Source: an uncultured Gammaproteobacteria bacterium
Lineage (GTDB): Bacteria > Patescibacteriota > Patescibacteriia > Magasanikbacterales > GCA-002688135
NCBI GenBank assembly: GCA_964622665.1
Contig: CAZUUO010000001.1
Span: 6,666 to 70,665 of the forward strand
DNA: 64,000 nt
Reading direction: 5' to 3'
This document shows positions 1-64,000 of the stretch, in pieces (position 1 is the first letter of the stretch; each line of letters begins with the position of its first letter). A program made the translations under genes and the position numbers. The notes below the pieces were generated by a model, which was not told the origin of the DNA, ran no database searches, and was given only the letters and a program-made list of their open reading frames with translations.

Positions 1-468
1 TTGGGAGTTAACAAAGACATGTTTGCCCTTCTTCCCCAATTTGGTTTTACCTACGATACTTCAATCACCTCCAGCCGCATGGATGCACCACCTACCAAAA
101 ATGCTCAAGGGTTATGGCAATTTTATTTACCCATGATATCGCGAGGTAATGGTAAACGGGTACTTGCAATGGATTATAATTTTTTTGTAGCACAGACTGA
201 TGCAAAAGATTTAGTTTCTCGTACTGACCCTCGATGGCAAGAACTGCATGATGATATGCTCAATGCCTATCGTGCTTATTTTAATCACAATTATCAAGGT
301 AATCGTGCACCCGTATATATTGGTCACCATTTTTCATTGTGGAATAGTGATGTGTATTATGAAGTGTTTAAAGATTTTGCACGCGAGGTTTGTGTACAAC
401 CTGATGTTGCCTGCGTGACCTATAGTGAACTAGTTGATTACTTAAATTCTCAAGAGAAAGCGCAATAA
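1..468 (+). CDS. 5'-truncated ORF (window edge); C-terminal fragment of a possible polysaccharide-deacetylase-like protein
   Basis: The ORF runs in from the window edge. The TTG at position 1 is an artefact of the ORF track, not a real start. The deacetylase resemblance is only a vague by-eye match. A hairpin plus T-run terminator follows at about 470-495. Confidence 0.3.
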   Translation: MGVNKDMFALLPQFGFTYDTSITSSRMDAPPTKNAQGLWQFYLPMISRGNGKRVLAMDYNFFVAQTDAKDLVSRTDPRWQELHDDMLNAYRAYFNHNYQGNRAPVYIGHHFSLWNSDVYYEVFKDFAREVCVQPDVACVTYSELVDYLNSQEKAQ

Positions 469-487
469 AAAAAGATCCCGTGGGATC

Positions 488-898
488 TTACTGCGTTTTT
501 TCTTTCATCATCGTAATGCGTTCATCAACAATTTTTTTTATTTCTCGCCATGTTTTTTTATCTTTCTCACGCATCGCCAGCAATGCTTGTATGAGCGCTT
601 CTTTCATATTATATACATGTGCCGCTCGCTCTACATCAGTGAGTTGTTCAGACAATTCGACACCCTGCCCTTTGTAATATTTGCGACACTGATCCTTAAA
701 TTCTGGTGACAGTTCACAAAACAACAGGTCGGTAGGACTTCGATATGCTGGCCCATTTACTCGCTGTTTAATAAACTGCGTCGAACGATAATAATGAACA
801 TCTTGCAACATACTATCAATTTCTGGAAAAACCCTTTCAGTCATACTCTTATAGAGTCTGTCGCTTGGCATACCAACCTCCTGCTTGGATGTATGCAC
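488..898 (-). CDS. hypothetical protein (136 aa)
   Basis: Intact ORF with no motif I recognise. Its 3' end shares the bidirectional terminator at about 470-495. Confidence 0.35.
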   Translation of the reverse strand: MHTSKQEVGMPSDRLYKSMTERVFPEIDSMLQDVHYYRSTQFIKQRVNGPAYRSPTDLLFCELSPEFKDQCRKYYKGQGVELSEQLTDVERAAHVYNMKEALIQALLAMREKDKKTWREIKKIVDERITMMKEKTQ

Positions 899-964
899 CT
901 CGAAAATATATTAAAAATCAAGTTTTGTAAATATTTTAGCATTCTACAAAAGAAAAAACTCCGA

Positions 965-1327
965 TTACGGAGTTTTTTTCATTGCCAGATAGAGCGTCGC
1001 CATTGATAGTCCCAAGTCCCGCACCATCAGTGGTCCAAAATTCATGAGGAGTGAAATGTGGAGCAAATGGAGACCTAATAACGTCGCGACGATGCGTCTA
1101 TAATAATTGAGCGCCAACATCGTCCCGGTAATTATTTCAAATATACCGTTGAGATATATTATCGTGACATCTGAAACGGGCGACAACTTCACTACAAAAT
1201 CAGGAAGCCAAGAAACCCAATTTTCAGGAGCACTTACTTGTGATATCCCAAAATAGAGAAACACCGCTGCGATTGCAACTCGTAGCACCGTTGGTGCATA
1301 CGAATCGAGTTTTTCTAAAAAACTCAT
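965..1327 (-). CDS. DoxX-family small membrane protein
   Basis: 120 aa with 3-4 predicted TM helices. The N-terminal pattern 'VLRVAIAAVFLYFGISQ' is typical of DoxX. It abuts the cytochrome b5 gene with a 1-nt gap. Confidence 0.5.
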   Translation of the reverse strand: MSFLEKLDSYAPTVLRVAIAAVFLYFGISQVSAPENWVSWLPDFVVKLSPVSDVTIIYLNGIFEIITGTMLALNYYRRIVATLLGLHLLHISLLMNFGPLMVRDLGLSMATLYLAMKKTP

Positions 1328-1328
1328 A

Positions 1329-1826
1329 TTATTTTGCTAAGGTACCGATCTTAAATGATGCGAGTTCACTTGCTGGACGAGCTTGAGTATTGTGTTGGCG
1401 ATCATAAGCAGCTGATGCATCTTTACCACACATCGACATAATAGCTTTCTCACCACCGGGGTGCTTTGAAATCCACGCTGTTACATCATACACACTCCCG
1501 TTGACGACGGTGTAGCAACTACTTCCTGAATTATGTTGTTGCACTTCTGCCATGGTGAATGTTTTTACTGTCTTTGTTGTTTCAACGGTAATGTTTGGTT
1601 TCACAACACTTCCCGGGTTCACTTCAACGGTGACGCCAGATTTTGCATCATCATTGTTACCGTCAGCATCTTGTACCACATTCTTTTTTGTATTCGTGAC
1701 TTGTTGTGATGTTTTGTATGCATCATCATTGTCTCCATCAGGAGTATTTTTGCTTGAGATTACTGCGTAGCTAATACCAATTACCAAAATCAAACCAATT
1801 ATTACTGCAATCATTCTATTATTCAT
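1329..1826 (-). CDS. cytochrome b5-like heme-binding domain protein with N-terminal TM anchor
   Basis: N-terminal TM helix, a low-complexity linker, then a C-terminal domain carrying the 'HPGG' heme-binding motif ('ISKHPGGEKAI'). Confidence 0.6.
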   Translation of the reverse strand: MNNRMIAVIIGLILVIGISYAVISSKNTPDGDNDDAYKTSQQVTNTKKNVVQDADGNNDDAKSGVTVEVNPGSVVKPNITVETTKTVKTFTMAEVQQHNSGSSCYTVVNGSVYDVTAWISKHPGGEKAIMSMCGKDASAAYDRQHNTQARPASELASFKIGTLAK

Positions 1827-1893
1827 ATGTTTAAGTTAACTATGTATATATTACTATAATCCCTCCACTGATAAATTACTTGTTGATAACTAT

Positions 1894-2571
1894 TTATTGC
1901 AGCCGTTTAATTTGAACTGCGACAAATTCTTCATTTGGTTGCTCGTTACCTACCACCAATATTTCATCATCAATTTTTAAATCATACGGCATGCGCGTTA
2001 CCGGAGTTACTATAATCCGTTCGCGTTCTTCATCATGTATTACATAAATATTTCCCTCTTCAAAACTTTCTATAATTCCCGATCGTACCCCATACATTTT
2101 TTTCATATGATATGCACGATAAAGAGGACCACCGAGCGGTAATCGATGTTCGCGAGCCTCTTGCAACATTCCCTCATGAAAGGGAGTTTTCACGAGTAAA
2201 AAACTGCCGATGGCGCATAATAAAATAATTCCAGTTGCGGTATACATGAGTGGACGTTTATATGAAAAGGAGTATCGACGCACGTGTACTTCAAGCAACA
2301 CCATGAACACTACCGCAATCACAATGAGCATCCATGGCGCATTACGCGCAACTAATAACCAACCCAATACCGAGTCCAGCGGAATGCGAGCTATACCATT
2401 GTGCATCATGGTAAAAACAGCAAAACTCGTAACAAATAGGGTCGCAACAATAAGTCCCACAACACCCGTTATCGCTAGTGCCGCATGCAACACAAAGTAC
2501 CACTTTGGTTTCATGGCTATTTTTTTCTCCTCAATTATTTTTAAAATTTTATTAGTAATTTCTTCGCTCAT
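1894..2571 (-). CDS. putative membrane anti-sigma factor (downstream partner of the ECF sigma factor)
   Basis: 225 aa with several TM helices. It overlaps the upstream ECF sigma gene by 4 nt (translational coupling). The anti-sigma call is inferred from position only. Confidence 0.4.
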   Translation of the reverse strand: MSEEITNKILKIIEEKKIAMKPKWYFVLHAALAITGVVGLIVATLFVTSFAVFTMMHNGIARIPLDSVLGWLLVARNAPWMLIVIAVVFMVLLEVHVRRYSFSYKRPLMYTATGIILLCAIGSFLLVKTPFHEGMLQEAREHRLPLGGPLYRAYHMKKMYGVRSGIIESFEEGNIYVIHDEERERIIVTPVTRMPYDLKIDDEILVVGNEQPNEEFVAVQIKRLQ

Positions 2572-3146
2572 ATGTTTTTTCGCGCCATTTCTTTGGCTCT
2601 CTTTATTCTCACTCCAACGGTTGCTATCGGGATGTGGAGCACTTCTGAAATTTCTTTATAATCTAAATCTTGCAAATAATAGAGAATGAGCACTTCACGA
2701 TACTTCGGTGACAATTTTTCAAGCATACTTTCAACTTCTTGCTTGGTTTCTTTTGTTTGTACATATTTATCAGTGGTGTACGGTGAATGTAAATAGGGCG
2801 CGATAACATCAAGATCAAACACGTCAAACGACGAAATTTTTTCTTTCCCTCTTTTTTGAACTTCATTAATACACTCGTTATGAGCAATACGATACATCCA
2901 CGGTGAAAATTTTCGTTGTACATCAAATGACCGTATATTCACATATGCTTTAATAAAAATGTTCTGCACCACATCTTGCGCCTCATCGGTGGTGCGGAGA
3001 AATTTTTGTACATATCTCGTGATTTTTGGTGTATATCGTTCAACCAGCGTGCCAAATTTCTGGAATTCACCGTCAATTACTTGTTGTACTAGTTCTTCAT
3101 CACTCATTACTTCCATACTGAGTATGTATACCACACTACAGGTCAC
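2568..3146 (-). CDS. RNA polymerase ECF-type sigma-70 family factor
   Basis: Sigma-70 region 2 ('WMYRIAHNECINEVQKR') and a region-4 helix-turn-helix ('YKEISEVLHIPIATVGVRIKRAKE'). Confidence 0.75.
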   Translation of the reverse strand: MTCSVVYILSMEVMSDEELVQQVIDGEFQKFGTLVERYTPKITRYVQKFLRTTDEAQDVVQNIFIKAYVNIRSFDVQRKFSPWMYRIAHNECINEVQKRGKEKISSFDVFDLDVIAPYLHSPYTTDKYVQTKETKQEVESMLEKLSPKYREVLILYYLQDLDYKEISEVLHIPIATVGVRIKRAKEMARKNI

Positions 3147-3204
3147 TTTATTTCACACTTTTTATTTTTCTTCTAAATTTAGAAATAAAAAAATGAGCCG
3201 TGGC

Positions 3205-3570
3205 TCATCGTTGTGAAGTAGTATGTGTCACTTCTACACAGGTTTCAACAAATGTTGCATGTTGTATTTCTCCCTCATCACCAAACCGGAGTCTCAACGT
3301 TACGTATTGTGAAAGCGTTGTTTTGATTTGGTTCCCCAAACAATCTCGCAATTCATTGAAACACCAGATATGGTTATTAGAATCAATGATAATATACAGA
3401 TCTTTTTGTTCCCCAATCACTACTGCAACATGTCTCACTTCAATTTCTTTTGTTCTCCCTTGAATTCCCAAATTCCTTCTTTCATATAATTCTTCTGGTG
3501 TTTCCCTCATCCACGATTGATATCCTTCACGGTATTCCATCACTTCCTCCCTCACTGAAGCTGGCCTCAA
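3205..3570 (-). CDS. hypothetical protein (121 aa)
   Basis: Intact ORF with no recognisable motif. A terminator hairpin (tgagccgtggctca) lies at about 3187-3215. Confidence 0.3.
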   Translation of the reverse strand: MRPASVREEVMEYREGYQSWMRETPEELYERRNLGIQGRTKEIEVRHVAVVIGEQKDLYIIIDSNNHIWCFNELRDCLGNQIKTTLSQYVTLRLRFGDEGEIQHATFVETCVEVTHTTSQR

Positions 3571-3645
3571 TCTACTCTATTTCCCCAATTTGAGCAATAC
3601 AACCACTCTGCATCCAGATGACAAATCACCATTACCCCGTTATAC

Positions 3646-4152
3646 TTGCTATATATGCGTCTCCCTACTCGAAAACCAGGAAAATACAGCAACATTGTCC
3701 CTGATACATTTATTACTGCTGATAAACTGAAGGAACTCCAACAAAAACTTGCCCATCTTAAACAACAACACATGCCCGCCGCCAATGAAGTTTCGCGCTT
3801 AGCAGAACTTGGTGATTTTTCAGAAAATGCAGAATATCAAATGGCAAAAGCTCGTTTGCGTAGTATTTTATTCTCGATGTCAAAATTGGAACACCAAATC
3901 CAAAATGCCCAAGTACTCCCTGTTTCTACTGACCATTCGTTTGTATCACTGGGATCAACCGTTACAGTACTTGTTGACGGCGTTTCCAAAACATTTCAGA
4001 TATTAAGCAGTAATGAAACCGATCCTTCTCACAATATTATCTCCCATCATTCCCCTCTTGGCAGTGCATTACTGGGCCACAAACTTGGCGAGACTGTCAC
4101 TATTCCTGTCAAAGGGGTCAATGTTGGGTATACGATTACAAAGATTGCATAA
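3646..4152 (+). CDS. greA: transcription elongation factor GreA
   Basis: GreA N-terminal coiled-coil ('AELGDFSENAEYQMAKARL') and C-terminal FKBP-like domain. The true start may be the ATG at 3655. Confidence 0.8.
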   Translation: MLYMRLPTRKPGKYSNIVPDTFITADKLKELQQKLAHLKQQHMPAANEVSRLAELGDFSENAEYQMAKARLRSILFSMSKLEHQIQNAQVLPVSTDHSFVSLGSTVTVLVDGVSKTFQILSSNETDPSHNIISHHSPLGSALLGHKLGETVTIPVKGVNVGYTITKIA

Positions 4153-4193
4153 GAGGTGTCGGGTTGTAAAACTCATCAAAATCAGGTATACTC

Positions 4194-5711
4194 ATGCCAA
4201 CTACTAGCAGAATTCCTATGGCTAATAACAGCGTACAAATTCGTTTCGACAATGTCTCATTTGCTTACAACGAAGATCATCCTATTTTAGAGGATGCTTC
4301 TTTTTCAGTTCGTGAGAATGCAAAAATCACAATCATGGGACAAAATGGTGCCGGAAAAAGTACTATCTTTAAGTTAATTTTAGGTGCACAGGAAAATCCA
4401 CCGGAGGATGCATTGAAACCTCAACAAGGCAGTGTCCACATCCACAACAACGCATCAATTGCGATTGCGCGCCAAGTTATGCCGAAAGCATGTGAAAGCA
4501 TGACCATTTTGGAATATTTTGAAACAGCGTTTACTGAAAAAAAGTACAATATTGAAAAGTTAATCGCCGATGTGTTGATGGTTGTAAACTTGGAAGTGCC
4601 GCTTGATCGAAAAGTTGGCGCATTGTCAGGTGGTCAGCAAGCTCGTATTTTGCTCGCACACGCACTCATTCAAAAACCTGACATTTTATTACTTGATGAG
4701 CCGACCAACAATCTCGATACTGATGGTATCAACAACCTCACCATGTTTTTGATCATGTATGAAAAAACGGTGATGGTTATTTCTCATGATGCAGGATTTT
4801 TAAATTCATTTACTGACGGCGTGTTACAACTCGATGTCCGCACCCAAAAAGTTGAACAATACGTTGGAAACTATAATGATGTGGTGGAACAAATCGCTGC
4901 ACAAATTGAACGTGAAGAAAAGAAAAATGCACAGTTGCGCCGCAATATTCTTGATCGTAAAGAGAAGGTAAACTTCTTTGCTAATAAAGGTGGTAAAATG
5001 CGCAAACTCGCATCGAAGTTGAAAGATGAAATTGAAGAAGATGAAGAAAACATGGTGGAAGTGAAACAAGATGATCGCACTATTCGCCACTTCACTATTC
5101 CCGCACAACACACGACAGCAGCTGTTGTCACCTTTACTGAAGTTAGCGTGATTAGTAACGGGGAAAAGTTGCAAGTTCCCGTGGACATGAATATTTGGAA
5201 ACGTGATCGCGTGTTGATTACGGGACCAAATGGTATTGGAAAAAGTACGTTACTGAAAGCGCTCGCTGACAAAACGAGTGCTGGTGCCATGATTGCACCA
5301 GATGTCGTCGTTGGATATTACCGACAAGATTTTTCAGGATTGAAATATGATCAAACGGTTTTTGATTCTCTTCTTGAAGTGTCTCAAAGTACCGATCCTA
5401 AAGATATTTATGGAACAGCAGGACATTTCCTCCTCTCTTCTAAATTATTACAAAACACTGTCGCATCATTATCAGAAGGACAGAAAGGTTTGTTATGTTA
5501 CGCACGGTTTGTGTTGCAACGCCCCGGCCTTTTAATTCTTGATGAGCCGACTAACCACATTAACTTCCGTCATTTGCCTATTATCGCTGAAGCTATCAAT
5601 AACTTTGAAGGTGCCGTGATTCTCGTATCGCATATGGAAGAGTTTGTAAACCAAATTTCTATCACCCAAACCCTTGATTTAGCTCACCTCTTAAAGAAGG
5701 CTAAAAAATAA
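4194..5711 (+). CDS. ABC-F family ATPase (two tandem ABC domains, no TMD)
   Basis: Two Walker A motifs ('GQNGAGKST', 'GPNGIGKST'), two ABC signature motifs ('LSGGQQAR', 'LSEGQKG') and Walker B motifs ('LLLDEPTN', 'LILDEPTN'), joined by a charged linker. Confidence 0.8.
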   Translation: MPTTSRIPMANNSVQIRFDNVSFAYNEDHPILEDASFSVRENAKITIMGQNGAGKSTIFKLILGAQENPPEDALKPQQGSVHIHNNASIAIARQVMPKACESMTILEYFETAFTEKKYNIEKLIADVLMVVNLEVPLDRKVGALSGGQQARILLAHALIQKPDILLLDEPTNNLDTDGINNLTMFLIMYEKTVMVISHDAGFLNSFTDGVLQLDVRTQKVEQYVGNYNDVVEQIAAQIEREEKKNAQLRRNILDRKEKVNFFANKGGKMRKLASKLKDEIEEDEENMVEVKQDDRTIRHFTIPAQHTTAAVVTFTEVSVISNGEKLQVPVDMNIWKRDRVLITGPNGIGKSTLLKALADKTSAGAMIAPDVVVGYYRQDFSGLKYDQTVFDSLLEVSQSTDPKDIYGTAGHFLLSSKLLQNTVASLSEGQKGLLCYARFVLQRPGLLILDEPTNHINFRHLPIIAEAINNFEGAVILVSHMEEFVNQISITQTLDLAHLLKKAKK

Positions 5712-5752
5712 ATAAAAAACCACCGGATCTCGGTGGTTTTTTATTTTGTGAT

Positions 5753-6757
5753 TTATACTACCGTAAATGCACCATCTCGATAAATCACCTCGTCATCAAC
5801 GGTTATAGTTTCAATATCAATAAATACATCCACGTGATAGCGGCCGGTTTTTCTGTTTAATCCTGGTTTTGGATAAATAGCGTGTTTAGCTCCCAACGAT
5901 AAATGTAATCCCAGTTGTCGTTCAAATGCGGTAATATCATTCACCACCATTTCTTTTCCTAATGCTTTATTTAAACCTAATCCAAACTCGCGAACCAACA
6001 CTTCTTCATCCTCAGCAATCATTTTCAAAATATCTTGAAATTCTTGTGGTGCATCAGGTGCGGTTAATACTCCATCAGTTACCAATGCAGTAAATGGTGT
6101 TACAATGCGCATTTTGTGATCCTTACCTGCGTATGCAAAAATTTTCACCGCACCATTCACTTTAGTTAAATCTTTACTTTCGGTAAACACTTCACCAATT
6201 GGAAATGTTCCTCCTACATTTTTCATTCCCGTATAATCTCCAATATTCAACTTGGAACTTTCCATGCCTACGGGGTATATCAACTCTGTTCCCTCACATA
6301 CAACACTTACTTTTTCACAAGCATCAAGACGTTGTTTGAGTGCTGCACCTAAAGGTCGATAAAATTGTGCATCATAATATAACGCGTTCACATAGGTTTC
6401 AAACTGTGACTCATCGATGCGTGCCAAATGAATGTGTTCGATAGTTTTCAATCCTCGTTCAAACAACTCAATACGAAAACGAAATTCATTCAAACGAAAG
6501 TTGGTTGATTGTAATAACACAACCAAATCTCCACGATTGAGGGTATTTATTTTTTCACGGACACTTTCCACCGTCACTGAGCGGAAATCAATAAATTCAG
6601 CTTCGGGAATTGCTTGTTTATATCCTTCCAAAATAAGCGCCGTTAATGGTGCTTCGGTATCATAAATCACAACCGCTTTCTCAGTTGGTTGTAAATTGAT
6701 AGCCGTGTATACGGTATCATGTAAATTTTTTGCTGCTACTTCAATAATAGATTGCAT
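5753..6757 (-). CDS. possible M29-family (aminopeptidase T-like) metallopeptidase
   Basis: 334 aa cytosolic protein. Length and overall pattern are loosely reminiscent of aminopeptidase T/PepS. This is a weak call from by-eye similarity. Confidence 0.35.
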   Translation of the reverse strand: MQSIIEVAAKNLHDTVYTAINLQPTEKAVVIYDTEAPLTALILEGYKQAIPEAEFIDFRSVTVESVREKINTLNRGDLVVLLQSTNFRLNEFRFRIELFERGLKTIEHIHLARIDESQFETYVNALYYDAQFYRPLGAALKQRLDACEKVSVVCEGTELIYPVGMESSKLNIGDYTGMKNVGGTFPIGEVFTESKDLTKVNGAVKIFAYAGKDHKMRIVTPFTALVTDGVLTAPDAPQEFQDILKMIAEDEEVLVREFGLGLNKALGKEMVVNDITAFERQLGLHLSLGAKHAIYPKPGLNRKTGRYHVDVFIDIETITVDDEVIYRDGAFTVV

Positions 6758-6801
6758 AGGAGCTGTATCGTATCACATTTCGTGATTTTGCCTAGTCCTT
6801 C

Positions 6802-7374
6802 CTAATTAAATATAATTTCGTGACCAAATTCTGCCACGCCAATATTCTTAATAATCGCGCAGGGAAATACCGGTGTTCCAGAGAATGTTTTTCGAATTGC
6901 GGCAATTTTTGCTTCCAATTCTGATTTTTTTATTTTATCAATTTTATTTGCCACAACGACAATATTTTTCTGGTTGTCTTGTAGAGCGGTAAACATTTCC
7001 ATGTCATCTTTAGTTGGGCCAACATTTGCATCAATAATCATGACCACTCGTTTAATCGCGCATTCACTTTCAAATAAATACCAATCAATTAACTCTTGAA
7101 TTTCTTCCTTACGATCTTTACCCACCCGCGCAAATCCATAGCCAGGAATATCCATGAGATACCAAGAATTATTAATCAAAAACATGTTTATCTGTTGGGT
7201 ACGACCCGGTGTATTACTGACGCGAGCCAAAGCCCCGTTTTTCGTAAACGCGTTTACCAAGCTTGATTTCCCCACATTTGAACGCCCAATAAAGACAACT
7301 TGTGGTTTGCCGTCATACAATATAGGGTCATCCCCTACAATTCCTTTGATAAATGTTGCCGTCGTAATTTTCAT
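6802..7374 (-). CDS. engB: ribosome biogenesis GTP-binding protein EngB/YsxC
   Basis: G1 motif 'GRSNVGKSS', the 'DIPGYGFA' motif and the 'NKID' G4 motif, at the typical ~190 aa length. Confidence 0.8.
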   Translation of the reverse strand: MKITTATFIKGIVGDDPILYDGKPQVVFIGRSNVGKSSLVNAFTKNGALARVSNTPGRTQQINMFLINNSWYLMDIPGYGFARVGKDRKEEIQELIDWYLFESECAIKRVVMIIDANVGPTKDDMEMFTALQDNQKNIVVVANKIDKIKKSELEAKIAAIRKTFSGTPVFPCAIIKNIGVAEFGHEIIFN

Positions 7375-7416
7375 AGATTTACCCTATCATAGTTTTTCGT
7401 ATAACTAAAGGATCGG

Positions 7417-8100
7417 CTATTTTTTTCGCAATACCCACATTTTTGTGTATGAAAAAAATCTATTTCTTGGCAACCAGGAATATAGCCATTTTGGACGAAT
7501 CCCCGGAATCCATACTCGTCCATATTCCACCGCTATTTCATCAAACAAAGCACGAACCGTTTTTGTATAAACAGAATCTAACATAAATGAGATGTGGTTA
7601 TTTTTTTCGTGATACGATAGCAATCCCCCATTAACCACAAAATTAATTTTATCAAAAATCGAATTACCGCTGGGTATTGCCACCACACACAACCCTCCTT
7701 TTTTAAGAACACGACAACATTCACGAAAAAAATGAAATGGATTTTCAAGATGTTCTACGACATATACCGCGGTCACCACATCAAAACTTCCATCATCAAA
7801 TGGGAACTTCTCTTTATTTACATCACAAATCTTTAAATTCGTTGTAGCAGTGTCTACCCGATAATCATCGATATCAACACCCCACAGATTATCTTTTACA
7901 TAACCTGCTTCTTGTGCAAGATGAAACAGGTTCCCTGTTGAACAACCTACATCAAGGAGAGTTGCTGACTTGCTTGCCTGTTGCTCCAATATTTTTTGAA
8001 TCTCACCACTCTCTATAAAATCCGGAATTTTTCCCATCACTTTTTTTATTCCTGATTTATTATTATTGATTTCTTCCCCGGTAAAATATTGCACTCCCAT
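7417..8100 (-). CDS. class I SAM-dependent methyltransferase
   Basis: Motif I 'LLDVGCSTGN' and an acidic motif II/III region ('FDVVTAVYVVEHL'). It looks like a small-molecule/UbiE-type fold rather than a DNA methyltransferase. Confidence 0.7.
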   Translation of the reverse strand: MGVQYFTGEEINNNKSGIKKVMGKIPDFIESGEIQKILEQQASKSATLLDVGCSTGNLFHLAQEAGYVKDNLWGVDIDDYRVDTATTNLKICDVNKEKFPFDDGSFDVVTAVYVVEHLENPFHFFRECCRVLKKGGLCVVAIPSGNSIFDKINFVVNGGLLSYHEKNNHISFMLDSVYTKTVRALFDEIAVEYGRVWIPGIRPKWLYSWLPRNRFFSYTKMWVLRKK

Positions 8101-8145
8101 ATAATGACTATCATATTCTCAAAAAAAATAATGACAAGGGATACT

Positions 8146-9969
8146 TTACCTATTGAGCACATCACATAATTTACCTTCCCCCACCAGAAATAACTCATCA
8201 CGAGCACGAGTTAATGCCACATAGAGCAAATCTTGGTTGATTTTTTTCTTTTGTATGCGGTGTTCTTCAGATAATGATGCCGACACCTCAAACATATCGC
8301 GAGTAATTCCCACCACACAGACGATATCAAACTCAACACCCTGCGATTCTACCATCGTCATGACATGTACATTCTCCTGTTCTGCAAATATTTTTTTATA
8401 TTCGGTAAGATCGTTTTGTTCTTTTGCAATGATTGCAATCTGTTGTCCAGCGTGATCACTCGCAATCTTTTCTACTATTTTTTGTTGGTCCGCAACAGAA
8501 CCTACCACCTCCATTACCGGATTTCCCGTTTTTACACCGTGTGGAATACTCACCTCATATCCCAATGATTGAATATATTCCAAAATTTCTTTGGTATTGC
8601 GATATACTTTTTGCAATACTACCTGTCGATCCTCAGGAATTATTTCATTAATTTGTTCCCAATCACGCAACGTGCCGATATAAATTTGTTGCGCTTTGTC
8701 CCCCACATACACCATGGAATTGTTTTCTTTGTGTATACAGTTTCGGATGAGTTGTAATTGTGCGGGAAGATAATTTTGAAATTCATCAACGAGAATCAAC
8801 GAATACTCAATAGGAAATTTTTTCATCTTTCGTTCAAACTCTCCATTTTTCTTGGGCACGATATATGATTCGGTGCGATGTAATTTTCCAAATCGCGCTT
8901 TCAATGCAGACAACAACAAGGTGACATCATATCTGTCGAGGATTTTTTGTTTTTTCTGTTCCTTCCATACGCGTAACAACTCAGGCGCAAAATATTCTGT
9001 GTAGATTTTTTCAAGGGTGTTCCATGGATTTACTCCAATCACTACTTCCACGCCCTTTTCCACCACTTCCAATTTTTTCCACGCATAACTATCATGCAAA
9101 GTTCCCGCACCATAACTATTCACCACAGAAACATCATCACCAAATTCCAAAATTTCTTTTGCCCAATCACCAAACGTACTAATCGTCACATCGGTAATTC
9201 CTAACTCTGGCAACACATGAGAAAAATATGCTTTCGTACCAAGATCTTGTACAAGTACCAACACCGAACTTCCTCTAAATTTTTCTGCCGTGTCAGGAGA
9301 TTGCGCGAGATATGCTATGCGGTGGAGCGCCAGCGTTGTCTTTCCTGAACCCGCAGGACCCGTAATAACAAACGGTCCTTTGTACGAAACCCGTACCACT
9401 TGATCTTGTGCTTTTTCCATTTGTGCAACAATTTCAGGTAACACAAATCCTTGTTTTCTTGTGGTAAAATGTTCCTGATGTATAAGTTCTCGGGGTGTAT
9501 CAGTATTTTCGGTTGCAAAAAATACCAAGTTACCTTCCACGATCATGTACTGATCTTTACGCAACAAGGTTCCTCGTTGTATAGTTCCATCATTTTTTTG
9601 GTATGAAAATTTTCCCGGACTTTCAAACCGAATTGAAGCCGCCGGTGCCACCCACCAATATATTGATTTCTCGGTAAACGGAAATTTGGCAAAGTACATT
9701 GTCTCGAGTCCCTTACCTTCCAACTCCACATCACAGCGCACAAAATAAGGTGCAGGCAACAATGCCGCCAATTCATCAAGACGTTTTTGGTTATAGATTG
9801 TGAGCGTCCGTTGAACCATTTGATCTGCAAAAGCCAACTTCCACATTTCATGACTTCCTGATGCTAGTTTTTTCTCTGTAGCAACCAATGCTTCACCCAG
9901 TGCCACCGTCGTGTCAGCAAGATGTGTTTGTACTTCTTCCAACAATTGTTTTTTATGTGAGGCATCCAT
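8146..9969 (-). CDS. UvrD/Rep-family (HelD/helicase IV-like) DNA helicase
   Basis: An N-terminal domain of about 200 aa followed by Walker A 'GPAGSGKTT'. A later 'ILVDEFQN' (helicase motif II) and UvrD-C-like C-terminus ('LLYVALTRARDELFLV'). Confidence 0.65.
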   Translation of the reverse strand: MDASHKKQLLEEVQTHLADTTVALGEALVATEKKLASGSHEMWKLAFADQMVQRTLTIYNQKRLDELAALLPAPYFVRCDVELEGKGLETMYFAKFPFTEKSIYWWVAPAASIRFESPGKFSYQKNDGTIQRGTLLRKDQYMIVEGNLVFFATENTDTPRELIHQEHFTTRKQGFVLPEIVAQMEKAQDQVVRVSYKGPFVITGPAGSGKTTLALHRIAYLAQSPDTAEKFRGSSVLVLVQDLGTKAYFSHVLPELGITDVTISTFGDWAKEILEFGDDVSVVNSYGAGTLHDSYAWKKLEVVEKGVEVVIGVNPWNTLEKIYTEYFAPELLRVWKEQKKQKILDRYDVTLLLSALKARFGKLHRTESYIVPKKNGEFERKMKKFPIEYSLILVDEFQNYLPAQLQLIRNCIHKENNSMVYVGDKAQQIYIGTLRDWEQINEIIPEDRQVVLQKVYRNTKEILEYIQSLGYEVSIPHGVKTGNPVMEVVGSVADQQKIVEKIASDHAGQQIAIIAKEQNDLTEYKKIFAEQENVHVMTMVESQGVEFDIVCVVGITRDMFEVSASLSEEHRIQKKKINQDLLYVALTRARDELFLVGEGKLCDVLNR

Positions 9970-10146
9970 ACCGTATGTCGATTAAAAAACCGCCATTACG
10001 GCGGTATTCTTGCGATTGTAACTAATGGTAGCGTGATTCTTTTTCAGTAGTACCATACCCTGTTTATAATATCATGCTCCCTTATTATTTACAATTATCC
10101 TATTTTGTGCTAGATTTTTGGTGTCTTTAACTCATAGGAGTTGGAC

Positions 10147-10548
10147 ATGGCAAGAAAAAGAACTAGTGGTAGTAAACTAATCAGCAATCCCAAGTTCGGT
10201 CTCAATGACCTTTGGAAACGTCGCTCTAAAGGTGAACCAAATAGCACCAAAAATATCAAAGTAACGATGCACCGAGGAATACTTGGTAAACCAGGAAGAA
10301 TATTTCTTGATCTGCAAGATCGTCTCTGGTATGTCCCCATTACCGTAGATCGTGATGGTGATCCAAAGCCTCATGTTGATTACCCCCTGCAACTTCACTT
10401 TGACGAACAGGGCGAAGTAATCAAAGGTGTCGTGCTACATCCTTACTATGACCCCAACATTCCCGTTGATGATGCAACTGCTGCACTCGGTCAAGCACTC
10501 GGTCTAAGTCCCGCAAACGCAGGACTGAACGAGCCCTACGAAACCTAG
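10147..10548 (+). CDS. hypothetical protein (about 133 aa)
   Basis: AGGAG Shine-Dalgarno sequence 6 nt upstream of the ATG at 10147. The track start at 10141 is a TTG. A perfect hairpin terminator (acgaatc-cacgc-gattcgt plus T-run) lies at 10548-10575. Confidence 0.4.
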   Translation: MARKRTSGSKLISNPKFGLNDLWKRRSKGEPNSTKNIKVTMHRGILGKPGRIFLDLQDRLWYVPITVDRDGDPKPHVDYPLQLHFDEQGEVIKGVVLHPYYDPNIPVDDATAALGQALGLSPANAGLNEPYET

Positions 10549-10571
10549 ACGAATCCACGCGATTCGTTTTT

Positions 10572-10757
10572 TTATTTCTTACCACGAAATAATTTTTTTA
10601 TAAGTGCGATAATCCCGTATCCCATCGTTGCAATCGTTACCATAATTCCAATCCATACCATCAGTAATGCAGGTAGCATCACCAAGTGCGTAGGAATATA
10701 CAGCGGTGAAGATTCCTCAATTAACAAATCGGCCATTTTAATGATAGCTAGCCCCAC
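10572..10757 (-). CDS. small hydrophobic membrane protein (61 aa)
   Basis: Two predicted TM helices. It sits distal to the copper operon. Confidence 0.3.
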   Translation of the reverse strand: MGLAIIKMADLLIEESSPLYIPTHLVMLPALLMVWIGIMVTIATMGYGIIALIKKLFRGKK

Positions 10758-10811
10758 AAAAGTAATAAGTGGCCCACTGTAATACTAGTATGTTTTGATA
10801 TGCATATATTG

Positions 10812-11198
10812 TTATTGAAAGTTTATTGCAAAGTTATACATTCCCATCGAACACGTTCCTTGCAAAACCGTTCCTGACTTTTGAGGTGGAATTGCTATGT
10901 TGGTTACACCACTCGGTGGAAGATTGGTGCGATATCCAATACTTGGTATTACTAAAGCCGATGAACAATCAAAGGTGCCGCGCGTAGTTACTTGCAACAC
11001 CGTTTCCGTATTAGCTTTTGCAACACTGTTACTTGGTGAATATCCTCCTTTTGCAGTAACAGCAACTACTTGTGCACCATTTTCTATGCGCACATTACTA
11101 TTTCCCGCAATTTCTTTTTCAATACCACCGGTACCCAAAAATAATATTCCAATTCCTATAATAAATGCACAGATAAATATCGCCGCAATAATTTTCAT
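10812..11198 (-). CDS. small secreted/membrane-anchored Cys/Met-containing protein, last gene of the copper operon
   Basis: N-terminal signal/TM segment and a C-terminal 'GTCSMGMY' motif. It lies 3 nt downstream of the HMA-permease gene. A metal-related role is inferred from operon context only. Confidence 0.35.
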   Translation of the reverse strand: MKIIAAIFICAFIIGIGILFLGTGGIEKEIAGNSNVRIENGAQVVAVTAKGGYSPSNSVAKANTETVLQVTTRGTFDCSSALVIPSIGYRTNLPPSGVTNIAIPPQKSGTVLQGTCSMGMYNFAINFQ

Positions 11199-11201
11199 AG
11201 A

Positions 11202-12212
11202 TTATAAGGTAAAGAATGGTCGTATTAATCCTGCCGCCACCAAACTATTAATAAGATTAAACACTCCAAAGAATAGTACCACAATGCCAGCTGTTTTATA
11301 AAATACCCCCGATCGTTTACTGCTGGTAATTTTAGAAGAACCAAAACTTAAGAGAGCGAGTACTGGTAGTGTACCGAGTGCAAAGAAAAACATTATCATT
11401 CCACCATTCCAAAAACTTCCCGCACTCAATGTGTATATTTGCATGGATTGCGTAAAGCCACAGGGCATGAAAAATGTTGCAGCCCCAAGCAATAAGGGCA
11501 TCACCCCACTTTGCCAATTTTTTAGTGCATTAATTCCCTTTCCTAAAAAATTCGGCAATGAGAATTGTAATTTTTTCGTTGGAAAAATATCGAGTAAATT
11601 AATCCCCAATACCAACAATACACTCGCAACCAAGAGCCCAATGACCAAAGTACCAATTCTTCCCAATTGAAAGGTAGTACCAATCGCTCCTATCACTCCC
11701 CCCAACACAAAAAATCCAATTAACCGACTCACATGAAAAATTACATGAGGACGTATTGATGATTTTTGTTTTGCATAATTTGCTGATAGCGATAAAACCA
11801 AACCACCAACTACCGCCATACATGATGATAATGACGCGATCACTCCAATAATAAACGCGCTACCATATCCCACCTCTGAACTCGTAATAAGATTTACAAT
11901 TCCTAATTTCTGCAACGCAATAAATAATCCAATACCAAGCATTGCAAATGGAATTGCATATTGAAACTCATGCCATGCAATCTTTTTTTGCGTTTGCTCG
12001 ATACTCAATGAATGTTGTGACAACAAGGGAATCAACTCACGCATTATTTCTTCTTTACTTTTTTCTCCAAATTCACCCGTCACCTCAACACTCGTTGAAG
12101 ATAACTGTGATTTTACATTCGTTACTAATGGATGTTCGTGCAATTCTGTTTCCGTAAGTAACACACACGCATTACAATGCATGCCCGTTACAAAGTAGGT
12201 ATACGATTTCAT
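11202..12212 (-). CDS. fusion of heavy-metal-associated (HMA) domain and TauE/CcdA-like permease
   Basis: N-terminal HMA metal-binding motif 'GMHCNACV'. A polytopic membrane domain of about 260 aa with 'FMPCGF' follows. It lies 1 nt after the copA stop. Confidence 0.55.
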   Translation of the reverse strand: MKSYTYFVTGMHCNACVLLTETELHEHPLVTNVKSQLSSTSVEVTGEFGEKSKEEIMRELIPLLSQHSLSIEQTQKKIAWHEFQYAIPFAMLGIGLFIALQKLGIVNLITSSEVGYGSAFIIGVIASLSSCMAVVGGLVLSLSANYAKQKSSIRPHVIFHVSRLIGFFVLGGVIGAIGTTFQLGRIGTLVIGLLVASVLLVLGINLLDIFPTKKLQFSLPNFLGKGINALKNWQSGVMPLLLGAATFFMPCGFTQSMQIYTLSAGSFWNGGMIMFFFALGTLPVLALLSFGSSKITSSKRSGVFYKTAGIVVLFFGVFNLINSLVAAGLIRPFFTL

Positions 12213-12213
12213 A

Positions 12214-14472
12214 TTATAGTTTTTTTCCTTTGATTCTTAATGAATTAGAAACCACGGAGACTGATGACATTGCCATTGCAAATCCCGCAAACACCGGATT
12301 CAACAACCAACCAAAGAAAGGATACAATGCACCCGCAGCAAGTGGAATACCTACAACATTATAGATGAATGCCCAGAATAAATTTTGCTTGATTCCGCGC
12401 ATCGTCATTTTTGAGAGTTTAATTGCTTTTACTAACTTTGAAATGTCTCCACCTAACAATGTAATACCCGCAGATTCTATCGCTACATCAGTACCCGTAC
12501 CCATAGCAATTCCTACATCAGCAGCCGCGAGTGCTGGCGCATCATTAACACCATCACCTGCCATCGCAACAATCTTACCGTGAGATTGTAAATCTTTTAT
12601 CTTAGCCAATTTATCTTGCGGTAATACATGTGCAACTACATCATCAATACCAACTAATGAAGCAATATATTTTGCCGTCATTTCATCATCACCAGTCAAC
12701 ATCACCACTTCAATTCCCAAATTATGCAGATCAGCAACCGCTTGCCTTGATTCAGGTTTTATTTCATCTGCAACCATCATGAATCCAAGGAATGTATCCT
12801 TAGTACTTACTAATACCGGAGTTTTTCCTTGCATGGTGAATTTTTTTATCCGCTTTTGATCAAAGGTAACACCTAGATCTTCTACCAATGTGGTATTACC
12901 TACAAAATATTCTACGCCCTCAACACTTCCTTTCAATCCTTTTCCTTGTATGATTGAAAAATCAGAAGGTTTTTTCAGTGAGATATTTTTATTTTTTGCA
13001 TACCGCACAATAGCATGCGCGATCGGATGTTCTGACTTATTTTCGAGTGACGCAACAATACTTACTAATTCCTCCTCACGTATCTTTGATTCATTTTGAA
13101 TATCAACAACCGTGGGTTTTCCAACGGTGATGGTTCCTGTTTTATCAACCACTACAGTATTTACTTTGTGTAAATGTTCCAGTGATGCTGCATCTTTTAT
13201 CAAAATACCATTTCGTGCACCTTTCCCAACACCCACAATAATTGCGGTTGGTGTTGCAAGACCCAATGCACAAGGACATGCAATTACCAACACACTCACA
13301 AATGAGAGAATACCTAAGGATAATGCCTGTGAAGATCCAATAAACAACGGCCCAATACTAATCCAAGCCAACAGAGAACCGAATGCAATTACTAATACCA
13401 CCGGCACAAATATACTTGATACTTTATCTGCCAATGCTTCAATAGGTGCTTTACTACCCTGTGCATCTTCCACCATCTTTATAATTTGTGAAAGCAATGT
13501 TTCTTTTCCAACTTTTTTTGCTTCGATAATACACGAGCCTGTGGTATTCATAGTACCTGCCACCACCCCGTCACCCATCTTTTTTTCAACCGGAATTGGT
13601 TCACCGGTAATCATGGATTCATCAACATATGAACTACCTTCTGCAATTGTTCCATCAACCGGGATTTTACTTCCTGGCTTGATTACTACCAAATCCCCTA
13701 ATACTACTTGCTCAATGGTAACTTCCAGTTCTACACCATCTCTTACAACTAACGCCGTCTTCGCTTGAAGGTTTAATAATTTTTCAATCGCGTCGCCAGT
13801 TTTTTTCTTTGAACGTGCTTCTAAATATTTTCCGAGTGTTATAAAACCAATCACCACAATGGTCACATCAAAGTATGTGTATTCAGGGACACGCAACAGA
13901 GTTCCAATAGATGGTAGTAACGTCACGATCATGCTGTAGGTATACGCAACCAACGTGCCAATACCGATAAGTGTGTCCATGTTTGCGACTCTATATTGTA
14001 TAAATCGCACCACACCCAACAAATATGACTTACCCACCCAAAATAACATCACCGTCGCCAAGACCATGGAAATAGTATTAAACAGTGTCATTGGAATAGG
14101 AAGATTGGGCATCCACGACATTGTGCGCGCTAGAATATCCCACATCATGAACACAAACACCGTGATCGTGATTGGTATACTAAACTCAGTTTTATTTTTG
14201 AGTTCATCCGATTCCTCCTCCCTTGTTTCCGTATGATTGTGTGATGAATTCATTTCTTTCTCATCTAATACCAATGAATAACCCAATTCATTTATTTTTT
14301 TATTCATGGTTGCAAGAGTCACCTTTTCCTCATCGTAGTCAATTTTTGCTTTTTCATTTGCATAATTAACTGAAACTGCATTGACATGAGGCAGTGCTGA
14401 AAGTTTCTTGGTAATGATCGATGCACAACTCGCACAATGCATTCCTTTTACCGTAATATTTTTAGTTGCCAT
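12214..14472 (-). CDS. copA: copper-translocating P1B-type ATPase
   Basis: N-terminal HMA 'GMHCASCA', the transmembrane 'CPC' motif ('[10 protein letters not shown]'), phosphorylation site 'DKTGTIT' and hinge '[10 protein letters not shown]'. 752 aa. Confidence 0.9.
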
Positions 14473-14475
14473 ATG

Positions 14476-15036
14476 TTATTTGTTGTACCAGGTGCTTCTT
14501 AAATTTTTGAGCGTTTGTAGGCCATTTGAAAGAAATGCTTCAACTGCATCAGCATTATCCAATATTTCAGCACGACTTGATTTCAATCGTGTTTCTTTGG
14601 TCATAACAATACCCGCTTCATGATGCGCGATGATAGCGTTTAAAAAACGTAAATCAAAGGTGTCGCCGGCAGGTCCAAGATTTGCAACCTGAGGATCGCG
14701 CACGGTTTTAGTATCTCCATACCATTCTTTTTTCCACGCGTACAATTCAGCAATCGCTTTGGGTTCATCTTGCAAAATATTTTGTGAAAGCGTCTTTAAA
14801 TCAGGGCGTGTGGTATTTTTGCCAAGTTGCTCAGCCAACAACATAGCACCCCGATGATGTGCGATCATCGCGTTTATATATCGTAAATCAAACGTTCTAT
14901 CTGCTTGTCCTAAACTCATCGTATTTTTTTCGTACATGGAAACTTTGTATTCGGGTGTTAGATAATATCCAAAACTAACTCCTAATACACCGACTACAAT
15001 CATTAAACTCAAAGCTACGTATACTGAAATTTTCAT
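14476..15036 (-). CDS. DUF305-domain protein (copper-resistance-associated, secreted)
   Basis: N-terminal TM/signal segment and two repeats of the DUF305 signature ('DLRYINAMIAHHRGA' and 'DLRFLNAIIAHHEAG'). Confidence 0.7.
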   Translation of the reverse strand: MKISVYVALSLMIVVGVLGVSFGYYLTPEYKVSMYEKNTMSLGQADRTFDLRYINAMIAHHRGAMLLAEQLGKNTTRPDLKTLSQNILQDEPKAIAELYAWKKEWYGDTKTVRDPQVANLGPAGDTFDLRFLNAIIAHHEAGIVMTKETRLKSSRAEILDNADAVEAFLSNGLQTLKNLRSTWYNK

Positions 15037-15037
15037 A

Positions 15038-15313
15038 TTATTTTCTTTTTAATTTATAAACTTTTAAAATTTCACCTTTTGCTTTTTCTGTTTGTCCTGA
15101 TTTTATTTGATGGATGATGCAGGTTCCCAGATGACCTTCAAGTAAAATATCTTCAACCCCTGACAATCCTTGTTTGACCGCCGATGTTTGCGTGATAACA
15201 TCAATGCAATAGCTATCTTCTTCTATCATTTTTTGCAGACCGCGTATTTGCCCTTCAATAAGCTTCAATCGCCGGATTACTTTTTCTTTGTGATTGGTAT
15301 GATTGTGTTCCAT
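15038..15313 (-). CDS. csoR: CsoR/RcnR-family metal-sensing transcriptional repressor
   Basis: 91 aa all-alpha protein with the conserved 'RL.RIEGQ.RG' region ('RRLKLIEGQIRGLQKMIEED') and a C..H..C-type metal site ('YCIDVITQ... HLGTC'). It is the first gene of the copper operon. Confidence 0.8.
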   Translation of the reverse strand: MEHNHTNHKEKVIRRLKLIEGQIRGLQKMIEEDSYCIDVITQTSAVKQGLSGVEDILLEGHLGTCIIHQIKSGQTEKAKGEILKVYKLKRK

Positions 15314-15326
15314 ATGTTTTTATTAT

Positions 15327-15346
15327 ATACCCCCTAGGGGGTATAT
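15327..15346. promoter_or_regulatory. perfect 20-bp palindrome TATACCCCCTAGGGGGTATA; predicted CsoR operator overlapping the -10 box (TATAAT on the minus strand) of the csoR-copA operon
   Basis: A GC-rich inverted repeat of the TACCC...GGGTA type characteristic of CsoR operators. It lies 14 nt upstream of the csoR start, and the right half contributes the TATAAT. Confidence 0.55.
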
Positions 15347-15476
15347 GCAAGTTCATAAAAAATTCAATAAAATATTGACAAAATCGCTTTTTTCTGATAT
15401 GCTTTCCCCACTTCGTATCTGCGCCATGGTGGCGTTTATCGCGAAGTAAGACTTTCACAAACTCAGAGGAGTTAGC

Positions 15477-16343
15477 ATGAAAGCAATCAACATCATCGTT
15501 CTTTTGATAATTGTATTTGCAGGATGTAGTAAAAAAATTCCACAACACAACCGTGCTCCAGAGCAAGTGGTCGAAATGACCAATGGCATTGATCGTGCCA
15601 TTATCATGCGTGATAAATATATGAGTGTACTTCCCCTCAGTGACCTCCCTCACGGAAATGAGTACACGAAGTCATATTTTGATAAGCTGAAGAAACGCAA
15701 GCAAACAGTCATTGCGTGGTTGCAGCAAAATCCCGTGACCATTATGTTCATCGGGCAGATGCACATTGATTTGACGGGTGATAATACAACAGAGTCAATG
15801 CAGTCTGTTGAAAAGTCGCAACAATGGGTTTACGAACAACTTGAAAAAGTTGCATCAAAAATCCAACTCATTACGTTTGAAGAACCTGGTAACACAGAAG
15901 TGGTCACCCCTTATGTCATGCAAAAACACGTGCTTGATGAGCTTGCATATGTGAAACCATTCATCGGTGATTTTCCTACCCCATCAACCGATGAGGTTTG
16001 GAAAACACTCCAAGAAGATGGAGATGGCGTACTTCAATTCATGCGTACACCCACCAATCCTCCCATCTACTTTGGCGAGGAGTGGCCGTGCTCTCTTGAA
16101 TCAAATCTCCTAATGATAGTAAACCAACTCCCACAGGGAGAACCACAAATCGCCGCCGAATCATTCATCAACGATTTCAACCATTTGCGTTCAGAGATTA
16201 TCGTGATTCGTACCCTTGAATTTCTCATGGAAAGAAATGGAAAACATGCTGCCATTGTGCAAGGCGCATGGCACACCGACGACATGATTCGTATCGCTCC
16301 TGAATACGGTTTTACGTTGGACCTCGCGTCTAACGTGAAGTAA
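15477..16343 (+). CDS. hypothetical lipoprotein
   Basis: Lipobox-like N-terminus ('LLIIVFAGCSK'). A possible sigma-70 promoter (TTGACA, 17 nt, TATGCT) lies at about 15375-15404. Confidence 0.4.
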   Translation: MKAINIIVLLIIVFAGCSKKIPQHNRAPEQVVEMTNGIDRAIIMRDKYMSVLPLSDLPHGNEYTKSYFDKLKKRKQTVIAWLQQNPVTIMFIGQMHIDLTGDNTTESMQSVEKSQQWVYEQLEKVASKIQLITFEEPGNTEVVTPYVMQKHVLDELAYVKPFIGDFPTPSTDEVWKTLQEDGDGVLQFMRTPTNPPIYFGEEWPCSLESNLLMIVNQLPQGEPQIAAESFINDFNHLRSEIIVIRTLEFLMERNGKHAAIVQGAWHTDDMIRIAPEYGFTLDLASNVK

Positions 16344-16404
16344 CCGATAAACGACCCACGATGGGCCGTTTTTTTATTATTTAATTACAGTATCATTATG
16401 CAAC

Positions 16405-16460
16405 AAAAAACCGCCACACGCGTGACGGTTTTTCATTATGTTGCATTTTCTATTTACGAA
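16405..16460. repeat. about 55-nt repeated intergenic element, copy A (A-run, CGCCAC-N4-GTGACG hairpin, T-run, then TTATGYTGCATTTTCTATTT)
   Basis: Near-identical copies lie at 17195-17250 and, hairpin half only, at 18172-18209. All are immediately 3' of minus-strand transcription units (glsB-like, PPase, tRNA-Asn). Confidence 0.45.
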
Positions 16461-16698
16461 TCATTTTTACCACACTTATACATATCACCGCGCCAAATAA
16501 CGCCACCAAGAAACTGTAGATATTGAATCCGGTGACAGGGTACTTCCCAATCATACTCATAATCCAACCACCGATAGCAGCCCCAACAATACCTACCACG
16601 ATGTTGAGTACCATTCCTTGTGATTTATCCGTATTCATCACCAACGACGCAACCCAACCAACAATTCCCCCAAATATAACCCAAAGAAAAAATCCCAT
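16450..16698 (-). CDS. GlsB/YeaQ/YmgE-family transglycosylase-associated small membrane protein
   Basis: 82 aa with the characteristic 'GGIVGWVASLVM' glycine-zipper TM pattern. Confidence 0.7.
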   Translation of the reverse strand: MGFFLWVIFGGIVGWVASLVMNTDKSQGMVLNIVVGIVGAAIGGWIMSMIGKYPVTGFNIYSFLVALFGAVICISVVKMIRK

Positions 16699-16749
16699 AT
16701 TATTACCCGTTATAATATCTAATTATCCACAAAAACTTTTCCAAATTTC

Positions 16750-17058
16750 CTATGATATTTTTTCTTTCATAGTAACCCATCGAGCTTTTAAGGTTTCAAT
16801 GATGTCATCTTTGTAATCTTGCAGATCTTCTTTTCCCTCAAGATATTCATCTACTAACCGGTCAATTGTTTGGTTATAAGATTCACGCGTCACTTCAGCC
16901 ATTTCACCCAATTTTTCTTCCACAATACTGTATATGTGCGCAATATCTCTTTCTGCCGACTTTTGTAACGAGCGTCCTTTTCGTGCTTTCACAAAAAGTA
17001 ATGCAGCACCTACTGCGATAGCCCCCCAGGCTATTGTTTTTCCGAATCCTTTTTTCAT
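16750..17058 (-). CDS. hypothetical membrane-anchored protein (YtxH-like)
   Basis: N-terminal TM ('TIAWGAIAVGAALLFV') then a charged helical domain. The start is probably the ATG at 17058 ('MKKGFGK'), not the track start at 17085. Confidence 0.35.
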   Translation of the reverse strand: MKKGFGKTIAWGAIAVGAALLFVKARKGRSLQKSAERDIAHIYSIVEEKLGEMAEVTRESYNQTIDRLVDEYLEGKEDLQDYKDDIIETLKARWVTMKEKIS

Positions 17059-17194
17059 AGTGGTGCAGGGTTGAGAGACGCACAAAAGTATGTCTTACAC
17101 TATCAATGGTAGTCCTTACTGAGCATTTGTCAAAGATTCTGACGCGTATTTTTTTACTAGTTCCCGTAATGTTTGTATTTGCTGGGTATAAACA

Positions 17195-17250
17195 AAAAAT
17201 CGCCACTTTCGTGACGAGTTTTTATTATGCTGCATTTTCTATTTGCCAGT
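17195..17250. repeat. repeated intergenic element, copy B
   Basis: aacaaaaaatcgccactttcgtgacgagtttttattatgctgcattttctatttgcc matches copy A at more than 85% identity. Confidence 0.45.
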
Positions 17251-17278
17251 ATGTCTGCCTTTACGTGAAATGACGTTT

Positions 17279-17629
17279 TTAATTACGTACGACCCTACCG
17301 GAAAAAAACTGTTCCTGAAAATAAGTCGCAGCAATAATTTGCTCATCGGTTAGCAATGGATCATCAGTAACTACCAATTTGTCATCATCGTCGTCATCAC
17401 GATGTATAACAGCAATACAAAACCCAAAAAATTCAGACATCGGCTCAGTTGGACCAATCACATATGCATCAATAGGCTCACCATCAGGCGCAACCGTATT
17501 TGGAATATAGCCATAATTGATAGGATAGATATATCCATATTTTGGATGTTGTGACCCAAGAGGTCGTTCAATTACCACGTGTACTTTTTGACCAATGTAA
17601 CGATGTGAGTAGTCAGCACTTGATTCCAT
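17279..17629 (-). CDS. short family-I inorganic pyrophosphatase-like protein (116 aa)
   Basis: Matches the PPase core 'YPxNYGxIPxT...DGDPxDxxV' ('YPINYGYIPNTVAPDGEPIDAYVIG') and an Asp-rich segment. It appears to lack about 50 N-terminal residues of canonical PPases. Confidence 0.55.
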   Translation of the reverse strand: MESSADYSHRYIGQKVHVVIERPLGSQHPKYGYIYPINYGYIPNTVAPDGEPIDAYVIGPTEPMSEFFGFCIAVIHRDDDDDDKLVVTDDPLLTDEQIIAATYFQEQFFSGRVVRN

Positions 17630-17701
17630 AGTAGATACAGTATTTCAAAATAAATATCATTACGCAATAAAAAAAGTGAGCCCATGGCTCACACTCCTAT
17701 A

Positions 17702-18100
17702 TTACAAATACTCGTCTATGAATTTCCTGATCGCAATTCGCCCACCGTCTGTCAAATAATATGAAAGAACGTGTTGTATTGGAACCCAATCAAATCCCTG
17801 ACCTTCTCCCAGTACAAAATCGCTCTTTTCCTGATTATTTTTTGTTAAAAAAATATGATAGTCTGGTTTTTCAGGTCGTTTGATTGCAAATAAGAACTCA
17901 ACATGTGAAGCAGACACCCTTACACCCAATTCTTCGTAAAGCTCACGAATCAGTGCTTCTATTGGTTCCTCACCTTCCTCATTATGACCACCAAACAATC
18001 CCCATTTCCCATTGTACGGTGCGTGTTCATCACGATGCTGCATCAGTACTGATTTTCTTTCCTCACTATAGATAATCGCGGAAACAATAAAATTGTTCAT
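17702..18100 (-). CDS. NUDIX hydrolase
   Basis: Nudix box 'GGHNEEGEEPIEALIRELYEELGV' (Gx5Ex7REUxEExGU). Confidence 0.75.
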   Translation of the reverse strand: MNNFIVSAIIYSEERKSVLMQHRDEHAPYNGKWGLFGGHNEEGEEPIEALIRELYEELGVRVSASHVEFLFAIKRPEKPDYHIFLTKNNQEKSDFVLGEGQGFDWVPIQHVLSYYLTDGGRIAIRKFIDEYL

Positions 18101-18171
18101 GCATTCCTCCTAATTCATAGGAAAGCATATTGGTAAACTATCACACCCCTCACAAATACTCAATAATCAGC

Positions 18172-18209
18172 GACAAAAACAAAAAATCGCCACTTTCGTG
18201 ACGACTTTT
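18172..18209. repeat. repeated intergenic element, copy C (hairpin/terminator half only), abutting the 3' end of tRNA-Asn
   Basis: aaaaaatcgccactttcgtgacgacttttt is identical to the copy B hairpin. The tRNA follows directly. Confidence 0.4.
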
Positions 18210-18284
18210 TGGCTCTGAGGGTGGGGATCGAACCCACGACCAATACGTTAACAGCGTACTGCTCTGCCGCTGAGCTACCTCAGA
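18210..18284 (-). tRNA. tRNA-Asn (anticodon GUU)
   Basis: The reverse complement folds as a 75-nt cloverleaf: acceptor TCTGAGG/CCTCAGA, D-arm GCTC-AGCGGCA-GAGC, anticodon stem-loop GTACG-CTGTTAA-CGTAT, T-arm GTGGG-TTCGATC-CCCAC, discriminator G and an encoded CCA. Confidence 0.85.
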
Positions 18285-18392
18285 ATATCTCCCTTTTGGG
18301 GATGTCCCTATAATACAAAGTAGCCGTTTCTCTGTCAACTTACATTTCCACAACATTATTCCCCTTTAAAAATGCAAATTCCAATTGTTTTC

Positions 18393-19235
18393 CTACTTCT
18401 CTTGCTCTTCTTGTTGTTCCATCACCCCGGTATTGTCTGTAATGACCTCTAGAATCCTTTCTTCGTCTGGATGTTCACCTTCCAATAAACTTGGATCAAA
18501 AAATATGGCATGTCCATAGATTACCTTAAACAACTCACCTCTTTCCTTACTCGCCACATCTTTTTCATCAAAGAGATTTCGAATCAATTGTTTATTTGTT
18601 TTATATGCTAATGAATTTTGATATTCACGTTGTCTCTCTGTGATTTTTTCATTTGCCTCATGGTTTCCCAGATACATCTCATACACAGACCTATCCCTGG
18701 TAATGGAACTGCTTTTCTCAACAATTGCTCCTTCAAAACCTCGAAGATCCTCCTCCATTTTTTTAATTTTTTCGCGGTTTAGTAATCCCGGAATTCCCCA
18801 AAAACCCTTCAATACCTTTATTTGTTTTTTTAGCTCGATAACTTTTTCATTCCAATGTTTCACATCTGCCTTTTCTCTTTCATGTCTACGAATTAAATCA
18901 GTATTGACATATTCCCATTGCCCCTTAGGTAACTCAAGCTCCTCTTGAGCGCGTACTTCATTAATTTGCGCCTGTAGTCTTTCAATTTTCTCGTCCAAAC
19001 GTTGTAATTTTTTTATATCATCAAACGCCATTTTTTTCTTTAATTCCCTAATTTTTTCGTATACTTCAAAAGAACTCCCTCCGAGTCTTTCCTTATGTTT
19101 CGCGATCCAATCATGGACACTTTCAGGATCCCACAAATATATTATTTCTTCCACATCAGATTCAGTAAACCCTTCTTTTTGTGGAAGCATTACATTATCT
19201 TTTATTACACCAACCTTCTCTCCTCTTTTGTCCAT
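18393..19235 (-). CDS. hypothetical coiled-coil protein (280 aa); third gene of the Pif1-associated module
   Basis: Highly charged K/E-rich heptad-like sequence in the central region with no catalytic motif seen. It lies 42 nt downstream of the Pif1-like gene. Confidence 0.4.
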   Translation of the reverse strand: MDKRGEKVGVIKDNVMLPQKEGFTESDVEEIIYLWDPESVHDWIAKHKERLGGSSFEVYEKIRELKKKMAFDDIKKLQRLDEKIERLQAQINEVRAQEELELPKGQWEYVNTDLIRRHEREKADVKHWNEKVIELKKQIKVLKGFWGIPGLLNREKIKKMEEDLRGFEGAIVEKSSSITRDRSVYEMYLGNHEANEKITERQREYQNSLAYKTNKQLIRNLFDEKDVASKERGELFKVIYGHAIFFDPSLLEGEHPDEERILEVITDNTGVMEQQEEQEK

Positions 19236-19277
19236 ATTTTTTGTATTGCAGATATACTTGGCATTAGTATACCATAT

Positions 19278-20552
19278 CTACACTGACTCGAGGAAAACGC
19301 GCACACGGTCATCCACCATTACGTCACGGGGGCGCAATGGGCGTGCCAAGGTAATGCCATGTAATGAAGTGGCGCGTGACAGAGCAACATAGGTTTGGCC
19401 GTTTGCAAAGGCACCACTACCTAAATCGATGTGTAATTTATCAAAGGTTTTACCTTGTGATTTATGAATCGTTACAGCGTAGGCCAACTTCAAGGGAAGT
19501 TGTACAAATGTTCCCCTTTGTTTTTGATCAAGAGCATTTTTTTCTTCATCAAAAACGGTTTCATACATCGTCCATGTATGTGGCATGACTTCGATTGTTT
19601 TCCCATCGTCGGTTTGCACCATCACTCGTCTATCAATAATATCTTTCACAGACCCTAACGTTCCGTTCACGTACAATCCATTTTGCGTGTCATTTGCGAC
19701 AAACATTACCCGCGCCCCAACTTTTAACACGAGGTCAGTTTCGGTTGGTGCATTTTTATCATCAAACTTTCCCGTTGTTTTGGAAGGAAATCGAACAGCC
19801 TTAGCACCTAATTCATTGAGACGTTGTTCATTAATTGTTTTAGCGGTGTCATTTCTCCCCGTTAAAATTAAGGTGTCACGATCGGTCATGGAAAACACTC
19901 GTTCATGCAACATTTCAAAATGATATTGTTCAATACTTTTTTCTCGAATCGCGTGGAGTAATTCCAAAAAATCTGCATCTTTTTGGCGAAATACATGTTC
20001 CAATTCAATGCGATGTAACAAATTAAATTCGCGCAATCGTTTAATTACTTGAGCATCAAAAAAATATTCCGATGCGTATAATTTTTTAAACGCTTCCATC
20101 TCATCAAATTTAATAATCGGTGGGAGTTGGTATAAATCTCCAAACATAAGCACTTGCACGCCCCCAAATGGTCGTTCATCTTTTCGTACCGCACGCAAAA
20201 ATACATCGATGCAATCGAGTAAATCAGCCCGCACCATGGATATTTCATCAATGATGAGGGTGTGCAATTCTTTAAATAGTTTTTTCTTTTGAGAAAAATT
20301 TGCCTCTTTTCGGGCACGAGGCACACTGACACTGGGCGCAAAACCAAAACATGAGTGAATTGTTTCACCCCCCACATGCAACGCCGCAACACCCGTTGGT
20401 GCTACGGTAATGCAATTTTTAGTTGTATTGAGTCGGTACTGTGTTAATAGCGTGCTTTTCCCGGTTCCTGCTTTCCCGTGAACAAATACACATCCACTAT
20501 TTTCCTGTAGAAAATCCAGTGCTTCCTGCCATGTCGCGTTTTTTCCATCCAT
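19278..20552 (-). CDS. Pif1/RecD-like SF1B DNA helicase
   Basis: Walker A 'GKAGTGKST', motif Ia 'VAPTGVAA', Walker B 'LIIDEISMV' and a C-terminal Pif1-type region 'AVTIHKSQGKTFD'. The start overlaps the upstream ORF by 56 nt. Confidence 0.7.
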   Translation of the reverse strand: MDGKNATWQEALDFLQENSGCVFVHGKAGTGKSTLLTQYRLNTTKNCITVAPTGVAALHVGGETIHSCFGFAPSVSVPRARKEANFSQKKKLFKELHTLIIDEISMVRADLLDCIDVFLRAVRKDERPFGGVQVLMFGDLYQLPPIIKFDEMEAFKKLYASEYFFDAQVIKRLREFNLLHRIELEHVFRQKDADFLELLHAIREKSIEQYHFEMLHERVFSMTDRDTLILTGRNDTAKTINEQRLNELGAKAVRFPSKTTGKFDDKNAPTETDLVLKVGARVMFVANDTQNGLYVNGTLGSVKDIIDRRVMVQTDDGKTIEVMPHTWTMYETVFDEEKNALDQKQRGTFVQLPLKLAYAVTIHKSQGKTFDKLHIDLGSGAFANGQTYVALSRATSLHGITLARPLRPRDVMVDDRVRVFLESV

Positions 20553-21951
20553 AGTCTACATCGCGTAAATATCTTCTAAAGAGATAATCCCCTACTTCCA
20601 CTCTATTGTCAAAGTGTGGAGAATTAGGTAATTGATCCCACATTTTTTCAATCTCACGATACAATACATTTACATCTCGTTCTTCACCATTAAAAATAAA
20701 TGGATAGATTACTGATTTTGATTCTACCGGTGTGAGGTACAAATTATTTAGTAAACATTGGCGAAGTAATATTTTGTATTCTTTATCCGTAAGGGTATAC
20801 GGATCATGGGTCTCATCAAATATTCCCCCTTTTTTCCTATAGTACTCTCGTGTACCTTGTACTATCTCATTTCGCAAAATTGCTTCTTTCTCTAAAATTT
20901 CTTTCTCTATGACTCTATCTATATTTTGAACACTATCCCTACTTACTTCATCAAGTATTTCTTTAGCCAGATCCCCATTTACCTCATTGATTTTACCGCC
21001 AGGGACTTCAATAAAATAAAATACCTGCATTCTTTTGTTACCCGCCTTTATTGTTTTCTTCATTTTCTCCCGAAATTCATTAAAGACCTTTAACCCATTC
21101 ATCATCTCAAATACTCCATTGAGATTTTTTTTCTCATCAAGAGAAACTTCTCCGCGCAATATACGGAGTGAGTCCTTGGTTTTATACTGGAGAATTTCAC
21201 CATGGCGTCCATATTCATCAATTCCCTGCAATGCGTCTTCTGTTGGTTTTGAAGTGCGCGGTTTTAACTGTAATTTCTCGGCAACTTGATGCGCACCAAT
21301 ATGTGACAACACACCAGACTTTAAACCGCTATATTCTTTTTTATACCCCGAACTTTCAGCAATTTCTTCCAAAATACTCCAAAATACTTTTAAAAACTCT
21401 TTGTCATCTCTATTTGCCTGAACAAAATTAATAAGAGTATTTGTGTACTCTACAATTCCCACAATGTCACTTTGTACTTCCGCCAATTTAGTTCTTGTTC
21501 TATTTTCATTTAAGTAAATTTGTGATTCTAGAGTTGATTTTAAACCGAATAATAATTCAATCCCTTGTATTTGATCAGGAAATTTTGCAATAAACTGTTC
21601 TTTGAGTTTTTTATTTTCCTCATCACTTAAACCAAACCTGACATGCTCTAAATATCTTTCTTGTAAATCAGTTTCTGGTGACTCCTCTAATCCATTAAGA
21701 ATTTTATTTCTACTCAATATATCATCAAAATTTGCATCAAAACTTTTCTTCCACCAATCACGAAGAATATGCTCAACTTCGGATCGTTCATAGGGTGTTA
21801 ACCAATTCCCCTCTACATAATCGCGTATATATTCACGATCTTCTTCTGAAAAGTCACGAATGGAAGCTAACACTACTTTTTTCAATAGTGTTTCTGGTGA
21901 TCGTAATTCTTTTTTTTCTTGTTTTGGATGGACAAAATCTCTAAATTCCAT
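20497..21951 (-). CDS. hypothetical protein (484 aa); first gene of the Pif1-associated module
   Basis: Long, charged, soluble protein with no motif I recognise. Its stop lies inside the Pif1 start region, consistent with translational coupling. Confidence 0.4.
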   Translation of the reverse strand: MEFRDFVHPKQEKKELRSPETLLKKVVLASIRDFSEEDREYIRDYVEGNWLTPYERSEVEHILRDWWKKSFDANFDDILSRNKILNGLEESPETDLQERYLEHVRFGLSDEENKKLKEQFIAKFPDQIQGIELLFGLKSTLESQIYLNENRTRTKLAEVQSDIVGIVEYTNTLINFVQANRDDKEFLKVFWSILEEIAESSGYKKEYSGLKSGVLSHIGAHQVAEKLQLKPRTSKPTEDALQGIDEYGRHGEILQYKTKDSLRILRGEVSLDEKKNLNGVFEMMNGLKVFNEFREKMKKTIKAGNKRMQVFYFIEVPGGKINEVNGDLAKEILDEVSRDSVQNIDRVIEKEILEKEAILRNEIVQGTREYYRKKGGIFDETHDPYTLTDKEYKILLRQCLLNNLYLTPVESKSVIYPFIFNGEERDVNVLYREIEKMWDQLPNSPHFDNRVEVGDYLFRRYLRDVDYGWKKRDMAGSTGFSTGK

Positions 21952-22037
21952 AGTACACCCAGTATACCATTTTTAACGGTTTCACCTTGGGGAAAAGTAA
22001 TAAAAAATCTCAGTAGTAACACTGAGATTTCAAGCTG

Positions 22038-23366
22038 CTAGTAATCTTTCAATTTTTCAATTCCCTTCATTTTCTGAATCTTTTCAAGAGCTTTTGCTTC
22101 AATCTGACGAATACGTTCTCGGGTCACATTAAATTCTTTACCCACTTCTTCGAGCGTATGCGCCACTCCATCCACTAACCCAAACCGCATTTCCAAAATC
22201 TTTTGTTCACGAGGGGTTAAATCTTTAATGATGTTCTGAACATAATCACGTAACAATTCCAATGCCGCTGCGCGATCAGGCGTGATATTTTTAACGTCCT
22301 TAATGAAGTCTTGTAATGATGAGTCCTCTTCGTCATCACCCACGCTCGTTTCCAATGAAACGGTTTCTTGTGAGATTTTAATGATGTGACGAACTTTCTC
22401 CACCTCTTCATTCATTTCAGCGGCAATTTCTTCAGCAGTGGGTTCACGTCCTAAATCTTGAATAAGCTGACGTTCAATTTGTTGAAATTTATTAATCGTT
22501 TCCACCATGTGCACAGGAATACGAATGGTGCGGGATTGATCAGCGAGTGCACGAGTAATTGCTTGGCGAATCCACCATGTTGCGTAGGTTGAAAATTTAA
22601 AACCTTTGCGATATTCAAATTTTTTCACTGCACGAAACAACCCAATGTTTCCTTCTTGAATTAAATCGAGCAATGTCAATTGTTTTCCTACAAATTTCTT
22701 TGCAATAGAAACCACCAAACGCAAGTTTGCTTCAATCAATTTTCGCTCAGCATTACGTTCACCCCGTTCTTTACCTTTTGCCAAATTAACTTCTTCTTCA
22801 CCGTTCAATAACGGGATTTTACCAATCTCACGCAAATACATTTGAATAGAGTCGGCCGTCAATTCAGGAATTTCAAAACTCTTATTAGTTTCAACGTTCA
22901 ATGAAGTTAAAATTTTATTATCTCGTTCTCGATTTCCCAATAATGATTCACGACCTTCAATGAGTGCGAGGCCGTGTTTCTCTAAATCTTGTAAAAACTT
23001 TTCATAGTCTTCCACGTAATCTTCTACTTCGGGAAAGGTAAACAAGACTTCTTGTTCGGTAACAAACCCGCGTTTACGTGCTTTTTCAATCAGTGCGTTG
23101 AGGGCAGCTTCTTGAGGTGGTAATCCTTTGGGAAATACTCGATCAAAGTAGGGTGAGCCGTGTTTTTTTGCAGGAAGTTTTTTTACTACTTTTTTAGGTG
23201 CCACCTTTACTTCTTTTTTTGCTACAACCTTAAGTGGTGTTACTTTTGTAGTAACTTTTTTAACTGGCACCACCTTTTTTACTACTTTTGCAACCACCTT
23301 CTTAATTGCTTTTTTGATGGGAGCTTTTGTAGGTTTTTTAATTTGTTTTTTTGACTTGTTTTGCAT
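22038..23366 (-). CDS. rpoD: primary RNA polymerase sigma factor RpoD with a Lys/Val/Pro-rich N-terminal extension
   Basis: Region 2.4/-10 recognition ('[16 protein letters not shown]'), region 3, region 4.2 ('[23 protein letters not shown]'), and an about 65-aa KKxxKK-repeat N-terminus. Confidence 0.9.
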
Positions 23367-23419
23367 AAACCATAATGAACGTGATTGCTCACGTGTCAGG
23401 GGAAAGTTACATCTGAAAC

Positions 23420-25189
23420 TCAGAGTGTATCATTGAGTTTTTGATAATATTCAAGTAATTGAGCCGCTTTTTCACGGTCTCCCTGCGCCTCAGCAAGTCG
23501 AAGTTGCTGTTCTATATGCGCTTTTTTGGCTTGCAAAAACAATTGTTTGCAGCGTGCAGTAAGGCGCTCATACTCTTGAAGCTTTTCTGATTGTGGCAGG
23601 GTACCATAGAGGTGGTCTGCCAAAAGCATGAGTATGTGGTGTGGCTCTTCTGCTTCACTTTTTTGTGTAGTCTCAGTGTACCCGTTTTTAAGGGTCGCGT
23701 AAAGTGGACGGTAGTTTTCAGGAAAAACCAGGTCAGTGACATCCAAAAAGTCTTTCATTGGTTTTTGGAGCATAATATGAAGCGCCAACAATCTCACAAA
23801 TGGTGAGGTAACCACTTTTTCTTCACTTGTTACTTGTTTTTTTGGCGCAATTGCTCCTCGTTGCGGAATAATTGCTTTTTTACTTTTTACGGCCTGTAAT
23901 TCTTGTTCTAATGTTTCCAAACGCACCCCCACCTTTTGTGATAACGTTTGCATCCAAGCCTCACGTTCAATATTAGAAGGAATCGCTTGCAAGTATGGTA
24001 ACACCGCACTAACAATTGCTTGTTTTCCTTTTGGATCCTCGATGTTATTTTGAGCAATTGCATTATGAATAACAAACGTAATAAACGGCACTGCTTGTGC
24101 AATGGCATTATTCCATGCGTCTTTATTTTTTCTAATTATCTCATCAGCATCTTTTCCAAGATTTGCATCAGGCATAATTACCTTCGTATCAAATCCTAAC
24201 GATAACGCCATCATAATTCCTCGTAGTGCCGCATTTTTTCCCGCACCATCTTGATCAAATGCAAACAACAACGTACCCGCATGATGTTCATCTTTTTGTG
24301 TATACCGACGAATGAGACGTAACTGTTCATCAGTCAACGCCGTCCCCGACGATGCAACGGTATGTTCAAATCCAAATTGATGTGAGGTTATTACATCCAT
24401 TTGTCCTTCAACAATAATACACGTACGCGTTTTGCGCATCGTATGTTTAGCAACATGTAACCCATATAACAGCGCGCTTTTATCAAATACTGCTGTTTGA
24501 GGTGTATTCACATACTTTCCCTGATTTTCTTTTTCTTCCAACAACCGACCAGTAAATCCAACAACTGCACCATGATGATCAAAAATTGGAAACATTACTC
24601 TATCACGAAATCTATCATAAAATGTCCCGCGATCACTTTTTCCCACAAGTCCCGCTGAAACTAAATCGTCAACGGACACTCCCCGCTTCATACAAAAACT
24701 AAACAGTGCATTAAAACTATCGGGAGCATACCCCACATGCCACTCTCGCACTGTTTTTTCATCAAGCCCTCGACGAGCCACATAGTCTCGCGCTTTCTGT
24801 GCTACCTCATGCTGTTGCAACACCGCTTCAAAAAATTGTGTAGCTAAATGCAGTGCATCTTTACTTCTATTTTTTTCTGATGCTTGATATTCGACATCAC
24901 GACGATTGGGCAGCACCACACCAGCACGTTGTGCTAAAATTTTTAAACTTTCAACAAATGATAACCCTTCAGATTTTTGTAAAAAAGTAAAAATATCTCC
25001 TCCTTCATTACAACCAAAACAATGCCACGATTGTCGTTCTCGTGACACCATAAATGATGGCGACTTTTCATTGTGGAAGGGGCATCGCGCTTTAAAATTT
25101 GTACCGCTGCGCGTTAACGTTATATATTCCCCCACAAAATCCACAATATCCACCTTATCTTTAATTTGTTGAATAGGGGTATTGTCCAT
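23420..25189 (-). CDS. dnaG: DNA primase DnaG
   Basis: Zinc-binding '[11 protein letters not shown]...WHCFGC' and a TOPRIM region ('IIVEGQMDV', '[12 protein letters not shown]'). It lies immediately upstream of rpoD in the classic dnaG-rpoD arrangement. Confidence 0.9.
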
Positions 25190-25240
25190 ACGTTTGTTGT
25201 TACTCTAGCACCCTCCCTATCACTTGTCACCCAATACTTC

Positions 25241-25594
25241 TTACCCCAATAATCCTTTCCAAAATGACTTTTTTTGTTTAATCACTTGTGGGTCGTTTTG
25301 TATCCAATGTGCCTCAAAACTATTTCTAATTCTATCTCCTTCATGCAAAACAATGGGCGAATCATATTCACCTTGATGACGTGATGATCCACTATACGTA
25401 TGCTCTTTTTGATCAATGTGCAATGAAACTTCAACTTCAGTATTACGTTCAGTGACGTACACATGAAATCGTGGATACCACGCGCCACCAATGCGTTTCA
25501 TATATGACTCACCGTGGGGATGACGCGCATATCCACTGCGCAACATTATAATGTCAGCATTTTCCTCGAAGGGACCTTTGACAATAAATTTCAT
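25241..25594 (-). CDS. hypothetical protein (117 aa)
   Basis: Intact ORF 1 nt downstream of the first O-antigen-ligase-like gene. No recognisable motif. Confidence 0.3.
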   Translation of the reverse strand: MKFIVKGPFEENADIIMLRSGYARHPHGESYMKRIGGAWYPRFHVYVTERNTEVEVSLHIDQKEHTYSGSSRHQGEYDSPIVLHEGDRIRNSFEAHWIQNDPQVIKQKKSFWKGLLG

Positions 25595-25595
25595 A

Positions 25596-27650
25596 TTACT
25601 TTTTTAGTATAATTTGAATCCCTTTTACGGTAACTTCTTGCAACTGGCCACTTGCTAATGCTTGCGCTAAATTTTGTTGTGCGACAGTGTTTTGTGGATT
25701 TTGCGCAACCAGACATGCGAGTGCATATGCGAGTAAATCTATGTCGTGTATTTCTACCGCACTTTGAGCAATTTTAGATAATTCCTTTTCGTTTGTTGGT
25801 ATAAATTGCATTTTTTTATCAGCAAATGAATTAAAATATGCTCGTAACACGGTTGCACTTTCATAGGCACGATCAAAGGTTAATAATGCATATCCAAATT
25901 GATAGGCAATCAGATGATTATCTGTATCAAGTTCATAGGCGCGTGCCCACAATTGTTCAGCCATTTCAAAATCCTTTTGTAACACTTTGCCATTTGCGCG
26001 TTGCAAATACATAGTTTGTTTATTTGGTGCCAGTTCACTAGCACGCGCATACAACGTATCAGCTTTTTCTAATGTGGCTTCATCAGAAAATATCATCGCC
26101 AATTTTAATTGTATATTTGCGTTTGCCACAATCATTGCAACATCCGTTGGATACTTCTGCAGATACCGTTCTATTGCCGCTACCACAGCATCTGCTTGCC
26201 GCTTATCAGTATCAGTTTTTTGCATAGTACGAAATGCAAGATCTGCCATACGCAATAGGTAGTCACGCTTGAATATGTTCGTCGTATTAATTTTTTCCAA
26301 GGCAACCGTACTAGCTTCACCTGCTAATGGCTGAGAAATGGCATATGCAACGCTCTGCGAGGTGATATACCATTGATGTACTGTCATGATACTCAATAAG
26401 GGAATAACAAACAGCACGGCGATTTCTTTGGGTATTGTCTTCTCCTCTCGCTGTGGTTCAAATATAAGATGTAGTAAGACAACGAGTAATACTGTGTCAG
26501 CAACTCCCGTGAATTCAAATAAATATGCAACACCAAAACCAATCACGATTGCAATAATTTCATTTCTCTTTTCTAAGGTACGTAGTTTTTTTATCGCGAA
26601 CACAAAACAACCACCATATACTATTACTCCCAATATTCCATACATCACCAAAATATCAAGGTAGACATTGTGAGCCCGATCAGACCACACTTGAGAAAAT
26701 CCATAGCGTGTTAGTCGTGCATCATAGTGGGCATCAAATGCTTCATAAAACATTTGAGATCCATATCCCAACCATGGGCGCTGTACAAATGCGTCCCATC
26801 CCGTGTTCCAAATAAATACGCGCTGTTTATCACTATCTAAAGTATTGTCGAGCGAAACGATACGATGCATGAATGGTAATTTTTTTTGAAAAAACTGGGT
26901 ATGCGTATCAATGTAACGTAGACCACCACCCATAATCATCAAACCAACTAAACTACTGACAATTATTTTTTGTTTCGCAACAGAACTACTTTTTATTATC
27001 TGCAGTATTCCCCACACCACTGCCGCCACCAGTACCGCAAGCAAAATGCCGCGTGTTTGTGTCGCCAATAATGAGCCTAAACTTAACACCAGTGGAATTC
27101 CCAACCATTTTTTCTTTTCGGTAGTATACAGCACGGTACCAATCGCCAGAATACTCAAGCAGTACAGGGCAAATAAAATAGAATTACCATGAAACCCCTC
27201 ACTTCTGTGTGCGGTATCACGAAGCAATTCATATACTCCGTATGTTGTTACCACGGTTGAGAGTGCGACAATTTTTTCTCCCATCCATCTTTTTTCACGA
27301 ACTTCCAATTGATCAATAAAAAAAGACAGGATGCTTATTATCATTACTAAATAAAATCCTTCTCCTCGTCCATCACTTCCCCACATACTCACCCACACAT
27401 TACTACTCCAAGTAGTTGATAGTAAGGTGAGCATCGTAATTACCCACAATCCTTTAGTGATCCATGACGGTTTTGCAATAGATTTTTTTTGTGCCACTAT
27501 TACCGAAAAATAAACTGAAAGCAGTACCATTCCTACAACCGCAATCATTAACTTCCCCGCCACATACGGAAACATGACCCCCGGTATAAAACCGAGGGTG
27601 ATTACCGTAATTACTGCCGTCAGTGTTCCTTTGAAATATTCTTTTTTCAT
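25596..27650 (-). CDS. O-antigen ligase (Wzy_C)-like polytopic membrane protein with C-terminal TPR repeats (paralog 1 of 3)
   Basis: About 12 TM helices with a periplasmic loop ('WLGYGSQMFYEAFDAHYD...RAHNVYLD') then TPR-like repeats ('AYQFGYALLTFDRAYESATVLRAY'). Confidence 0.6.
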   Translation of the reverse strand: MKKEYFKGTLTAVITVITLGFIPGVMFPYVAGKLMIAVVGMVLLSVYFSVIVAQKKSIAKPSWITKGLWVITMLTLLSTTWSSNVWVSMWGSDGRGEGFYLVMIISILSFFIDQLEVREKRWMGEKIVALSTVVTTYGVYELLRDTAHRSEGFHGNSILFALYCLSILAIGTVLYTTEKKKWLGIPLVLSLGSLLATQTRGILLAVLVAAVVWGILQIIKSSSVAKQKIIVSSLVGLMIMGGGLRYIDTHTQFFQKKLPFMHRIVSLDNTLDSDKQRVFIWNTGWDAFVQRPWLGYGSQMFYEAFDAHYDARLTRYGFSQVWSDRAHNVYLDILVMYGILGVIVYGGCFVFAIKKLRTLEKRNEIIAIVIGFGVAYLFEFTGVADTVLLVVLLHLIFEPQREEKTIPKEIAVLFVIPLLSIMTVHQWYITSQSVAYAISQPLAGEASTVALEKINTTNIFKRDYLLRMADLAFRTMQKTDTDKRQADAVVAAIERYLQKYPTDVAMIVANANIQLKLAMIFSDEATLEKADTLYARASELAPNKQTMYLQRANGKVLQKDFEMAEQLWARAYELDTDNHLIAYQFGYALLTFDRAYESATVLRAYFNSFADKKMQFIPTNEKELSKIAQSAVEIHDIDLLAYALACLVAQNPQNTVAQQNLAQALASGQLQEVTVKGIQIILKK

Positions 27651-27652
27651 AG

Positions 27653-29884
27653 TTACTTGTTTTGAAAAAAGTCACTCGCTTCATCAAAGGTAAACGGCAT
27701 TGTTGATGACCCCGCTGGTAATAAGGTTATAAGTTTTGACGCTTCATCCTTTTTTGGTCCATTCAAGGTGGTCATGTAGTGCAATGCTTCATAGGCTTCG
27801 CGATATAATTGCGCACGATAGGCACTTGCCGCAAATAACAATAAAATATTTTCATTATTTTTATTCTCCCTTACTCCAACCAAGTAATAGAATGCTGAAG
27901 AACGATATTCTCCCCATTTTGCGAGACTGTTTGCTAATATTTGCCAATCCTGAAACGCATTCACATACTCTTCATTTTTTAGGAGCGGTAAAATAAGTTT
28001 TTTTGCTTCTTCATCTTTCCCCAATACTATCAACGATACACCTTTGTAGAGTTTCATGAGTAAAACATTTGGTGCAAATGAAAGTGCTTTTGTATATTGC
28101 TCGTCTGCCAATTCAAATTTTCTTTGTAAATTGTAAATTTGTGCAATAGCTAAATAATAAGACTGGCGTTTTGGAGAAAGTTCACGTGCCTTCTCATATT
28201 GTGCGAGGGCTTGCGCACTATAATCACCACCTTCATACAAACGGGTTATATATAAATTTCCTTTTAACTCGTAATAATGAGAATAATACGGATTTTTAGC
28301 AATCAGTTCATCTACGAGTTGATGAGATCGTGCGTACAACCATTCACGAGCTGCAACATCTGTAATAGAGGGTGATTGCAAAATATTTGCCGCAGTTGTT
28401 AAAAATTCTTCACGAGGTGAGGGGAAATACATTGAGGGGGTACGTAATGCCAACTCATAGTAGGGCAACGCACGCGTATATAATCCGCTATCTGCTAATG
28501 AAAACCCTTTTACAATATAATTACTACTAATATAGGGATATACCACGGCGTACATAAGGGGAATTATTGATAATAGAATCGCAGCACCAAGTCCCCCGTA
28601 TACATTTTTAGGTTCAACTATTTCAAGTTCAACGTCATGTGCAACAAAATAAAACAGTGTTAGCTGTAGTAATACCGATAATGCTGTATCAAATGCCAGC
28701 AATAAATGGACATGATTAGCACACCAAATTCCTGCGAATATCATTTTTTTGGTAGTATGAATTTTTTTATGATTTAACACCACCCACAACATACCAAAAA
28801 AATATGCACCATAGGTCAGCAATCCGATTGCACCAAAATTCACCAGACGTTCTACAATGATATTATGAGCTCGATCAAAGTGCGTTTCCGAATATCCAAA
28901 TTGCAACAACGCTGGCTCGTAATACTTATCAAAGGCATATTTAAAATTTTCATTCCCCCATCCAAGAAATGGGCGTTCATAAAATGCATTGATACCTGCT
29001 TTCCATGCCAATACACGAGTGGTTAAGGTGATTTCACTGAGTGAAAATTTGGTGAGACGACCTAAATCACTGTTATTTTTTAAAAAGGTTACCGAAGAAC
29101 CTAACAATATAATTAGTAAAAGTGCGAGAGCTCCAAAACCTTTCTTTACTCTTCCTCGCCACTCTTTGTGATTCCACACTACATATATTCCACACACTCC
29201 AGCAAATACCAGTAATGCAATAAACGTACCACGCGTTTTACTTAAAATAACTCCTACCACATGGAGCAAGGCAACAGCAGCTGCACCGTAACGAATCCAT
29301 TTCTTTTCGTGTTCATCCACAATAAGCAACAGCGCTGCTGCAATGTAGAGTAATTCAATTTGTGCAAAGAAAATTGCATTTGCAATCGTTCCTGAGATAC
29401 GAAACCCCGTATCAATGCCATACAATATAACACCGACATATCGCAAAAATGCTGCTCCCACAACCGCTGCACTTGTTGCTACAACCGTGTACAACACGAT
29501 TTTCTTTTCTTTTGCTGTAGGAAAAAAAATCCAAACCGACAGATAGATGCTCATGACTGACCACAGTTGCAACAATCCCATGCCCCGCTCTTCATTACCC
29601 ACAAAACTTCGTACCACATCAATACCTAACAAAGAAATTATGGTGTCTACCAGTAATAAACTGATCGGTAGAGCAACCATCGGGTTTTTAATTATTTTTC
29701 CCAGTTGATTTCTATTTTCTTTATTCGTCATTAACACCATCATCAATGACAATAGTACTATGGATATCGTCATCAAAAATAACGTTTTCCCAAAAATGAA
29801 CGGATAACTCACGTACGGAATTACCACCAATGGTGTTGCGGCTAATCCTAGTAACGTCATTATTTTGGCAATTTTTTTAATCAT
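27653..29884 (-). CDS. O-antigen ligase-like membrane protein with C-terminal TPR repeats (paralog 2 of 3)
   Basis: Same architecture and the conserved loop 'FLGWGNENFKYAFDKYYE...RAHNIIVE'. It lies 2 nt from paralog 1. Confidence 0.6.
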   Translation of the reverse strand: MIKKIAKIMTLLGLAATPLVVIPYVSYPFIFGKTLFLMTISIVLLSLMMVLMTNKENRNQLGKIIKNPMVALPISLLLVDTIISLLGIDVVRSFVGNEERGMGLLQLWSVMSIYLSVWIFFPTAKEKKIVLYTVVATSAAVVGAAFLRYVGVILYGIDTGFRISGTIANAIFFAQIELLYIAAALLLIVDEHEKKWIRYGAAAVALLHVVGVILSKTRGTFIALLVFAGVCGIYVVWNHKEWRGRVKKGFGALALLLIILLGSSVTFLKNNSDLGRLTKFSLSEITLTTRVLAWKAGINAFYERPFLGWGNENFKYAFDKYYEPALLQFGYSETHFDRAHNIIVERLVNFGAIGLLTYGAYFFGMLWVVLNHKKIHTTKKMIFAGIWCANHVHLLLAFDTALSVLLQLTLFYFVAHDVELEIVEPKNVYGGLGAAILLSIIPLMYAVVYPYISSNYIVKGFSLADSGLYTRALPYYELALRTPSMYFPSPREEFLTTAANILQSPSITDVAAREWLYARSHQLVDELIAKNPYYSHYYELKGNLYITRLYEGGDYSAQALAQYEKARELSPKRQSYYLAIAQIYNLQRKFELADEQYTKALSFAPNVLLMKLYKGVSLIVLGKDEEAKKLILPLLKNEEYVNAFQDWQILANSLAKWGEYRSSAFYYLVGVRENKNNENILLLFAASAYRAQLYREAYEALHYMTTLNGPKKDEASKLITLLPAGSSTMPFTFDEASDFFQNK

Positions 29885-29887
29885 ACG

Positions 29888-32107
29888 TTATTTTATTTTA
29901 CTGTGGAGTGTTTCTATGAAAGCTTCAACTTTTTGTTTATAGGTTGGGTCTTTTTCAAGAACACTTGTTGCTGCACTAATACTCTCATCATATCGCCCCA
30001 CATTTGCTAATGCCATCGCCAATTGCAAACGTTGACTTGCAGTATCAATAAATTCTCCTGCATCATTAGGACGAGCAACTGCTTGTAACATCAGTACAAT
30101 TTCTTCATAATACCCATTTTTCTCAAAAATACCGATGAGATACTGAACCAATTCTTCGTTGGGTTGTATGGTGTAGCCCTCTCTTAGAGCAATAGATAAA
30201 TTTCTCGCTGCTTCTCCGCTATTTCCTACGGCATCTTGTGCAAGCCCTTGTAAAAAATACATGAGGGGCGGCGCACCAATTTTTTCCATATTTTTTCCAA
30301 TGAGTAATGCTTCATTTGGTTTTGCTAACGACAAGAGCATTCGTACCTCTGCAATATCAATCACATGACGGTCTGGTGACAATTCTCGTGCACGCGTAAA
30401 TAATGCTCGCGCTTTTTGTTCGTGACTTGCTTGATTTGCAGTATCAAACTCCGCAAGAAATCCTTCAACCTGTGCCAAACGTAAAGTTAAAGAAAAGAGA
30501 TGGGGGTTTTTTTCAAGTTCTTCTTGTAATCCCTTCTCTAAATTCTGTAATACTAACGAACGCACATCAGGACTCATGAGTCGTGCATTGTTTATCGTAT
30601 CATCGGCAATTGTTTTTAAGGTATCTCGATGGAAAATACTGTTTGATGAAAATAAATCTTTCACTTCATTTTCATACGTTGTTGAAAGTGCTCGGGCATC
30701 TAATCCACTTTGTACTACACCAGCTTTCTTCATTTCTTGTAGTGGCAATATTACCCCAAACAATATAAACCACACCGCAAAACCACCCAATACCACGGGA
30801 AAACTTGACTGTACCATGTTGGGGAGTCTTATTTCTTTTTCTAACGAGATAAGTACCGCAAGTCCCAGAAACACCGCAAATAAGATTGATGGCGTATCAA
30901 ACGTCAAACTTCCAAATGCAATGTATGCAACGATCAATGCAGCAACCGTACGAGCACTATATTTTTCATCACCCTTATACACACGAATTCTCCACAACAA
31001 TAAGCCGAGTGCTACCACAAAAAATAATAATCCAATAATTCCTTGGCTTGCCAAATATTCAAAGAAGATACTGTGTGGACGTTCTCCCCATGTTTCATAA
31101 AGTGATGCGTGTGCTCGCGCAATTAATCCCACCGGATAATGACGATCATACGCAACCTCATAATTTTCTGGTCCCCAACCAAGTAGAGGTTTTTCTAAAA
31201 ATGAGACGTACGCTGTTTTCCAAAAATAAATACGCGTGTCGATACCACTCACACTCAATAATTTTTGTGCCACACTATCAACGGTGCCAAAAAATTCGCG
31301 TTGAGCTACCACCCACAACGAACCAACCGTAAAAATAGCGACAAGTCCGACAGTTGCACCAACTTTTAGTAATTTAGATTTTTGTTCGTACAAGGCATAC
31401 CCAAAAAATGTCAGCACACCGGCGATCAACCCAATACCACCTGCACGTGTTTTAGCAACTAGCACCGTCACGACAACAAACATCGTCAACAATGTTGCCC
31501 ATATTTTTTTTGTTTTATTTTTTTCTTCCCACCACAACGGAATACCAGCTAATGCCGACATCATCACGTGTGCCCCAAAATAAGTTTCATTACCAAATAA
31601 ACCGATAAATCGTCCACTCAATCCAGGAACACCAACATGCACGTCAAATAATCCGTTATTAAATTGGATGAGCCACGCAACTATTGATGCGAACACCCCT
31701 GAATATAATAAGGTATACCACGCCAATTTTCGGTGCTCGGGATTTTTTCGTAAGTATGCCCCAAATACCACTGCACCACTTAATAATACGATCCAGGTAG
31801 TTGTACCACTTAACCGAAGTGCATCACCAAAAAAACTTTTAGCAACATCAACCCCAGTGAAACCTGAAATTAATCGAATTCCAATTATAGTGAGTACTCC
31901 CAATACTGTTGCAGTAATTGGTAACGATGACTTTTTTTGCAATGCTTTCATGCAACTGACTCCCACAACCATCGCAATCAATCCAAAAGCAATCAACCAT
32001 TTTCCGATATGATACGGAAAAATAGTTTGATATGTTACGATAGTAGGTAATATTGCCAATATCCCCAAAATAATTACGAGAATATTTTTTTCAAACCATT
32101 GTCTCAT
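29888..32107 (-). CDS. O-antigen ligase-like membrane protein with C-terminal TPR repeats (paralog 3 of 3)
   Basis: Same architecture with loop 'LLGWGPENYEVAYDRHYP...RAHASLYE'. It lies 3 nt from paralog 2 and overlaps the Ig-like gene by 4 nt. Confidence 0.6.
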   Translation of the reverse strand: MRQWFEKNILVIILGILAILPTIVTYQTIFPYHIGKWLIAFGLIAMVVGVSCMKALQKKSSLPITATVLGVLTIIGIRLISGFTGVDVAKSFFGDALRLSGTTTWIVLLSGAVVFGAYLRKNPEHRKLAWYTLLYSGVFASIVAWLIQFNNGLFDVHVGVPGLSGRFIGLFGNETYFGAHVMMSALAGIPLWWEEKNKTKKIWATLLTMFVVVTVLVAKTRAGGIGLIAGVLTFFGYALYEQKSKLLKVGATVGLVAIFTVGSLWVVAQREFFGTVDSVAQKLLSVSGIDTRIYFWKTAYVSFLEKPLLGWGPENYEVAYDRHYPVGLIARAHASLYETWGERPHSIFFEYLASQGIIGLLFFVVALGLLLWRIRVYKGDEKYSARTVAALIVAYIAFGSLTFDTPSILFAVFLGLAVLISLEKEIRLPNMVQSSFPVVLGGFAVWFILFGVILPLQEMKKAGVVQSGLDARALSTTYENEVKDLFSSNSIFHRDTLKTIADDTINNARLMSPDVRSLVLQNLEKGLQEELEKNPHLFSLTLRLAQVEGFLAEFDTANQASHEQKARALFTRARELSPDRHVIDIAEVRMLLSLAKPNEALLIGKNMEKIGAPPLMYFLQGLAQDAVGNSGEAARNLSIALREGYTIQPNEELVQYLIGIFEKNGYYEEIVLMLQAVARPNDAGEFIDTASQRLQLAMALANVGRYDESISAATSVLEKDPTYKQKVEAFIETLHSKIK

Positions 32108-33639
32108 ATAACAAGCGGAGAAACCGAGATTACTCCAATATCAATAATATCTACTCCGTCAATGCGCGCGGTTACCCAAGCGGTTCCCGCCACTTTCGTA
32201 CTAAACATAAACACCGCTTCCCCATTTTCATTTGTCACACTTTCTTTTGGAATTATCACATCGCCATTTCGGTTACTGCTCAGGGCAACTTTTGCATTTT
32301 GTATACGCGCACCAATTGCATTACGTGCGGTTACCGTTACCGTAACTTTTTCAATACCATCTGCTAAAATTGGAGAAATACTTGTTGCAATTGTTGAGCG
32401 TGTTGCACTTGCTGGCACATTACTTGTTACTGGTGGTTCAGCAAAATATACTTTCATAGTTCCAATCCACACACTGTTTGCGTACACATCCAGGTACGCA
32501 CTTCCCATTTGAGTTGAAGTAATAAATGCCGTTACGATACCACTTGAGTTGGTAATTTTTTGAGGAATAGAAATCACATCAACACCACCTCGATTTGATT
32601 TTACGTCTACCGTCACATCACGGAGCCGTGTGCTTGTGCCGTCTCCACTGATGACTTCTACCTGAATTTGTCCATTGGTCGCACCATCAGCGATGTACCC
32701 ACCAATTTGGCGAATACGGGAATCTTGTGGAGAAATTTTTGATCCATTTATTTTTTCAATGGTAATTACTTTTTCTTTTGCTACATTCCCTACGGTAATT
32801 GTAAATAATACATCATTAAAATTTCGCGTTACCACTTTTCCTCGGTATGTCCCAGGTGCAACGGCAAATTTTTGTTCGCCACCCACTTGTGTCATCAATA
32901 CGTTAGTAAAATCGAAATCCTTATACAAAGTTACTGAGGCTGCTGGTACCGGCATACCCGCTTCATCAATCACTCGTATAGTAAGTGGTTTTGTTAAAGC
33001 TGCGCAATTCATGGATGTACTCGCTACCGTGCAAGGAGTATTGCCCTGTAAACGTACGGTTGTCACGGTATTTTTTTGCACCAACACGCGTGATAATGCT
33101 GTGTTAGTTGTTACATTTCCAAAACCATCTGCAAATATCACCAATGCCTTTTCACCATTTTCTGAAAAATAGTATGTATTATTTATTTTTTTTGCCGCTT
33201 GTACGCCGCCAAATTCAACAACTGCATTATTAATTGGCAATTGTGATTCATCGTACACCGAAACTACGAGTGGGTATGCAAGGCGAAAGGGAGTATTAAT
33301 ATTTTTAGTACTTCCTACATCCAAAATACCTGTTTCTTGTGTCCCCCCAGTCACATATCCTCGTGCCCCAACCGTAAATGAGCATGAACGATCCTCAAAA
33401 TTTTTCCATGCGATTGTAGCAGTAAATTGTCCAGGTACTCCATTTGATTTTACACTTTCTACACTATCAACTGAACAATTACCCACTTCAATTTCAGGAA
33501 TGCGAGATGTTAATGGTTCATTAAATTCATCAACTACTGAAAAAGTTACCGTTGATACCGCCGCCGCCCTTGCCCCCAACGGCAGTGCTATATATAAAAC
33601 CCCCCCAGCAATAAGCCCTACAATATTGCGTAATTTCAT
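32104..33639 (-). CDS. secreted protein with repeated Ig-like/beta-sandwich domains
   Basis: Signal peptide ('LIAGGVLYIALPLGARAAA') then repetitive T/V/S/N/G-rich segments. It is transcriptionally linked to the three ligase-like genes. The Ig-like call is inferred from the compositional pattern. Confidence 0.5.
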   Translation of the reverse strand: MKLRNIVGLIAGGVLYIALPLGARAAAVSTVTFSVVDEFNEPLTSRIPEIEVGNCSVDSVESVKSNGVPGQFTATIAWKNFEDRSCSFTVGARGYVTGGTQETGILDVGSTKNINTPFRLAYPLVVSVYDESQLPINNAVVEFGGVQAAKKINNTYYFSENGEKALVIFADGFGNVTTNTALSRVLVQKNTVTTVRLQGNTPCTVASTSMNCAALTKPLTIRVIDEAGMPVPAASVTLYKDFDFTNVLMTQVGGEQKFAVAPGTYRGKVVTRNFNDVLFTITVGNVAKEKVITIEKINGSKISPQDSRIRQIGGYIADGATNGQIQVEVISGDGTSTRLRDVTVDVKSNRGGVDVISIPQKITNSSGIVTAFITSTQMGSAYLDVYANSVWIGTMKVYFAEPPVTSNVPASATRSTIATSISPILADGIEKVTVTVTARNAIGARIQNAKVALSSNRNGDVIIPKESVTNENGEAVFMFSTKVAGTAWVTARIDGVDIIDIGVISVSPLVI

Positions 33640-33759
33640 AACTGATAATCAATAATATATTGCTTTTAGTATCTCATATTTTCGTGATTATTTACAGTGG
33701 AGGGAAACCTATCACCTAAAACATAAAACCACCCTTTTGGGGTGGCCTTATTGAGTGTA

Positions 33760-34074
33760 TTACGCAGCAATTGAAACGATTTTCAATGCGGTAAATGGTT
33801 GGCGGTGACCAACAGTTCGACGATAGCGAACCTTGCGTTTGTATTTCACCACTGAAACCTTAGCAGCACGATCTTGTGCTTCTACCACTGCTTTAATTGT
33901 GACATTCACGCTTGGAGTACCTACTTTTACATCACTTCCATCATCATTACCAATAAGTAATGCTTCTTTCATGATAATTTCAGAACCAACTTCAGCAAGC
34001 ATTTTTTCTACTTTAACTGTTTGGCCTTCGCGTACAATGTATTGTTTTCCACCTGTTGTTATTACCGCAAACAT
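33760..34074 (-). CDS. rplU: 50S ribosomal protein L21
   Basis: Classic L21 N-terminus 'MFAVITTGGKQYIVREGQ' and 'KVSVVKYKRKVRYRRTVGHRQPFT'. Confidence 0.9.
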   Translation of the reverse strand: MFAVITTGGKQYIVREGQTVKVEKMLAEVGSEIIMKEALLIGNDDGSDVKVGTPSVNVTIKAVVEAQDRAAKVSVVKYKRKVRYRRTVGHRQPFTALKIVSIAA

Positions 34075-34149
34075 ATGTGCTAATATCCAGTATTTCGCTG
34101 GAAGTACGTTATTTTGTGGTCCTACTATATCGCATAGACCCCTCTGCTG

Positions 34150-35154
34150 TCAAGCCTTTTGTACCCTTTTTTCAACATAAACTATCATGATGAGTGATAG
34201 GACCAATAACACCCCCAAAAGTGCGTATTTTTGGGCGGAAGTTAATATTAAGGTCACCCCACTAATGAGGAGTGCTACCCCATAATATACCCAAACCGTC
34301 TTTTCATCCCCAAGGTAATTCCGCAATCGAAAGTGTAAATGGGTGTCATCCCCTTCCCACGGTTTTTTCCCATTTTTCAGTCTTTTGAGCACGACATACA
34401 AAAAATCTATGCTGGGTAATGCCAAAATTAAGCTTGCGGCGGCAAATTTGATTCCACCGAGTAATGCCAAGAGCGCCAACATAAACCCTGTCCACGTACT
34501 CCCGATATTGCCCAAAAATACCTGTGCCGGCTTATAATTCCATACCAAAAACCCCAGACAACTTGCACCAAATAATGCTGATAAGATGGCAATATTTTTA
34601 TCAAAATAGGGGGTTGCTAATGAAAACGCAGCAATACCAAACCCACCAATCGCACTAATTCCCGTCACCAATCCATCCAATCCATCCAATATCTTTGTCA
34701 CCATAGTCATCCCCACAAGCCACACAAATGACACAATACCACTGACCCAGAGTGATAATACTAGCATTCCACCAAAAGGATTTGAAATGACAATTTCTTT
34801 ATTGAGCCAAAGTACCACCCATAATGCCGCACCAATTACAGCTGCCAATTGTTTTCGTGATGAAATGTTGTATCTATCATCTTGATAACCCGAAATACCG
34901 AGCACCATTGTTGCCCCCACACAGGCTATAACATAGGACGCGGGAATTTCTAAACGCCCACTTATTACACAAAACCCAGAAACCACTAAAAAGGCGAATA
35001 TAATGCCAGCGCCTCCCAATAATGGTGTTGGGGTGGTATGTTTTTTTCGTGGTAGATTTGGTTTATCAACAATTCCGTACGCCCGCGCAAATGCAGTTAT
35101 TATTCGCGTACTTATCACTGCCAAGCAGAATGTTGTGAGTAACAATGACACCAT
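34150..35154 (-). CDS. glycosyltransferase family 4 polyprenyl-phosphate sugar-1-phosphate transferase (MraY/WecA family)
   Basis: 10-11 TM helices and the 'DKPNLPRKKHTTPTPLLGG' cytoplasmic-loop signature shared by MraY/WecA/TagO. Confidence 0.75.
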   Translation of the reverse strand: MVSLLLTTFCLAVISTRIITAFARAYGIVDKPNLPRKKHTTPTPLLGGAGIIFAFLVVSGFCVISGRLEIPASYVIACVGATMVLGISGYQDDRYNISSRKQLAAVIGAALWVVLWLNKEIVISNPFGGMLVLSLWVSGIVSFVWLVGMTMVTKILDGLDGLVTGISAIGGFGIAAFSLATPYFDKNIAILSALFGASCLGFLVWNYKPAQVFLGNIGSTWTGFMLALLALLGGIKFAAASLILALPSIDFLYVVLKRLKNGKKPWEGDDTHLHFRLRNYLGDEKTVWVYYGVALLISGVTLILTSAQKYALLGVLLVLSLIMIVYVEKRVQKA

Positions 35155-35161
35155 AGTACGC

Positions 35162-37834
35162 TTAGCGTACCGTTACTTTCTCCCCTTCGTCAATTTCTAT
35201 GGTTCCATTGCGTTGTACTTTTTGTGCCAATAAGAGGTCGGCTACTACTGTTTCAATAGTATCAGTAATTACTCGTCGCAGAGGTCGAGCACCAAACTCA
35301 GGGCTGTACCCTCTGTTTGCCAGTGATGTAACTTCAGCATCGGTAACCACCAAGGTAATTCCTTCTTTTTCTTTCAATTTTTCTGCAATCGATGACACCA
35401 ACATATGTGCAATTTCTTCGATATGCTCTCGTTGTAATGGTCTAAATACAATTACCCCATCAAAACGATTGAGTAACTCTGGTTTATAGACTCCCTGTAG
35501 TTCTTTTTGCATGAGTGCCGTCTTCATGTTTTCATGACTTTCTCCTCGCGCTACCGCATTTTGAATATACTGACTTCCTGCATTTGAGGTTGCAATTACC
35601 ATTACATTAGTACAATCAATCGTTTGTCCCACACTATCAGTAATTCTTCCATCATCCAACAACTGCAAAAATACATTGAGCACTCGCGCATCCGCTTTTT
35701 CAAACTCGTCGAGTAACAAAATAGCAAATGGTTTTTGTTTAATACTTTCTGTTAGTAATCCAGTGCCTTGTTTATTGGTTTCCCCCAATAATCGCGTAAT
35801 AGCATTCGCATCTTGAAATTCAGACATGTCAAACCGAATCATGCGGTCTTCCCCACCAAAATATGAACGCGCCAACATTTTAGTTGTTTCTGTTTTTCCT
35901 ACACCCGTTGGACCCAAGAATAAAAACGAAGCAATGGGACGATTGCCACTACGCATATTTGTGCGAGCACGACGCAACGCTGAACTCACCGCTTTTACTG
36001 CTTCATCTTGTCCCACCACACCTTTTTTCATGGTTTCTTCTAACGCCAATAACGTGTCTCGTTCATCCGTGTTAACACTTTGTACGGGAACATTTGCTTT
36101 TTGTGATGCAATAAAACCAACATCTTGATCGCGTACCAATTGTCCTTTTCCTCGCGTTGATGCAACACTAGCACACACCTCTTCAATTAAACGGATACAT
36201 TTTTCAGGTGCGGCCATATCATGAAATAATTTTCGCGATAAACTTACGGCTTGTGCAATCGCTTGATAGGTGACGTACACTCCATGACGATTTTCAATTA
36301 TGGCTGTTTTTGATTCCACCGCTTGAATACAACCTCCTTCATCTAATTCATTGAGTTGCACTCGTGTTAATAAACTACCCAATCGGGTACGCGCAACGGT
36401 TGTTTTATACGCACCTTCACTACAAGTTCCCAACAACATGATTCCTGTTTTCTCAATTACTTCTGCCAATGTTTCACTTAAATCTTGGCCTCCACCACCA
36501 CCTGCTTTAATACCTATCAAACCATCAATATCTTCAAACACTAACGCCACATTTCCCGAACGAGAAGCTTCGCCGATTATTTGCATGAGTCGCACATAAT
36601 ACATGGAAGGGTTTTCACCACTGACAATAAATGCAATGGGCACCACAATGATACGTTTGTTAGCAAGCGCTTTTGATGCCGTTGCACCTGCAATTTTTTG
36701 TGCGATCATTTCAATGAGTGCCATTTTACCCACCCCTCTATCTCCCGTAATTAAAACACCACGTGCTCCACTATCAAAGGCACGCATCACTCCTTCTATT
36801 TCGCTTTCCCGTTGTACAACTGGTAACAATCTTCCCGCAACGGCTAATTTTATTAAATCTTTCCCCACACTATTTAATAACGGTGTTGCCAATCCCGTCA
36901 TCGCTTCGCCAGCATCACTGAGTGAGTGGAGTGCTGCCTTTTGCCAATATGCGCGATAGGAACTTGATAACATGCGCGTAAATCTCATCCATGCCACTCC
37001 ATGTTCTCGCATCGTTTGTGTGATGCCGACATGTTCTAAAATTTGAGCAACATACTCATTATGCATCATGGCACTTTCAGCGATATGTGACACTCGCACC
37101 AATTCTTCACCTTGTTGTGATGCTAAAATGTACGCATGTGCTAATGTTTCGTAAAATCTCGATTCAGCAATATTTTCTTTCGTTGCACTACTGACCGTTG
37201 CAATACTTTGTATGAGCGTGTCTTGTAATTGCTTGGGAGGTAACTCAAATCGAATACACAATTCCTTCAATTCTTTTTCATCAAGTAACCGAATAAAGAG
37301 ATGTTGTTCGTTGGTATGTTCTTTTCTTTTGTTTGCAAGTAAGATTGCATCTTCAACTACTTTTTTTGCGCGTTGGTCAAAACTATACGCAATATTATGA
37401 TACGCACCGCCATGAAATTTTCGCGCAACCTCCCACGTCATTCCTGATTCTATATTTTGTAGTGTTACCCCTTTTTTAACCGGCAACACATTACTTCCTT
37501 CACGACGCAGCGACGCAATTGCTATCCACATTAATATTCCCGCACCCGTTAGTGATAGGTAGTGAGATTCCTGCAGCACCTCTTGTTGCAAAAATACCTG
37601 CACCGCCACTAACCCTACTAACAATCCCGCTAACAAAAAAAATATAACATTTTTAGTAATGAGTAATACCCGAGCCATTCTTCGTGCGCGGATTTCATCA
37701 ACCCGTAACCCTTCTTGCCATGCAAAAAAATGAGGGCCGTTTACAAATCCCATATATGCACCGCGACATTGCGCGCGAATTTCGTGATCATTCTTTCCAT
37801 CACAGATCAGTAGTGGAATATTAGGCAGCGACAT
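35162..37834 (-). CDS. Hsp100/Clp-family double-AAA+ ATPase with N-terminal transmembrane segments and a degenerate D1 Walker A
   Basis: D2 has Walker A 'GPTGVGKTE', Walker B 'ILLLDEFEKA' and sensor-2 'GARPLRRVI'. D1 has 'GDRGVGKMA' (Met at the Ser/Thr position) and 'LVFEDIDGL'. Two hydrophobic helices occupy about aa 55-110. Confidence 0.75.
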   Translation of the reverse strand: MSLPNIPLLICDGKNDHEIRAQCRGAYMGFVNGPHFFAWQEGLRVDEIRARRMARVLLITKNVIFFLLAGLLVGLVAVQVFLQQEVLQESHYLSLTGAGILMWIAIASLRREGSNVLPVKKGVTLQNIESGMTWEVARKFHGGAYHNIAYSFDQRAKKVVEDAILLANKRKEHTNEQHLFIRLLDEKELKELCIRFELPPKQLQDTLIQSIATVSSATKENIAESRFYETLAHAYILASQQGEELVRVSHIAESAMMHNEYVAQILEHVGITQTMREHGVAWMRFTRMLSSSYRAYWQKAALHSLSDAGEAMTGLATPLLNSVGKDLIKLAVAGRLLPVVQRESEIEGVMRAFDSGARGVLITGDRGVGKMALIEMIAQKIAGATASKALANKRIIVVPIAFIVSGENPSMYYVRLMQIIGEASRSGNVALVFEDIDGLIGIKAGGGGGQDLSETLAEVIEKTGIMLLGTCSEGAYKTTVARTRLGSLLTRVQLNELDEGGCIQAVESKTAIIENRHGVYVTYQAIAQAVSLSRKLFHDMAAPEKCIRLIEEVCASVASTRGKGQLVRDQDVGFIASQKANVPVQSVNTDERDTLLALEETMKKGVVGQDEAVKAVSSALRRARTNMRSGNRPIASFLFLGPTGVGKTETTKMLARSYFGGEDRMIRFDMSEFQDANAITRLLGETNKQGTGLLTESIKQKPFAILLLDEFEKADARVLNVFLQLLDDGRITDSVGQTIDCTNVMVIATSNAGSQYIQNAVARGESHENMKTALMQKELQGVYKPELLNRFDGVIVFRPLQREHIEEIAHMLVSSIAEKLKEKEGITLVVTDAEVTSLANRGYSPEFGARPLRRVITDTIETVVADLLLAQKVQRNGTIEIDEGEKVTVR

Positions 37835-38186
37835 ATGCAGAAAGATTCATTACAAAATATCCTAATAAAAATAAGGGAACGGTGATGTACGCAACAAATC
37901 CAATCAATATGCATACTGTACCAAGTATGGCACCAATACTACGTACTACTACTTGAAATAATCGCATGAAAAAACTGATGATGCGTCCTTGCCAATCATA
38001 CTGTTGAAACATGGGTGTAAAAATATGACGCGTCCACATCCACACACCCATCGCACGCCACACACCAACCACCATCGCAACAACCGTGTTGTACGCGCTT
38101 GCCAAACCACGACCATACCACCACAACGGCGCAATGATAGTGTCCAGTAGTGTTACTCGTATTGCATTTTTTACATATGCTACCAT
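37821..38186 (-). CDS. small membrane protein (121 aa) upstream of and overlapping the Clp-like gene
   Basis: Three predicted TM helices. It overlaps the Clp-like ORF by 14 nt. Confidence 0.35.
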   Translation of the reverse strand: MVAYVKNAIRVTLLDTIIAPLWWYGRGLASAYNTVVAMVVGVWRAMGVWMWTRHIFTPMFQQYDWQGRIISFFMRLFQVVVRSIGAILGTVCILIGFVAYITVPLFLLGYFVMNLSAYVAA

Positions 38187-38294
38187 ATAGCATTAGTATA
38201 CCACACTCTTTATTTTCCTGAATGTTGAAAAATAAAAAAACCGCACCAACTTTCTACTGACGTATCAGTATAATTGATGCGGAACGATGTTTTA

Positions 38295-38981
38295 CTAACT
38301 CTGTGTTACTGATTGCTCTTCTAAATCATACACAAGGAAATGAGCGTGGCGCTCCCATTCAGTGTCCCACCGCTCGACATTGAGATGGCGGCCCTGACTA
38401 CGATTCAGGCACAGCACATAGAAACTCCAATTGGCATTAAGCGCGACAACTGCAACTATATTTTGGATATCGGGATACCTTGCTCCAAAAGCTAGGATTT
38501 GTCCTGTGTATGCAGGCCAGAAACCCCTACGGATAATTTCATCGATTGCTTCCTGTGTTGAAATTCGCCGATGAAAACCAATAAGTCGAAGTTTAAAATC
38601 ACCACGAGGACCCACGTAGTTACGGTTATCAGCAAAGGCATATGCATCGACCATATCACTTACCCAGTGGTAATCACCTGACGTAACCAACTGATCAAAA
38701 GTTTGATCATTACCGACCGTGACAGGATATACCGCTTGTTCTGCTGATAGGACGAGTTTATGTTCACTGGATTCAGCTTTGGATAGTTCCAAGATTAGTT
38801 CAGCAATCCGTTTTTGATTTTCTGTTTGTGAAATAACTTTTTCCGCTTCTACCTTAGATAGACCCTCAATATTAAGGAGTGTTGAGATTTCCATATTTGC
38901 CTCACCGGAAATCCAGAATCCACAAAAACCTCTCTTCATAGGAACCTCCTTTAGGTCCATGGTGCTGAATGAAAATTCCAT
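38295..38981 (-). CDS. hypothetical protein (228 aa)
   Basis: Intact ORF whose real start may be internal (MKRGF... or MEIST...). A bidirectional terminator lies at about 39080-39112. Confidence 0.3.
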   Translation of the reverse strand: MEFSFSTMDLKEVPMKRGFCGFWISGEANMEISTLLNIEGLSKVEAEKVISQTENQKRIAELILELSKAESSEHKLVLSAEQAVYPVTVGNDQTFDQLVTSGDYHWVSDMVDAYAFADNRNYVGPRGDFKLRLIGFHRRISTQEAIDEIIRRGFWPAYTGQILAFGARYPDIQNIVAVVALNANWSFYVLCLNRSQGRHLNVERWDTEWERHAHFLVYDLEEQSVTQS

Positions 38982-39112
38982 TCAGTAGTGGGATTATGCG
39001 TAAAAATATCGATTTTGTCAATAAAAATATGTCACACTACTTTTATTACCAGATTGCCACTTTCCCACACAAGCAACAAACAACAGAACAAAAAACCGGT
39101 GGTTAGCCGGTT

Positions 39113-39436
39113 TTACTTTAATGCGACGTAATCTTCTGAATTAACTTTGATGTATTCTACTTTTCCTTCAAGGGTTAATCCGAGCTGTGCAATTTTTTCA
39201 CTAATGACCGTGCTTGCTTGTAGTTGTGCAATATCACGCTCAATTTTTCTATTTTGTTTTTCTAAATTTTGCACCATTTCTTGCACATCCTGTAATGCAA
39301 ATCCTTTTACCGTGAGTGCATTCACTTGAAATACATATAACAATACCACCACAATACCAACTCCAAACACTGCCCCATTGCGTAGGTACACTGTTTTTAA
39401 TGAAACGGTTCGTGTGGTAGCAATATGTCCCTCCAT
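39113..39436 (-). CDS. FtsL-like septum-formation initiator (single-TM coiled-coil protein)
   Basis: 107 aa with one TM ('AVFGVGIVVVLLYVF') and a coiled-coil ('QEMVQNLEKQNRKIERDIAQLQ'). Its position directly after rsmH is as in dcw clusters. Confidence 0.5.
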   Translation of the reverse strand: MEGHIATTRTVSLKTVYLRNGAVFGVGIVVVLLYVFQVNALTVKGFALQDVQEMVQNLEKQNRKIERDIAQLQASTVISEKIAQLGLTLEGKVEYIKVNSEDYVALK

Positions 39437-39448
39437 ATAGTACGTCTA

Positions 39449-40318
39449 TTACTTCTTTTGTGCGACGCGCAATTTTGCACTGCGTGATCGCGGATTTTGT
39501 TTAATTTCTTCGTCACTGGGAGATAACGGTTTTGGTGTTATTACTTCCAATGATTCGTTGCGAGCAAATTGCAATTTTACAATTTTATCTTCTAACGAGT
39601 GAAACGTGAGAATAGCGATGCGTCCTCCTGGTTTAAGCAGTGACACCATTTTAGGAATTGCTTCCTTTAAATTATCCAGTTCATCATTCACAGCAATGCG
39701 CAACGCTTGAAATACGCGTGTTGCTGGATGAATGGTACCTCGAGGCACATGTGACATTTCTTTTTCAATGATTGCCACCAACTCACTCACTCTTGTGATA
39801 CGTTTTTTACGACGATGTTCTACAATAGCGTGGGCAATTTTTCTCCAGTATCGTTCACCACCCAATTGTCGAAATATTTGTCCCAATGATGATTCCTTTT
39901 CTTTATCAAGAATGTCAGCTGCAGTTACCTCCAATGAATCATTAAGACGCATGTCGAGCGGACCATCTTTCATGAATGATAATCCTTGTTCATCATTCAA
40001 TTGTGATGACGACCATCCCAAGTCGAGCAAAATCGCATCCACACTTTCAACATCTTTCGGTAATATCGTATCAATATACTTGAAATTACCAGGCAAAATG
40101 GTGAGAGAGTGTTTGTATTTTTTCAATCGTTCCTCTGCGCGTTTTCGTGATTCTTTATTTTGGTCGATTCCATAGACATGACCCAATGGTGCAACTTTTT
40201 GCAAAAAAAGTTCGGTGTGTCCCCCATCTCCGAGTGTTCCATCAATAACAACAGCTGAATCATCAATGTTCAATAGTTCTAGAATTTCTTTACTCATGAT
40301 CGGTACGTGGTAGGTCAT
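39449..40318 (-). CDS. rsmH: 16S rRNA (cytosine1402-N4)-methyltransferase RsmH (MraW)
   Basis: 'VVIDGTLGDGGHTELFL' and 'DLGWSSSQL' signatures. It overlaps mraZ by 4 nt. Confidence 0.9.
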   Translation of the reverse strand: MTYHVPIMSKEILELLNIDDSAVVIDGTLGDGGHTELFLQKVAPLGHVYGIDQNKESRKRAEERLKKYKHSLTILPGNFKYIDTILPKDVESVDAILLDLGWSSSQLNDEQGLSFMKDGPLDMRLNDSLEVTAADILDKEKESSLGQIFRQLGGERYWRKIAHAIVEHRRKKRITRVSELVAIIEKEMSHVPRGTIHPATRVFQALRIAVNDELDNLKEAIPKMVSLLKPGGRIAILTFHSLEDKIVKLQFARNESLEVITPKPLSPSDEEIKQNPRSRSAKLRVAQKK

Positions 40319-40746
40319 ATGCCAAAAGGAGTCAGTGTGGCAGCGAGTTCATTTGCCGTTTGTGCGGTTTTACTTTGATATTCTCGCCACTTCGTTTCAT
40401 CCCACAATTCAATGCGAGTATTAAGACCCGCGAATACGACAGTTTTACCTGAGAAAGCGAATTCCCGCAAATATAGCGGAATCATGATGCGTCCCTGTGC
40501 ATCAGGTTCTACTTCAATAGCGCCTGATAACATGTGTCGGGTAAATGCACGAGCCTGCTCATTGGAAATGGGTAATTGGGAAATCTTTTCTATAAAAATA
40601 TTCCAATCTTCTCTTGTATATAAAAAGAGCGCGCCATCTAAACCGCGGGTCAGTACGGCACTATTTCCTAATGTGTTGCGAAACGTACTCGGTACTGCAA
40701 CCCTCCCTTTTGCATCGAGTGCATGTGTAAATTCTCCAATAAACAT
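40315..40746 (-). CDS. mraZ: transcriptional regulator MraZ
   Basis: Two MraZ/SpoVT-AbrB repeats containing 'LDAKGRVAVP' and 'DAQGRIMIP'. Confidence 0.85.
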   Translation of the reverse strand: MFIGEFTHALDAKGRVAVPSTFRNTLGNSAVLTRGLDGALFLYTREDWNIFIEKISQLPISNEQARAFTRHMLSGAIEVEPDAQGRIMIPLYLREFAFSGKTVVFAGLNTRIELWDETKWREYQSKTAQTANELAATLTPFGI

Positions 40747-40854
40747 AGAGAGTGCGGGTAGTGATCACCTTTTGTGGGACTTTTCAGTTATGAATCACCT
40801 TCTTTGTGTTTCAACACGTGAGGAGGTATTGAGAACATATTCACAACTGAAAAG

Positions 40855-40884
40855 TTACCCCACAATTCCCCACTTTTCACCACT
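40855..40884 (-). promoter_or_regulatory. three direct GTGG(G/T)G repeats with 10-bp periodicity (MraZ boxes) just downstream of a TATACT -10 element
   Basis: The minus strand reads GTGGTGAAAA GTGGGGAATT GTGGGGTAAC, the canonical MraZ operator architecture. It lies about 110 nt upstream of the mraZ ATG, with TATACT at about 40893-40898. Confidence 0.55.
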
Positions 40885-40966
40885 ACAACTTTAGTATAGC
40901 CCACTTTACCCTTCTTGAGCAGGGATGTTATCCACATAAATTAAAAAAGACCCCCGTAGGGTCCCG

Positions 40967-41377
40967 TTACAGTGCAACTCGCGTCAGTTCTCTTTCCGTG
41001 ATATACACACCGGTCAAATCCACCTGACGTCCTTCAACCCAATAATTTACTAACAGTGCACCCTCCGTTAGCGGAATGATGACATTATAATGTGCGAATC
41101 CATTTATATCCCATGAGGATTCATCAAATCTCTCAACAGTTACGAGGCAGAGCGGGTCTCTTCTCAACTCCACAACTCTTGGTGACTTGATAAAAATACA
41201 CCTTCTTATATTTGTTTCGGTGGGGCTAAAAACTCCCACCGCAATCTCCCAAATTTTCTCGTCGCCACTTTTGTACACCTGAATCCTGATTTTCAAGATT
41301 GTTCCCTCTAAATCCAAAAAACCAGATTCATCGCCAGATTCATCGTCTATATCTATGTAGCTTTTCGACATGACCAT
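40967..41377 (-). CDS. hypothetical protein (136 aa)
   Basis: Intact ORF. A terminator hairpin (gacccc-gtag-gggtc) lies at about 40937-40960. Confidence 0.3.
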   Translation of the reverse strand: MVMSKSYIDIDDESGDESGFLDLEGTILKIRIQVYKSGDEKIWEIAVGVFSPTETNIRRCIFIKSPRVVELRRDPLCLVTVERFDESSWDINGFAHYNVIIPLTEGALLVNYWVEGRQVDLTGVYITERELTRVAL

Positions 41378-41433
41378 CTCCTTGCCCTATGGCAGTGAAG
41401 ATACCCAAAACCTAGACCGATACATCCATTTTG

Positions 41434-42699
41434 TCAACCACCCAATAAACTTTTTCGATGTTTTTGTTGATAAAAACTTTTGGCAAATCTATGTGATTCA
41501 TCGCGCACTGCTACAAGAATATGTTCATGCAATCGTGCTAATTGTATGAGTTGTTGTCGTTCACTCACTTTTTTTGTCGCAACCACAAACTCAATTTTTT
41601 TTCGCGTTGGTCCTTTTGCAAGACCAATAATTGGGACATCAATTCCCATTCGCTCCAATACACTTTGTGCACGATTCACTTGTGGTAATCCGCCATCCAT
41701 GAGTAACAACGTCGGCATACCCCAATCAAGATGCGTAAATCGACGACTGAGTACCTCATCCATCATCGCCACATCGTTAGCGCCTTCCACGGTTTTAATT
41801 GAAAATTTTCGGTAATGCGAGGATGCTTTTTCACCATCAATAAACACCACCATGCTTCCCACCGCATGGACGCCGCTAATATTTGAAATGTCATATCCTT
41901 CCACCCGCGCAAACAATGGATGATTTACCGTTTCATCATGATCTTGTGTAATGACTGATACATCTTGAATGTGTTCCAAGTGTTCAATTTTATTGCGCAC
42001 CTGTGCCGCCTCTTCAAAATTTTCATTTTTTGCGGCAAACGCCATTTCTTTTTTCAACTCTTTCAAAATATCAACTCGTTTTCCTTCAAAAAATTGCACA
42101 AGATGACGAATGTTCTTTTTGTATGCGGTTGGCGTGATACTGCCATCACACACTCCTGGGCACAAACCGATATGTTTATTAAAACACGCTTTCCCCACCT
42201 TTCCTTCAGCGGGTGGATTACAACTTGAGTATGGAAATAATCGTCGCATGATACGCAACGCTTCACGAATTGCCCGCGCACTCACAAACGGTCCGTACAC
42301 GCGTGCAAAACTTTTTTCTCCCACATGTTCCAATTCATTTCCTCGAACAAGCTCAATTTTGGGATATTCATCTTTGGTAATTGCCACATACAAAAATGTT
42401 TTGTTGTCTTTACCGAGCACGTTAAAATGAGGCCAATACTCTTTTATCAATTGTGCTTCAAGAATGAGTGCTTCAATGACGGTTCCCGTTTTAACGGTTT
42501 CAATATCTGTCACTACCGCAATTGCTTCTTCGATGGGACGCTTCACTTCGTTCGTATTTTTTTTAAAGTATGACGACACTCGATTTTTTAAATTCGTCGC
42601 CTTCCCCACGTACACCACGGTGTTGCGTGCATCTTTAAACAAGTACACCCCTGGTGACTGTGGCAATAATCGCAGTTGTGACTTGATATCGAGTTTCAT
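41434..42699 (-). CDS. uvrC: short UvrC homolog (GIY-YIG + Cys-rich + UVR + RNase H-like endonuclease domains; C-terminal HhH region apparently absent)
   Basis: GIY-YIG motif 'GVYLFKDARNTVVYVGKATNLKNRVSSYF', a Cys cluster ('CNPP...CFNKHIGLCPGVC'), a UVR helix pair and an endonuclease domain 'EGYDISNISG...GLAK'. At 421 aa it is about 190 aa shorter than canonical UvrC. Confidence 0.7.
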   Translation of the reverse strand: MKLDIKSQLRLLPQSPGVYLFKDARNTVVYVGKATNLKNRVSSYFKKNTNEVKRPIEEAIAVVTDIETVKTGTVIEALILEAQLIKEYWPHFNVLGKDNKTFLYVAITKDEYPKIELVRGNELEHVGEKSFARVYGPFVSARAIREALRIMRRLFPYSSCNPPAEGKVGKACFNKHIGLCPGVCDGSITPTAYKKNIRHLVQFFEGKRVDILKELKKEMAFAAKNENFEEAAQVRNKIEHLEHIQDVSVITQDHDETVNHPLFARVEGYDISNISGVHAVGSMVVFIDGEKASSHYRKFSIKTVEGANDVAMMDEVLSRRFTHLDWGMPTLLLMDGGLPQVNRAQSVLERMGIDVPIIGLAKGPTRKKIEFVVATKKVSERQQLIQLARLHEHILVAVRDESHRFAKSFYQQKHRKSLLGG

Positions 42700-42704
42700 A
42701 ATTA

Positions 42705-44000
42705 CTATTTCAATTGCATGGTGAGTACGAGTTCTACGTGAGGCGTATGTGGGAACATATCAAATGCCCGCACGTTTTTTATTGCAAATACTTCTAAAAA
42801 TTTTGGTAACTCTTCCACAAGTTTGCTCGGATTACATGATACGTACACTAATGTTTTAGGTTGTACCTCACATAACTTCTCAATTACTTTGGGGTGAAGA
42901 CCAGCACGTGGTGGATCAATAATGATAATATCATGTTCATCTTTTTTCATCGACTTGATATGATCTTCGGCTTTGAGTGCAATAAACTCTGCGTGCACGT
43001 TATTTGCAATCGCATTTTCTTTTGCTTTGACAATCGCTGCCTCTACCAACTCAACACCTTTCACTTTCACGTTCTTTTGTGCGAGCGGTAATGTTAAAAA
43101 TCCGGTGCCACAATACATATCGAGTACGTATGAATCACTACTCGTTGCTTGCATTACTTCATCAACGACATATGCCTGTAGTTTTTCTGCCGCTTTCGTG
43201 TTGGTTTGAAAAAATGAGAAGGGAGAAATAGCAAATGTAATGCCGCCCGCGATTTCATGCAATTCTTCTTTTCCGTACAACAATTCTACATCGTTTGTTT
43301 CTGAAATATCAGTGATACTTGTTTGCATGCCACGATACAGTGTTGTAACGAATGGTTGCAGACGAGTAACAAGATCATCCCACACTTTTTGTACGTCGAT
43401 ATTTTCAGGATGACTGTTGCAAATTATGGTGATCATCCGTTCGTTGGTTCGTTTTCCTTCACGAATTACCACATAGCGAATGTATCCCGTATGTTTCACG
43501 GCGTCCCAACCAGTTAGTGTATGAGCACTCATCCAATCGCGCACTGTTTGTAAAATTGTTGGCGTTTCTTCTGATAACAAAAAGCACTCCGTGAGATTCA
43601 ATACCGATTTCCACATCCCTGCTGGTTTCAACCCAATTTCTCCATTTCGCCCAACCGGATAATCCATGCGGTTGCGGTAATAAAAGGTGTCGGGGCTATG
43701 CACTACCTCGCCAATTTCTAAGGGAATGTTATTTTTTTCAAATAAACTCGTGAGAAATTTTTGTTTGGCTTGTACCTGATCTTCATAGGCAACATGCTGC
43801 ATGAAACAACCCCCACAACTTCCCGCGAAGGAACATTTGGGTGGTACTTTGGGGATATTCTCAATAATGCCACGGAGTATGTCTTTCTTTTCTCGTTTTT
43901 TCATATTACCCATTATTTTATAGTGTTTTTGATGATTTGGCAATAATAATGTCCAGTGGCGTATTGACAAAACACTGTTTTTATGATAGTATTTCTCCAT
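42705..44000 (-). CDS. 23S rRNA (uracil-C5)-methyltransferase, RlmD/RumA family
   Basis: N-terminal Fe-S/TRAM region ('CSFAGSCGGC'), class-I MTase motifs ('LDMYCGTGF', 'IIIDPPRAG') and a catalytic Cys near the C-terminus ('YVSCNP'). The true start is probably internal (MGNMKK... or later). Confidence 0.75.
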   Translation of the reverse strand: MEKYYHKNSVLSIRHWTLLLPNHQKHYKIMGNMKKREKKDILRGIIENIPKVPPKCSFAGSCGGCFMQHVAYEDQVQAKQKFLTSLFEKNNIPLEIGEVVHSPDTFYYRNRMDYPVGRNGEIGLKPAGMWKSVLNLTECFLLSEETPTILQTVRDWMSAHTLTGWDAVKHTGYIRYVVIREGKRTNERMITIICNSHPENIDVQKVWDDLVTRLQPFVTTLYRGMQTSITDISETNDVELLYGKEELHEIAGGITFAISPFSFFQTNTKAAEKLQAYVVDEVMQATSSDSYVLDMYCGTGFLTLPLAQKNVKVKGVELVEAAIVKAKENAIANNVHAEFIALKAEDHIKSMKKDEHDIIIIDPPRAGLHPKVIEKLCEVQPKTLVYVSCNPSKLVEELPKFLEVFAIKNVRAFDMFPHTPHVELVLTMQLK

Positions 44001-44034
44001 CGTTTCTCGGCGGTTTACCGCTAAAGGAGGGATC

Positions 44035-44184
44035 CATGTCGACCGACTTCAAGAAGGATGCCAACTGCCCACACTGTCTGGGACGCACATCGCACGCACT
44101 GAGTGGTCGCCCACGCTGCCGCAAGCGGATGGCGAAGGGCGGCAAGCAGAAGAACAAGGAGGTGAAGAAGCAGAAGAAGTAATC
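44035..44184 (+). CDS. GC-rich 49-aa highly basic Cys/His-containing small protein (MSTDFKKDANCPHCLGRTSHALSGRPRCRKRMAKGGKQKNKEVKKQKK)
   Basis: Strong Shine-Dalgarno AAAGGAGGG 5 nt upstream of the ATG and an intrinsic terminator immediately downstream. It sits antisense between two minus-strand genes, and all lysines use AAG. Confidence 0.45.
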
Positions 44185-44198
44185 GTCGGTGTCACAAC

Positions 44199-44227
44199 TC
44201 CGACAGCAAGGACCGCCCACGGGTGGT
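44199..44227 (+). terminator. intrinsic terminator (GGACCGCCC-ACG-GGTGGTCC followed by TTTTT)
   Basis: A 9-bp GC-rich stem with a T-run on the plus strand. It is oriented to terminate the small plus-strand gene. Confidence 0.55.
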
Positions 44228-44232
44228 CCTTT

Positions 44233-46836
44233 TTAATTTCCTAAAACTTTTTTCAAGTATAGTCCGGTATACGATCCTTTTTTCTTGGAAACTTGTAGCG
44301 GTGTTCCAGTTGCAATAATTTCACCGCCATTGTCTCCCCCTTCCGGACCCAAATCAATAACGTAATCTGCACATTTGATGACATCGAGATTATGTTCAAT
44401 CATCAACACTGAATTTCCACGATCTACCAATCGTTGTACGACATGTAATAATTTGCGTACATCCTCATAGTGTAATCCAACCGTTGGTTCATCCAACACG
44501 TACAATGTTTTACCGGTTTGTCGTTTGGATAATTCAAACGCGAGTTTAATACGTTGTGCTTCACCACCTGATAACGTCGTCGCGCTTTGTCCCAACTCTA
44601 AATATCCGAGTCCCACCTCGTTTAAAATATTCATGACGTCGGCGATCACCGGAATATCTTTAAAAAATATTCCCGCCTCTTCAATCGTCATTTTCAACAC
44701 TTCGTAAATTGATTTTCCATTAAAGTGAACAGCGAGTGTTTCGGTATCAAATCGTTTCCCATGACACACATCACATTGCACAAACACGGTCGGCAAAAAA
44801 TGCATTTCAATAGCGAGTTGTCCATTTCCTTCACAGTGATCACATCGTCCTCCACCTCGTTGTCGGGGAACGTTAAATGAAAATCTTCCTGCCTTATATC
44901 CTTTCACCCGCGCGTCAGCAGTTAATGCAAACAAATCGCGAATATGTGAAAACACGCCCGTGTAGGTTGCGGGATTTGAACGGGGTGTACGACCAATAGA
45001 TCCTTGATCCATCAAAATAATTTTATCGAGATATTCAGTTCCCAATACTTCTTCAACACCTTCAACTTTTGCGCGCGTTCGTTGGAGCTTTGCATTCACC
45101 GATGCAAAAATAATGTCATGCACGAGCGTTGACTTCCCACTTCCTGACACTCCCGTCACGCACACAAATCGTTTCAATGGCACTTCAACGGTGATATTTT
45201 TTAAATTATTTGCCCGCGCATTTTTTACTTTTAAGCGTGGCACATTTTCCACCGAACGATACGTTGGAATCTCAATTACTTTTTTCTTTTGCAAGTAATC
45301 AATGGTCAATGATTGTTCTTTATTTTTTCCTGCTAGTAATTTCTTTGTTTCCCCTGATGCAACAACATTTCCTCCATGAATTCCCGCTCCCGGCCCAATA
45401 TCAAGTAAAAAGTCGGACGCCAAAATTGTGTCTTCATCATGTTCCACCACGATAATAGAATTTCCTAAATCACGAAGTTCGAGTAATGTTTTAATTAATT
45501 TTTCGTTATCTCGTTGGTGTAATCCAATCGTTGGTTCATCCAGTACATACAGCGTACCTGTTAGTTTAGAACCAATTTGTGATGCAAGACGAATACGTTG
45601 TGCTTCTCCTCCCGACAATGTTCCTGCGGTACGTGACAATGTCACATAATGCAACCCCACATCCATCATGAACGTTAATCGATCAATAATTTCACGTAAC
45701 ACGGTTGCCGCGATCGTATACTGCGTTTCATTTAATACACCCGTTCCTTTCCCAGGAATTAAATCCATGAAAAATTGTAACGCTTGTGTGATTGATAAAC
45801 TTGTCACTCCCACAATATTTTTCTTCCCGATTGTCACTTCCAAACTTTCTTTACGCAACCGTGCCCCATGACATTCACCACATAACTCATCTGAAAATAG
45901 TTCGGCTGTTCCCAAACCCATACATGCAGCACATTGTCCGTAGGGTGAATTAAAACTAAACAAGCGCGGTTCAATTTCAGGAAACGCAAAATCATGTTCA
46001 GCACATGAAAATTTGGTTGAGTAGGTGATTTCTTTTCCATCAGGAAAAAGTATTGTTACTGTTCCCTGACTTTTACTGATCGCCATTTCAATTGCTTCCA
46101 ATAACCGAGAAGTGTCTGCTTGGCGCGCCAACAAAATTGCAGACAATTCATCAACAATTAAATCGATATTGTGTTGTGTATTACGTTCTAACACTAAACG
46201 GTTTTTAAGGGTGCGGACTTTACCATCAACACGCACCTTCATGAATCCGGCATTATATAAATCGTACAACATTTGGTGGTACTCGCCTTTACGACCCCGC
46301 ACCACACTCGCCATAATCGTCACTACTTTTCCATTTTCTGTTTCATCTTTTACATGAGATAAAATTTGGGTTGCAATTTCGTCAGGTGTCATCTTGGTGA
46401 TTTCTTTGTGACAGACAATACAATGTGGCGTTCCCACACGTGCAAACAACACCCGCAAATAATCATAAATTTCGGTAATAGTGGCAACCGTTGAACGAGG
46501 ATTACTCGAATGTGCCTTTTGGTCGATGGAAATTGCTGGTGACAATCCTGAAATTTCATCAACGTCTGGTTTGGGCATTTGACCCAAAAATTGGCGTGCA
46601 TATGCCGACAAACTTTCCACATAGCGTCTTTGACCTTCTGCAAAAATGGTATCAAACGCCAAAGATGACTTCCCACTTCCTGAAAGTCCCGTAAACACGA
46701 CTAATTTGTGACGCGGCAAGGTCACGGAGATATTTTTGAGGTTGTGCTCGCGCGCACCTTTAATAATGATAGAGTTTTCCATAGGTGTATCCAGTATACA
46801 AGTCTGTTGCCTGATTTGACAAACAACGCTACTCAC
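44233..46836 (-). CDS. uvrA: excinuclease ABC subunit A
   Basis: 867 aa with two ABC ATPase modules (Walker A 'GLSGSGKSS' and 'GVSGSGKST'), zinc-finger Cys clusters ('CIVCHKE', 'CDHCEGNG', 'CDVCHGKRF') and signature motifs 'LSGGEAQRI'. Confidence 0.95.
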   Translation of the reverse strand: MSSVVCQIRQQTCILDTPMENSIIIKGAREHNLKNISVTLPRHKLVVFTGLSGSGKSSLAFDTIFAEGQRRYVESLSAYARQFLGQMPKPDVDEISGLSPAISIDQKAHSSNPRSTVATITEIYDYLRVLFARVGTPHCIVCHKEITKMTPDEIATQILSHVKDETENGKVVTIMASVVRGRKGEYHQMLYDLYNAGFMKVRVDGKVRTLKNRLVLERNTQHNIDLIVDELSAILLARQADTSRLLEAIEMAISKSQGTVTILFPDGKEITYSTKFSCAEHDFAFPEIEPRLFSFNSPYGQCAACMGLGTAELFSDELCGECHGARLRKESLEVTIGKKNIVGVTSLSITQALQFFMDLIPGKGTGVLNETQYTIAATVLREIIDRLTFMMDVGLHYVTLSRTAGTLSGGEAQRIRLASQIGSKLTGTLYVLDEPTIGLHQRDNEKLIKTLLELRDLGNSIIVVEHDEDTILASDFLLDIGPGAGIHGGNVVASGETKKLLAGKNKEQSLTIDYLQKKKVIEIPTYRSVENVPRLKVKNARANNLKNITVEVPLKRFVCVTGVSGSGKSTLVHDIIFASVNAKLQRTRAKVEGVEEVLGTEYLDKIILMDQGSIGRTPRSNPATYTGVFSHIRDLFALTADARVKGYKAGRFSFNVPRQRGGGRCDHCEGNGQLAIEMHFLPTVFVQCDVCHGKRFDTETLAVHFNGKSIYEVLKMTIEEAGIFFKDIPVIADVMNILNEVGLGYLELGQSATTLSGGEAQRIKLAFELSKRQTGKTLYVLDEPTVGLHYEDVRKLLHVVQRLVDRGNSVLMIEHNLDVIKCADYVIDLGPEGGDNGGEIIATGTPLQVSKKKGSYTGLYLKKVLGN

Positions 46837-46875
46837 GGCAACCTACAGGTAGTTCTTTCTCAGTAGGAGGAAGCC

Positions 46876-47313
46876 ATGAATCCTGACATTGGACAAATAC
46901 TTGCAGCGGCTAGTGATGCACTACGTTCACAATTCAAACCTGAATTTATTGCGCGTGTTGATATTATCCTTCACAATCAACGTCTTGCTGAAGTCAATAA
47001 AGCCGTTGCTGATTTCTTTATAGCTAATCTGGCGGATACTCATCACACACTCATTACTGAATTTCGTCGTTGGGTGAACCACACTATGCGGTTGGTGTAT
47101 CGTAGCCATCTCAAGAGTAGCATCCCTACGGTTCAATTATTTCGTAAAAACTACTTGGGTAGTGCTCTGGGTGATGTGTTTCTATGCTGTGCTGAAGTGG
47201 CGCGTGTCGTGTTTTATGCCTACAACATCGAGGTTGAAAAAATCGATCAACAGGGATTTGTTGAAGTAACGATCAACAAAGAACTTGGCAACACTATTTT
47301 CTTGTTTGCCTAA
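46876..47313 (+). CDS. hypothetical 145-aa protein (tandem paralog A; possibly an all-alpha MazG-like NTP-pyrophosphatase fold)
   Basis: Divergently transcribed from uvrA. The C-terminal segment 'ALGDVFLCCAEVARVV' loosely resembles the MazG 'EIGDVLFxLVxLA' helix. The domain call is weak. Confidence 0.35.
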   Translation: MNPDIGQILAAASDALRSQFKPEFIARVDIILHNQRLAEVNKAVADFFIANLADTHHTLITEFRRWVNHTMRLVYRSHLKSSIPTVQLFRKNYLGSALGDVFLCCAEVARVVFYAYNIEVEKIDQQGFVEVTINKELGNTIFLFA

Positions 47314-47406
47314 TCCAATAACCCCGCCATGTGCGTGGTTTTTTATTTATTGACTTTACCCGCTAAAGCGAATAGGATTTTTATTGTCCCGTACTAAGGA
47401 GGGTGT

Positions 47407-47844
47407 ATGTTGACAATTTTGCACTCTGTCTCGGAATTAATTGAATCTTATCTGCGTCATTTGCAGCAACTTTTTTTTCAAAATAAAAATGTTGATTTTT
47501 CAAATGAACACTGCAGCAAAATTGCCGCAGAATATACTCCCCACTTTGAAGGAATAAGTGCGGCTGAATTAGCACGTATCGGGAGAGAACACTGTAGTTT
47601 TGTTACCAAAAAACTGCGCGAGGTTCTTGAGAATCGTCACCTTATGAATCGTAGTACTGCTATGGTTCAACTCTATTCACGGACCGATCCTCCAGAAACA
47701 ATGCAAGAAGTATTTGCAAACCTTTTTGCTGACATTGTGATCTTGCTAGGAAGTATCAATCATTGTGTTGTGGTAAAGAAAAAAGAGCGCACTGAACTTA
47801 CCGTCACGGCAAGCAGAGAATTTGTAAACGCGCTGCATTTGTAA
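47407..47844 (+). CDS. hypothetical 145-aa protein (tandem paralog B of the preceding gene)
   Basis: Same length as paralog A with alignable blocks ('TVQLF' vs 'MVQLY', 'DVFLCCAEVARVVF' vs 'EVFANLFADIVILL'). Strong Shine-Dalgarno AAGGAGGG precedes it. Confidence 0.35.
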   Translation: MLTILHSVSELIESYLRHLQQLFFQNKNVDFSNEHCSKIAAEYTPHFEGISAAELARIGREHCSFVTKKLREVLENRHLMNRSTAMVQLYSRTDPPETMQEVFANLFADIVILLGSINHCVVVKKKERTELTVTASREFVNALHL

Positions 47845-47871
47845 GACTACATAAACACCCACGGGTGTTTT

Positions 47872-49932
47872 TTATTTTTTCTTTGTGGTGCGGACGCGTT
47901 GTTTTGCTTCCTTCCCTTGTTTACTGAGTTTCTTTTGCAACTCACGAATTTCATCACGTAAAATTGCAGCAACTTCAAATTGTAATTGTGATGACGCTTC
48001 TTTCATTTGTTTTTCTTTTATTTTAATACGCTCCTCAACAGTTTTATCTTGTTCTCCAACTTCTTCAAACGCAATTACATCCTTAATATTTCCCAATTTT
48101 CCCTGTGGATCCTCTGATAAACCAAACTCTTCACTGTAATCAACAATATTTTTAATAATAGTTTTTGGCGTAATTCCATGTTTCTCGTTGTACGCCAATT
48201 GTTTTTCGCGACGACGTTCTGTTTCATCCATCGCCCGTTTCATAGAACCCGTAATGGTGTCCGCATAGAGCACCACTTGCCCGTTTACATTACGAGCCGC
48301 ACGACCAATGGTTTGTATGAGTGATGTATCGGAGCGCAAAAAGCCTTCTTTGTCAGCATCAATAATGGCAACCAATGAAACTTCTGGTAAATCGAGACCC
48401 TCACGCAACAAGTTAACACCCACCAACACATCATAGGTTCCCCGTCGAAATTCGGTTAAAATTTTCAACCGATCAACAGTATCAACATCACTGTGTACAT
48501 ACACTGCTTTAATTTTGCGTTTACGTTTTTTACCTTCGGTATTAATATACTCCGTTAAATCTTCTGCCATTTTTTTGGTTAACGTGGTAACGAGTGCACG
48601 CTCTTCACGATCAACGACAATGTCGATGCGTGCAAATAAATCTTCAATTTGTCCTTTGCTACCATGCAAAATTAATTCAGGATCTACAAGACCCGTTGGA
48701 CGAACAATCATTTCAGCAATATGTGCCGATTGTGCGCGTTCATAATTCCCTGGCGTTGCTGAGACAAAAATTGTTTGCTTAATCAAATGTTCAAATTCAG
48801 CAAATCGTAAGGGGCGATTATCGATAGCACTGGGCAATCGAAATCCGTATTCAATTAATGTTTTTTTACGTGCTTTATCCCCTTCACTCATTCCGCCAAT
48901 TTGAGGAACCGAAACATGTGACTCATCAATAATGGTAATAAAGTCATCAGGGAAAAATGAAATTAACGTGTTGGGTGCTGCACCACTTTCCCGTCCATCA
49001 AAGTGTCGTGAATAATTTTCAATACCATGACACATCCCCAACTGTGCAATCATGGAAATATCGTTCTTCGTGCGTCGTTCTAATCGTTCAGCTTCGAGCA
49101 ACAATCCGTTCTTATTAAAGAAAGCAAGACGTTCCTTCAACTCTTTTTTAATTGATGCGATTGCAGTTTCACGAACTTCTGGCGGTGCCACGTAATGTCG
49201 TGCTGGGAAAATATAGAGCGTTTCTCGTTCTTCTATTGTTTTGCGTGTGATGGGATCTATAACTTCCAGTTCATGTACACGACCCCCTTCAACACTAAAC
49301 CGATAAATATGTGAGGCACTTTCTGCACCATGCACTTCAAACACATCGCCTCGTACGCGAAATTGTGCACGCAAGACATCGGCATTCGTCCGTTCAAATT
49401 GCGCTTCCACTAAAAATTTCATCACGTTGTCACGAGTCATTTCCATTCCTTCCACCAATTTCAACGCGCCACGTTCATATTCTTCGCTCGATCCCAAATT
49501 ATAAATACATGAAACTGACGCCACAATAATCGTATCGCGTCGGGTCAAAATTGCTTGGGTGGCACTGTGGCGTAATCGATCAATTTCATCATTAATCATC
49601 GCTTCTTTTTCAATGTAGGTGTCACTCCCCGGCATGTATGCCTCTGGTTGATAGTAGTCGTAATAGGAAACAAAATATTCCACGGCGTTATGTGGAAATA
49701 GCGTTCGCAACTCACTACATAATTGTGCGGCGAGAGTTTTATTATGCGCAATAACCAAAGTTGGTCGTTGAGTTTTTTCAATTACTTGCGCCATGACATA
49801 GGTTTTACCGGTTCCTGTTGCACCGAGCAATGTTTGAAATTGCATGCCCTTATTTACATTTTCAACCAATTCTTTGATCGCTTTCCCCTGATCTCCCGCA
49901 GGTTTATATTTTGATACGAGTTGGAATTTCAT
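47872..49932 (-). CDS. uvrB: excinuclease ABC subunit B
   Basis: Walker A 'GATGTGKTY', the beta-hairpin/'YYDYYQPEAY' signature, helicase motifs ('IIDESHV', 'VSATPG', 'TIGRAARN') and a C-terminal UVR domain ('AAILRDEIRELQKK'). Confidence 0.95.
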   Translation of the reverse strand: MKFQLVSKYKPAGDQGKAIKELVENVNKGMQFQTLLGATGTGKTYVMAQVIEKTQRPTLVIAHNKTLAAQLCSELRTLFPHNAVEYFVSYYDYYQPEAYMPGSDTYIEKEAMINDEIDRLRHSATQAILTRRDTIIVASVSCIYNLGSSEEYERGALKLVEGMEMTRDNVMKFLVEAQFERTNADVLRAQFRVRGDVFEVHGAESASHIYRFSVEGGRVHELEVIDPITRKTIEERETLYIFPARHYVAPPEVRETAIASIKKELKERLAFFNKNGLLLEAERLERRTKNDISMIAQLGMCHGIENYSRHFDGRESGAAPNTLISFFPDDFITIIDESHVSVPQIGGMSEGDKARKKTLIEYGFRLPSAIDNRPLRFAEFEHLIKQTIFVSATPGNYERAQSAHIAEMIVRPTGLVDPELILHGSKGQIEDLFARIDIVVDREERALVTTLTKKMAEDLTEYINTEGKKRKRKIKAVYVHSDVDTVDRLKILTEFRRGTYDVLVGVNLLREGLDLPEVSLVAIIDADKEGFLRSDTSLIQTIGRAARNVNGQVVLYADTITGSMKRAMDETERRREKQLAYNEKHGITPKTIIKNIVDYSEEFGLSEDPQGKLGNIKDVIAFEEVGEQDKTVEERIKIKEKQMKEASSQLQFEVAAILRDEIRELQKKLSKQGKEAKQRVRTTKKK

Positions 49933-50022
49933 ATAGAAATATCATACCCATTTTCCGGTTTTTTGTCATTATTTCCCACAATTAAAAAATCCCCAATTTC
50001 TTAGGGATACTTTTTATACCAC

Positions 50023-50667
50023 TTATATTCCAAAATCAAACGGCCGAGGTGATGGTTTTAAGTACCAATACATACCCGCGAATAAACCACCAAAAATAAA
50101 TCCAAATAATGCCCGTAGTGGAATGTTGGGACGCACTGGATATTGTGTTGAGAGAGCTGGGTCAACGATACGCACTGTTACTTTTCCCGGTACATAGTTG
50201 GGAACTTCTTGAATTGCCACATTTGCCACCATAGTCGCCAATTGTTCTGCATGTAACTTATCGACATCAAACGTAGAAATGGTTAGAATTCCCGTTCCTT
50301 TTAAAACGAGTGGATCAACTTGTGATTGCCACTTCGTGCGGCGCACATACTGGTCATCTGACGCCGCAACAACGTCATGCAACGCACTATCTTTTGCATC
50401 AGTAATCGCCGCGATAACTTTATCTTGAAATAAGGTGGTACGAATAACATTGGAAAGTGTTTGCCCAATTTGTTCAGCACTTTTTAACGCCGTATAGTCA
50501 TCATACAATACTCCGCTTGGTGAAACGGTCGGAGAAATAAACAACCGCACTTGTGCTCGATATTCTAGTGGAGACAACAATAAACTTACCACCACTGCCA
50601 ATACTGCGGTTAATAGAGAAACGGATAAAATAAATTTCCAATGTCGATGTATTGCAGGTTGTGCCAT
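50023..50667 (-). CDS. Wzz-like polysaccharide chain-length-determinant/co-polymerase-like membrane protein (short form)
   Basis: N-terminal TM then 'PLEYRAQVRLFISP'. The C-terminal 'VTVRIVDPALSTQYPVRPNIPL' is followed by a second TM ('ALFGFIFGGLFAGMYWYL'). Confidence 0.5.
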   Translation of the reverse strand: MAQPAIHRHWKFILSVSLLTAVLAVVVSLLLSPLEYRAQVRLFISPTVSPSGVLYDDYTALKSAEQIGQTLSNVIRTTLFQDKVIAAITDAKDSALHDVVAASDDQYVRRTKWQSQVDPLVLKGTGILTISTFDVDKLHAEQLATMVANVAIQEVPNYVPGKVTVRIVDPALSTQYPVRPNIPLRALFGFIFGGLFAGMYWYLKPSPRPFDFGI

Positions 50668-50673
50668 ATGTTA

Positions 50674-51699
50674 TTAATATACCACACTCGTTTTTTGACC
50701 ACCAAGCTCAATTTCTTTAACAACACCATTTACAGTAACTGAAATTTTCTTACCTTTCTTATATTGCAAAATAATCTCTGATAAACTGTAATTTCTTCCC
50801 ACACTCTTTCCTTCGATAGATGTGATTTTATCAAGTACTTTAATGCCAGCGAGATCTGCAGGACTTCCTTTTGCAACTTCACCAACCACCACTTCATTAT
50901 CAGATCCAAAGTCATACGCGGTAATCCCCAACCGTGAACGTTCTACACCACCTTCTTTTACTAACGGTTTGTACACTTCCATGATACGTGAAATGGGAGT
51001 GAATGTTGCAAAACCTTGTGGTGTTTTTGTTTCACCGATAATTCCCACACAGTCGCCATTTGCTGTAAACACAGGACCACCCACCAGTACATTTTCTTTA
51101 GCAATCGCAAGCGGAATAACACGATCATAACTATCACTCGTCATCGTGTGACCCGTATCCTTTATAAAGAATCGCGCCGTTGCTGCAGTTTCAACAATTC
51201 CTGTTTGTGGAACGTAGACAAACAATCGAATTCCTAACACTTCGGTAACATCTGCTGTTTTTGCAATTCCTCGTGATGTTTCTGGTGTTGCAATAATTGC
51301 AAGTCCCGAAACCATATCAACGAGTGATCGTGTTGCGACTCTTATTGTTTTATTTTCAGAAACTTCAATATTTTTACCTGCCAAACTTGCATCAGTAATT
51401 ACCAGTCCATCATTGCTAATACTGACACCACCACCTACTATTTTATGATTTTTCATGACATCGACCACTACTTGTTCCATCGTTTCATATGCAACTTTTT
51501 CAGGAGCTTTTTCAACAGTTACCATGGTGCGCAGTGGTGCAACTATCGTTGTTAATACGTCGGGCAACGCATAATACATAAGTATTGCGCCACCACAAAG
51601 ACCAGCAACCAACGAAAGTATCACAATGCGGAAAACGGGAAATACTGCTACTGTAGATAATTTTTCTTCGTCAGGAAGATGAGGAGGTGTTTTTTTCAT
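50674..51699 (-). CDS. HtrA/DegP-like trypsin-fold + PDZ protein, apparently lacking catalytic His and Ser (possible pseudo-protease)
   Basis: N-terminal TM, trypsin-like core and a C-terminal PDZ ('GEVAKGSPADLAGIKVLDKITSIEG'). 'NVLVGGPVF' replaces the 'GNSGGPL' Ser motif. No His is seen in the 'TNxHV'-equivalent segment ('GLVITDASL'). Confidence 0.55.
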   Translation of the reverse strand: MKKTPPHLPDEEKLSTVAVFPVFRIVILSLVAGLCGGAILMYYALPDVLTTIVAPLRTMVTVEKAPEKVAYETMEQVVVDVMKNHKIVGGGVSISNDGLVITDASLAGKNIEVSENKTIRVATRSLVDMVSGLAIIATPETSRGIAKTADVTEVLGIRLFVYVPQTGIVETAATARFFIKDTGHTMTSDSYDRVIPLAIAKENVLVGGPVFTANGDCVGIIGETKTPQGFATFTPISRIMEVYKPLVKEGGVERSRLGITAYDFGSDNEVVVGEVAKGSPADLAGIKVLDKITSIEGKSVGRNYSLSEIILQYKKGKKISVTVNGVVKEIELGGQKTSVVY

Positions 51700-51700
51700 A

Positions 51701-52447
51701 TTATGACCAGCGCGTTGTCGTTAATAACACTATAAGTAATAAAATTATGTACACTGCTTGTAGGCCTGCCTGTTTCATGTCAATTTCTTGCAATAATCGA
51801 TCTCGCTCTACTCCCAGCAGATACAGCACCGGTGCAAGTACCAGTAGAGATTTGGTCAGTGGTGCAAATGGTAGCATGTTCATGATCCACCAAAATGGTA
51901 AGGCAACAATAACTTGTACCAACACACTTGCCAACCGTAGTTCTTTTGGGATACGGAGCGCACTAATGTACCAATAGACTATTGCCGCATGAGTAATCGA
52001 GGCCGCAATAATCCACATGCCAATCGTTTGTATTGAAACAATTCCAATTAAAGCAAGAGGCATCCCAATCGCTAGCAATACCACCATAATACTGACCTGT
52101 AATAATTTGCGATATGCGGGTGGACGCGCTCGGAAATCTCCTTTTAATTGTAACGTGTAATAAAAAAATAGTGACAAGAGCAGTGAACTTACTACCGCAA
52201 TCTGTAACTGCATCCACCAGTATTCAAAGGTATATCCAATAAGAGGCATTGCAATAATGAGTAGCCAGATACCACCTAGTAATGGTTTCACGTTTTCACT
52301 TTCTTTTCCCATTGATTGTTTCCACCACCACGTACTGTATCCAAGCATTCCTATCACCAACAGTGGTAACGCATAATAATAGGAGGTCGCGTAGATCATC
52401 CCACAAGAATATGCCGTTACAATGAGTGGGGTGTACCACTGTTTCAT
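51701..52447 (-). CDS. hypothetical polytopic membrane protein (248 aa)
   Basis: Seven or more predicted TM helices. It lies 1 nt from the HtrA-like gene. Confidence 0.35.
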   Translation of the reverse strand: MKQWYTPLIVTAYSCGMIYATSYYYALPLLVIGMLGYSTWWWKQSMGKESENVKPLLGGIWLLIIAMPLIGYTFEYWWMQLQIAVVSSLLLSLFFYYTLQLKGDFRARPPAYRKLLQVSIMVVLLAIGMPLALIGIVSIQTIGMWIIAASITHAAIVYWYISALRIPKELRLASVLVQVIVALPFWWIMNMLPFAPLTKSLLVLAPVLYLLGVERDRLLQEIDMKQAGLQAVYIILLLIVLLTTTRWS

Positions 52448-52456
52448 ACATTTACA

Positions 52457-52852
52457 TTATTGAGCCATGTTTCGTGACACTACCTCGAGTGCATCAATCC
52501 ATTGGGCTTTTTCACTACTTTGCAACACGTGTAATAAAGTCTCAAGTGCCGTAACCCGAGAAAGCTGTTGTGCTACTTGTGCCGCATCGACGCGCATTGC
52601 AATCACTTTTTCTTGTAATTGTTTCACCATTGCTTGCGCACTTTGTTCATCACCACTTTGTATAGCGCGACTTAATGGTTCTTTTACTTGACCCCACAAT
52701 GCGCTTGTTGTTTGTGCATCTTCATTAAATGTTTGCACGCGCAATATTTCTCCACCCCCAGCAAAAGTTGGCATTTTTAAATATCCCGTAATAACAACCC
52801 CCAGTGCAATAATTGTCACCATTAAAATTCCCACTACCATTGAATGTTTCAT
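52457..52852 (-). CDS. hypothetical secreted/anchored protein (131 aa)
   Basis: N-terminal TM/signal segment then an A/Q-rich helical region. Confidence 0.3.
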   Translation of the reverse strand: MKHSMVVGILMVTIIALGVVITGYLKMPTFAGGGEILRVQTFNEDAQTTSALWGQVKEPLSRAIQSGDEQSAQAMVKQLQEKVIAMRVDAAQVAQQLSRVTALETLLHVLQSSEKAQWIDALEVVSRNMAQ

Positions 52853-52867
52853 AGTACCCCATTTAAA

Positions 52868-53890
52868 TTATGATTCATTTCTAAAATATTCTAAACAGAC
52901 GTATAACGCCGTTACTGCTGGAATCGCGATCAAACCTCCTACGATACCTCCTAATTTTACACCCATTACGATTGAAATGATAGAGGCAATTGGATTGATA
53001 CCCACAGCCTTCTGCATTACCTTTGGTACTAAAATGTGGTTTTCGATTTGTTGAATTACCACAAACAATCCTCCCACCATGATTGCCGGTATCACTGATT
53101 CAGGATGTTGTGCTAATGCAAGAAAAATAGCTGGTAATGCTGCAATCGTTGGGCCAATATACGGTACCGCCTCCAATAATGCCGCAAGTACGGCTAACAA
53201 CGCTGCATACGGAACTCCCAAAATTGTCAGACCAACATACACTAAAATACCAATAGACACCGAAAGAATCATTTGGCCACGTAACCATTTACCTAATTTA
53301 TCCTTTATAAGATGTACCAACTCAAGAATTTTTGTACGATATTTTGGTGGCGCAACAAATTCAAGAAAATTTTTCATCATACTGTCTTCAATCACCAAAT
53401 AAAAAGTGAGCACAAAAACAAAGATAATACTAAAGATACTGCGCAATGCTTCTCGCACAGTACTAAATAACTCTCCACTTGCTTGGCTTAATGTTTGTGT
53501 CAATGAAACACCTTCTCCCGATAACACCGGAAACGATCCTCCGCCAATTCGTATACCTTGCAAACGATGAGTTACTGACTCTAATAAATGTCCAAAACTT
53601 CCCGCGAATGCAGAACTTTGATCAATTAAAATAGGAACGAGTTGCGAAAGAATAAGACCTAACAATCCAAATAAAACACCAAAAATAAACAAGACCCCAA
53701 ACGCACGAGGAATTTTGTATTTTTCACACCACGTAGCAAAGGGATCAATGAGTGATGCTAAAATCACCGCTATAAAAAACGAAAACACTAGGTCACGTAA
53801 AAAATAGAGCACCCATACACCCGCAACAAATCCAACCACTTTAAAGAGTGTTTTTGTAGAAATAGTGATAACTTGTTCCTCATTCTTCAT
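52868..53890 (-). CDS. AI-2E family transporter (PerM/YhhT-like permease)
   Basis: 340 aa with about 8 TM helices and the typical layout ('FIAVILASLIDPF...', C-terminal 'LGGIVGGLIAIP'). Confidence 0.7.
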   Translation of the reverse strand: MKNEEQVITISTKTLFKVVGFVAGVWVLYFLRDLVFSFFIAVILASLIDPFATWCEKYKIPRAFGVLFIFGVLFGLLGLILSQLVPILIDQSSAFAGSFGHLLESVTHRLQGIRIGGGSFPVLSGEGVSLTQTLSQASGELFSTVREALRSIFSIIFVFVLTFYLVIEDSMMKNFLEFVAPPKYRTKILELVHLIKDKLGKWLRGQMILSVSIGILVYVGLTILGVPYAALLAVLAALLEAVPYIGPTIAALPAIFLALAQHPESVIPAIMVGGLFVVIQQIENHILVPKVMQKAVGINPIASIISIVMGVKLGGIVGGLIAIPAVTALYVCLEYFRNES

Positions 53891-53949
53891 ATAGAAAAGT
53901 ATACCATGAAGTTGTAATTTTTTTCAAAAAACAGTACGCTACCTATTGT

Positions 53950-54402
53950 ATGGTAACCATTATCGCCAGCAATAAACAAGCGATGTTTGATTACACCCTT
54001 CTCAAACGTTTTGAGGCAGGGATTGTTTTACATGGTCATGAAGTGAAATCAGTAAAAACGGGGCACGCCCAACTGAAAGGCGCATATGTCACTATTATGC
54101 ACGGTGAAGTGTTTCTGTTTAATGGTCACATTCCTGCGTATGCCCGTTCACGAGTGAGTGCAACGTATGACCCATACCGTAGCCGCAAGTTACTGCTTAA
54201 CAAAAAAGAAGTAATGGAACTTATTGGCAACAAAGCTATGCAAGGTATGTCAGTTGTTCCCCTCTCCATTTATCTGTCACACAATAAAATAAAAGTGGAA
54301 ATTGCACTGGCTCGCGGTAAAAAACAATTTGAAAAACGTGACTCCATTAAAAAACGAGAAACAGATCGAGAGATACGACGTGCGCTCAAAACATCGTTCT
54401 AA
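53950..54402 (+). CDS. smpB: SsrA-binding protein SmpB
   Basis: 'IASNKQAMFDYTLLKRFEAGIVLHGHEVKS' and 'NGHIPAY...KLLLNKKE' signatures with a basic C-terminal tail. Confidence 0.9.
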   Translation: MVTIIASNKQAMFDYTLLKRFEAGIVLHGHEVKSVKTGHAQLKGAYVTIMHGEVFLFNGHIPAYARSRVSATYDPYRSRKLLLNKKEVMELIGNKAMQGMSVVPLSIYLSHNKIKVEIALARGKKQFEKRDSIKKRETDREIRRALKTSF

Positions 54403-54442
54403 CATCCCCCAATCATTTCACATTTACGAGAACGTGAATGTG

Positions 54443-54839
54443 AAACCGTTGTGGGGATGAAGGGAATCGATTGGGTCGAATTCGTGCCATGCATGTCGCA
54501 GGTGCTCATACTTGCGTTATCACTATGAGCAAAAACAAATGTCAACGTTTCAAACGTACGCGCAGCACTTGCAAAAGTGTTCGCTATGACACCTGTAGCA
54601 GCTTAATTGCAGCTACCATCGTCTCTTTCTCGCCAAGGAGCAAGAGTAACGGTGTAATACAATCTTGGATTCTTACAAAGAACTCACGACACTTTGTAAT
54701 GAATACATGCGTCGTGTAGAATGTTTCGTATTTCGTAACTTGTTTTAAGCGAAACATCGACAACCTACAAGTTACTACACACGTAGAGTGGTAACGACAC
54801 TACGTCTCAAGACGCGGGTTCAACTCCCGCCATCTCCAA
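54443..54839 (+). ncRNA. ssrA: tmRNA (ssrA); predicted tag reading frame ...AAL AKV FAM TPV AA* ending at TAA about 54625-54627
   Basis: It lies immediately downstream of smpB. The 5' GGGGATG pairs with the 3' CATCTCC, including a G3:U70 Ala-identity pair. A tRNA-like T-arm 'GCGGGTTCAACTCCCGC' is present. The internal ORF ends in 'PVAA' then TAA. CCA is not encoded. Confidence 0.75.
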
Positions 54840-55103
54840 CAAAAAAAGTTTGCGCATTTGTGCAAGCTTTTTTTGTTTATGGGAGTTGAACAAGGAAGGC
54901 ACAGGAAACCTTGGTTTCTTGTCTGCAGAAGTATTGAAACCGATGGTTTCAAAGCACAGCGCGAAGCTGCGAGCAGTAAAACTCCGCCATCTCCAATAAA
55001 AAATCCTACTTTATCGGTAGTATTTTTTATTTTACATTGACAAAATCAACTTTTTTTCCTATTATGAAGTGTCATTGGACCCCAAACCCCAAACCAAAAG
55101 GAG

Positions 55104-56675
55104 GTGGCGGCAATGACAACTGTACCCCCCAAAATTCTTGGGAATTATAAAGTAATTAGTGAGCTCGGTGAAGGCGCGATGGCGAAAGTATATCTCGCCT
55201 CTCACACCAGAATCCCTGAACTTACGGTTGCTATAAAGGTCGTTGACAACAAACATCCTGAATCAGAAACATTACTGGGACGTTTTGAACGAGAGGCTCG
55301 ACTTCTTGCATCAGTGAAACATCACCACTTGGTGCGAATCTACGATTTTGGAAAAACCATCTCTGGTTCTTTCTATATTGCCATGGATTTCATCAAGGGA
55401 TATGACCTGCGAACACTTATTGATTCCTATATCACAAGTGGAACGCGGTTTGATCCCCTTTTGATAATCAAGATTGCTAAAGAAATTTGTGAGGCACTCG
55501 AGGTAATACATGATGCAGGTATTGTTCATCGCGATCTTAAGCCTGAAAATATTATGCTTGAAGAAACTCGACGCGATCCTCATTTTGTGCGCGTGTTGGA
55601 TTTTGGTATCGCAAAAATGCTTGATACTGAAGACAATCCCAAACGCTTTCAAACGGCAGTTGGCATGATTTGTGGGACACCACAATATTTGTCACCCGAA
55701 CAAGCCAAAGGTGAAACACTTGATGGTCGTAGTGATTTGTATGCACTCGGTTGTATTTTGTATGAAATGCTTTCATTGCAACTTCCGTTTACTGCTGACA
55801 ATCCTGTTGCATATTTAACCAAGCATATCACCGAACCACCGTTCCCCCTTGACTTTCGAGCACCTGATAGTAATCAAAAGCTGCGACTATTAGCACATCT
55901 CCTTCTTTCTAAGGATCCTGATGATCGTCCTTACGATGCTTTCGAAGTATATGATGCATTGTTGGATATCGAAGATGGGATTGCAAAACAACGTAGCCCT
56001 CGTCGCAATTCCAGAATCATGCGCATGTTCACTCCACCACCAACTCCCAATACTACGTCACTCGCTGGACTTGTTTCAGAAGTTTCGATGCCAGTTGGTG
56101 TTGCAGTTGATGATGACCACGAGTCAGCAGCCACTAACACCGAAGAGATTTTTTTTCCTGTATCACTGTGGCGTAGTTTTTTCACTAATCACTACGCAAA
56201 GTTGAGTGCTGCACTTGCGGTAATTATTCTGGCAACAGCAGCTCTTTTTTCTTCAAACAAGGAGCAACTCATTGATTTTGGAAACTATTTTTCTCCAATT
56301 GCTGAGTCTCAGGCTAAGGTGGTTCTGCGTCCCGTTACTCCCTATTCATTTGAAGAACAAGGTCTTACACGACCACGTCGTGCTCCTGCTCTTGCTCCAA
56401 GTGTTACTGCACCTTCCTACATTGGTGCAACTATGCGAGGTGAACAAGACACCGAAGACGCACTACCGCGTCGAACTATTGCAACAACCTTTATAGCACC
56501 AGTCGTTGCTGTTAGTAAACCGACGCGTTCACCCGCACAAAAGTTGGCAACAGCCAAAGTAGCGACAAAAAACGCAGCAACACGCACTCATGGTTGCGCA
56601 CAACTAAAAGGCCTGTTCTCTACTACGGTAGGCAGTGAAGCTCGATCGTTTTATAATGTGTACTGTTCTCAATAA
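55104..56675 (+). CDS. Hanks-type serine/threonine protein kinase with C-terminal TM and extracytoplasmic low-complexity domain
   Basis: ATP lysine 'VAIKVV', catalytic loop 'HRDLKPENIML', 'DFGIAK', 'GTPQYLSPE', and a TM at about aa 365-385. No PASTA repeats are evident. A candidate promoter (TTGACA, 17 nt, TATTAT) lies at about 55040-55068. Confidence 0.85.
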   Translation: MAAMTTVPPKILGNYKVISELGEGAMAKVYLASHTRIPELTVAIKVVDNKHPESETLLGRFEREARLLASVKHHHLVRIYDFGKTISGSFYIAMDFIKGYDLRTLIDSYITSGTRFDPLLIIKIAKEICEALEVIHDAGIVHRDLKPENIMLEETRRDPHFVRVLDFGIAKMLDTEDNPKRFQTAVGMICGTPQYLSPEQAKGETLDGRSDLYALGCILYEMLSLQLPFTADNPVAYLTKHITEPPFPLDFRAPDSNQKLRLLAHLLLSKDPDDRPYDAFEVYDALLDIEDGIAKQRSPRRNSRIMRMFTPPPTPNTTSLAGLVSEVSMPVGVAVDDDHESAATNTEEIFFPVSLWRSFFTNHYAKLSAALAVIILATAALFSSNKEQLIDFGNYFSPIAESQAKVVLRPVTPYSFEEQGLTRPRRAPALAPSVTAPSYIGATMRGEQDTEDALPRRTIATTFIAPVVAVSKPTRSPAQKLATAKVATKNAATRTHGCAQLKGLFSTTVGSEARSFYNVYCSQ

Positions 56676-56772
56676 GATATAGCTACTCCACGTGGGTAGC
56701 TTTTTTAATTCCTTGTAGAAAATTTATAAAATTTTTATACTATACGTAGTTCTTTCCGTTATGGAGGAATGT

Positions 56773-56952
56773 ATGGAAAAAAATATCAGCGATCCGCCCC
56801 TGCTGAAGGAAAAAGAATTTATCCCAGAAATCCCGACTGACTTTATCAATCACCAACAACTCCCCTTTGGTATTTCCCCCAACATCAATGAGCTAACTAC
56901 TAAGGAAAAGCCAAAACTTTCTCCAAAAATAGAGGTTCCCTCAAATAATTAA
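56773..56952 (+). CDS. small hypothetical protein (59 aa)
   Basis: GGAGG Shine-Dalgarno 6 nt upstream of the ATG at 56773. A bidirectional terminator (tcacccatcgggtga plus T-run) follows at about 56958-56985. Confidence 0.3.
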   Translation: MEKNISDPPLLKEKEFIPEIPTDFINHQQLPFGISPNINELTTKEKPKLSPKIEVPSNN

Positions 56953-56981
56953 CACGCTATCACCCATCGGGTGATTTTTTA

Positions 56982-58430
56982 TTACCATGAACTGGGCACC
57001 GGTTTACCTTCTTCAAATCCTGCCGATGTTTGTACGCCAATAACCGCATTTGCATACAGCTCTTCCAAACTTTTTGCGTTTGAATAGGTGCAGGCGCTGC
57101 GCACTCCCGCCATAATACTATCAATAATATCTTCCGCACTTTCTTGTCCTTCTTTTATATACATGCGAGAGCTGCTAATTCCCTCTTCGAAATATTGTTT
57201 ACGATATCCTTCAAACGAATTTTCATCATCAATGCGTCCTTGTACCGCACGACGTGAGGCCATACCGAAATTTTCTTTATACCATTTGCCTTGTGCGTCC
57301 TTCATTATGTCTGCTGGACTTTCAAAGGTTCCTGCCCACAACGAACCAAACATAACATGAGACGCTCCTGCAACTAACGACAGCACGATGTCTCGAGGAT
57401 GACGTACACCGCCATCAGCCCACACTTCTTTGTGTAATGCACGCGCTTCTTGTGCACACTCGTACACTGCACTCCACTGCGGACGTCCAATTCCCGTCAT
57501 CATGCGCGTAGTACACATTGCCCCCGGCCCAATTCCCACTTTTACAATTGATGCACCTGCATCACATAAATCTCGCACCGCTTCTTTAGTAACAACATTA
57601 CCAGCAACTAACGGCCGTTGTGTTCCTACAATCGCACGAGCTCGACGAATCACCTCAATCATTTTCTTTTGATGTCCATGCGCTGTATCTAAAACTATAA
57701 CATCCACACCTATCGTTAGTAATTGTTTAATACGTGCTTCAACATCACCATTAATACCCACTGCAACTGCGGTTGCTAATGTCCCTTGTTCATTCAATGC
57801 TGGTTTATAAATTGAAGAGCGAACTAAACCTTTTTTGGTTACAATTCCTTTCAAAGTCCCATTGCCTGCAATAATAGGTAGTACACTTACGCGACGAGCC
57901 TGCATTACCTCAAACAACTCTTGGATGTTTTCTGTTTCGTGATACATGATCATGTCTTTTGACATCACTTGTGACAGTGGTGTGTAGCGATCGCGATTTC
58001 TTCCGTCATGTTCCGTATAAATACCCAATGGTCGCTGTTGTTCATCAACGACAATAATTGCCCCATGAGCACGTTTATACATGAGTGCGTTGGCTGTTTG
58101 AATGGATTCAGAGTGCAGTAATTGCACAGGGGTTTCAAATATACTATGTCGGGTGTGAATATCCCCAATGATCTCTTCTATCCGTTCCATCGTCATATCC
58201 TGGGGTAACACCACGAGACCCCCTCGTCGCGTTACCGTTTCAGCCATACGACGTCCCGCCACCGCGTTCATATTTGATACAATTAACGGTATTGTCGTGG
58301 GTAACTGGCTGTTTGGTTTACAATCAACCTCCATGCGACTTGCCATCTCTGTTAACCGAGGAACCAAGAAAACGTCTGAAAATGTGAGTTCTTTGTTACT
58401 ATCGTGTGCGTGTAAAAATTCCATACCCAT
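56982..58430 (-). CDS. guaB: inosine-5'-monophosphate dehydrogenase
   Basis: Catalytic Cys loop 'GIGPGAMCTTRMMTGIGRPQ', an inserted CBS pair, and the TIM-barrel phosphate-binding 'GGVRH'/'GSLWAG'-type segments. Confidence 0.9.
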   Translation of the reverse strand: MGMEFLHAHDSNKELTFSDVFLVPRLTEMASRMEVDCKPNSQLPTTIPLIVSNMNAVAGRRMAETVTRRGGLVVLPQDMTMERIEEIIGDIHTRHSIFETPVQLLHSESIQTANALMYKRAHGAIIVVDEQQRPLGIYTEHDGRNRDRYTPLSQVMSKDMIMYHETENIQELFEVMQARRVSVLPIIAGNGTLKGIVTKKGLVRSSIYKPALNEQGTLATAVAVGINGDVEARIKQLLTIGVDVIVLDTAHGHQKKMIEVIRRARAIVGTQRPLVAGNVVTKEAVRDLCDAGASIVKVGIGPGAMCTTRMMTGIGRPQWSAVYECAQEARALHKEVWADGGVRHPRDIVLSLVAGASHVMFGSLWAGTFESPADIMKDAQGKWYKENFGMASRRAVQGRIDDENSFEGYRKQYFEEGISSSRMYIKEGQESAEDIIDSIMAGVRSACTYSNAKSLEELYANAVIGVQTSAGFEEGKPVPSSW

Positions 58431-58547
58431 CCATCATCCCACACGTTGCCCCCTTAGTCTCCCCCATTTTTCCACACCTCATAAAACATATTCTTTGACG
58501 TTTCTCTGTTTTTTTAGTATCATTTTGACACATCTTATACATAAACT

Positions 58548-59165
58548 ATGCGTATTTCACGACATCGTCGCAGAAAACCTACCGTCTCGGATAAAGTGCG
58601 TGCACGCATTAACGAGTACATCAAAGCAGATGAGGTTCGCGTTGTTGATGCTGAAGGAGAATATGTGGGTATCATGACCCTCCCTGAAGCACTAACAATC
58701 GCTCGAGAACAAGAGTTGGACCTCGTTGAAATCAATCCAGCGGCTGTTCCTCCGGTATGTAAAATCATGTTGTACGGACAATATAAGTACCAACAGGAAA
58801 AACAAGAACGAACCCGCCGAGCCAAACAAAAGGAAGTCCTTTTGAAAGGTATTCGCCTTTCAGCCCGCATCGGTGACCACGACTTGGAAATCCGCAAAAA
58901 TCAAGCGGTTTCCTTCCTTCAAAAGGGTAATAACGTTAAAATCGAAATTATCTTACGGGGCCGTGAAAAAGGACACACCGATATTGCTCGCAATGTGGTC
59001 CGTGACTTTATTGCAGCCATTCAAGCGGAATGTGGGGCTAAAGTGGAACAACCGGTCATGCAACAAGGACCCCGAATTACCTCTATAATTACTCCACAGG
59101 CTGGGGCAAAACCCGCTCAAAGTGGCGAAAATAAAGAGGAAGATGAACTTGACGAATTAGAATAA
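58548..59165 (+). CDS. infC: translation initiation factor IF-3 with acidic C-terminal tail
   Basis: N-domain 'INEYIKADEVRVVDAEGEYVGIMTLPEALTIAREQELDLVEI' and C-domain 'KEVLLKGIRLSARIGDHDLEIRKNQ'. It ends in 'ENKEEDELDELE'. The start codon is uncertain because IF-3 often uses non-ATG starts. Confidence 0.85.
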   Translation: MRISRHRRRKPTVSDKVRARINEYIKADEVRVVDAEGEYVGIMTLPEALTIAREQELDLVEINPAAVPPVCKIMLYGQYKYQQEKQERTRRAKQKEVLLKGIRLSARIGDHDLEIRKNQAVSFLQKGNNVKIEIILRGREKGHTDIARNVVRDFIAAIQAECGAKVEQPVMQQGPRITSIITPQAGAKPAQSGENKEEDELDELE

Positions 59166-59186
59166 TAAGTGTATAACATTAGCGCT

Positions 59187-59384
59187 ATGCCAAAACATGG
59201 AAAGACAAGAAAATCGGTCGCAAAACGTTTTGCTATTACTCGTAATGGTAAAGTTAGCCATCGAACATCAGGCCAAGATCACTTTAATGCGCGCGAACGC
59301 AGCAAAGTGACTCGTGCTAAACGCCAAGATCGCGCGTTAACCTCAACGCTCACAAAGACGATCACATTGGCTATTAATAAATAA
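59187..59384 (+). CDS. rpmI: 50S ribosomal protein L35
   Basis: 'MPKHGKTRKSVAKRFAITRNGKV' is the canonical L35 N-terminus. The track ORF starts earlier at a GTG. Confidence 0.85.
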   Translation: MPKHGKTRKSVAKRFAITRNGKVSHRTSGQDHFNARERSKVTRAKRQDRALTSTLTKTITLAINK

Positions 59385-59399
59385 TGAGGTTGAAATAAT

Positions 59400-59744
59400 A
59401 TGCCACGCGTAAAACGAGGTACCACCCATACCAAGGCTCGTCGTAGTCTTTTGAAAAAAACTAAGGGTTACATGTGGGGACGCAAGAGCAAAGTTCGTCT
59501 TGCCCACACCGCTGTAATGAAAGCAGGCAGTTACGCCTACCGTGATCGTCGCAATAAAAAGCGTTCAATTCGATCATTGTGGCAAATCAAAATTAACGCC
59601 GCTTCTCGACAATTGGACACTACCTACTCAAAACTTATCGGTGCTCTTAAAAAAGCTAACATTACTATCGATCGCAAGATCTTAGCTCATTTAGCTGAAA
59701 AGCACCCAGAAGTATTTGCAAAAGTAGTCTCTGCTGCAAAATAA
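59400..59744 (+). CDS. rplT: 50S ribosomal protein L20
   Basis: 'MPRVKRGTTHTKARRSLLKKTKGYMWGRKS' is the canonical L20 N-terminus, completing the infC-rpmI-rplT operon. Confidence 0.9.
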   Translation: MPRVKRGTTHTKARRSLLKKTKGYMWGRKSKVRLAHTAVMKAGSYAYRDRRNKKRSIRSLWQIKINAASRQLDTTYSKLIGALKKANITIDRKILAHLAEKHPEVFAKVVSAAK

Positions 59745-59785
59745 AAACAGGCGCCGCAAGGTGCTTGTTTTTTTGTTCTCTATCA

Positions 59786-59814
59786 TTGACACTGAAACCC
59801 TCTTTTGTTATAGT
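59786..59814 (+). promoter_or_regulatory. near-consensus sigma-70 promoter (TTGACA, 17 nt, TATAGT) driving a 240-nt leader upstream of the RimK-like gene
   Basis: Exact TTGACA at 59786-59791, a 17-nt spacer and TATAGT at 59809-59814. Confidence 0.45.
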
Positions 59815-59945
59815 AACCACGTCTTAGAAAATCTAAGGCAGACATGAATCAATAAATAAACACACACGTTTTCTCAATCTAAACGAAAAAGTTTACCCTA
59901 AAATAAACCATTGTATCGTCGTTGTTGTGTATTTGTGTTGATCTC

Positions 59946-60061
59946 ATGTTTGCGGAAGTTCACAAGGCTCTTGTCAGGGCTCAGTGTCTCCCCCTTCATG
60001 CGTACCCTCCTTCGCGTGAAGTGGTGGTTTCATTGGGCCCTGAGAAGAGCTTTTACTTTTT
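59946..60061 (+). other. GC-rich nested-helix RNA element, coincident with a 39-codon uORF, immediately upstream of and overlapping the start (ATGA) of the RimK-like gene
   Basis: Outer helix GCTCTTGTCAGGGC (59967-59980) pairs with GCCCTGAGAAGAGC (60037-60050). Inner helix CTTCATGCG pairs with CGCGTGAAG. TTTTACTTTTT follows. The uORF is MFAEVHKALVRAQCLPLHAYPPSREVVVSLGPEKSFYFL, with its stop in ATGA. Confidence 0.4.
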
Positions 60062-61000
60062 ATGAAAATATATACCCTTGCTTACATTAAAGCAGAGAAA
60101 AAATCAGACAAACCATCTTCAATCGACATGATTGAAGCGGCTGCTATTGCTCGTGGTCATGAATTTGAAGTTATTCTTGCGCGCAATTGCCAAGCATTTT
60201 TTCTTGAGCAACCTTCATTTCAAGTGAATGGTATCGAGCGCTCTGATATTTCTTTACTACTCCATCGTCCCAACTTTAAAAGTGCTGATGCTGAGTTGCA
60301 TCAATGGATTGTAAATCAATTTGATTTAATGGGTGTCTCTATTATCAATCCATCACGCGGGGTACAAATTGCAAAAAATAAACTTCGCCAACTCCAATTG
60401 TTTACCAAACATGATGTACCCATGCCTCGTTCATGTGTGATTCAAAATGGTGAGGGTGTTGAACATGCAACGAAAAATCTCCGTGGTGATTCATTTATCA
60501 TCAAAATCCTCGGCGGCTCACAAGGTATCGGTGTCATGATTGCTGAATCAAAGCGATCTCTTCGTTCAGTAGTTGATTTGTTGACTAACGACGAAAATGC
60601 CTCCCCTATTATTATTCAAGAATACATCAAAGAAGGTTCAGGTAAAGATTTGCGCTTATTTGTTATTGGTAATGAAGTTGTCGCGGCCATGGAACGTACT
60701 GCAGCAAATCCTGAAGAATTCCGCTCAAACTTTAGTCTTGGTGGATCAGTAGCAGCTATTACCCCAACACAAGAAGAAATTGATTTAGCACTTCGTGCAA
60801 GTAAACTTGCAAAATTAGACATCGCCGGCGTTGATATTATTCGTACCAACGAAGGTCCCAAACTCTTAGAAATCAATTCTTCACCTGGTCTTGAAGGTAT
60901 TACTACTGCAACTAGTATTGATATCGCTGGAAAAATCGTTGAATACTACGTTGCTGTTGCTGAAGGTCGCGCAAGTAGCTATGGCAAAAAAGATGAATAA
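60062..61000 (+). CDS. RimK-family ATP-grasp alpha-L-glutamate ligase
   Basis: ATP-grasp layout with 'IIKILGGSQGIGV', 'DLRLFVIGNEVVAAMER' and 'DIAGVDIIRTNEGPKLLEINSSPGLEGI', typical of RimK-like ligases. 312 aa. Confidence 0.75.
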   Translation: MKIYTLAYIKAEKKSDKPSSIDMIEAAAIARGHEFEVILARNCQAFFLEQPSFQVNGIERSDISLLLHRPNFKSADAELHQWIVNQFDLMGVSIINPSRGVQIAKNKLRQLQLFTKHDVPMPRSCVIQNGEGVEHATKNLRGDSFIIKILGGSQGIGVMIAESKRSLRSVVDLLTNDENASPIIIQEYIKEGSGKDLRLFVIGNEVVAAMERTAANPEEFRSNFSLGGSVAAITPTQEEIDLALRASKLAKLDIAGVDIIRTNEGPKLLEINSSPGLEGITTATSIDIAGKIVEYYVAVAEGRASSYGKKDE

Positions 61001-61048
61001 GTTTCCAAACAAAAAATCCCGTCATACTAACGGGATTTTTTAATATTT

Positions 61049-61477
61049 CTAGAAGAACATTTGTTCACCCATGTATCCAATGATTGCCCCAGCAATAAGG
61101 AGTGCAACAAGTTGAAACCCGACATTGATCCAAAAACCTGCATTCACACGGCGTTCAAATACCGCATTGGTTCCATTACTCGTCAACACAAATCCCAACC
61201 AGCACCAGAATCCTCCTTGCATACCCGGAATTACACCATACATACCCTCTGTGAATACAGCGATAACATGTTGCAATACAAATACCGTTACAAAAGATGC
61301 AGCAAGCATCAATACCATACTTTTCCCCTGATTTCCCTTCTTCATATCTTTATCGGTCCATCCCAGTGATTTCATCCAGGCACCTCCAAAGACGCCCTTT
61401 GTGTACCAGACAAATCCCACCACCATATATGCCAATGTTCCTAATACCACACTTTGCCACGTTAATGATAGATCCAT
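61049..61477 (-). CDS. small polytopic membrane protein (DUF1761-like)
   Basis: 142 aa with four TM helices and a 'WYTKGVFGGAWMKSLGW' pattern. Confidence 0.4.
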   Translation of the reverse strand: MDLSLTWQSVVLGTLAYMVVGFVWYTKGVFGGAWMKSLGWTDKDMKKGNQGKSMVLMLAASFVTVFVLQHVIAVFTEGMYGVIPGMQGGFWCWLGFVLTSNGTNAVFERRVNAGFWINVGFQLVALLIAGAIIGYMGEQMFF

Positions 61478-61528
61478 ACGTATGAATTATGTAATATATA
61501 CAGTATAACATGCTTGGCCTCCACCAAA

Positions 61529-62290
61529 CTAATTATTTTCTTGCATATCACAATAATGAATCATCGCACCACTCAAAAATTTTGCTAACCCTGGTGTTAT
61601 ACGTTCATAAAACTCCGTAAACCGCGGATCTTGTACATACATCTGCGCTAAACCACGGTACAGTTCAAGGGTTGGTGTGTAGAAATGATGAAGATGCATG
61701 AAATGTTTGTGGATGATATGTTGCACATCAGCATGTGACACCTCTAACCCCATCTTCTCACACAACTCCACCAAAATTACCTTTCCTTCATCCATCACCT
61801 TTTGCAAACCCTCCTTACCCATTTTTTCTACATTCTTCTGTGATTGTTTATAGAAATCGGTATTCCCCCAGCGTTCTTTTGCCTCCGCTTCATACGCAGC
61901 CATTTTTTCTTTGTCTAACCCTTCAAATAACTCTTCATCATTCATAGTATTGTTTTGTTCTATGCGTTCAATTGTTTTTTCAATCGTGCGCACTATTTTT
62001 TTCAAATTCCCTTGTTTTTTCTCTAACAACATTTTTTGCTTATGCAACGAGTTGAGCAGTGAAAAATCTTTTGCCTGCAGTACTTTTTCTATTTCTTCAA
62101 GTGACATCTCAAGAGCGCGATAAAATAAAATTTGCTGCAAGTGTAGCACATCATTTTCATTGTATATTCGGTATCCATTTTTCGGATTACGAGTTGCACG
62201 AAGCAAACCAATCTCATCATAATAATGAAGTGTTCGTACACTCACTCCCGACATTCCCGCTAACTGTTGTATTGAATAATGCATAGACAT
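61529..62290 (-). CDS. MerR-family transcriptional regulator with TipAS-like C-terminal domain
   Basis: N-terminal MerR helix-turn-helix 'YSIQQLAGMSGVSVRTLHYYDEIGLL', a coiled-coil linker and a C-terminal all-helical effector domain of about 110 aa. Confidence 0.75.
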   Translation of the reverse strand: MSMHYSIQQLAGMSGVSVRTLHYYDEIGLLRATRNPKNGYRIYNENDVLHLQQILFYRALEMSLEEIEKVLQAKDFSLLNSLHKQKMLLEKKQGNLKKIVRTIEKTIERIEQNNTMNDEELFEGLDKEKMAAYEAEAKERWGNTDFYKQSQKNVEKMGKEGLQKVMDEGKVILVELCEKMGLEVSHADVQHIIHKHFMHLHHFYTPTLELYRGLAQMYVQDPRFTEFYERITPGLAKFLSGAMIHYCDMQENN

Positions 62291-62487
62291 ACGTATATCT
62301 TCCTATACCATACACCCTTACGCAAGGTGAGAGTCAATACACCATTTTATTGCTATTTCAATAATCTATTTTAATTTAAATTCATTGACATGATAACGTT
62401 TTTTTGTTATTATTTTTAGTCATGTTTGGGGAATAAAGACACTCAGTCATTTCCCAACAAGACAATCCCTCAAAAGGAGATCGATCC

Positions 62488-63300
62488 ATGAAAAAAATAG
62501 CAAGTGACACACGAGCATACTTCAATTGCATTTATGTGGAGAACAACCTCACGCTTTCTGATCGAGAAGTCATTGATACTGTCACATCACAAATTTCCTC
62601 AACAATTCCTGATGTAGACACATCTTATCTATTTCATAGAAGAGAGTTGCAAATCATTGATGTGTTGCTGGAAGCAGCTATAACAGCCTCCCGAAACTTT
62701 GGCGTGACTGTTACCACTCGACCAGCCAGTCATCTCGTACTTACCAATGAAATGAAAATTGGTTCACAACAGAGAAATGGTTCGTATATCCCTGGTAATA
62801 TCTTTTTACGGAGACGACAAAAACATCTCGCATTTGCTGCAACGGCTGCCCATGAACTTTCACATTTTGTTTCATTTCATGCTCGTCATCAGTCATCTGA
62901 CAAATACACTCGAGTTGGCATGTGTTTGTACTCAAAAAAAATGTTCACCGGTTTAAACGAGGGTGTGACCGATATTTTTGCAAAATATCTTTTGACACAC
63001 ATCCCTCCAGATTCTTTCCTACACGAAATGTCAACTTCTTTGATCTGTGGCTACGAACTACACGCAGCGCTGATTGTTCAATTTATTGAAGACTTGGCAC
63101 TTCATTTTGGAATAGAAACCACATTGCTCACTCACATATTACTCAAAGATTTCCTTACAGGTAGTATCAATTTTCTTCGATTACTGCACGCTTGGCAGCC
63201 AGGCATACTGATACCTCTTTCACAACTTGATACGACCGTGTACTCAATAGGATATTTCTGCAGGACAATCAATTATCCTCTTCGCTGTATGCACGATTAG
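62488..63300 (+). CDS. hypothetical protein with HExxH zinc-metallopeptidase-like motif
   Basis: 'AATAAHELSHFVSF' (HExxH) is followed about 30 aa later by 'NEGVTD', a possible third ligand Glu. The call rests on the motif only. Confidence 0.4.
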   Translation: MKKIASDTRAYFNCIYVENNLTLSDREVIDTVTSQISSTIPDVDTSYLFHRRELQIIDVLLEAAITASRNFGVTVTTRPASHLVLTNEMKIGSQQRNGSYIPGNIFLRRRQKHLAFAATAAHELSHFVSFHARHQSSDKYTRVGMCLYSKKMFTGLNEGVTDIFAKYLLTHIPPDSFLHEMSTSLICGYELHAALIVQFIEDLALHFGIETTLLTHILLKDFLTGSINFLRLLHAWQPGILIPLSQLDTTVYSIGYFCRTINYPLRCMHD

Positions 63301-63351
63301 TCAACCCTTACTACGGTAAGGGTTTTTATTTACAATAAAAAACTGCAGCAC

Positions 63352-63972
63352 TTATGCTACAGTTACGCTTTTAGCGATATTTCTTGGAGTATCTACTTTA
63401 TGATTCAATTCTTTTGCAACAAAATACGCTAATAGTTGGAGAGGGACAATGAAAACATGCGGCTCCAATTCTTTCGCAGTATTTGGCACAACCACTATTG
63501 ATGCCCTCGGAAACATCGCAGCTGTTCTTTTGTAATGTTCTTCTGTAACCACCATCACCATAGCACATCCAATAACCTGTACCTCCTGTGCTGTCACGAG
63601 TATACTATCAATATTTTCATTGTCACAGAGTATAATTACTGTAGATTTCTTTGAGATTACTGCTAGCGGACCATGTTTTAGCTCACCCGCAGGAAATCCT
63701 TCTGATGGAATATAGGTTATCTCCTTCATTTTTAATGCACCCTCTTGTGCAATATATTTCAACATTCCTTTGCCAACAAATGCGATGTAATTGCTACGTT
63801 TCACTTTTTTAGCAATAGACACCATTGATTCTCTTGTATTTTTGTATATTGCAGGAATTACTTCTATCAATGACATTACATGGTGCAATTGTCGCTTACC
63901 TTCTCTTACGCTCATTTTTCTCATCCGCCCCATATACAGCGCAAGCAAAAAACCAATGGTAATTTGTGACAT
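63352..63972 (-). CDS. SIS-domain protein resembling the C-terminal isomerase half of GlmS; the reading frame stays open to the window edge, so it is probably 5'-truncated here
   Basis: 'EGFPAGELKHGPLAVI' matches the GlmS C-terminal SIS signature ('AGELKHGPLALI'). No in-frame stop lies between 63972 and 64000. Confidence 0.5.
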   Translation of the reverse strand: MSQITIGFLLALYMGRMRKMSVREGKRQLHHVMSLIEVIPAIYKNTRESMVSIAKKVKRSNYIAFVGKGMLKYIAQEGALKMKEITYIPSEGFPAGELKHGPLAVISKKSTVIILCDNENIDSILVTAQEVQVIGCAMVMVVTEEHYKRTAAMFPRASIVVVPNTAKELEPHVFIVPLQLLAYFVAKELNHKVDTPRNIAKSVTVA

Positions 63973-64000
63973 GAATACTTTAGTAGACGCAACACTTACT

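Follow-up and report, generated by a model that had tools for sequence, protein, structure and literature searches.

In the infC-rpmI-rplT operon of Bacillus, an L20-dependent attenuator (RF00558) combines a GC-rich stem with a U-tract. In the 64-kb stretch of DNA analysed here (the window), the same operon also carries a GC-rich stem followed by a U-tract, hereafter hairpin II, and conserved sequence within it likewise hints that a translation protein recognises it by mimicry of rRNA. Unlike RF00558, hairpin II lies 3' of rplT rather than upstream of infC, has a stem of ~40 bp, is devoid of an antiterminator structure and of any Rfam match, and would gate rimK rather than r-protein genes. A second arrangement of this type is known from E. 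coli rpsO-pnp, where a long hairpin cleaved by RNase III precedes pnp. The order of elements in the clade of the window is the same, namely an r-protein gene, a terminator, a promoter, a long hairpin and an enzyme gene, although a conserved loop like the present one is missing from the pnp hairpin, and RNase III cleavage and autoregulation are features of pnp.

The loop of hairpin II invites a different comparison, with hairpins 13 and 14 of S. aureus RNAIII and with RsaE/RoxS, which also expose an unpaired, C-rich, anti-Shine-Dalgarno (anti-SD)-like loop that is complementary to SD sequences. There is no kinship in sequence or family with these RNAs, and in contrast to them hairpin II has a single loop, a helix that is invariant as well, and a fixed position beside rimK; the hairpin that could pair with SD sequences would here itself be the terminator.

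Sequestration of the anti-SD sequence is also familiar from Bacteroidia, where the 16S rRNA 3' tail is bound by bS21, bS18 and bS6, and where rpsU is autoregulated by means of a strong SD. In these bacteria the 3' tail sits in a groove of bS6 and bS18, with the C-terminal extension of bS6 contacting the last nucleotides of the tail (PMC7797042). An SD-poor genome and a central CCUCCUU are common to that system, in which the bS6 C-terminus touches the tail, and to the present locus. Unlike in Bacteroidia, the CCUCCUU at the present locus is found in the hairpin loop of an mRNA or sRNA rather than in rRNA, and tblastn detected no gene for bS6, bS18 or bS21 in the 64-kb window. As bS6 is the canonical substrate of RimK, and as it touches the 16S tail, rRNA-mimicry feedback through an anti-SD-like loop is conceivable, but for now only a lead.

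The rplT-rimK junction of the window

The junction and its flanking genes comprise the following features, with the parts of hairpin II given after the element itself:

58548-59165, + strand: infC, with an acidic C-terminal extension
59187-59384, + strand: rpmI
59400-59744, + strand: rplT
59743-59772, + strand: ordinary intrinsic terminator of rplT
59786-59814, + strand: sigma-70-type promoter, TTGACA (59786-59791), 17 nt, TATAGT (59809-59814)
59823-59837, + strand: small 5' stem-loop
59838-59953, + strand: hairpin I, an AU-rich rod of ~115 nt (-33.6 kcal/mol, z = -4.0)
59946-60065, + strand: 39-codon ORF (uORF), with a stop that overlaps the rimK start codon (ATGA); judged non-functional
59964-60053, + strand: hairpin II, a conserved RNA element of ~90 nt
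59964-59972 with 60045-60053, + strand: helix P1, covarying
59974-59986 with 60031-60043, + strand: helix P2, with the invariant core AGGGCUCA/UUGGGCCCU including a U·G pair
59997-60002 with 60013-60018, + strand: apical helix P3
60003-60012, + strand: 10-nt apical loop TACCCTCCTT / UACCCUCCUU, with the core CCCUCCUU
60051-60061, + strand: U-tract (T-run) TTTTACTTTTT, directly after hairpin II and up to the rimK ATG
60062-61000, + strand: rimK, a RimK-family ATP-grasp alpha-L-glutamate ligase of 312 aa

Several of these parts had been recognised in the original prediction, and everything that it described was found where it had been placed. The promoter that follows the rplT terminator agrees with the consensus at 11 of 12 positions, carries the TG of an extended -10 element and is predicted to start transcription at ~59821. 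The switch from an AT-rich to a GC-rich segment is equally evident, the GC content rising from 0.31-0.32 (59800-59949) to 0.56 (59950-60049). The predicted transcript of ~240 nt folds into the small 5' stem-loop, hairpin I and hairpin II (-93.1 kcal/mol, z = -9.9). The nested helices ahead of the T-run were also located, the outer helix being formed by GCTCTTGTCAGGGC (59967-59980) and GCCCTGAGAAGAGC (60037-60050), and the inner helix by CTTCATGCG (59994-60002) and CGCGTGAAG (60013-60021).

The stability of this fold is exceptional. The 103-nt segment of hairpin II reaches -57.7 kcal/mol, as compared to a shuffle mean of -26.3 (z = -9.6; none of 200 shuffles was as good), and is the most stable fold among 6392 100-nt windows taken from both strands of the 64 kb (mean -17.2, sd 5.6), the runner-up being the tmRNA at -43.9. 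The structure is an unbranched rod of ~40 bp with 22 base pairs that are nearly continuous and with variable internal loops. It contains neither a junction nor a pseudoknot, no alternative antiterminator pairing was found, and in none of the loci examined is there a conserved + strand complement that could serve the loop as a partner in cis.

The opposite strand of the segment folds far worse (-38.9 versus -57.7 kcal/mol). Read as its reverse complement, the stretch of loop and P3 (GAAGGAGGGTACGCATG) does present a perfect SD and an ATG, opening an ORF of 33 aa in the window and of 5 aa in the lineage L032, and none in L039. Such a small ORF on the minus strand was rejected, given that its length is not kept and that the minus strand both folds and scores (see below) much worse.

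Hairpin II among relatives of the window

Syntenic contigs were recovered through homologues of RimK and L20, and the nearest relatives of RimK, L20 and IF3 belong to Magasanikbacteria, Uhrbacteria or metagenome-assembled genomes. Hairpin II is present in five lineages, which constitute the sample: that of the window, accounting for four near-identical copies (the window itself and L031, L054 and L055, with ~95% DNA identity to it), and the lineages L058, L061, L039 and L032, whose L20 proteins are 81-83%, 76%, ~74% and ~65% identical, respectively. Between the hairpin-bearing lineages, L20 identity is 63-81%. The element is always just 3' of infC-rpmI-rplT (five of five lineages), and is followed by rimK in four of the five, that is, in all for which the downstream sequence is known.

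Around this constant position the flanking parts vary. In the window clade the order is rplT terminator, promoter, hairpin I, hairpin II, U-tract and rimK, and in L058 it is rplT terminator, promoter (TTGACA-17-TACACT), ~10 nt, hairpin II, a weak U-tract, 19 nt and rimK; neither has a promoter between hairpin II and rimK. A separate rplT terminator exists only in these two, and in L032, L039 and L061 hairpin II stands instead, beginning 16-25 nt after the rplT stop codon. In the case of L032, the rplT stop is followed by 25 nt, hairpin II, the U-tract, 22 nt and rimK, with no promoter anywhere between rplT and rimK. For L039, the order is rplT stop, hairpin II, U-tract, a promoter-like TTGACC-18-TATACT, 13 nt and the rimK ATG, the promoter-like site matching at 10 of 12 positions; ~0.9 sites of this quality are expected by chance in the region. 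In L061, the rplT stop, 16 nt, hairpin II and a moderate U-tract are followed by a different hairpin of 125 nt, with no rimK in the 240 nt 3' of the hairpin, where the contig ends. Given that the window clade and L058 are sister lineages, the extra rplT terminator and promoter were probably gained in one derived event. The promoter ahead of hairpin II is thus lineage-specific, its only equivalent being that of L058, and hairpin I is confined to the window clade (window, L031, L054 and L055) and missing from every other lineage with hairpin II. The view that the 240-nt leader as a whole is a functional unit was therefore abandoned.

The structural alignment (six sequences from five lineages) gave a consensus of 33 base pairs, 10 of which show compensatory double changes, with 91.9% of the cells paired; sliding the pairing register reduces paired cells to 27-56%, and none of 500 column shuffles reached the observed covariation. 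The helices differ markedly in how they vary. P1 has compensatory changes at five of its nine pairs, and the middle helix is variable in both sequence and length, whereas the eight consecutive pairs AGGGCUCA/UUGGGCCCU of P2, the U·G pair included, never vary. P3 shows wobble changes only, with the exception of the loop-closing pair in L061 (G-C to A-U). The 8-nt loop core CCCUCCUU is identical in all five lineages, the extended consensus being U(A/U)CCCUCCUU. A U-tract follows in every lineage, with an invariant UUU; it is strong in the window clade (UUUUACUUUUU), L032 (UUUUUGCUUUUU) and L039 (AUUUUUUAUAU), moderate in L061 (UUUUAUCUU) and weak in L058 (UUUAUGUAU). Scored with a covariance model derived from the alignment, the + strand reaches 84-99 bits versus 29-46 bits for the - strand, and these values, together with the invariant U·G pair, identify the + strand as that of the RNA. 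The RNA structure of hairpin II, on the + strand, is genuine and conserved.

The distribution of this RNA is narrow. In the 64-kb window the covariance model finds it once; at 30 other rimK loci the model has no hit, L033, L037 and L038 likewise lack the hairpin upstream, and a general tie to rimK was rejected on these grounds. The model likewise detects nothing in three outgroup infC-rpmI-rplT loci (L059, L062 and L063), where rplT is followed by ordinary short terminators with hairpins of 8-13 bp. Against Rfam 15, only tmRNA and one tRNA pass the gathering threshold in the whole window, and a search of 59700-60200 at E <= 10 returned only spurious hits of 14-22 bits, far below gathering scores. 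Scans of JGI metagenomes with the pattern GGGCTCAN{10,30}GTACCCTCCTTCG, and of IMG/VR with a 16-mer, yielded only chance matches in high-GC coding DNA, without the 3' arm, and phage and plasmid records showed no similarity to the hairpin. A repeat or mobile element was dismissed, as the hairpin is single-copy and has no such phage or plasmid similarity. An SRP, 6S, RNase P or tRNA-like identity was likewise dismissed, there being no Rfam support and none of their motifs in the loop. An L20 leader (RF00558) or other rRNA-mimic operator of r-proteins fits neither the absence of a cmscan match nor the position 3' of rplT. Judged from these comparisons, hairpin II is an undescribed, clade-restricted RNA motif of a small group of uncultured Patescibacteria. 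Regulatory RNAs known from Patescibacteria/CPR are very few; a literature search for an RNA motif near rimK found nothing. In this respect the original prediction, that a structured RNA matching no known family precedes the RimK-like gene, was borne out by the covariation, by the Rfam searches and by the very stable + strand fold.

Its alternative proposal, a 39-aa leader peptide or micro-protein substrate encoded in the same segment and coupled to rimK by the ATGA, fared less well and is hardly tenable. The ORF exists and its stop does overlap the rimK ATG in the window clade; however, ortholog alignment shows that it is the helices, not the codons, that are conserved. In L031 and L054 an indel of +2 before the hairpin and one of +1 after it shift the frame across it (MFAEVHKALVRAQCLPLHAYPPSREVVVSLGPEKSFYFL to MFAEVPQRLLSGLSVSPFMRTLLRVKWWFHWALRRAFYFL), such that ~30 of 39 residues change while the helices stay intact. 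ORFs that overlap the hairpin in L058, L032, L039 and L061 are in other frames, of 3-47 codons and with other end points, lineages outside the window clade having either ORFs of 21-35 codons in a different frame or stops inside the hairpin, and the indels between conserved hairpin blocks are not multiples of three. An ATGA is unavoidable where, as in every RimK here, the protein opens with Met-Lys. In addition, the AUG of the uORF lacks an SD and is enclosed in hairpin I, and the peptide has no match in Pfam or NCBIfam. The uORF was rejected for its frameshifts between 95%-identical strains and its lack of conservation, and leader-peptide attenuation because neither the frame nor the end point of an upstream ORF is maintained across relatives. 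By these sequence comparisons, the 39-codon ORF is judged to be a chance open frame across a GC-rich hairpin, its peptide not real, and the coupled micro-protein is removed as a false lead.

The loop resembles the 3' tail of 16S rRNA, the anti-SD sequence, with ACCCUCCUU in the loop corresponding to ACCUCCUU in the tail. SD sequences are rare in this genome, an SD core being found for five of 47 long ORFs of the window. A -10 box that ends 5-9 nt ahead of the ATG is found for 13 of the 47, which points to leaderless mRNAs being frequent; a literature search on leaderless translation in Patescibacteria found nothing. The motif AAGGAGGG/CCCTCCTT occurs five times in the window versus ~1 expected, and two of these are SDs complementary to the loop over 8-10 nt, at 44024 (48-aa ORF, gene at 44036) and 47396 (145-aa ORF, gene at 47407). 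For rimK itself, it had been proposed that the 3' strand of the outer helix is a sequestered SD. The distance from this purine-rich arm to the rimK AUG is 9 nt in the window clade only, and 24-60 nt elsewhere; SD sequestration of rimK was rejected in view of this unconserved spacing and of the SD-poor genome. An invariant anti-SD-like loop in a genome where SDs are rare may be a handle on the control of initiation.

Possible gating of rimK and competing explanations

The explanation that we tentatively favour, as possible rather than probable, is that hairpin II is a factor-recognised terminator or attenuator that gates rimK. Hairpin II and its U-tract have the layout of an intrinsic terminator, a GC-rich stem-loop followed by a U-rich tract on the transcribed strand, with an atypical stem of ~40 bp. 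A stem so far in excess of that of typical terminators counts against an attenuator. From a ~40-bp rod followed by a U-tract, intrinsic termination is expected, and when transcribed on the + strand the element would terminate most transcripts. Expression of rimK would then depend on read-through by RNA polymerase, which would start at the dedicated promoter where there is one (window clade and L058) and in L032 would continue from transcription of rplT. In three of the four lineages with rimK downstream, rimK is without a promoter of its own, so that read-through would be needed and the hairpin would gate the gene. In L039, the promoter between the hairpin and rimK means that read-through may not be required, and in L058 the U-tract UUUAUGUAU is weak, such that termination may be poor. 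The lack of rimK in the 240 nt downstream in L061 also argues against an attenuator.

If hairpin II is an attenuator, its setting would likely be determined in trans. Given that there is no antiterminator fold, and that P2 and the loop are invariant while their neighbours covary, we infer a trans-acting factor, which would set the gate by docking at P2, U·G pair included, and at the loop U(A/U)CCCUCCUU. The likeliest factor would be a translation protein that contacts the anti-SD tail of 16S rRNA, for instance IF3 or a platform protein of the S6/S18 type, and docking of such a protein on hairpin II would represent the usual feedback by rRNA mimicry. Changing the loop core from CCCUCCUU to GGGAGGAA, and the U·G pair of P2 to C-G, would probe this docking.

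A doubtful, though not far-fetched, alternative is a trans-acting sRNA, with the hairpin and its U-tail forming a stable product whose anti-SD-like loop would pair with AAGGAGGG SDs and repress the few SD-led mRNAs. It would originate from its own promoter in the window clade (~240 nt) and L058 (~100 nt), or from the 3' end of the rplT mRNA in L032, L039 and L061. This is the sole model that fits all of the arrangements, including the promoter after the hairpin in L039 and the lack of an adjacent rimK in L061, and it draws on the strong promoter and terminator, which only the window clade combines, the seed-like invariance of the loop, the excess of AAGGAGGG/CCCTCCTT in an SD-poor genome and the two SDs with extended complementarity. 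Such pairing has no need of an invariant P2 sequence, which the model leaves unexplained; furthermore, a loop that resembles the anti-SD will complement any SD, which leaves the candidate targets without specificity, and the terminator is weak in L058. No RNA chaperone is known from Patescibacteria, which also counts against an sRNA.

It is unlikely that hairpin II is simply a passive element, be it a long terminator, an insulator or an RNase III site that separates the rplT and rimK transcripts and stabilises a 3' end, in the manner of the long E. coli rpsO-pnp hairpin, with a loop of no regulatory meaning. The hairpin does replace the rplT terminator in L032, L039 and L061, the 22 nearly continuous base pairs would suit RNase III, and a U-tract follows; yet a passive element needs neither an invariant 8-nt loop core nor an invariant 8-bp helix amid covarying ones, and the outgroups manage with hairpins of 8-13 bp. 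Moreover, both the window clade and L058 retain the hairpin despite a separate rplT terminator, and it is thus not only the terminator of rplT. The possibility of a riboswitch or another ligand-sensing leader controlling rimK is raised by the structured nature of the 5' region, with its terminator-like end, ahead of an ATP-grasp ligase of metabolic type, but is very improbable. Hairpin II is a single rod whose internal loops vary, with no multi-helix junction, pseudoknot or antiterminator pairing, and no Rfam match even at E <= 10; ahead of it lie only ~10 nt in L058, and the rplT coding sequence in L032, L039 and L061. A plain hairpin with no alternative fold, and with almost nothing upstream of it in L058, makes an unlikely riboswitch. 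Of the layouts initially envisaged for the leader, those of a terminator or attenuator and of an sRNA are retained, one or the other being probable, and that of a riboswitch is not.

The RimK ligase and the acidic tail of IF3

The gene that follows hairpin II belongs to the RimK family by its scores with TIGR00768 (193.2 bits, above the cut-off of 143.4) and PF08443 (4.4e-48), its best PDB matches being 7qys, 5zct and 4iwx (about 1e-49 to 1e-51). Its start codon is backed by a conserved N-terminus, MK(I/L)xxL, in four lineages. In E. coli, RimK extends the ...EE end of S6. The present RimK scores 184.9 bits with the S6--L-glutamate ligase equivalog NF007764, below the cut-off of 331, and S6 is therefore not established as its substrate. 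In light of this score, and of the location of rimK in the infC operon, IF3 is a plausible alternative, making its acidic C-terminal tail a candidate RimK substrate; a literature search for glutamylation of IF3 found nothing.

One extension of the attenuator model casts the hairpin as a 16S 3'-tail mimic to which a platform protein or an initiation protein binds, and which gates a RimK whose substrate is the IF3 tail (...DEE) rather than S6. The host clade would, in that case, be SD-poor and mostly leaderless in its translation. As a whole this is quite improbable. If true, the infC tail, the hairpin and rimK would make up a self-contained circuit that tunes translation initiation, and interest in the locus would rise if the link between an anti-SD mimic, IF3 and RimK proved real. 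Regardless of mechanism, hairpin II is a covariation-supported and unusually stable RNA between core translation genes and an enzyme of a ribosome-modifying type, and the co-occurrence of the hairpin, rimK beside rplT and the acidic IF3 tail makes the existence of RimK substrates beyond S6 testable.

The acidic tail of IF3, which the original prediction had noted as unusual in the window, extends to all five hairpin-bearing lineages. In each of these IF3 has a C-terminal extension of 20-25 aa with an acidic end, the five proteins ending in ...EEDELDELE, ...SELDEE, ...HDIDEE, ...ETLDE and ...QLDESAQ, and in the three outgroups the protein reaches no further than the usual end of IF3_C. Among the IF3 clusters from a database search, the 15 nearest are 198-210 aa in length and have acidic tails, the lone exception being P0253 (184 aa), and the remaining IF3 clusters are ~182-184 aa.

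Translation starts in the window

A Shine-Dalgarno (SD) core precedes 5 of the 47 long ORFs of the window, indicating an SD-poor genome. An extended -10 box (TGGTATACT-like) that ends 5-9 nt upstream of the ATG is found for 13 of the 47, versus a background of 10%, as exemplified by the following gene starts:

52868-53890, minus strand
47872-49932, minus strand
20497-21951, minus strand
2568-3116, minus strand

The position of these boxes suggests that leaderless mRNAs are widespread in this genome.

Two of the few strong SDs in the window read AAGGAGGG instead of the canonical AAGGAGGU:

44024-44182, plus strand, SD AAGGAGGG and a 48-aa ORF of the CxxC/basic-tail type
47396-47844, plus strand, SD AAGGAGGG and a 145-aa ORF

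No Pfam family was found for either ORF. Both SDs possess 8-10 nt of complementarity to the apical loop of hairpin II, the conserved RNA hairpin between infC-rpmI-rplT and rimK, and their sequence hints that the anti-SD of the organism itself may read CCCUCCUU.

The acidic tail of IF3

In the hairpin-bearing clade, IF3 carries an acidic C-terminal extension of 20-25 aa, frequently ending in ...DEE, ...DE or ...ELE:

59100-59165, IF3 C-terminus with the acidic extension (likewise in L032, L039, L058, L061 and L054, and in the database relatives P0241-P0255, except P0253)

Outgroup IF3 proteins are 182-184 aa long and are without this extension. The tail co-occurs with a rimK gene positioned immediately 3' of infC-rpmI-rplT, and for this reason IF3 could be a substrate of RimK.

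Other features of the window and of related loci

Several small minus-strand genes adjoining tRNA-Asn are bordered by terminator-like repeats that form one family and are almost identical to each other (AAACAAAAAATCGCCAC...GTGACG..TTTTT). When 15300-18400 was searched against Rfam at relaxed settings, the tRNA was the sole match. A tmRNA (111 bits), whose predicted tag, AKTNVNVSNVRAALAKVFAMTPVAA, is unusually long, lies directly 3' of smpB, and the next gene, for a Ser/Thr kinase, is among the few in the window with a strong SD (AAAAGGAGGUGG).

16401-16455, 17190-17244 and 18177-18210, terminator-like repeats
53950-54402, smpB
54453-54841, plus strand, tmRNA
55113-56675, Ser/Thr kinase gene

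In the related locus L061, a second rod-like hairpin of 125 nt, different from hairpin II, is found immediately 3' of it, with no sequence relation to hairpin I, the AU-rich rod of the window:

L061 2391-2510, 125-nt rod-like hairpin (fold -55 kcal/mol, z = -7.0)

The sequence of L057 (a JGI 3300001199 contig; positions ~387-450) matches the window clade perfectly across rplT and the rplT terminator, up to and including the -35 box, past which it switches abruptly to unrelated minus-strand genes. Either the contig is chimeric or it represents a strain without hairpin I, hairpin II and rimK.
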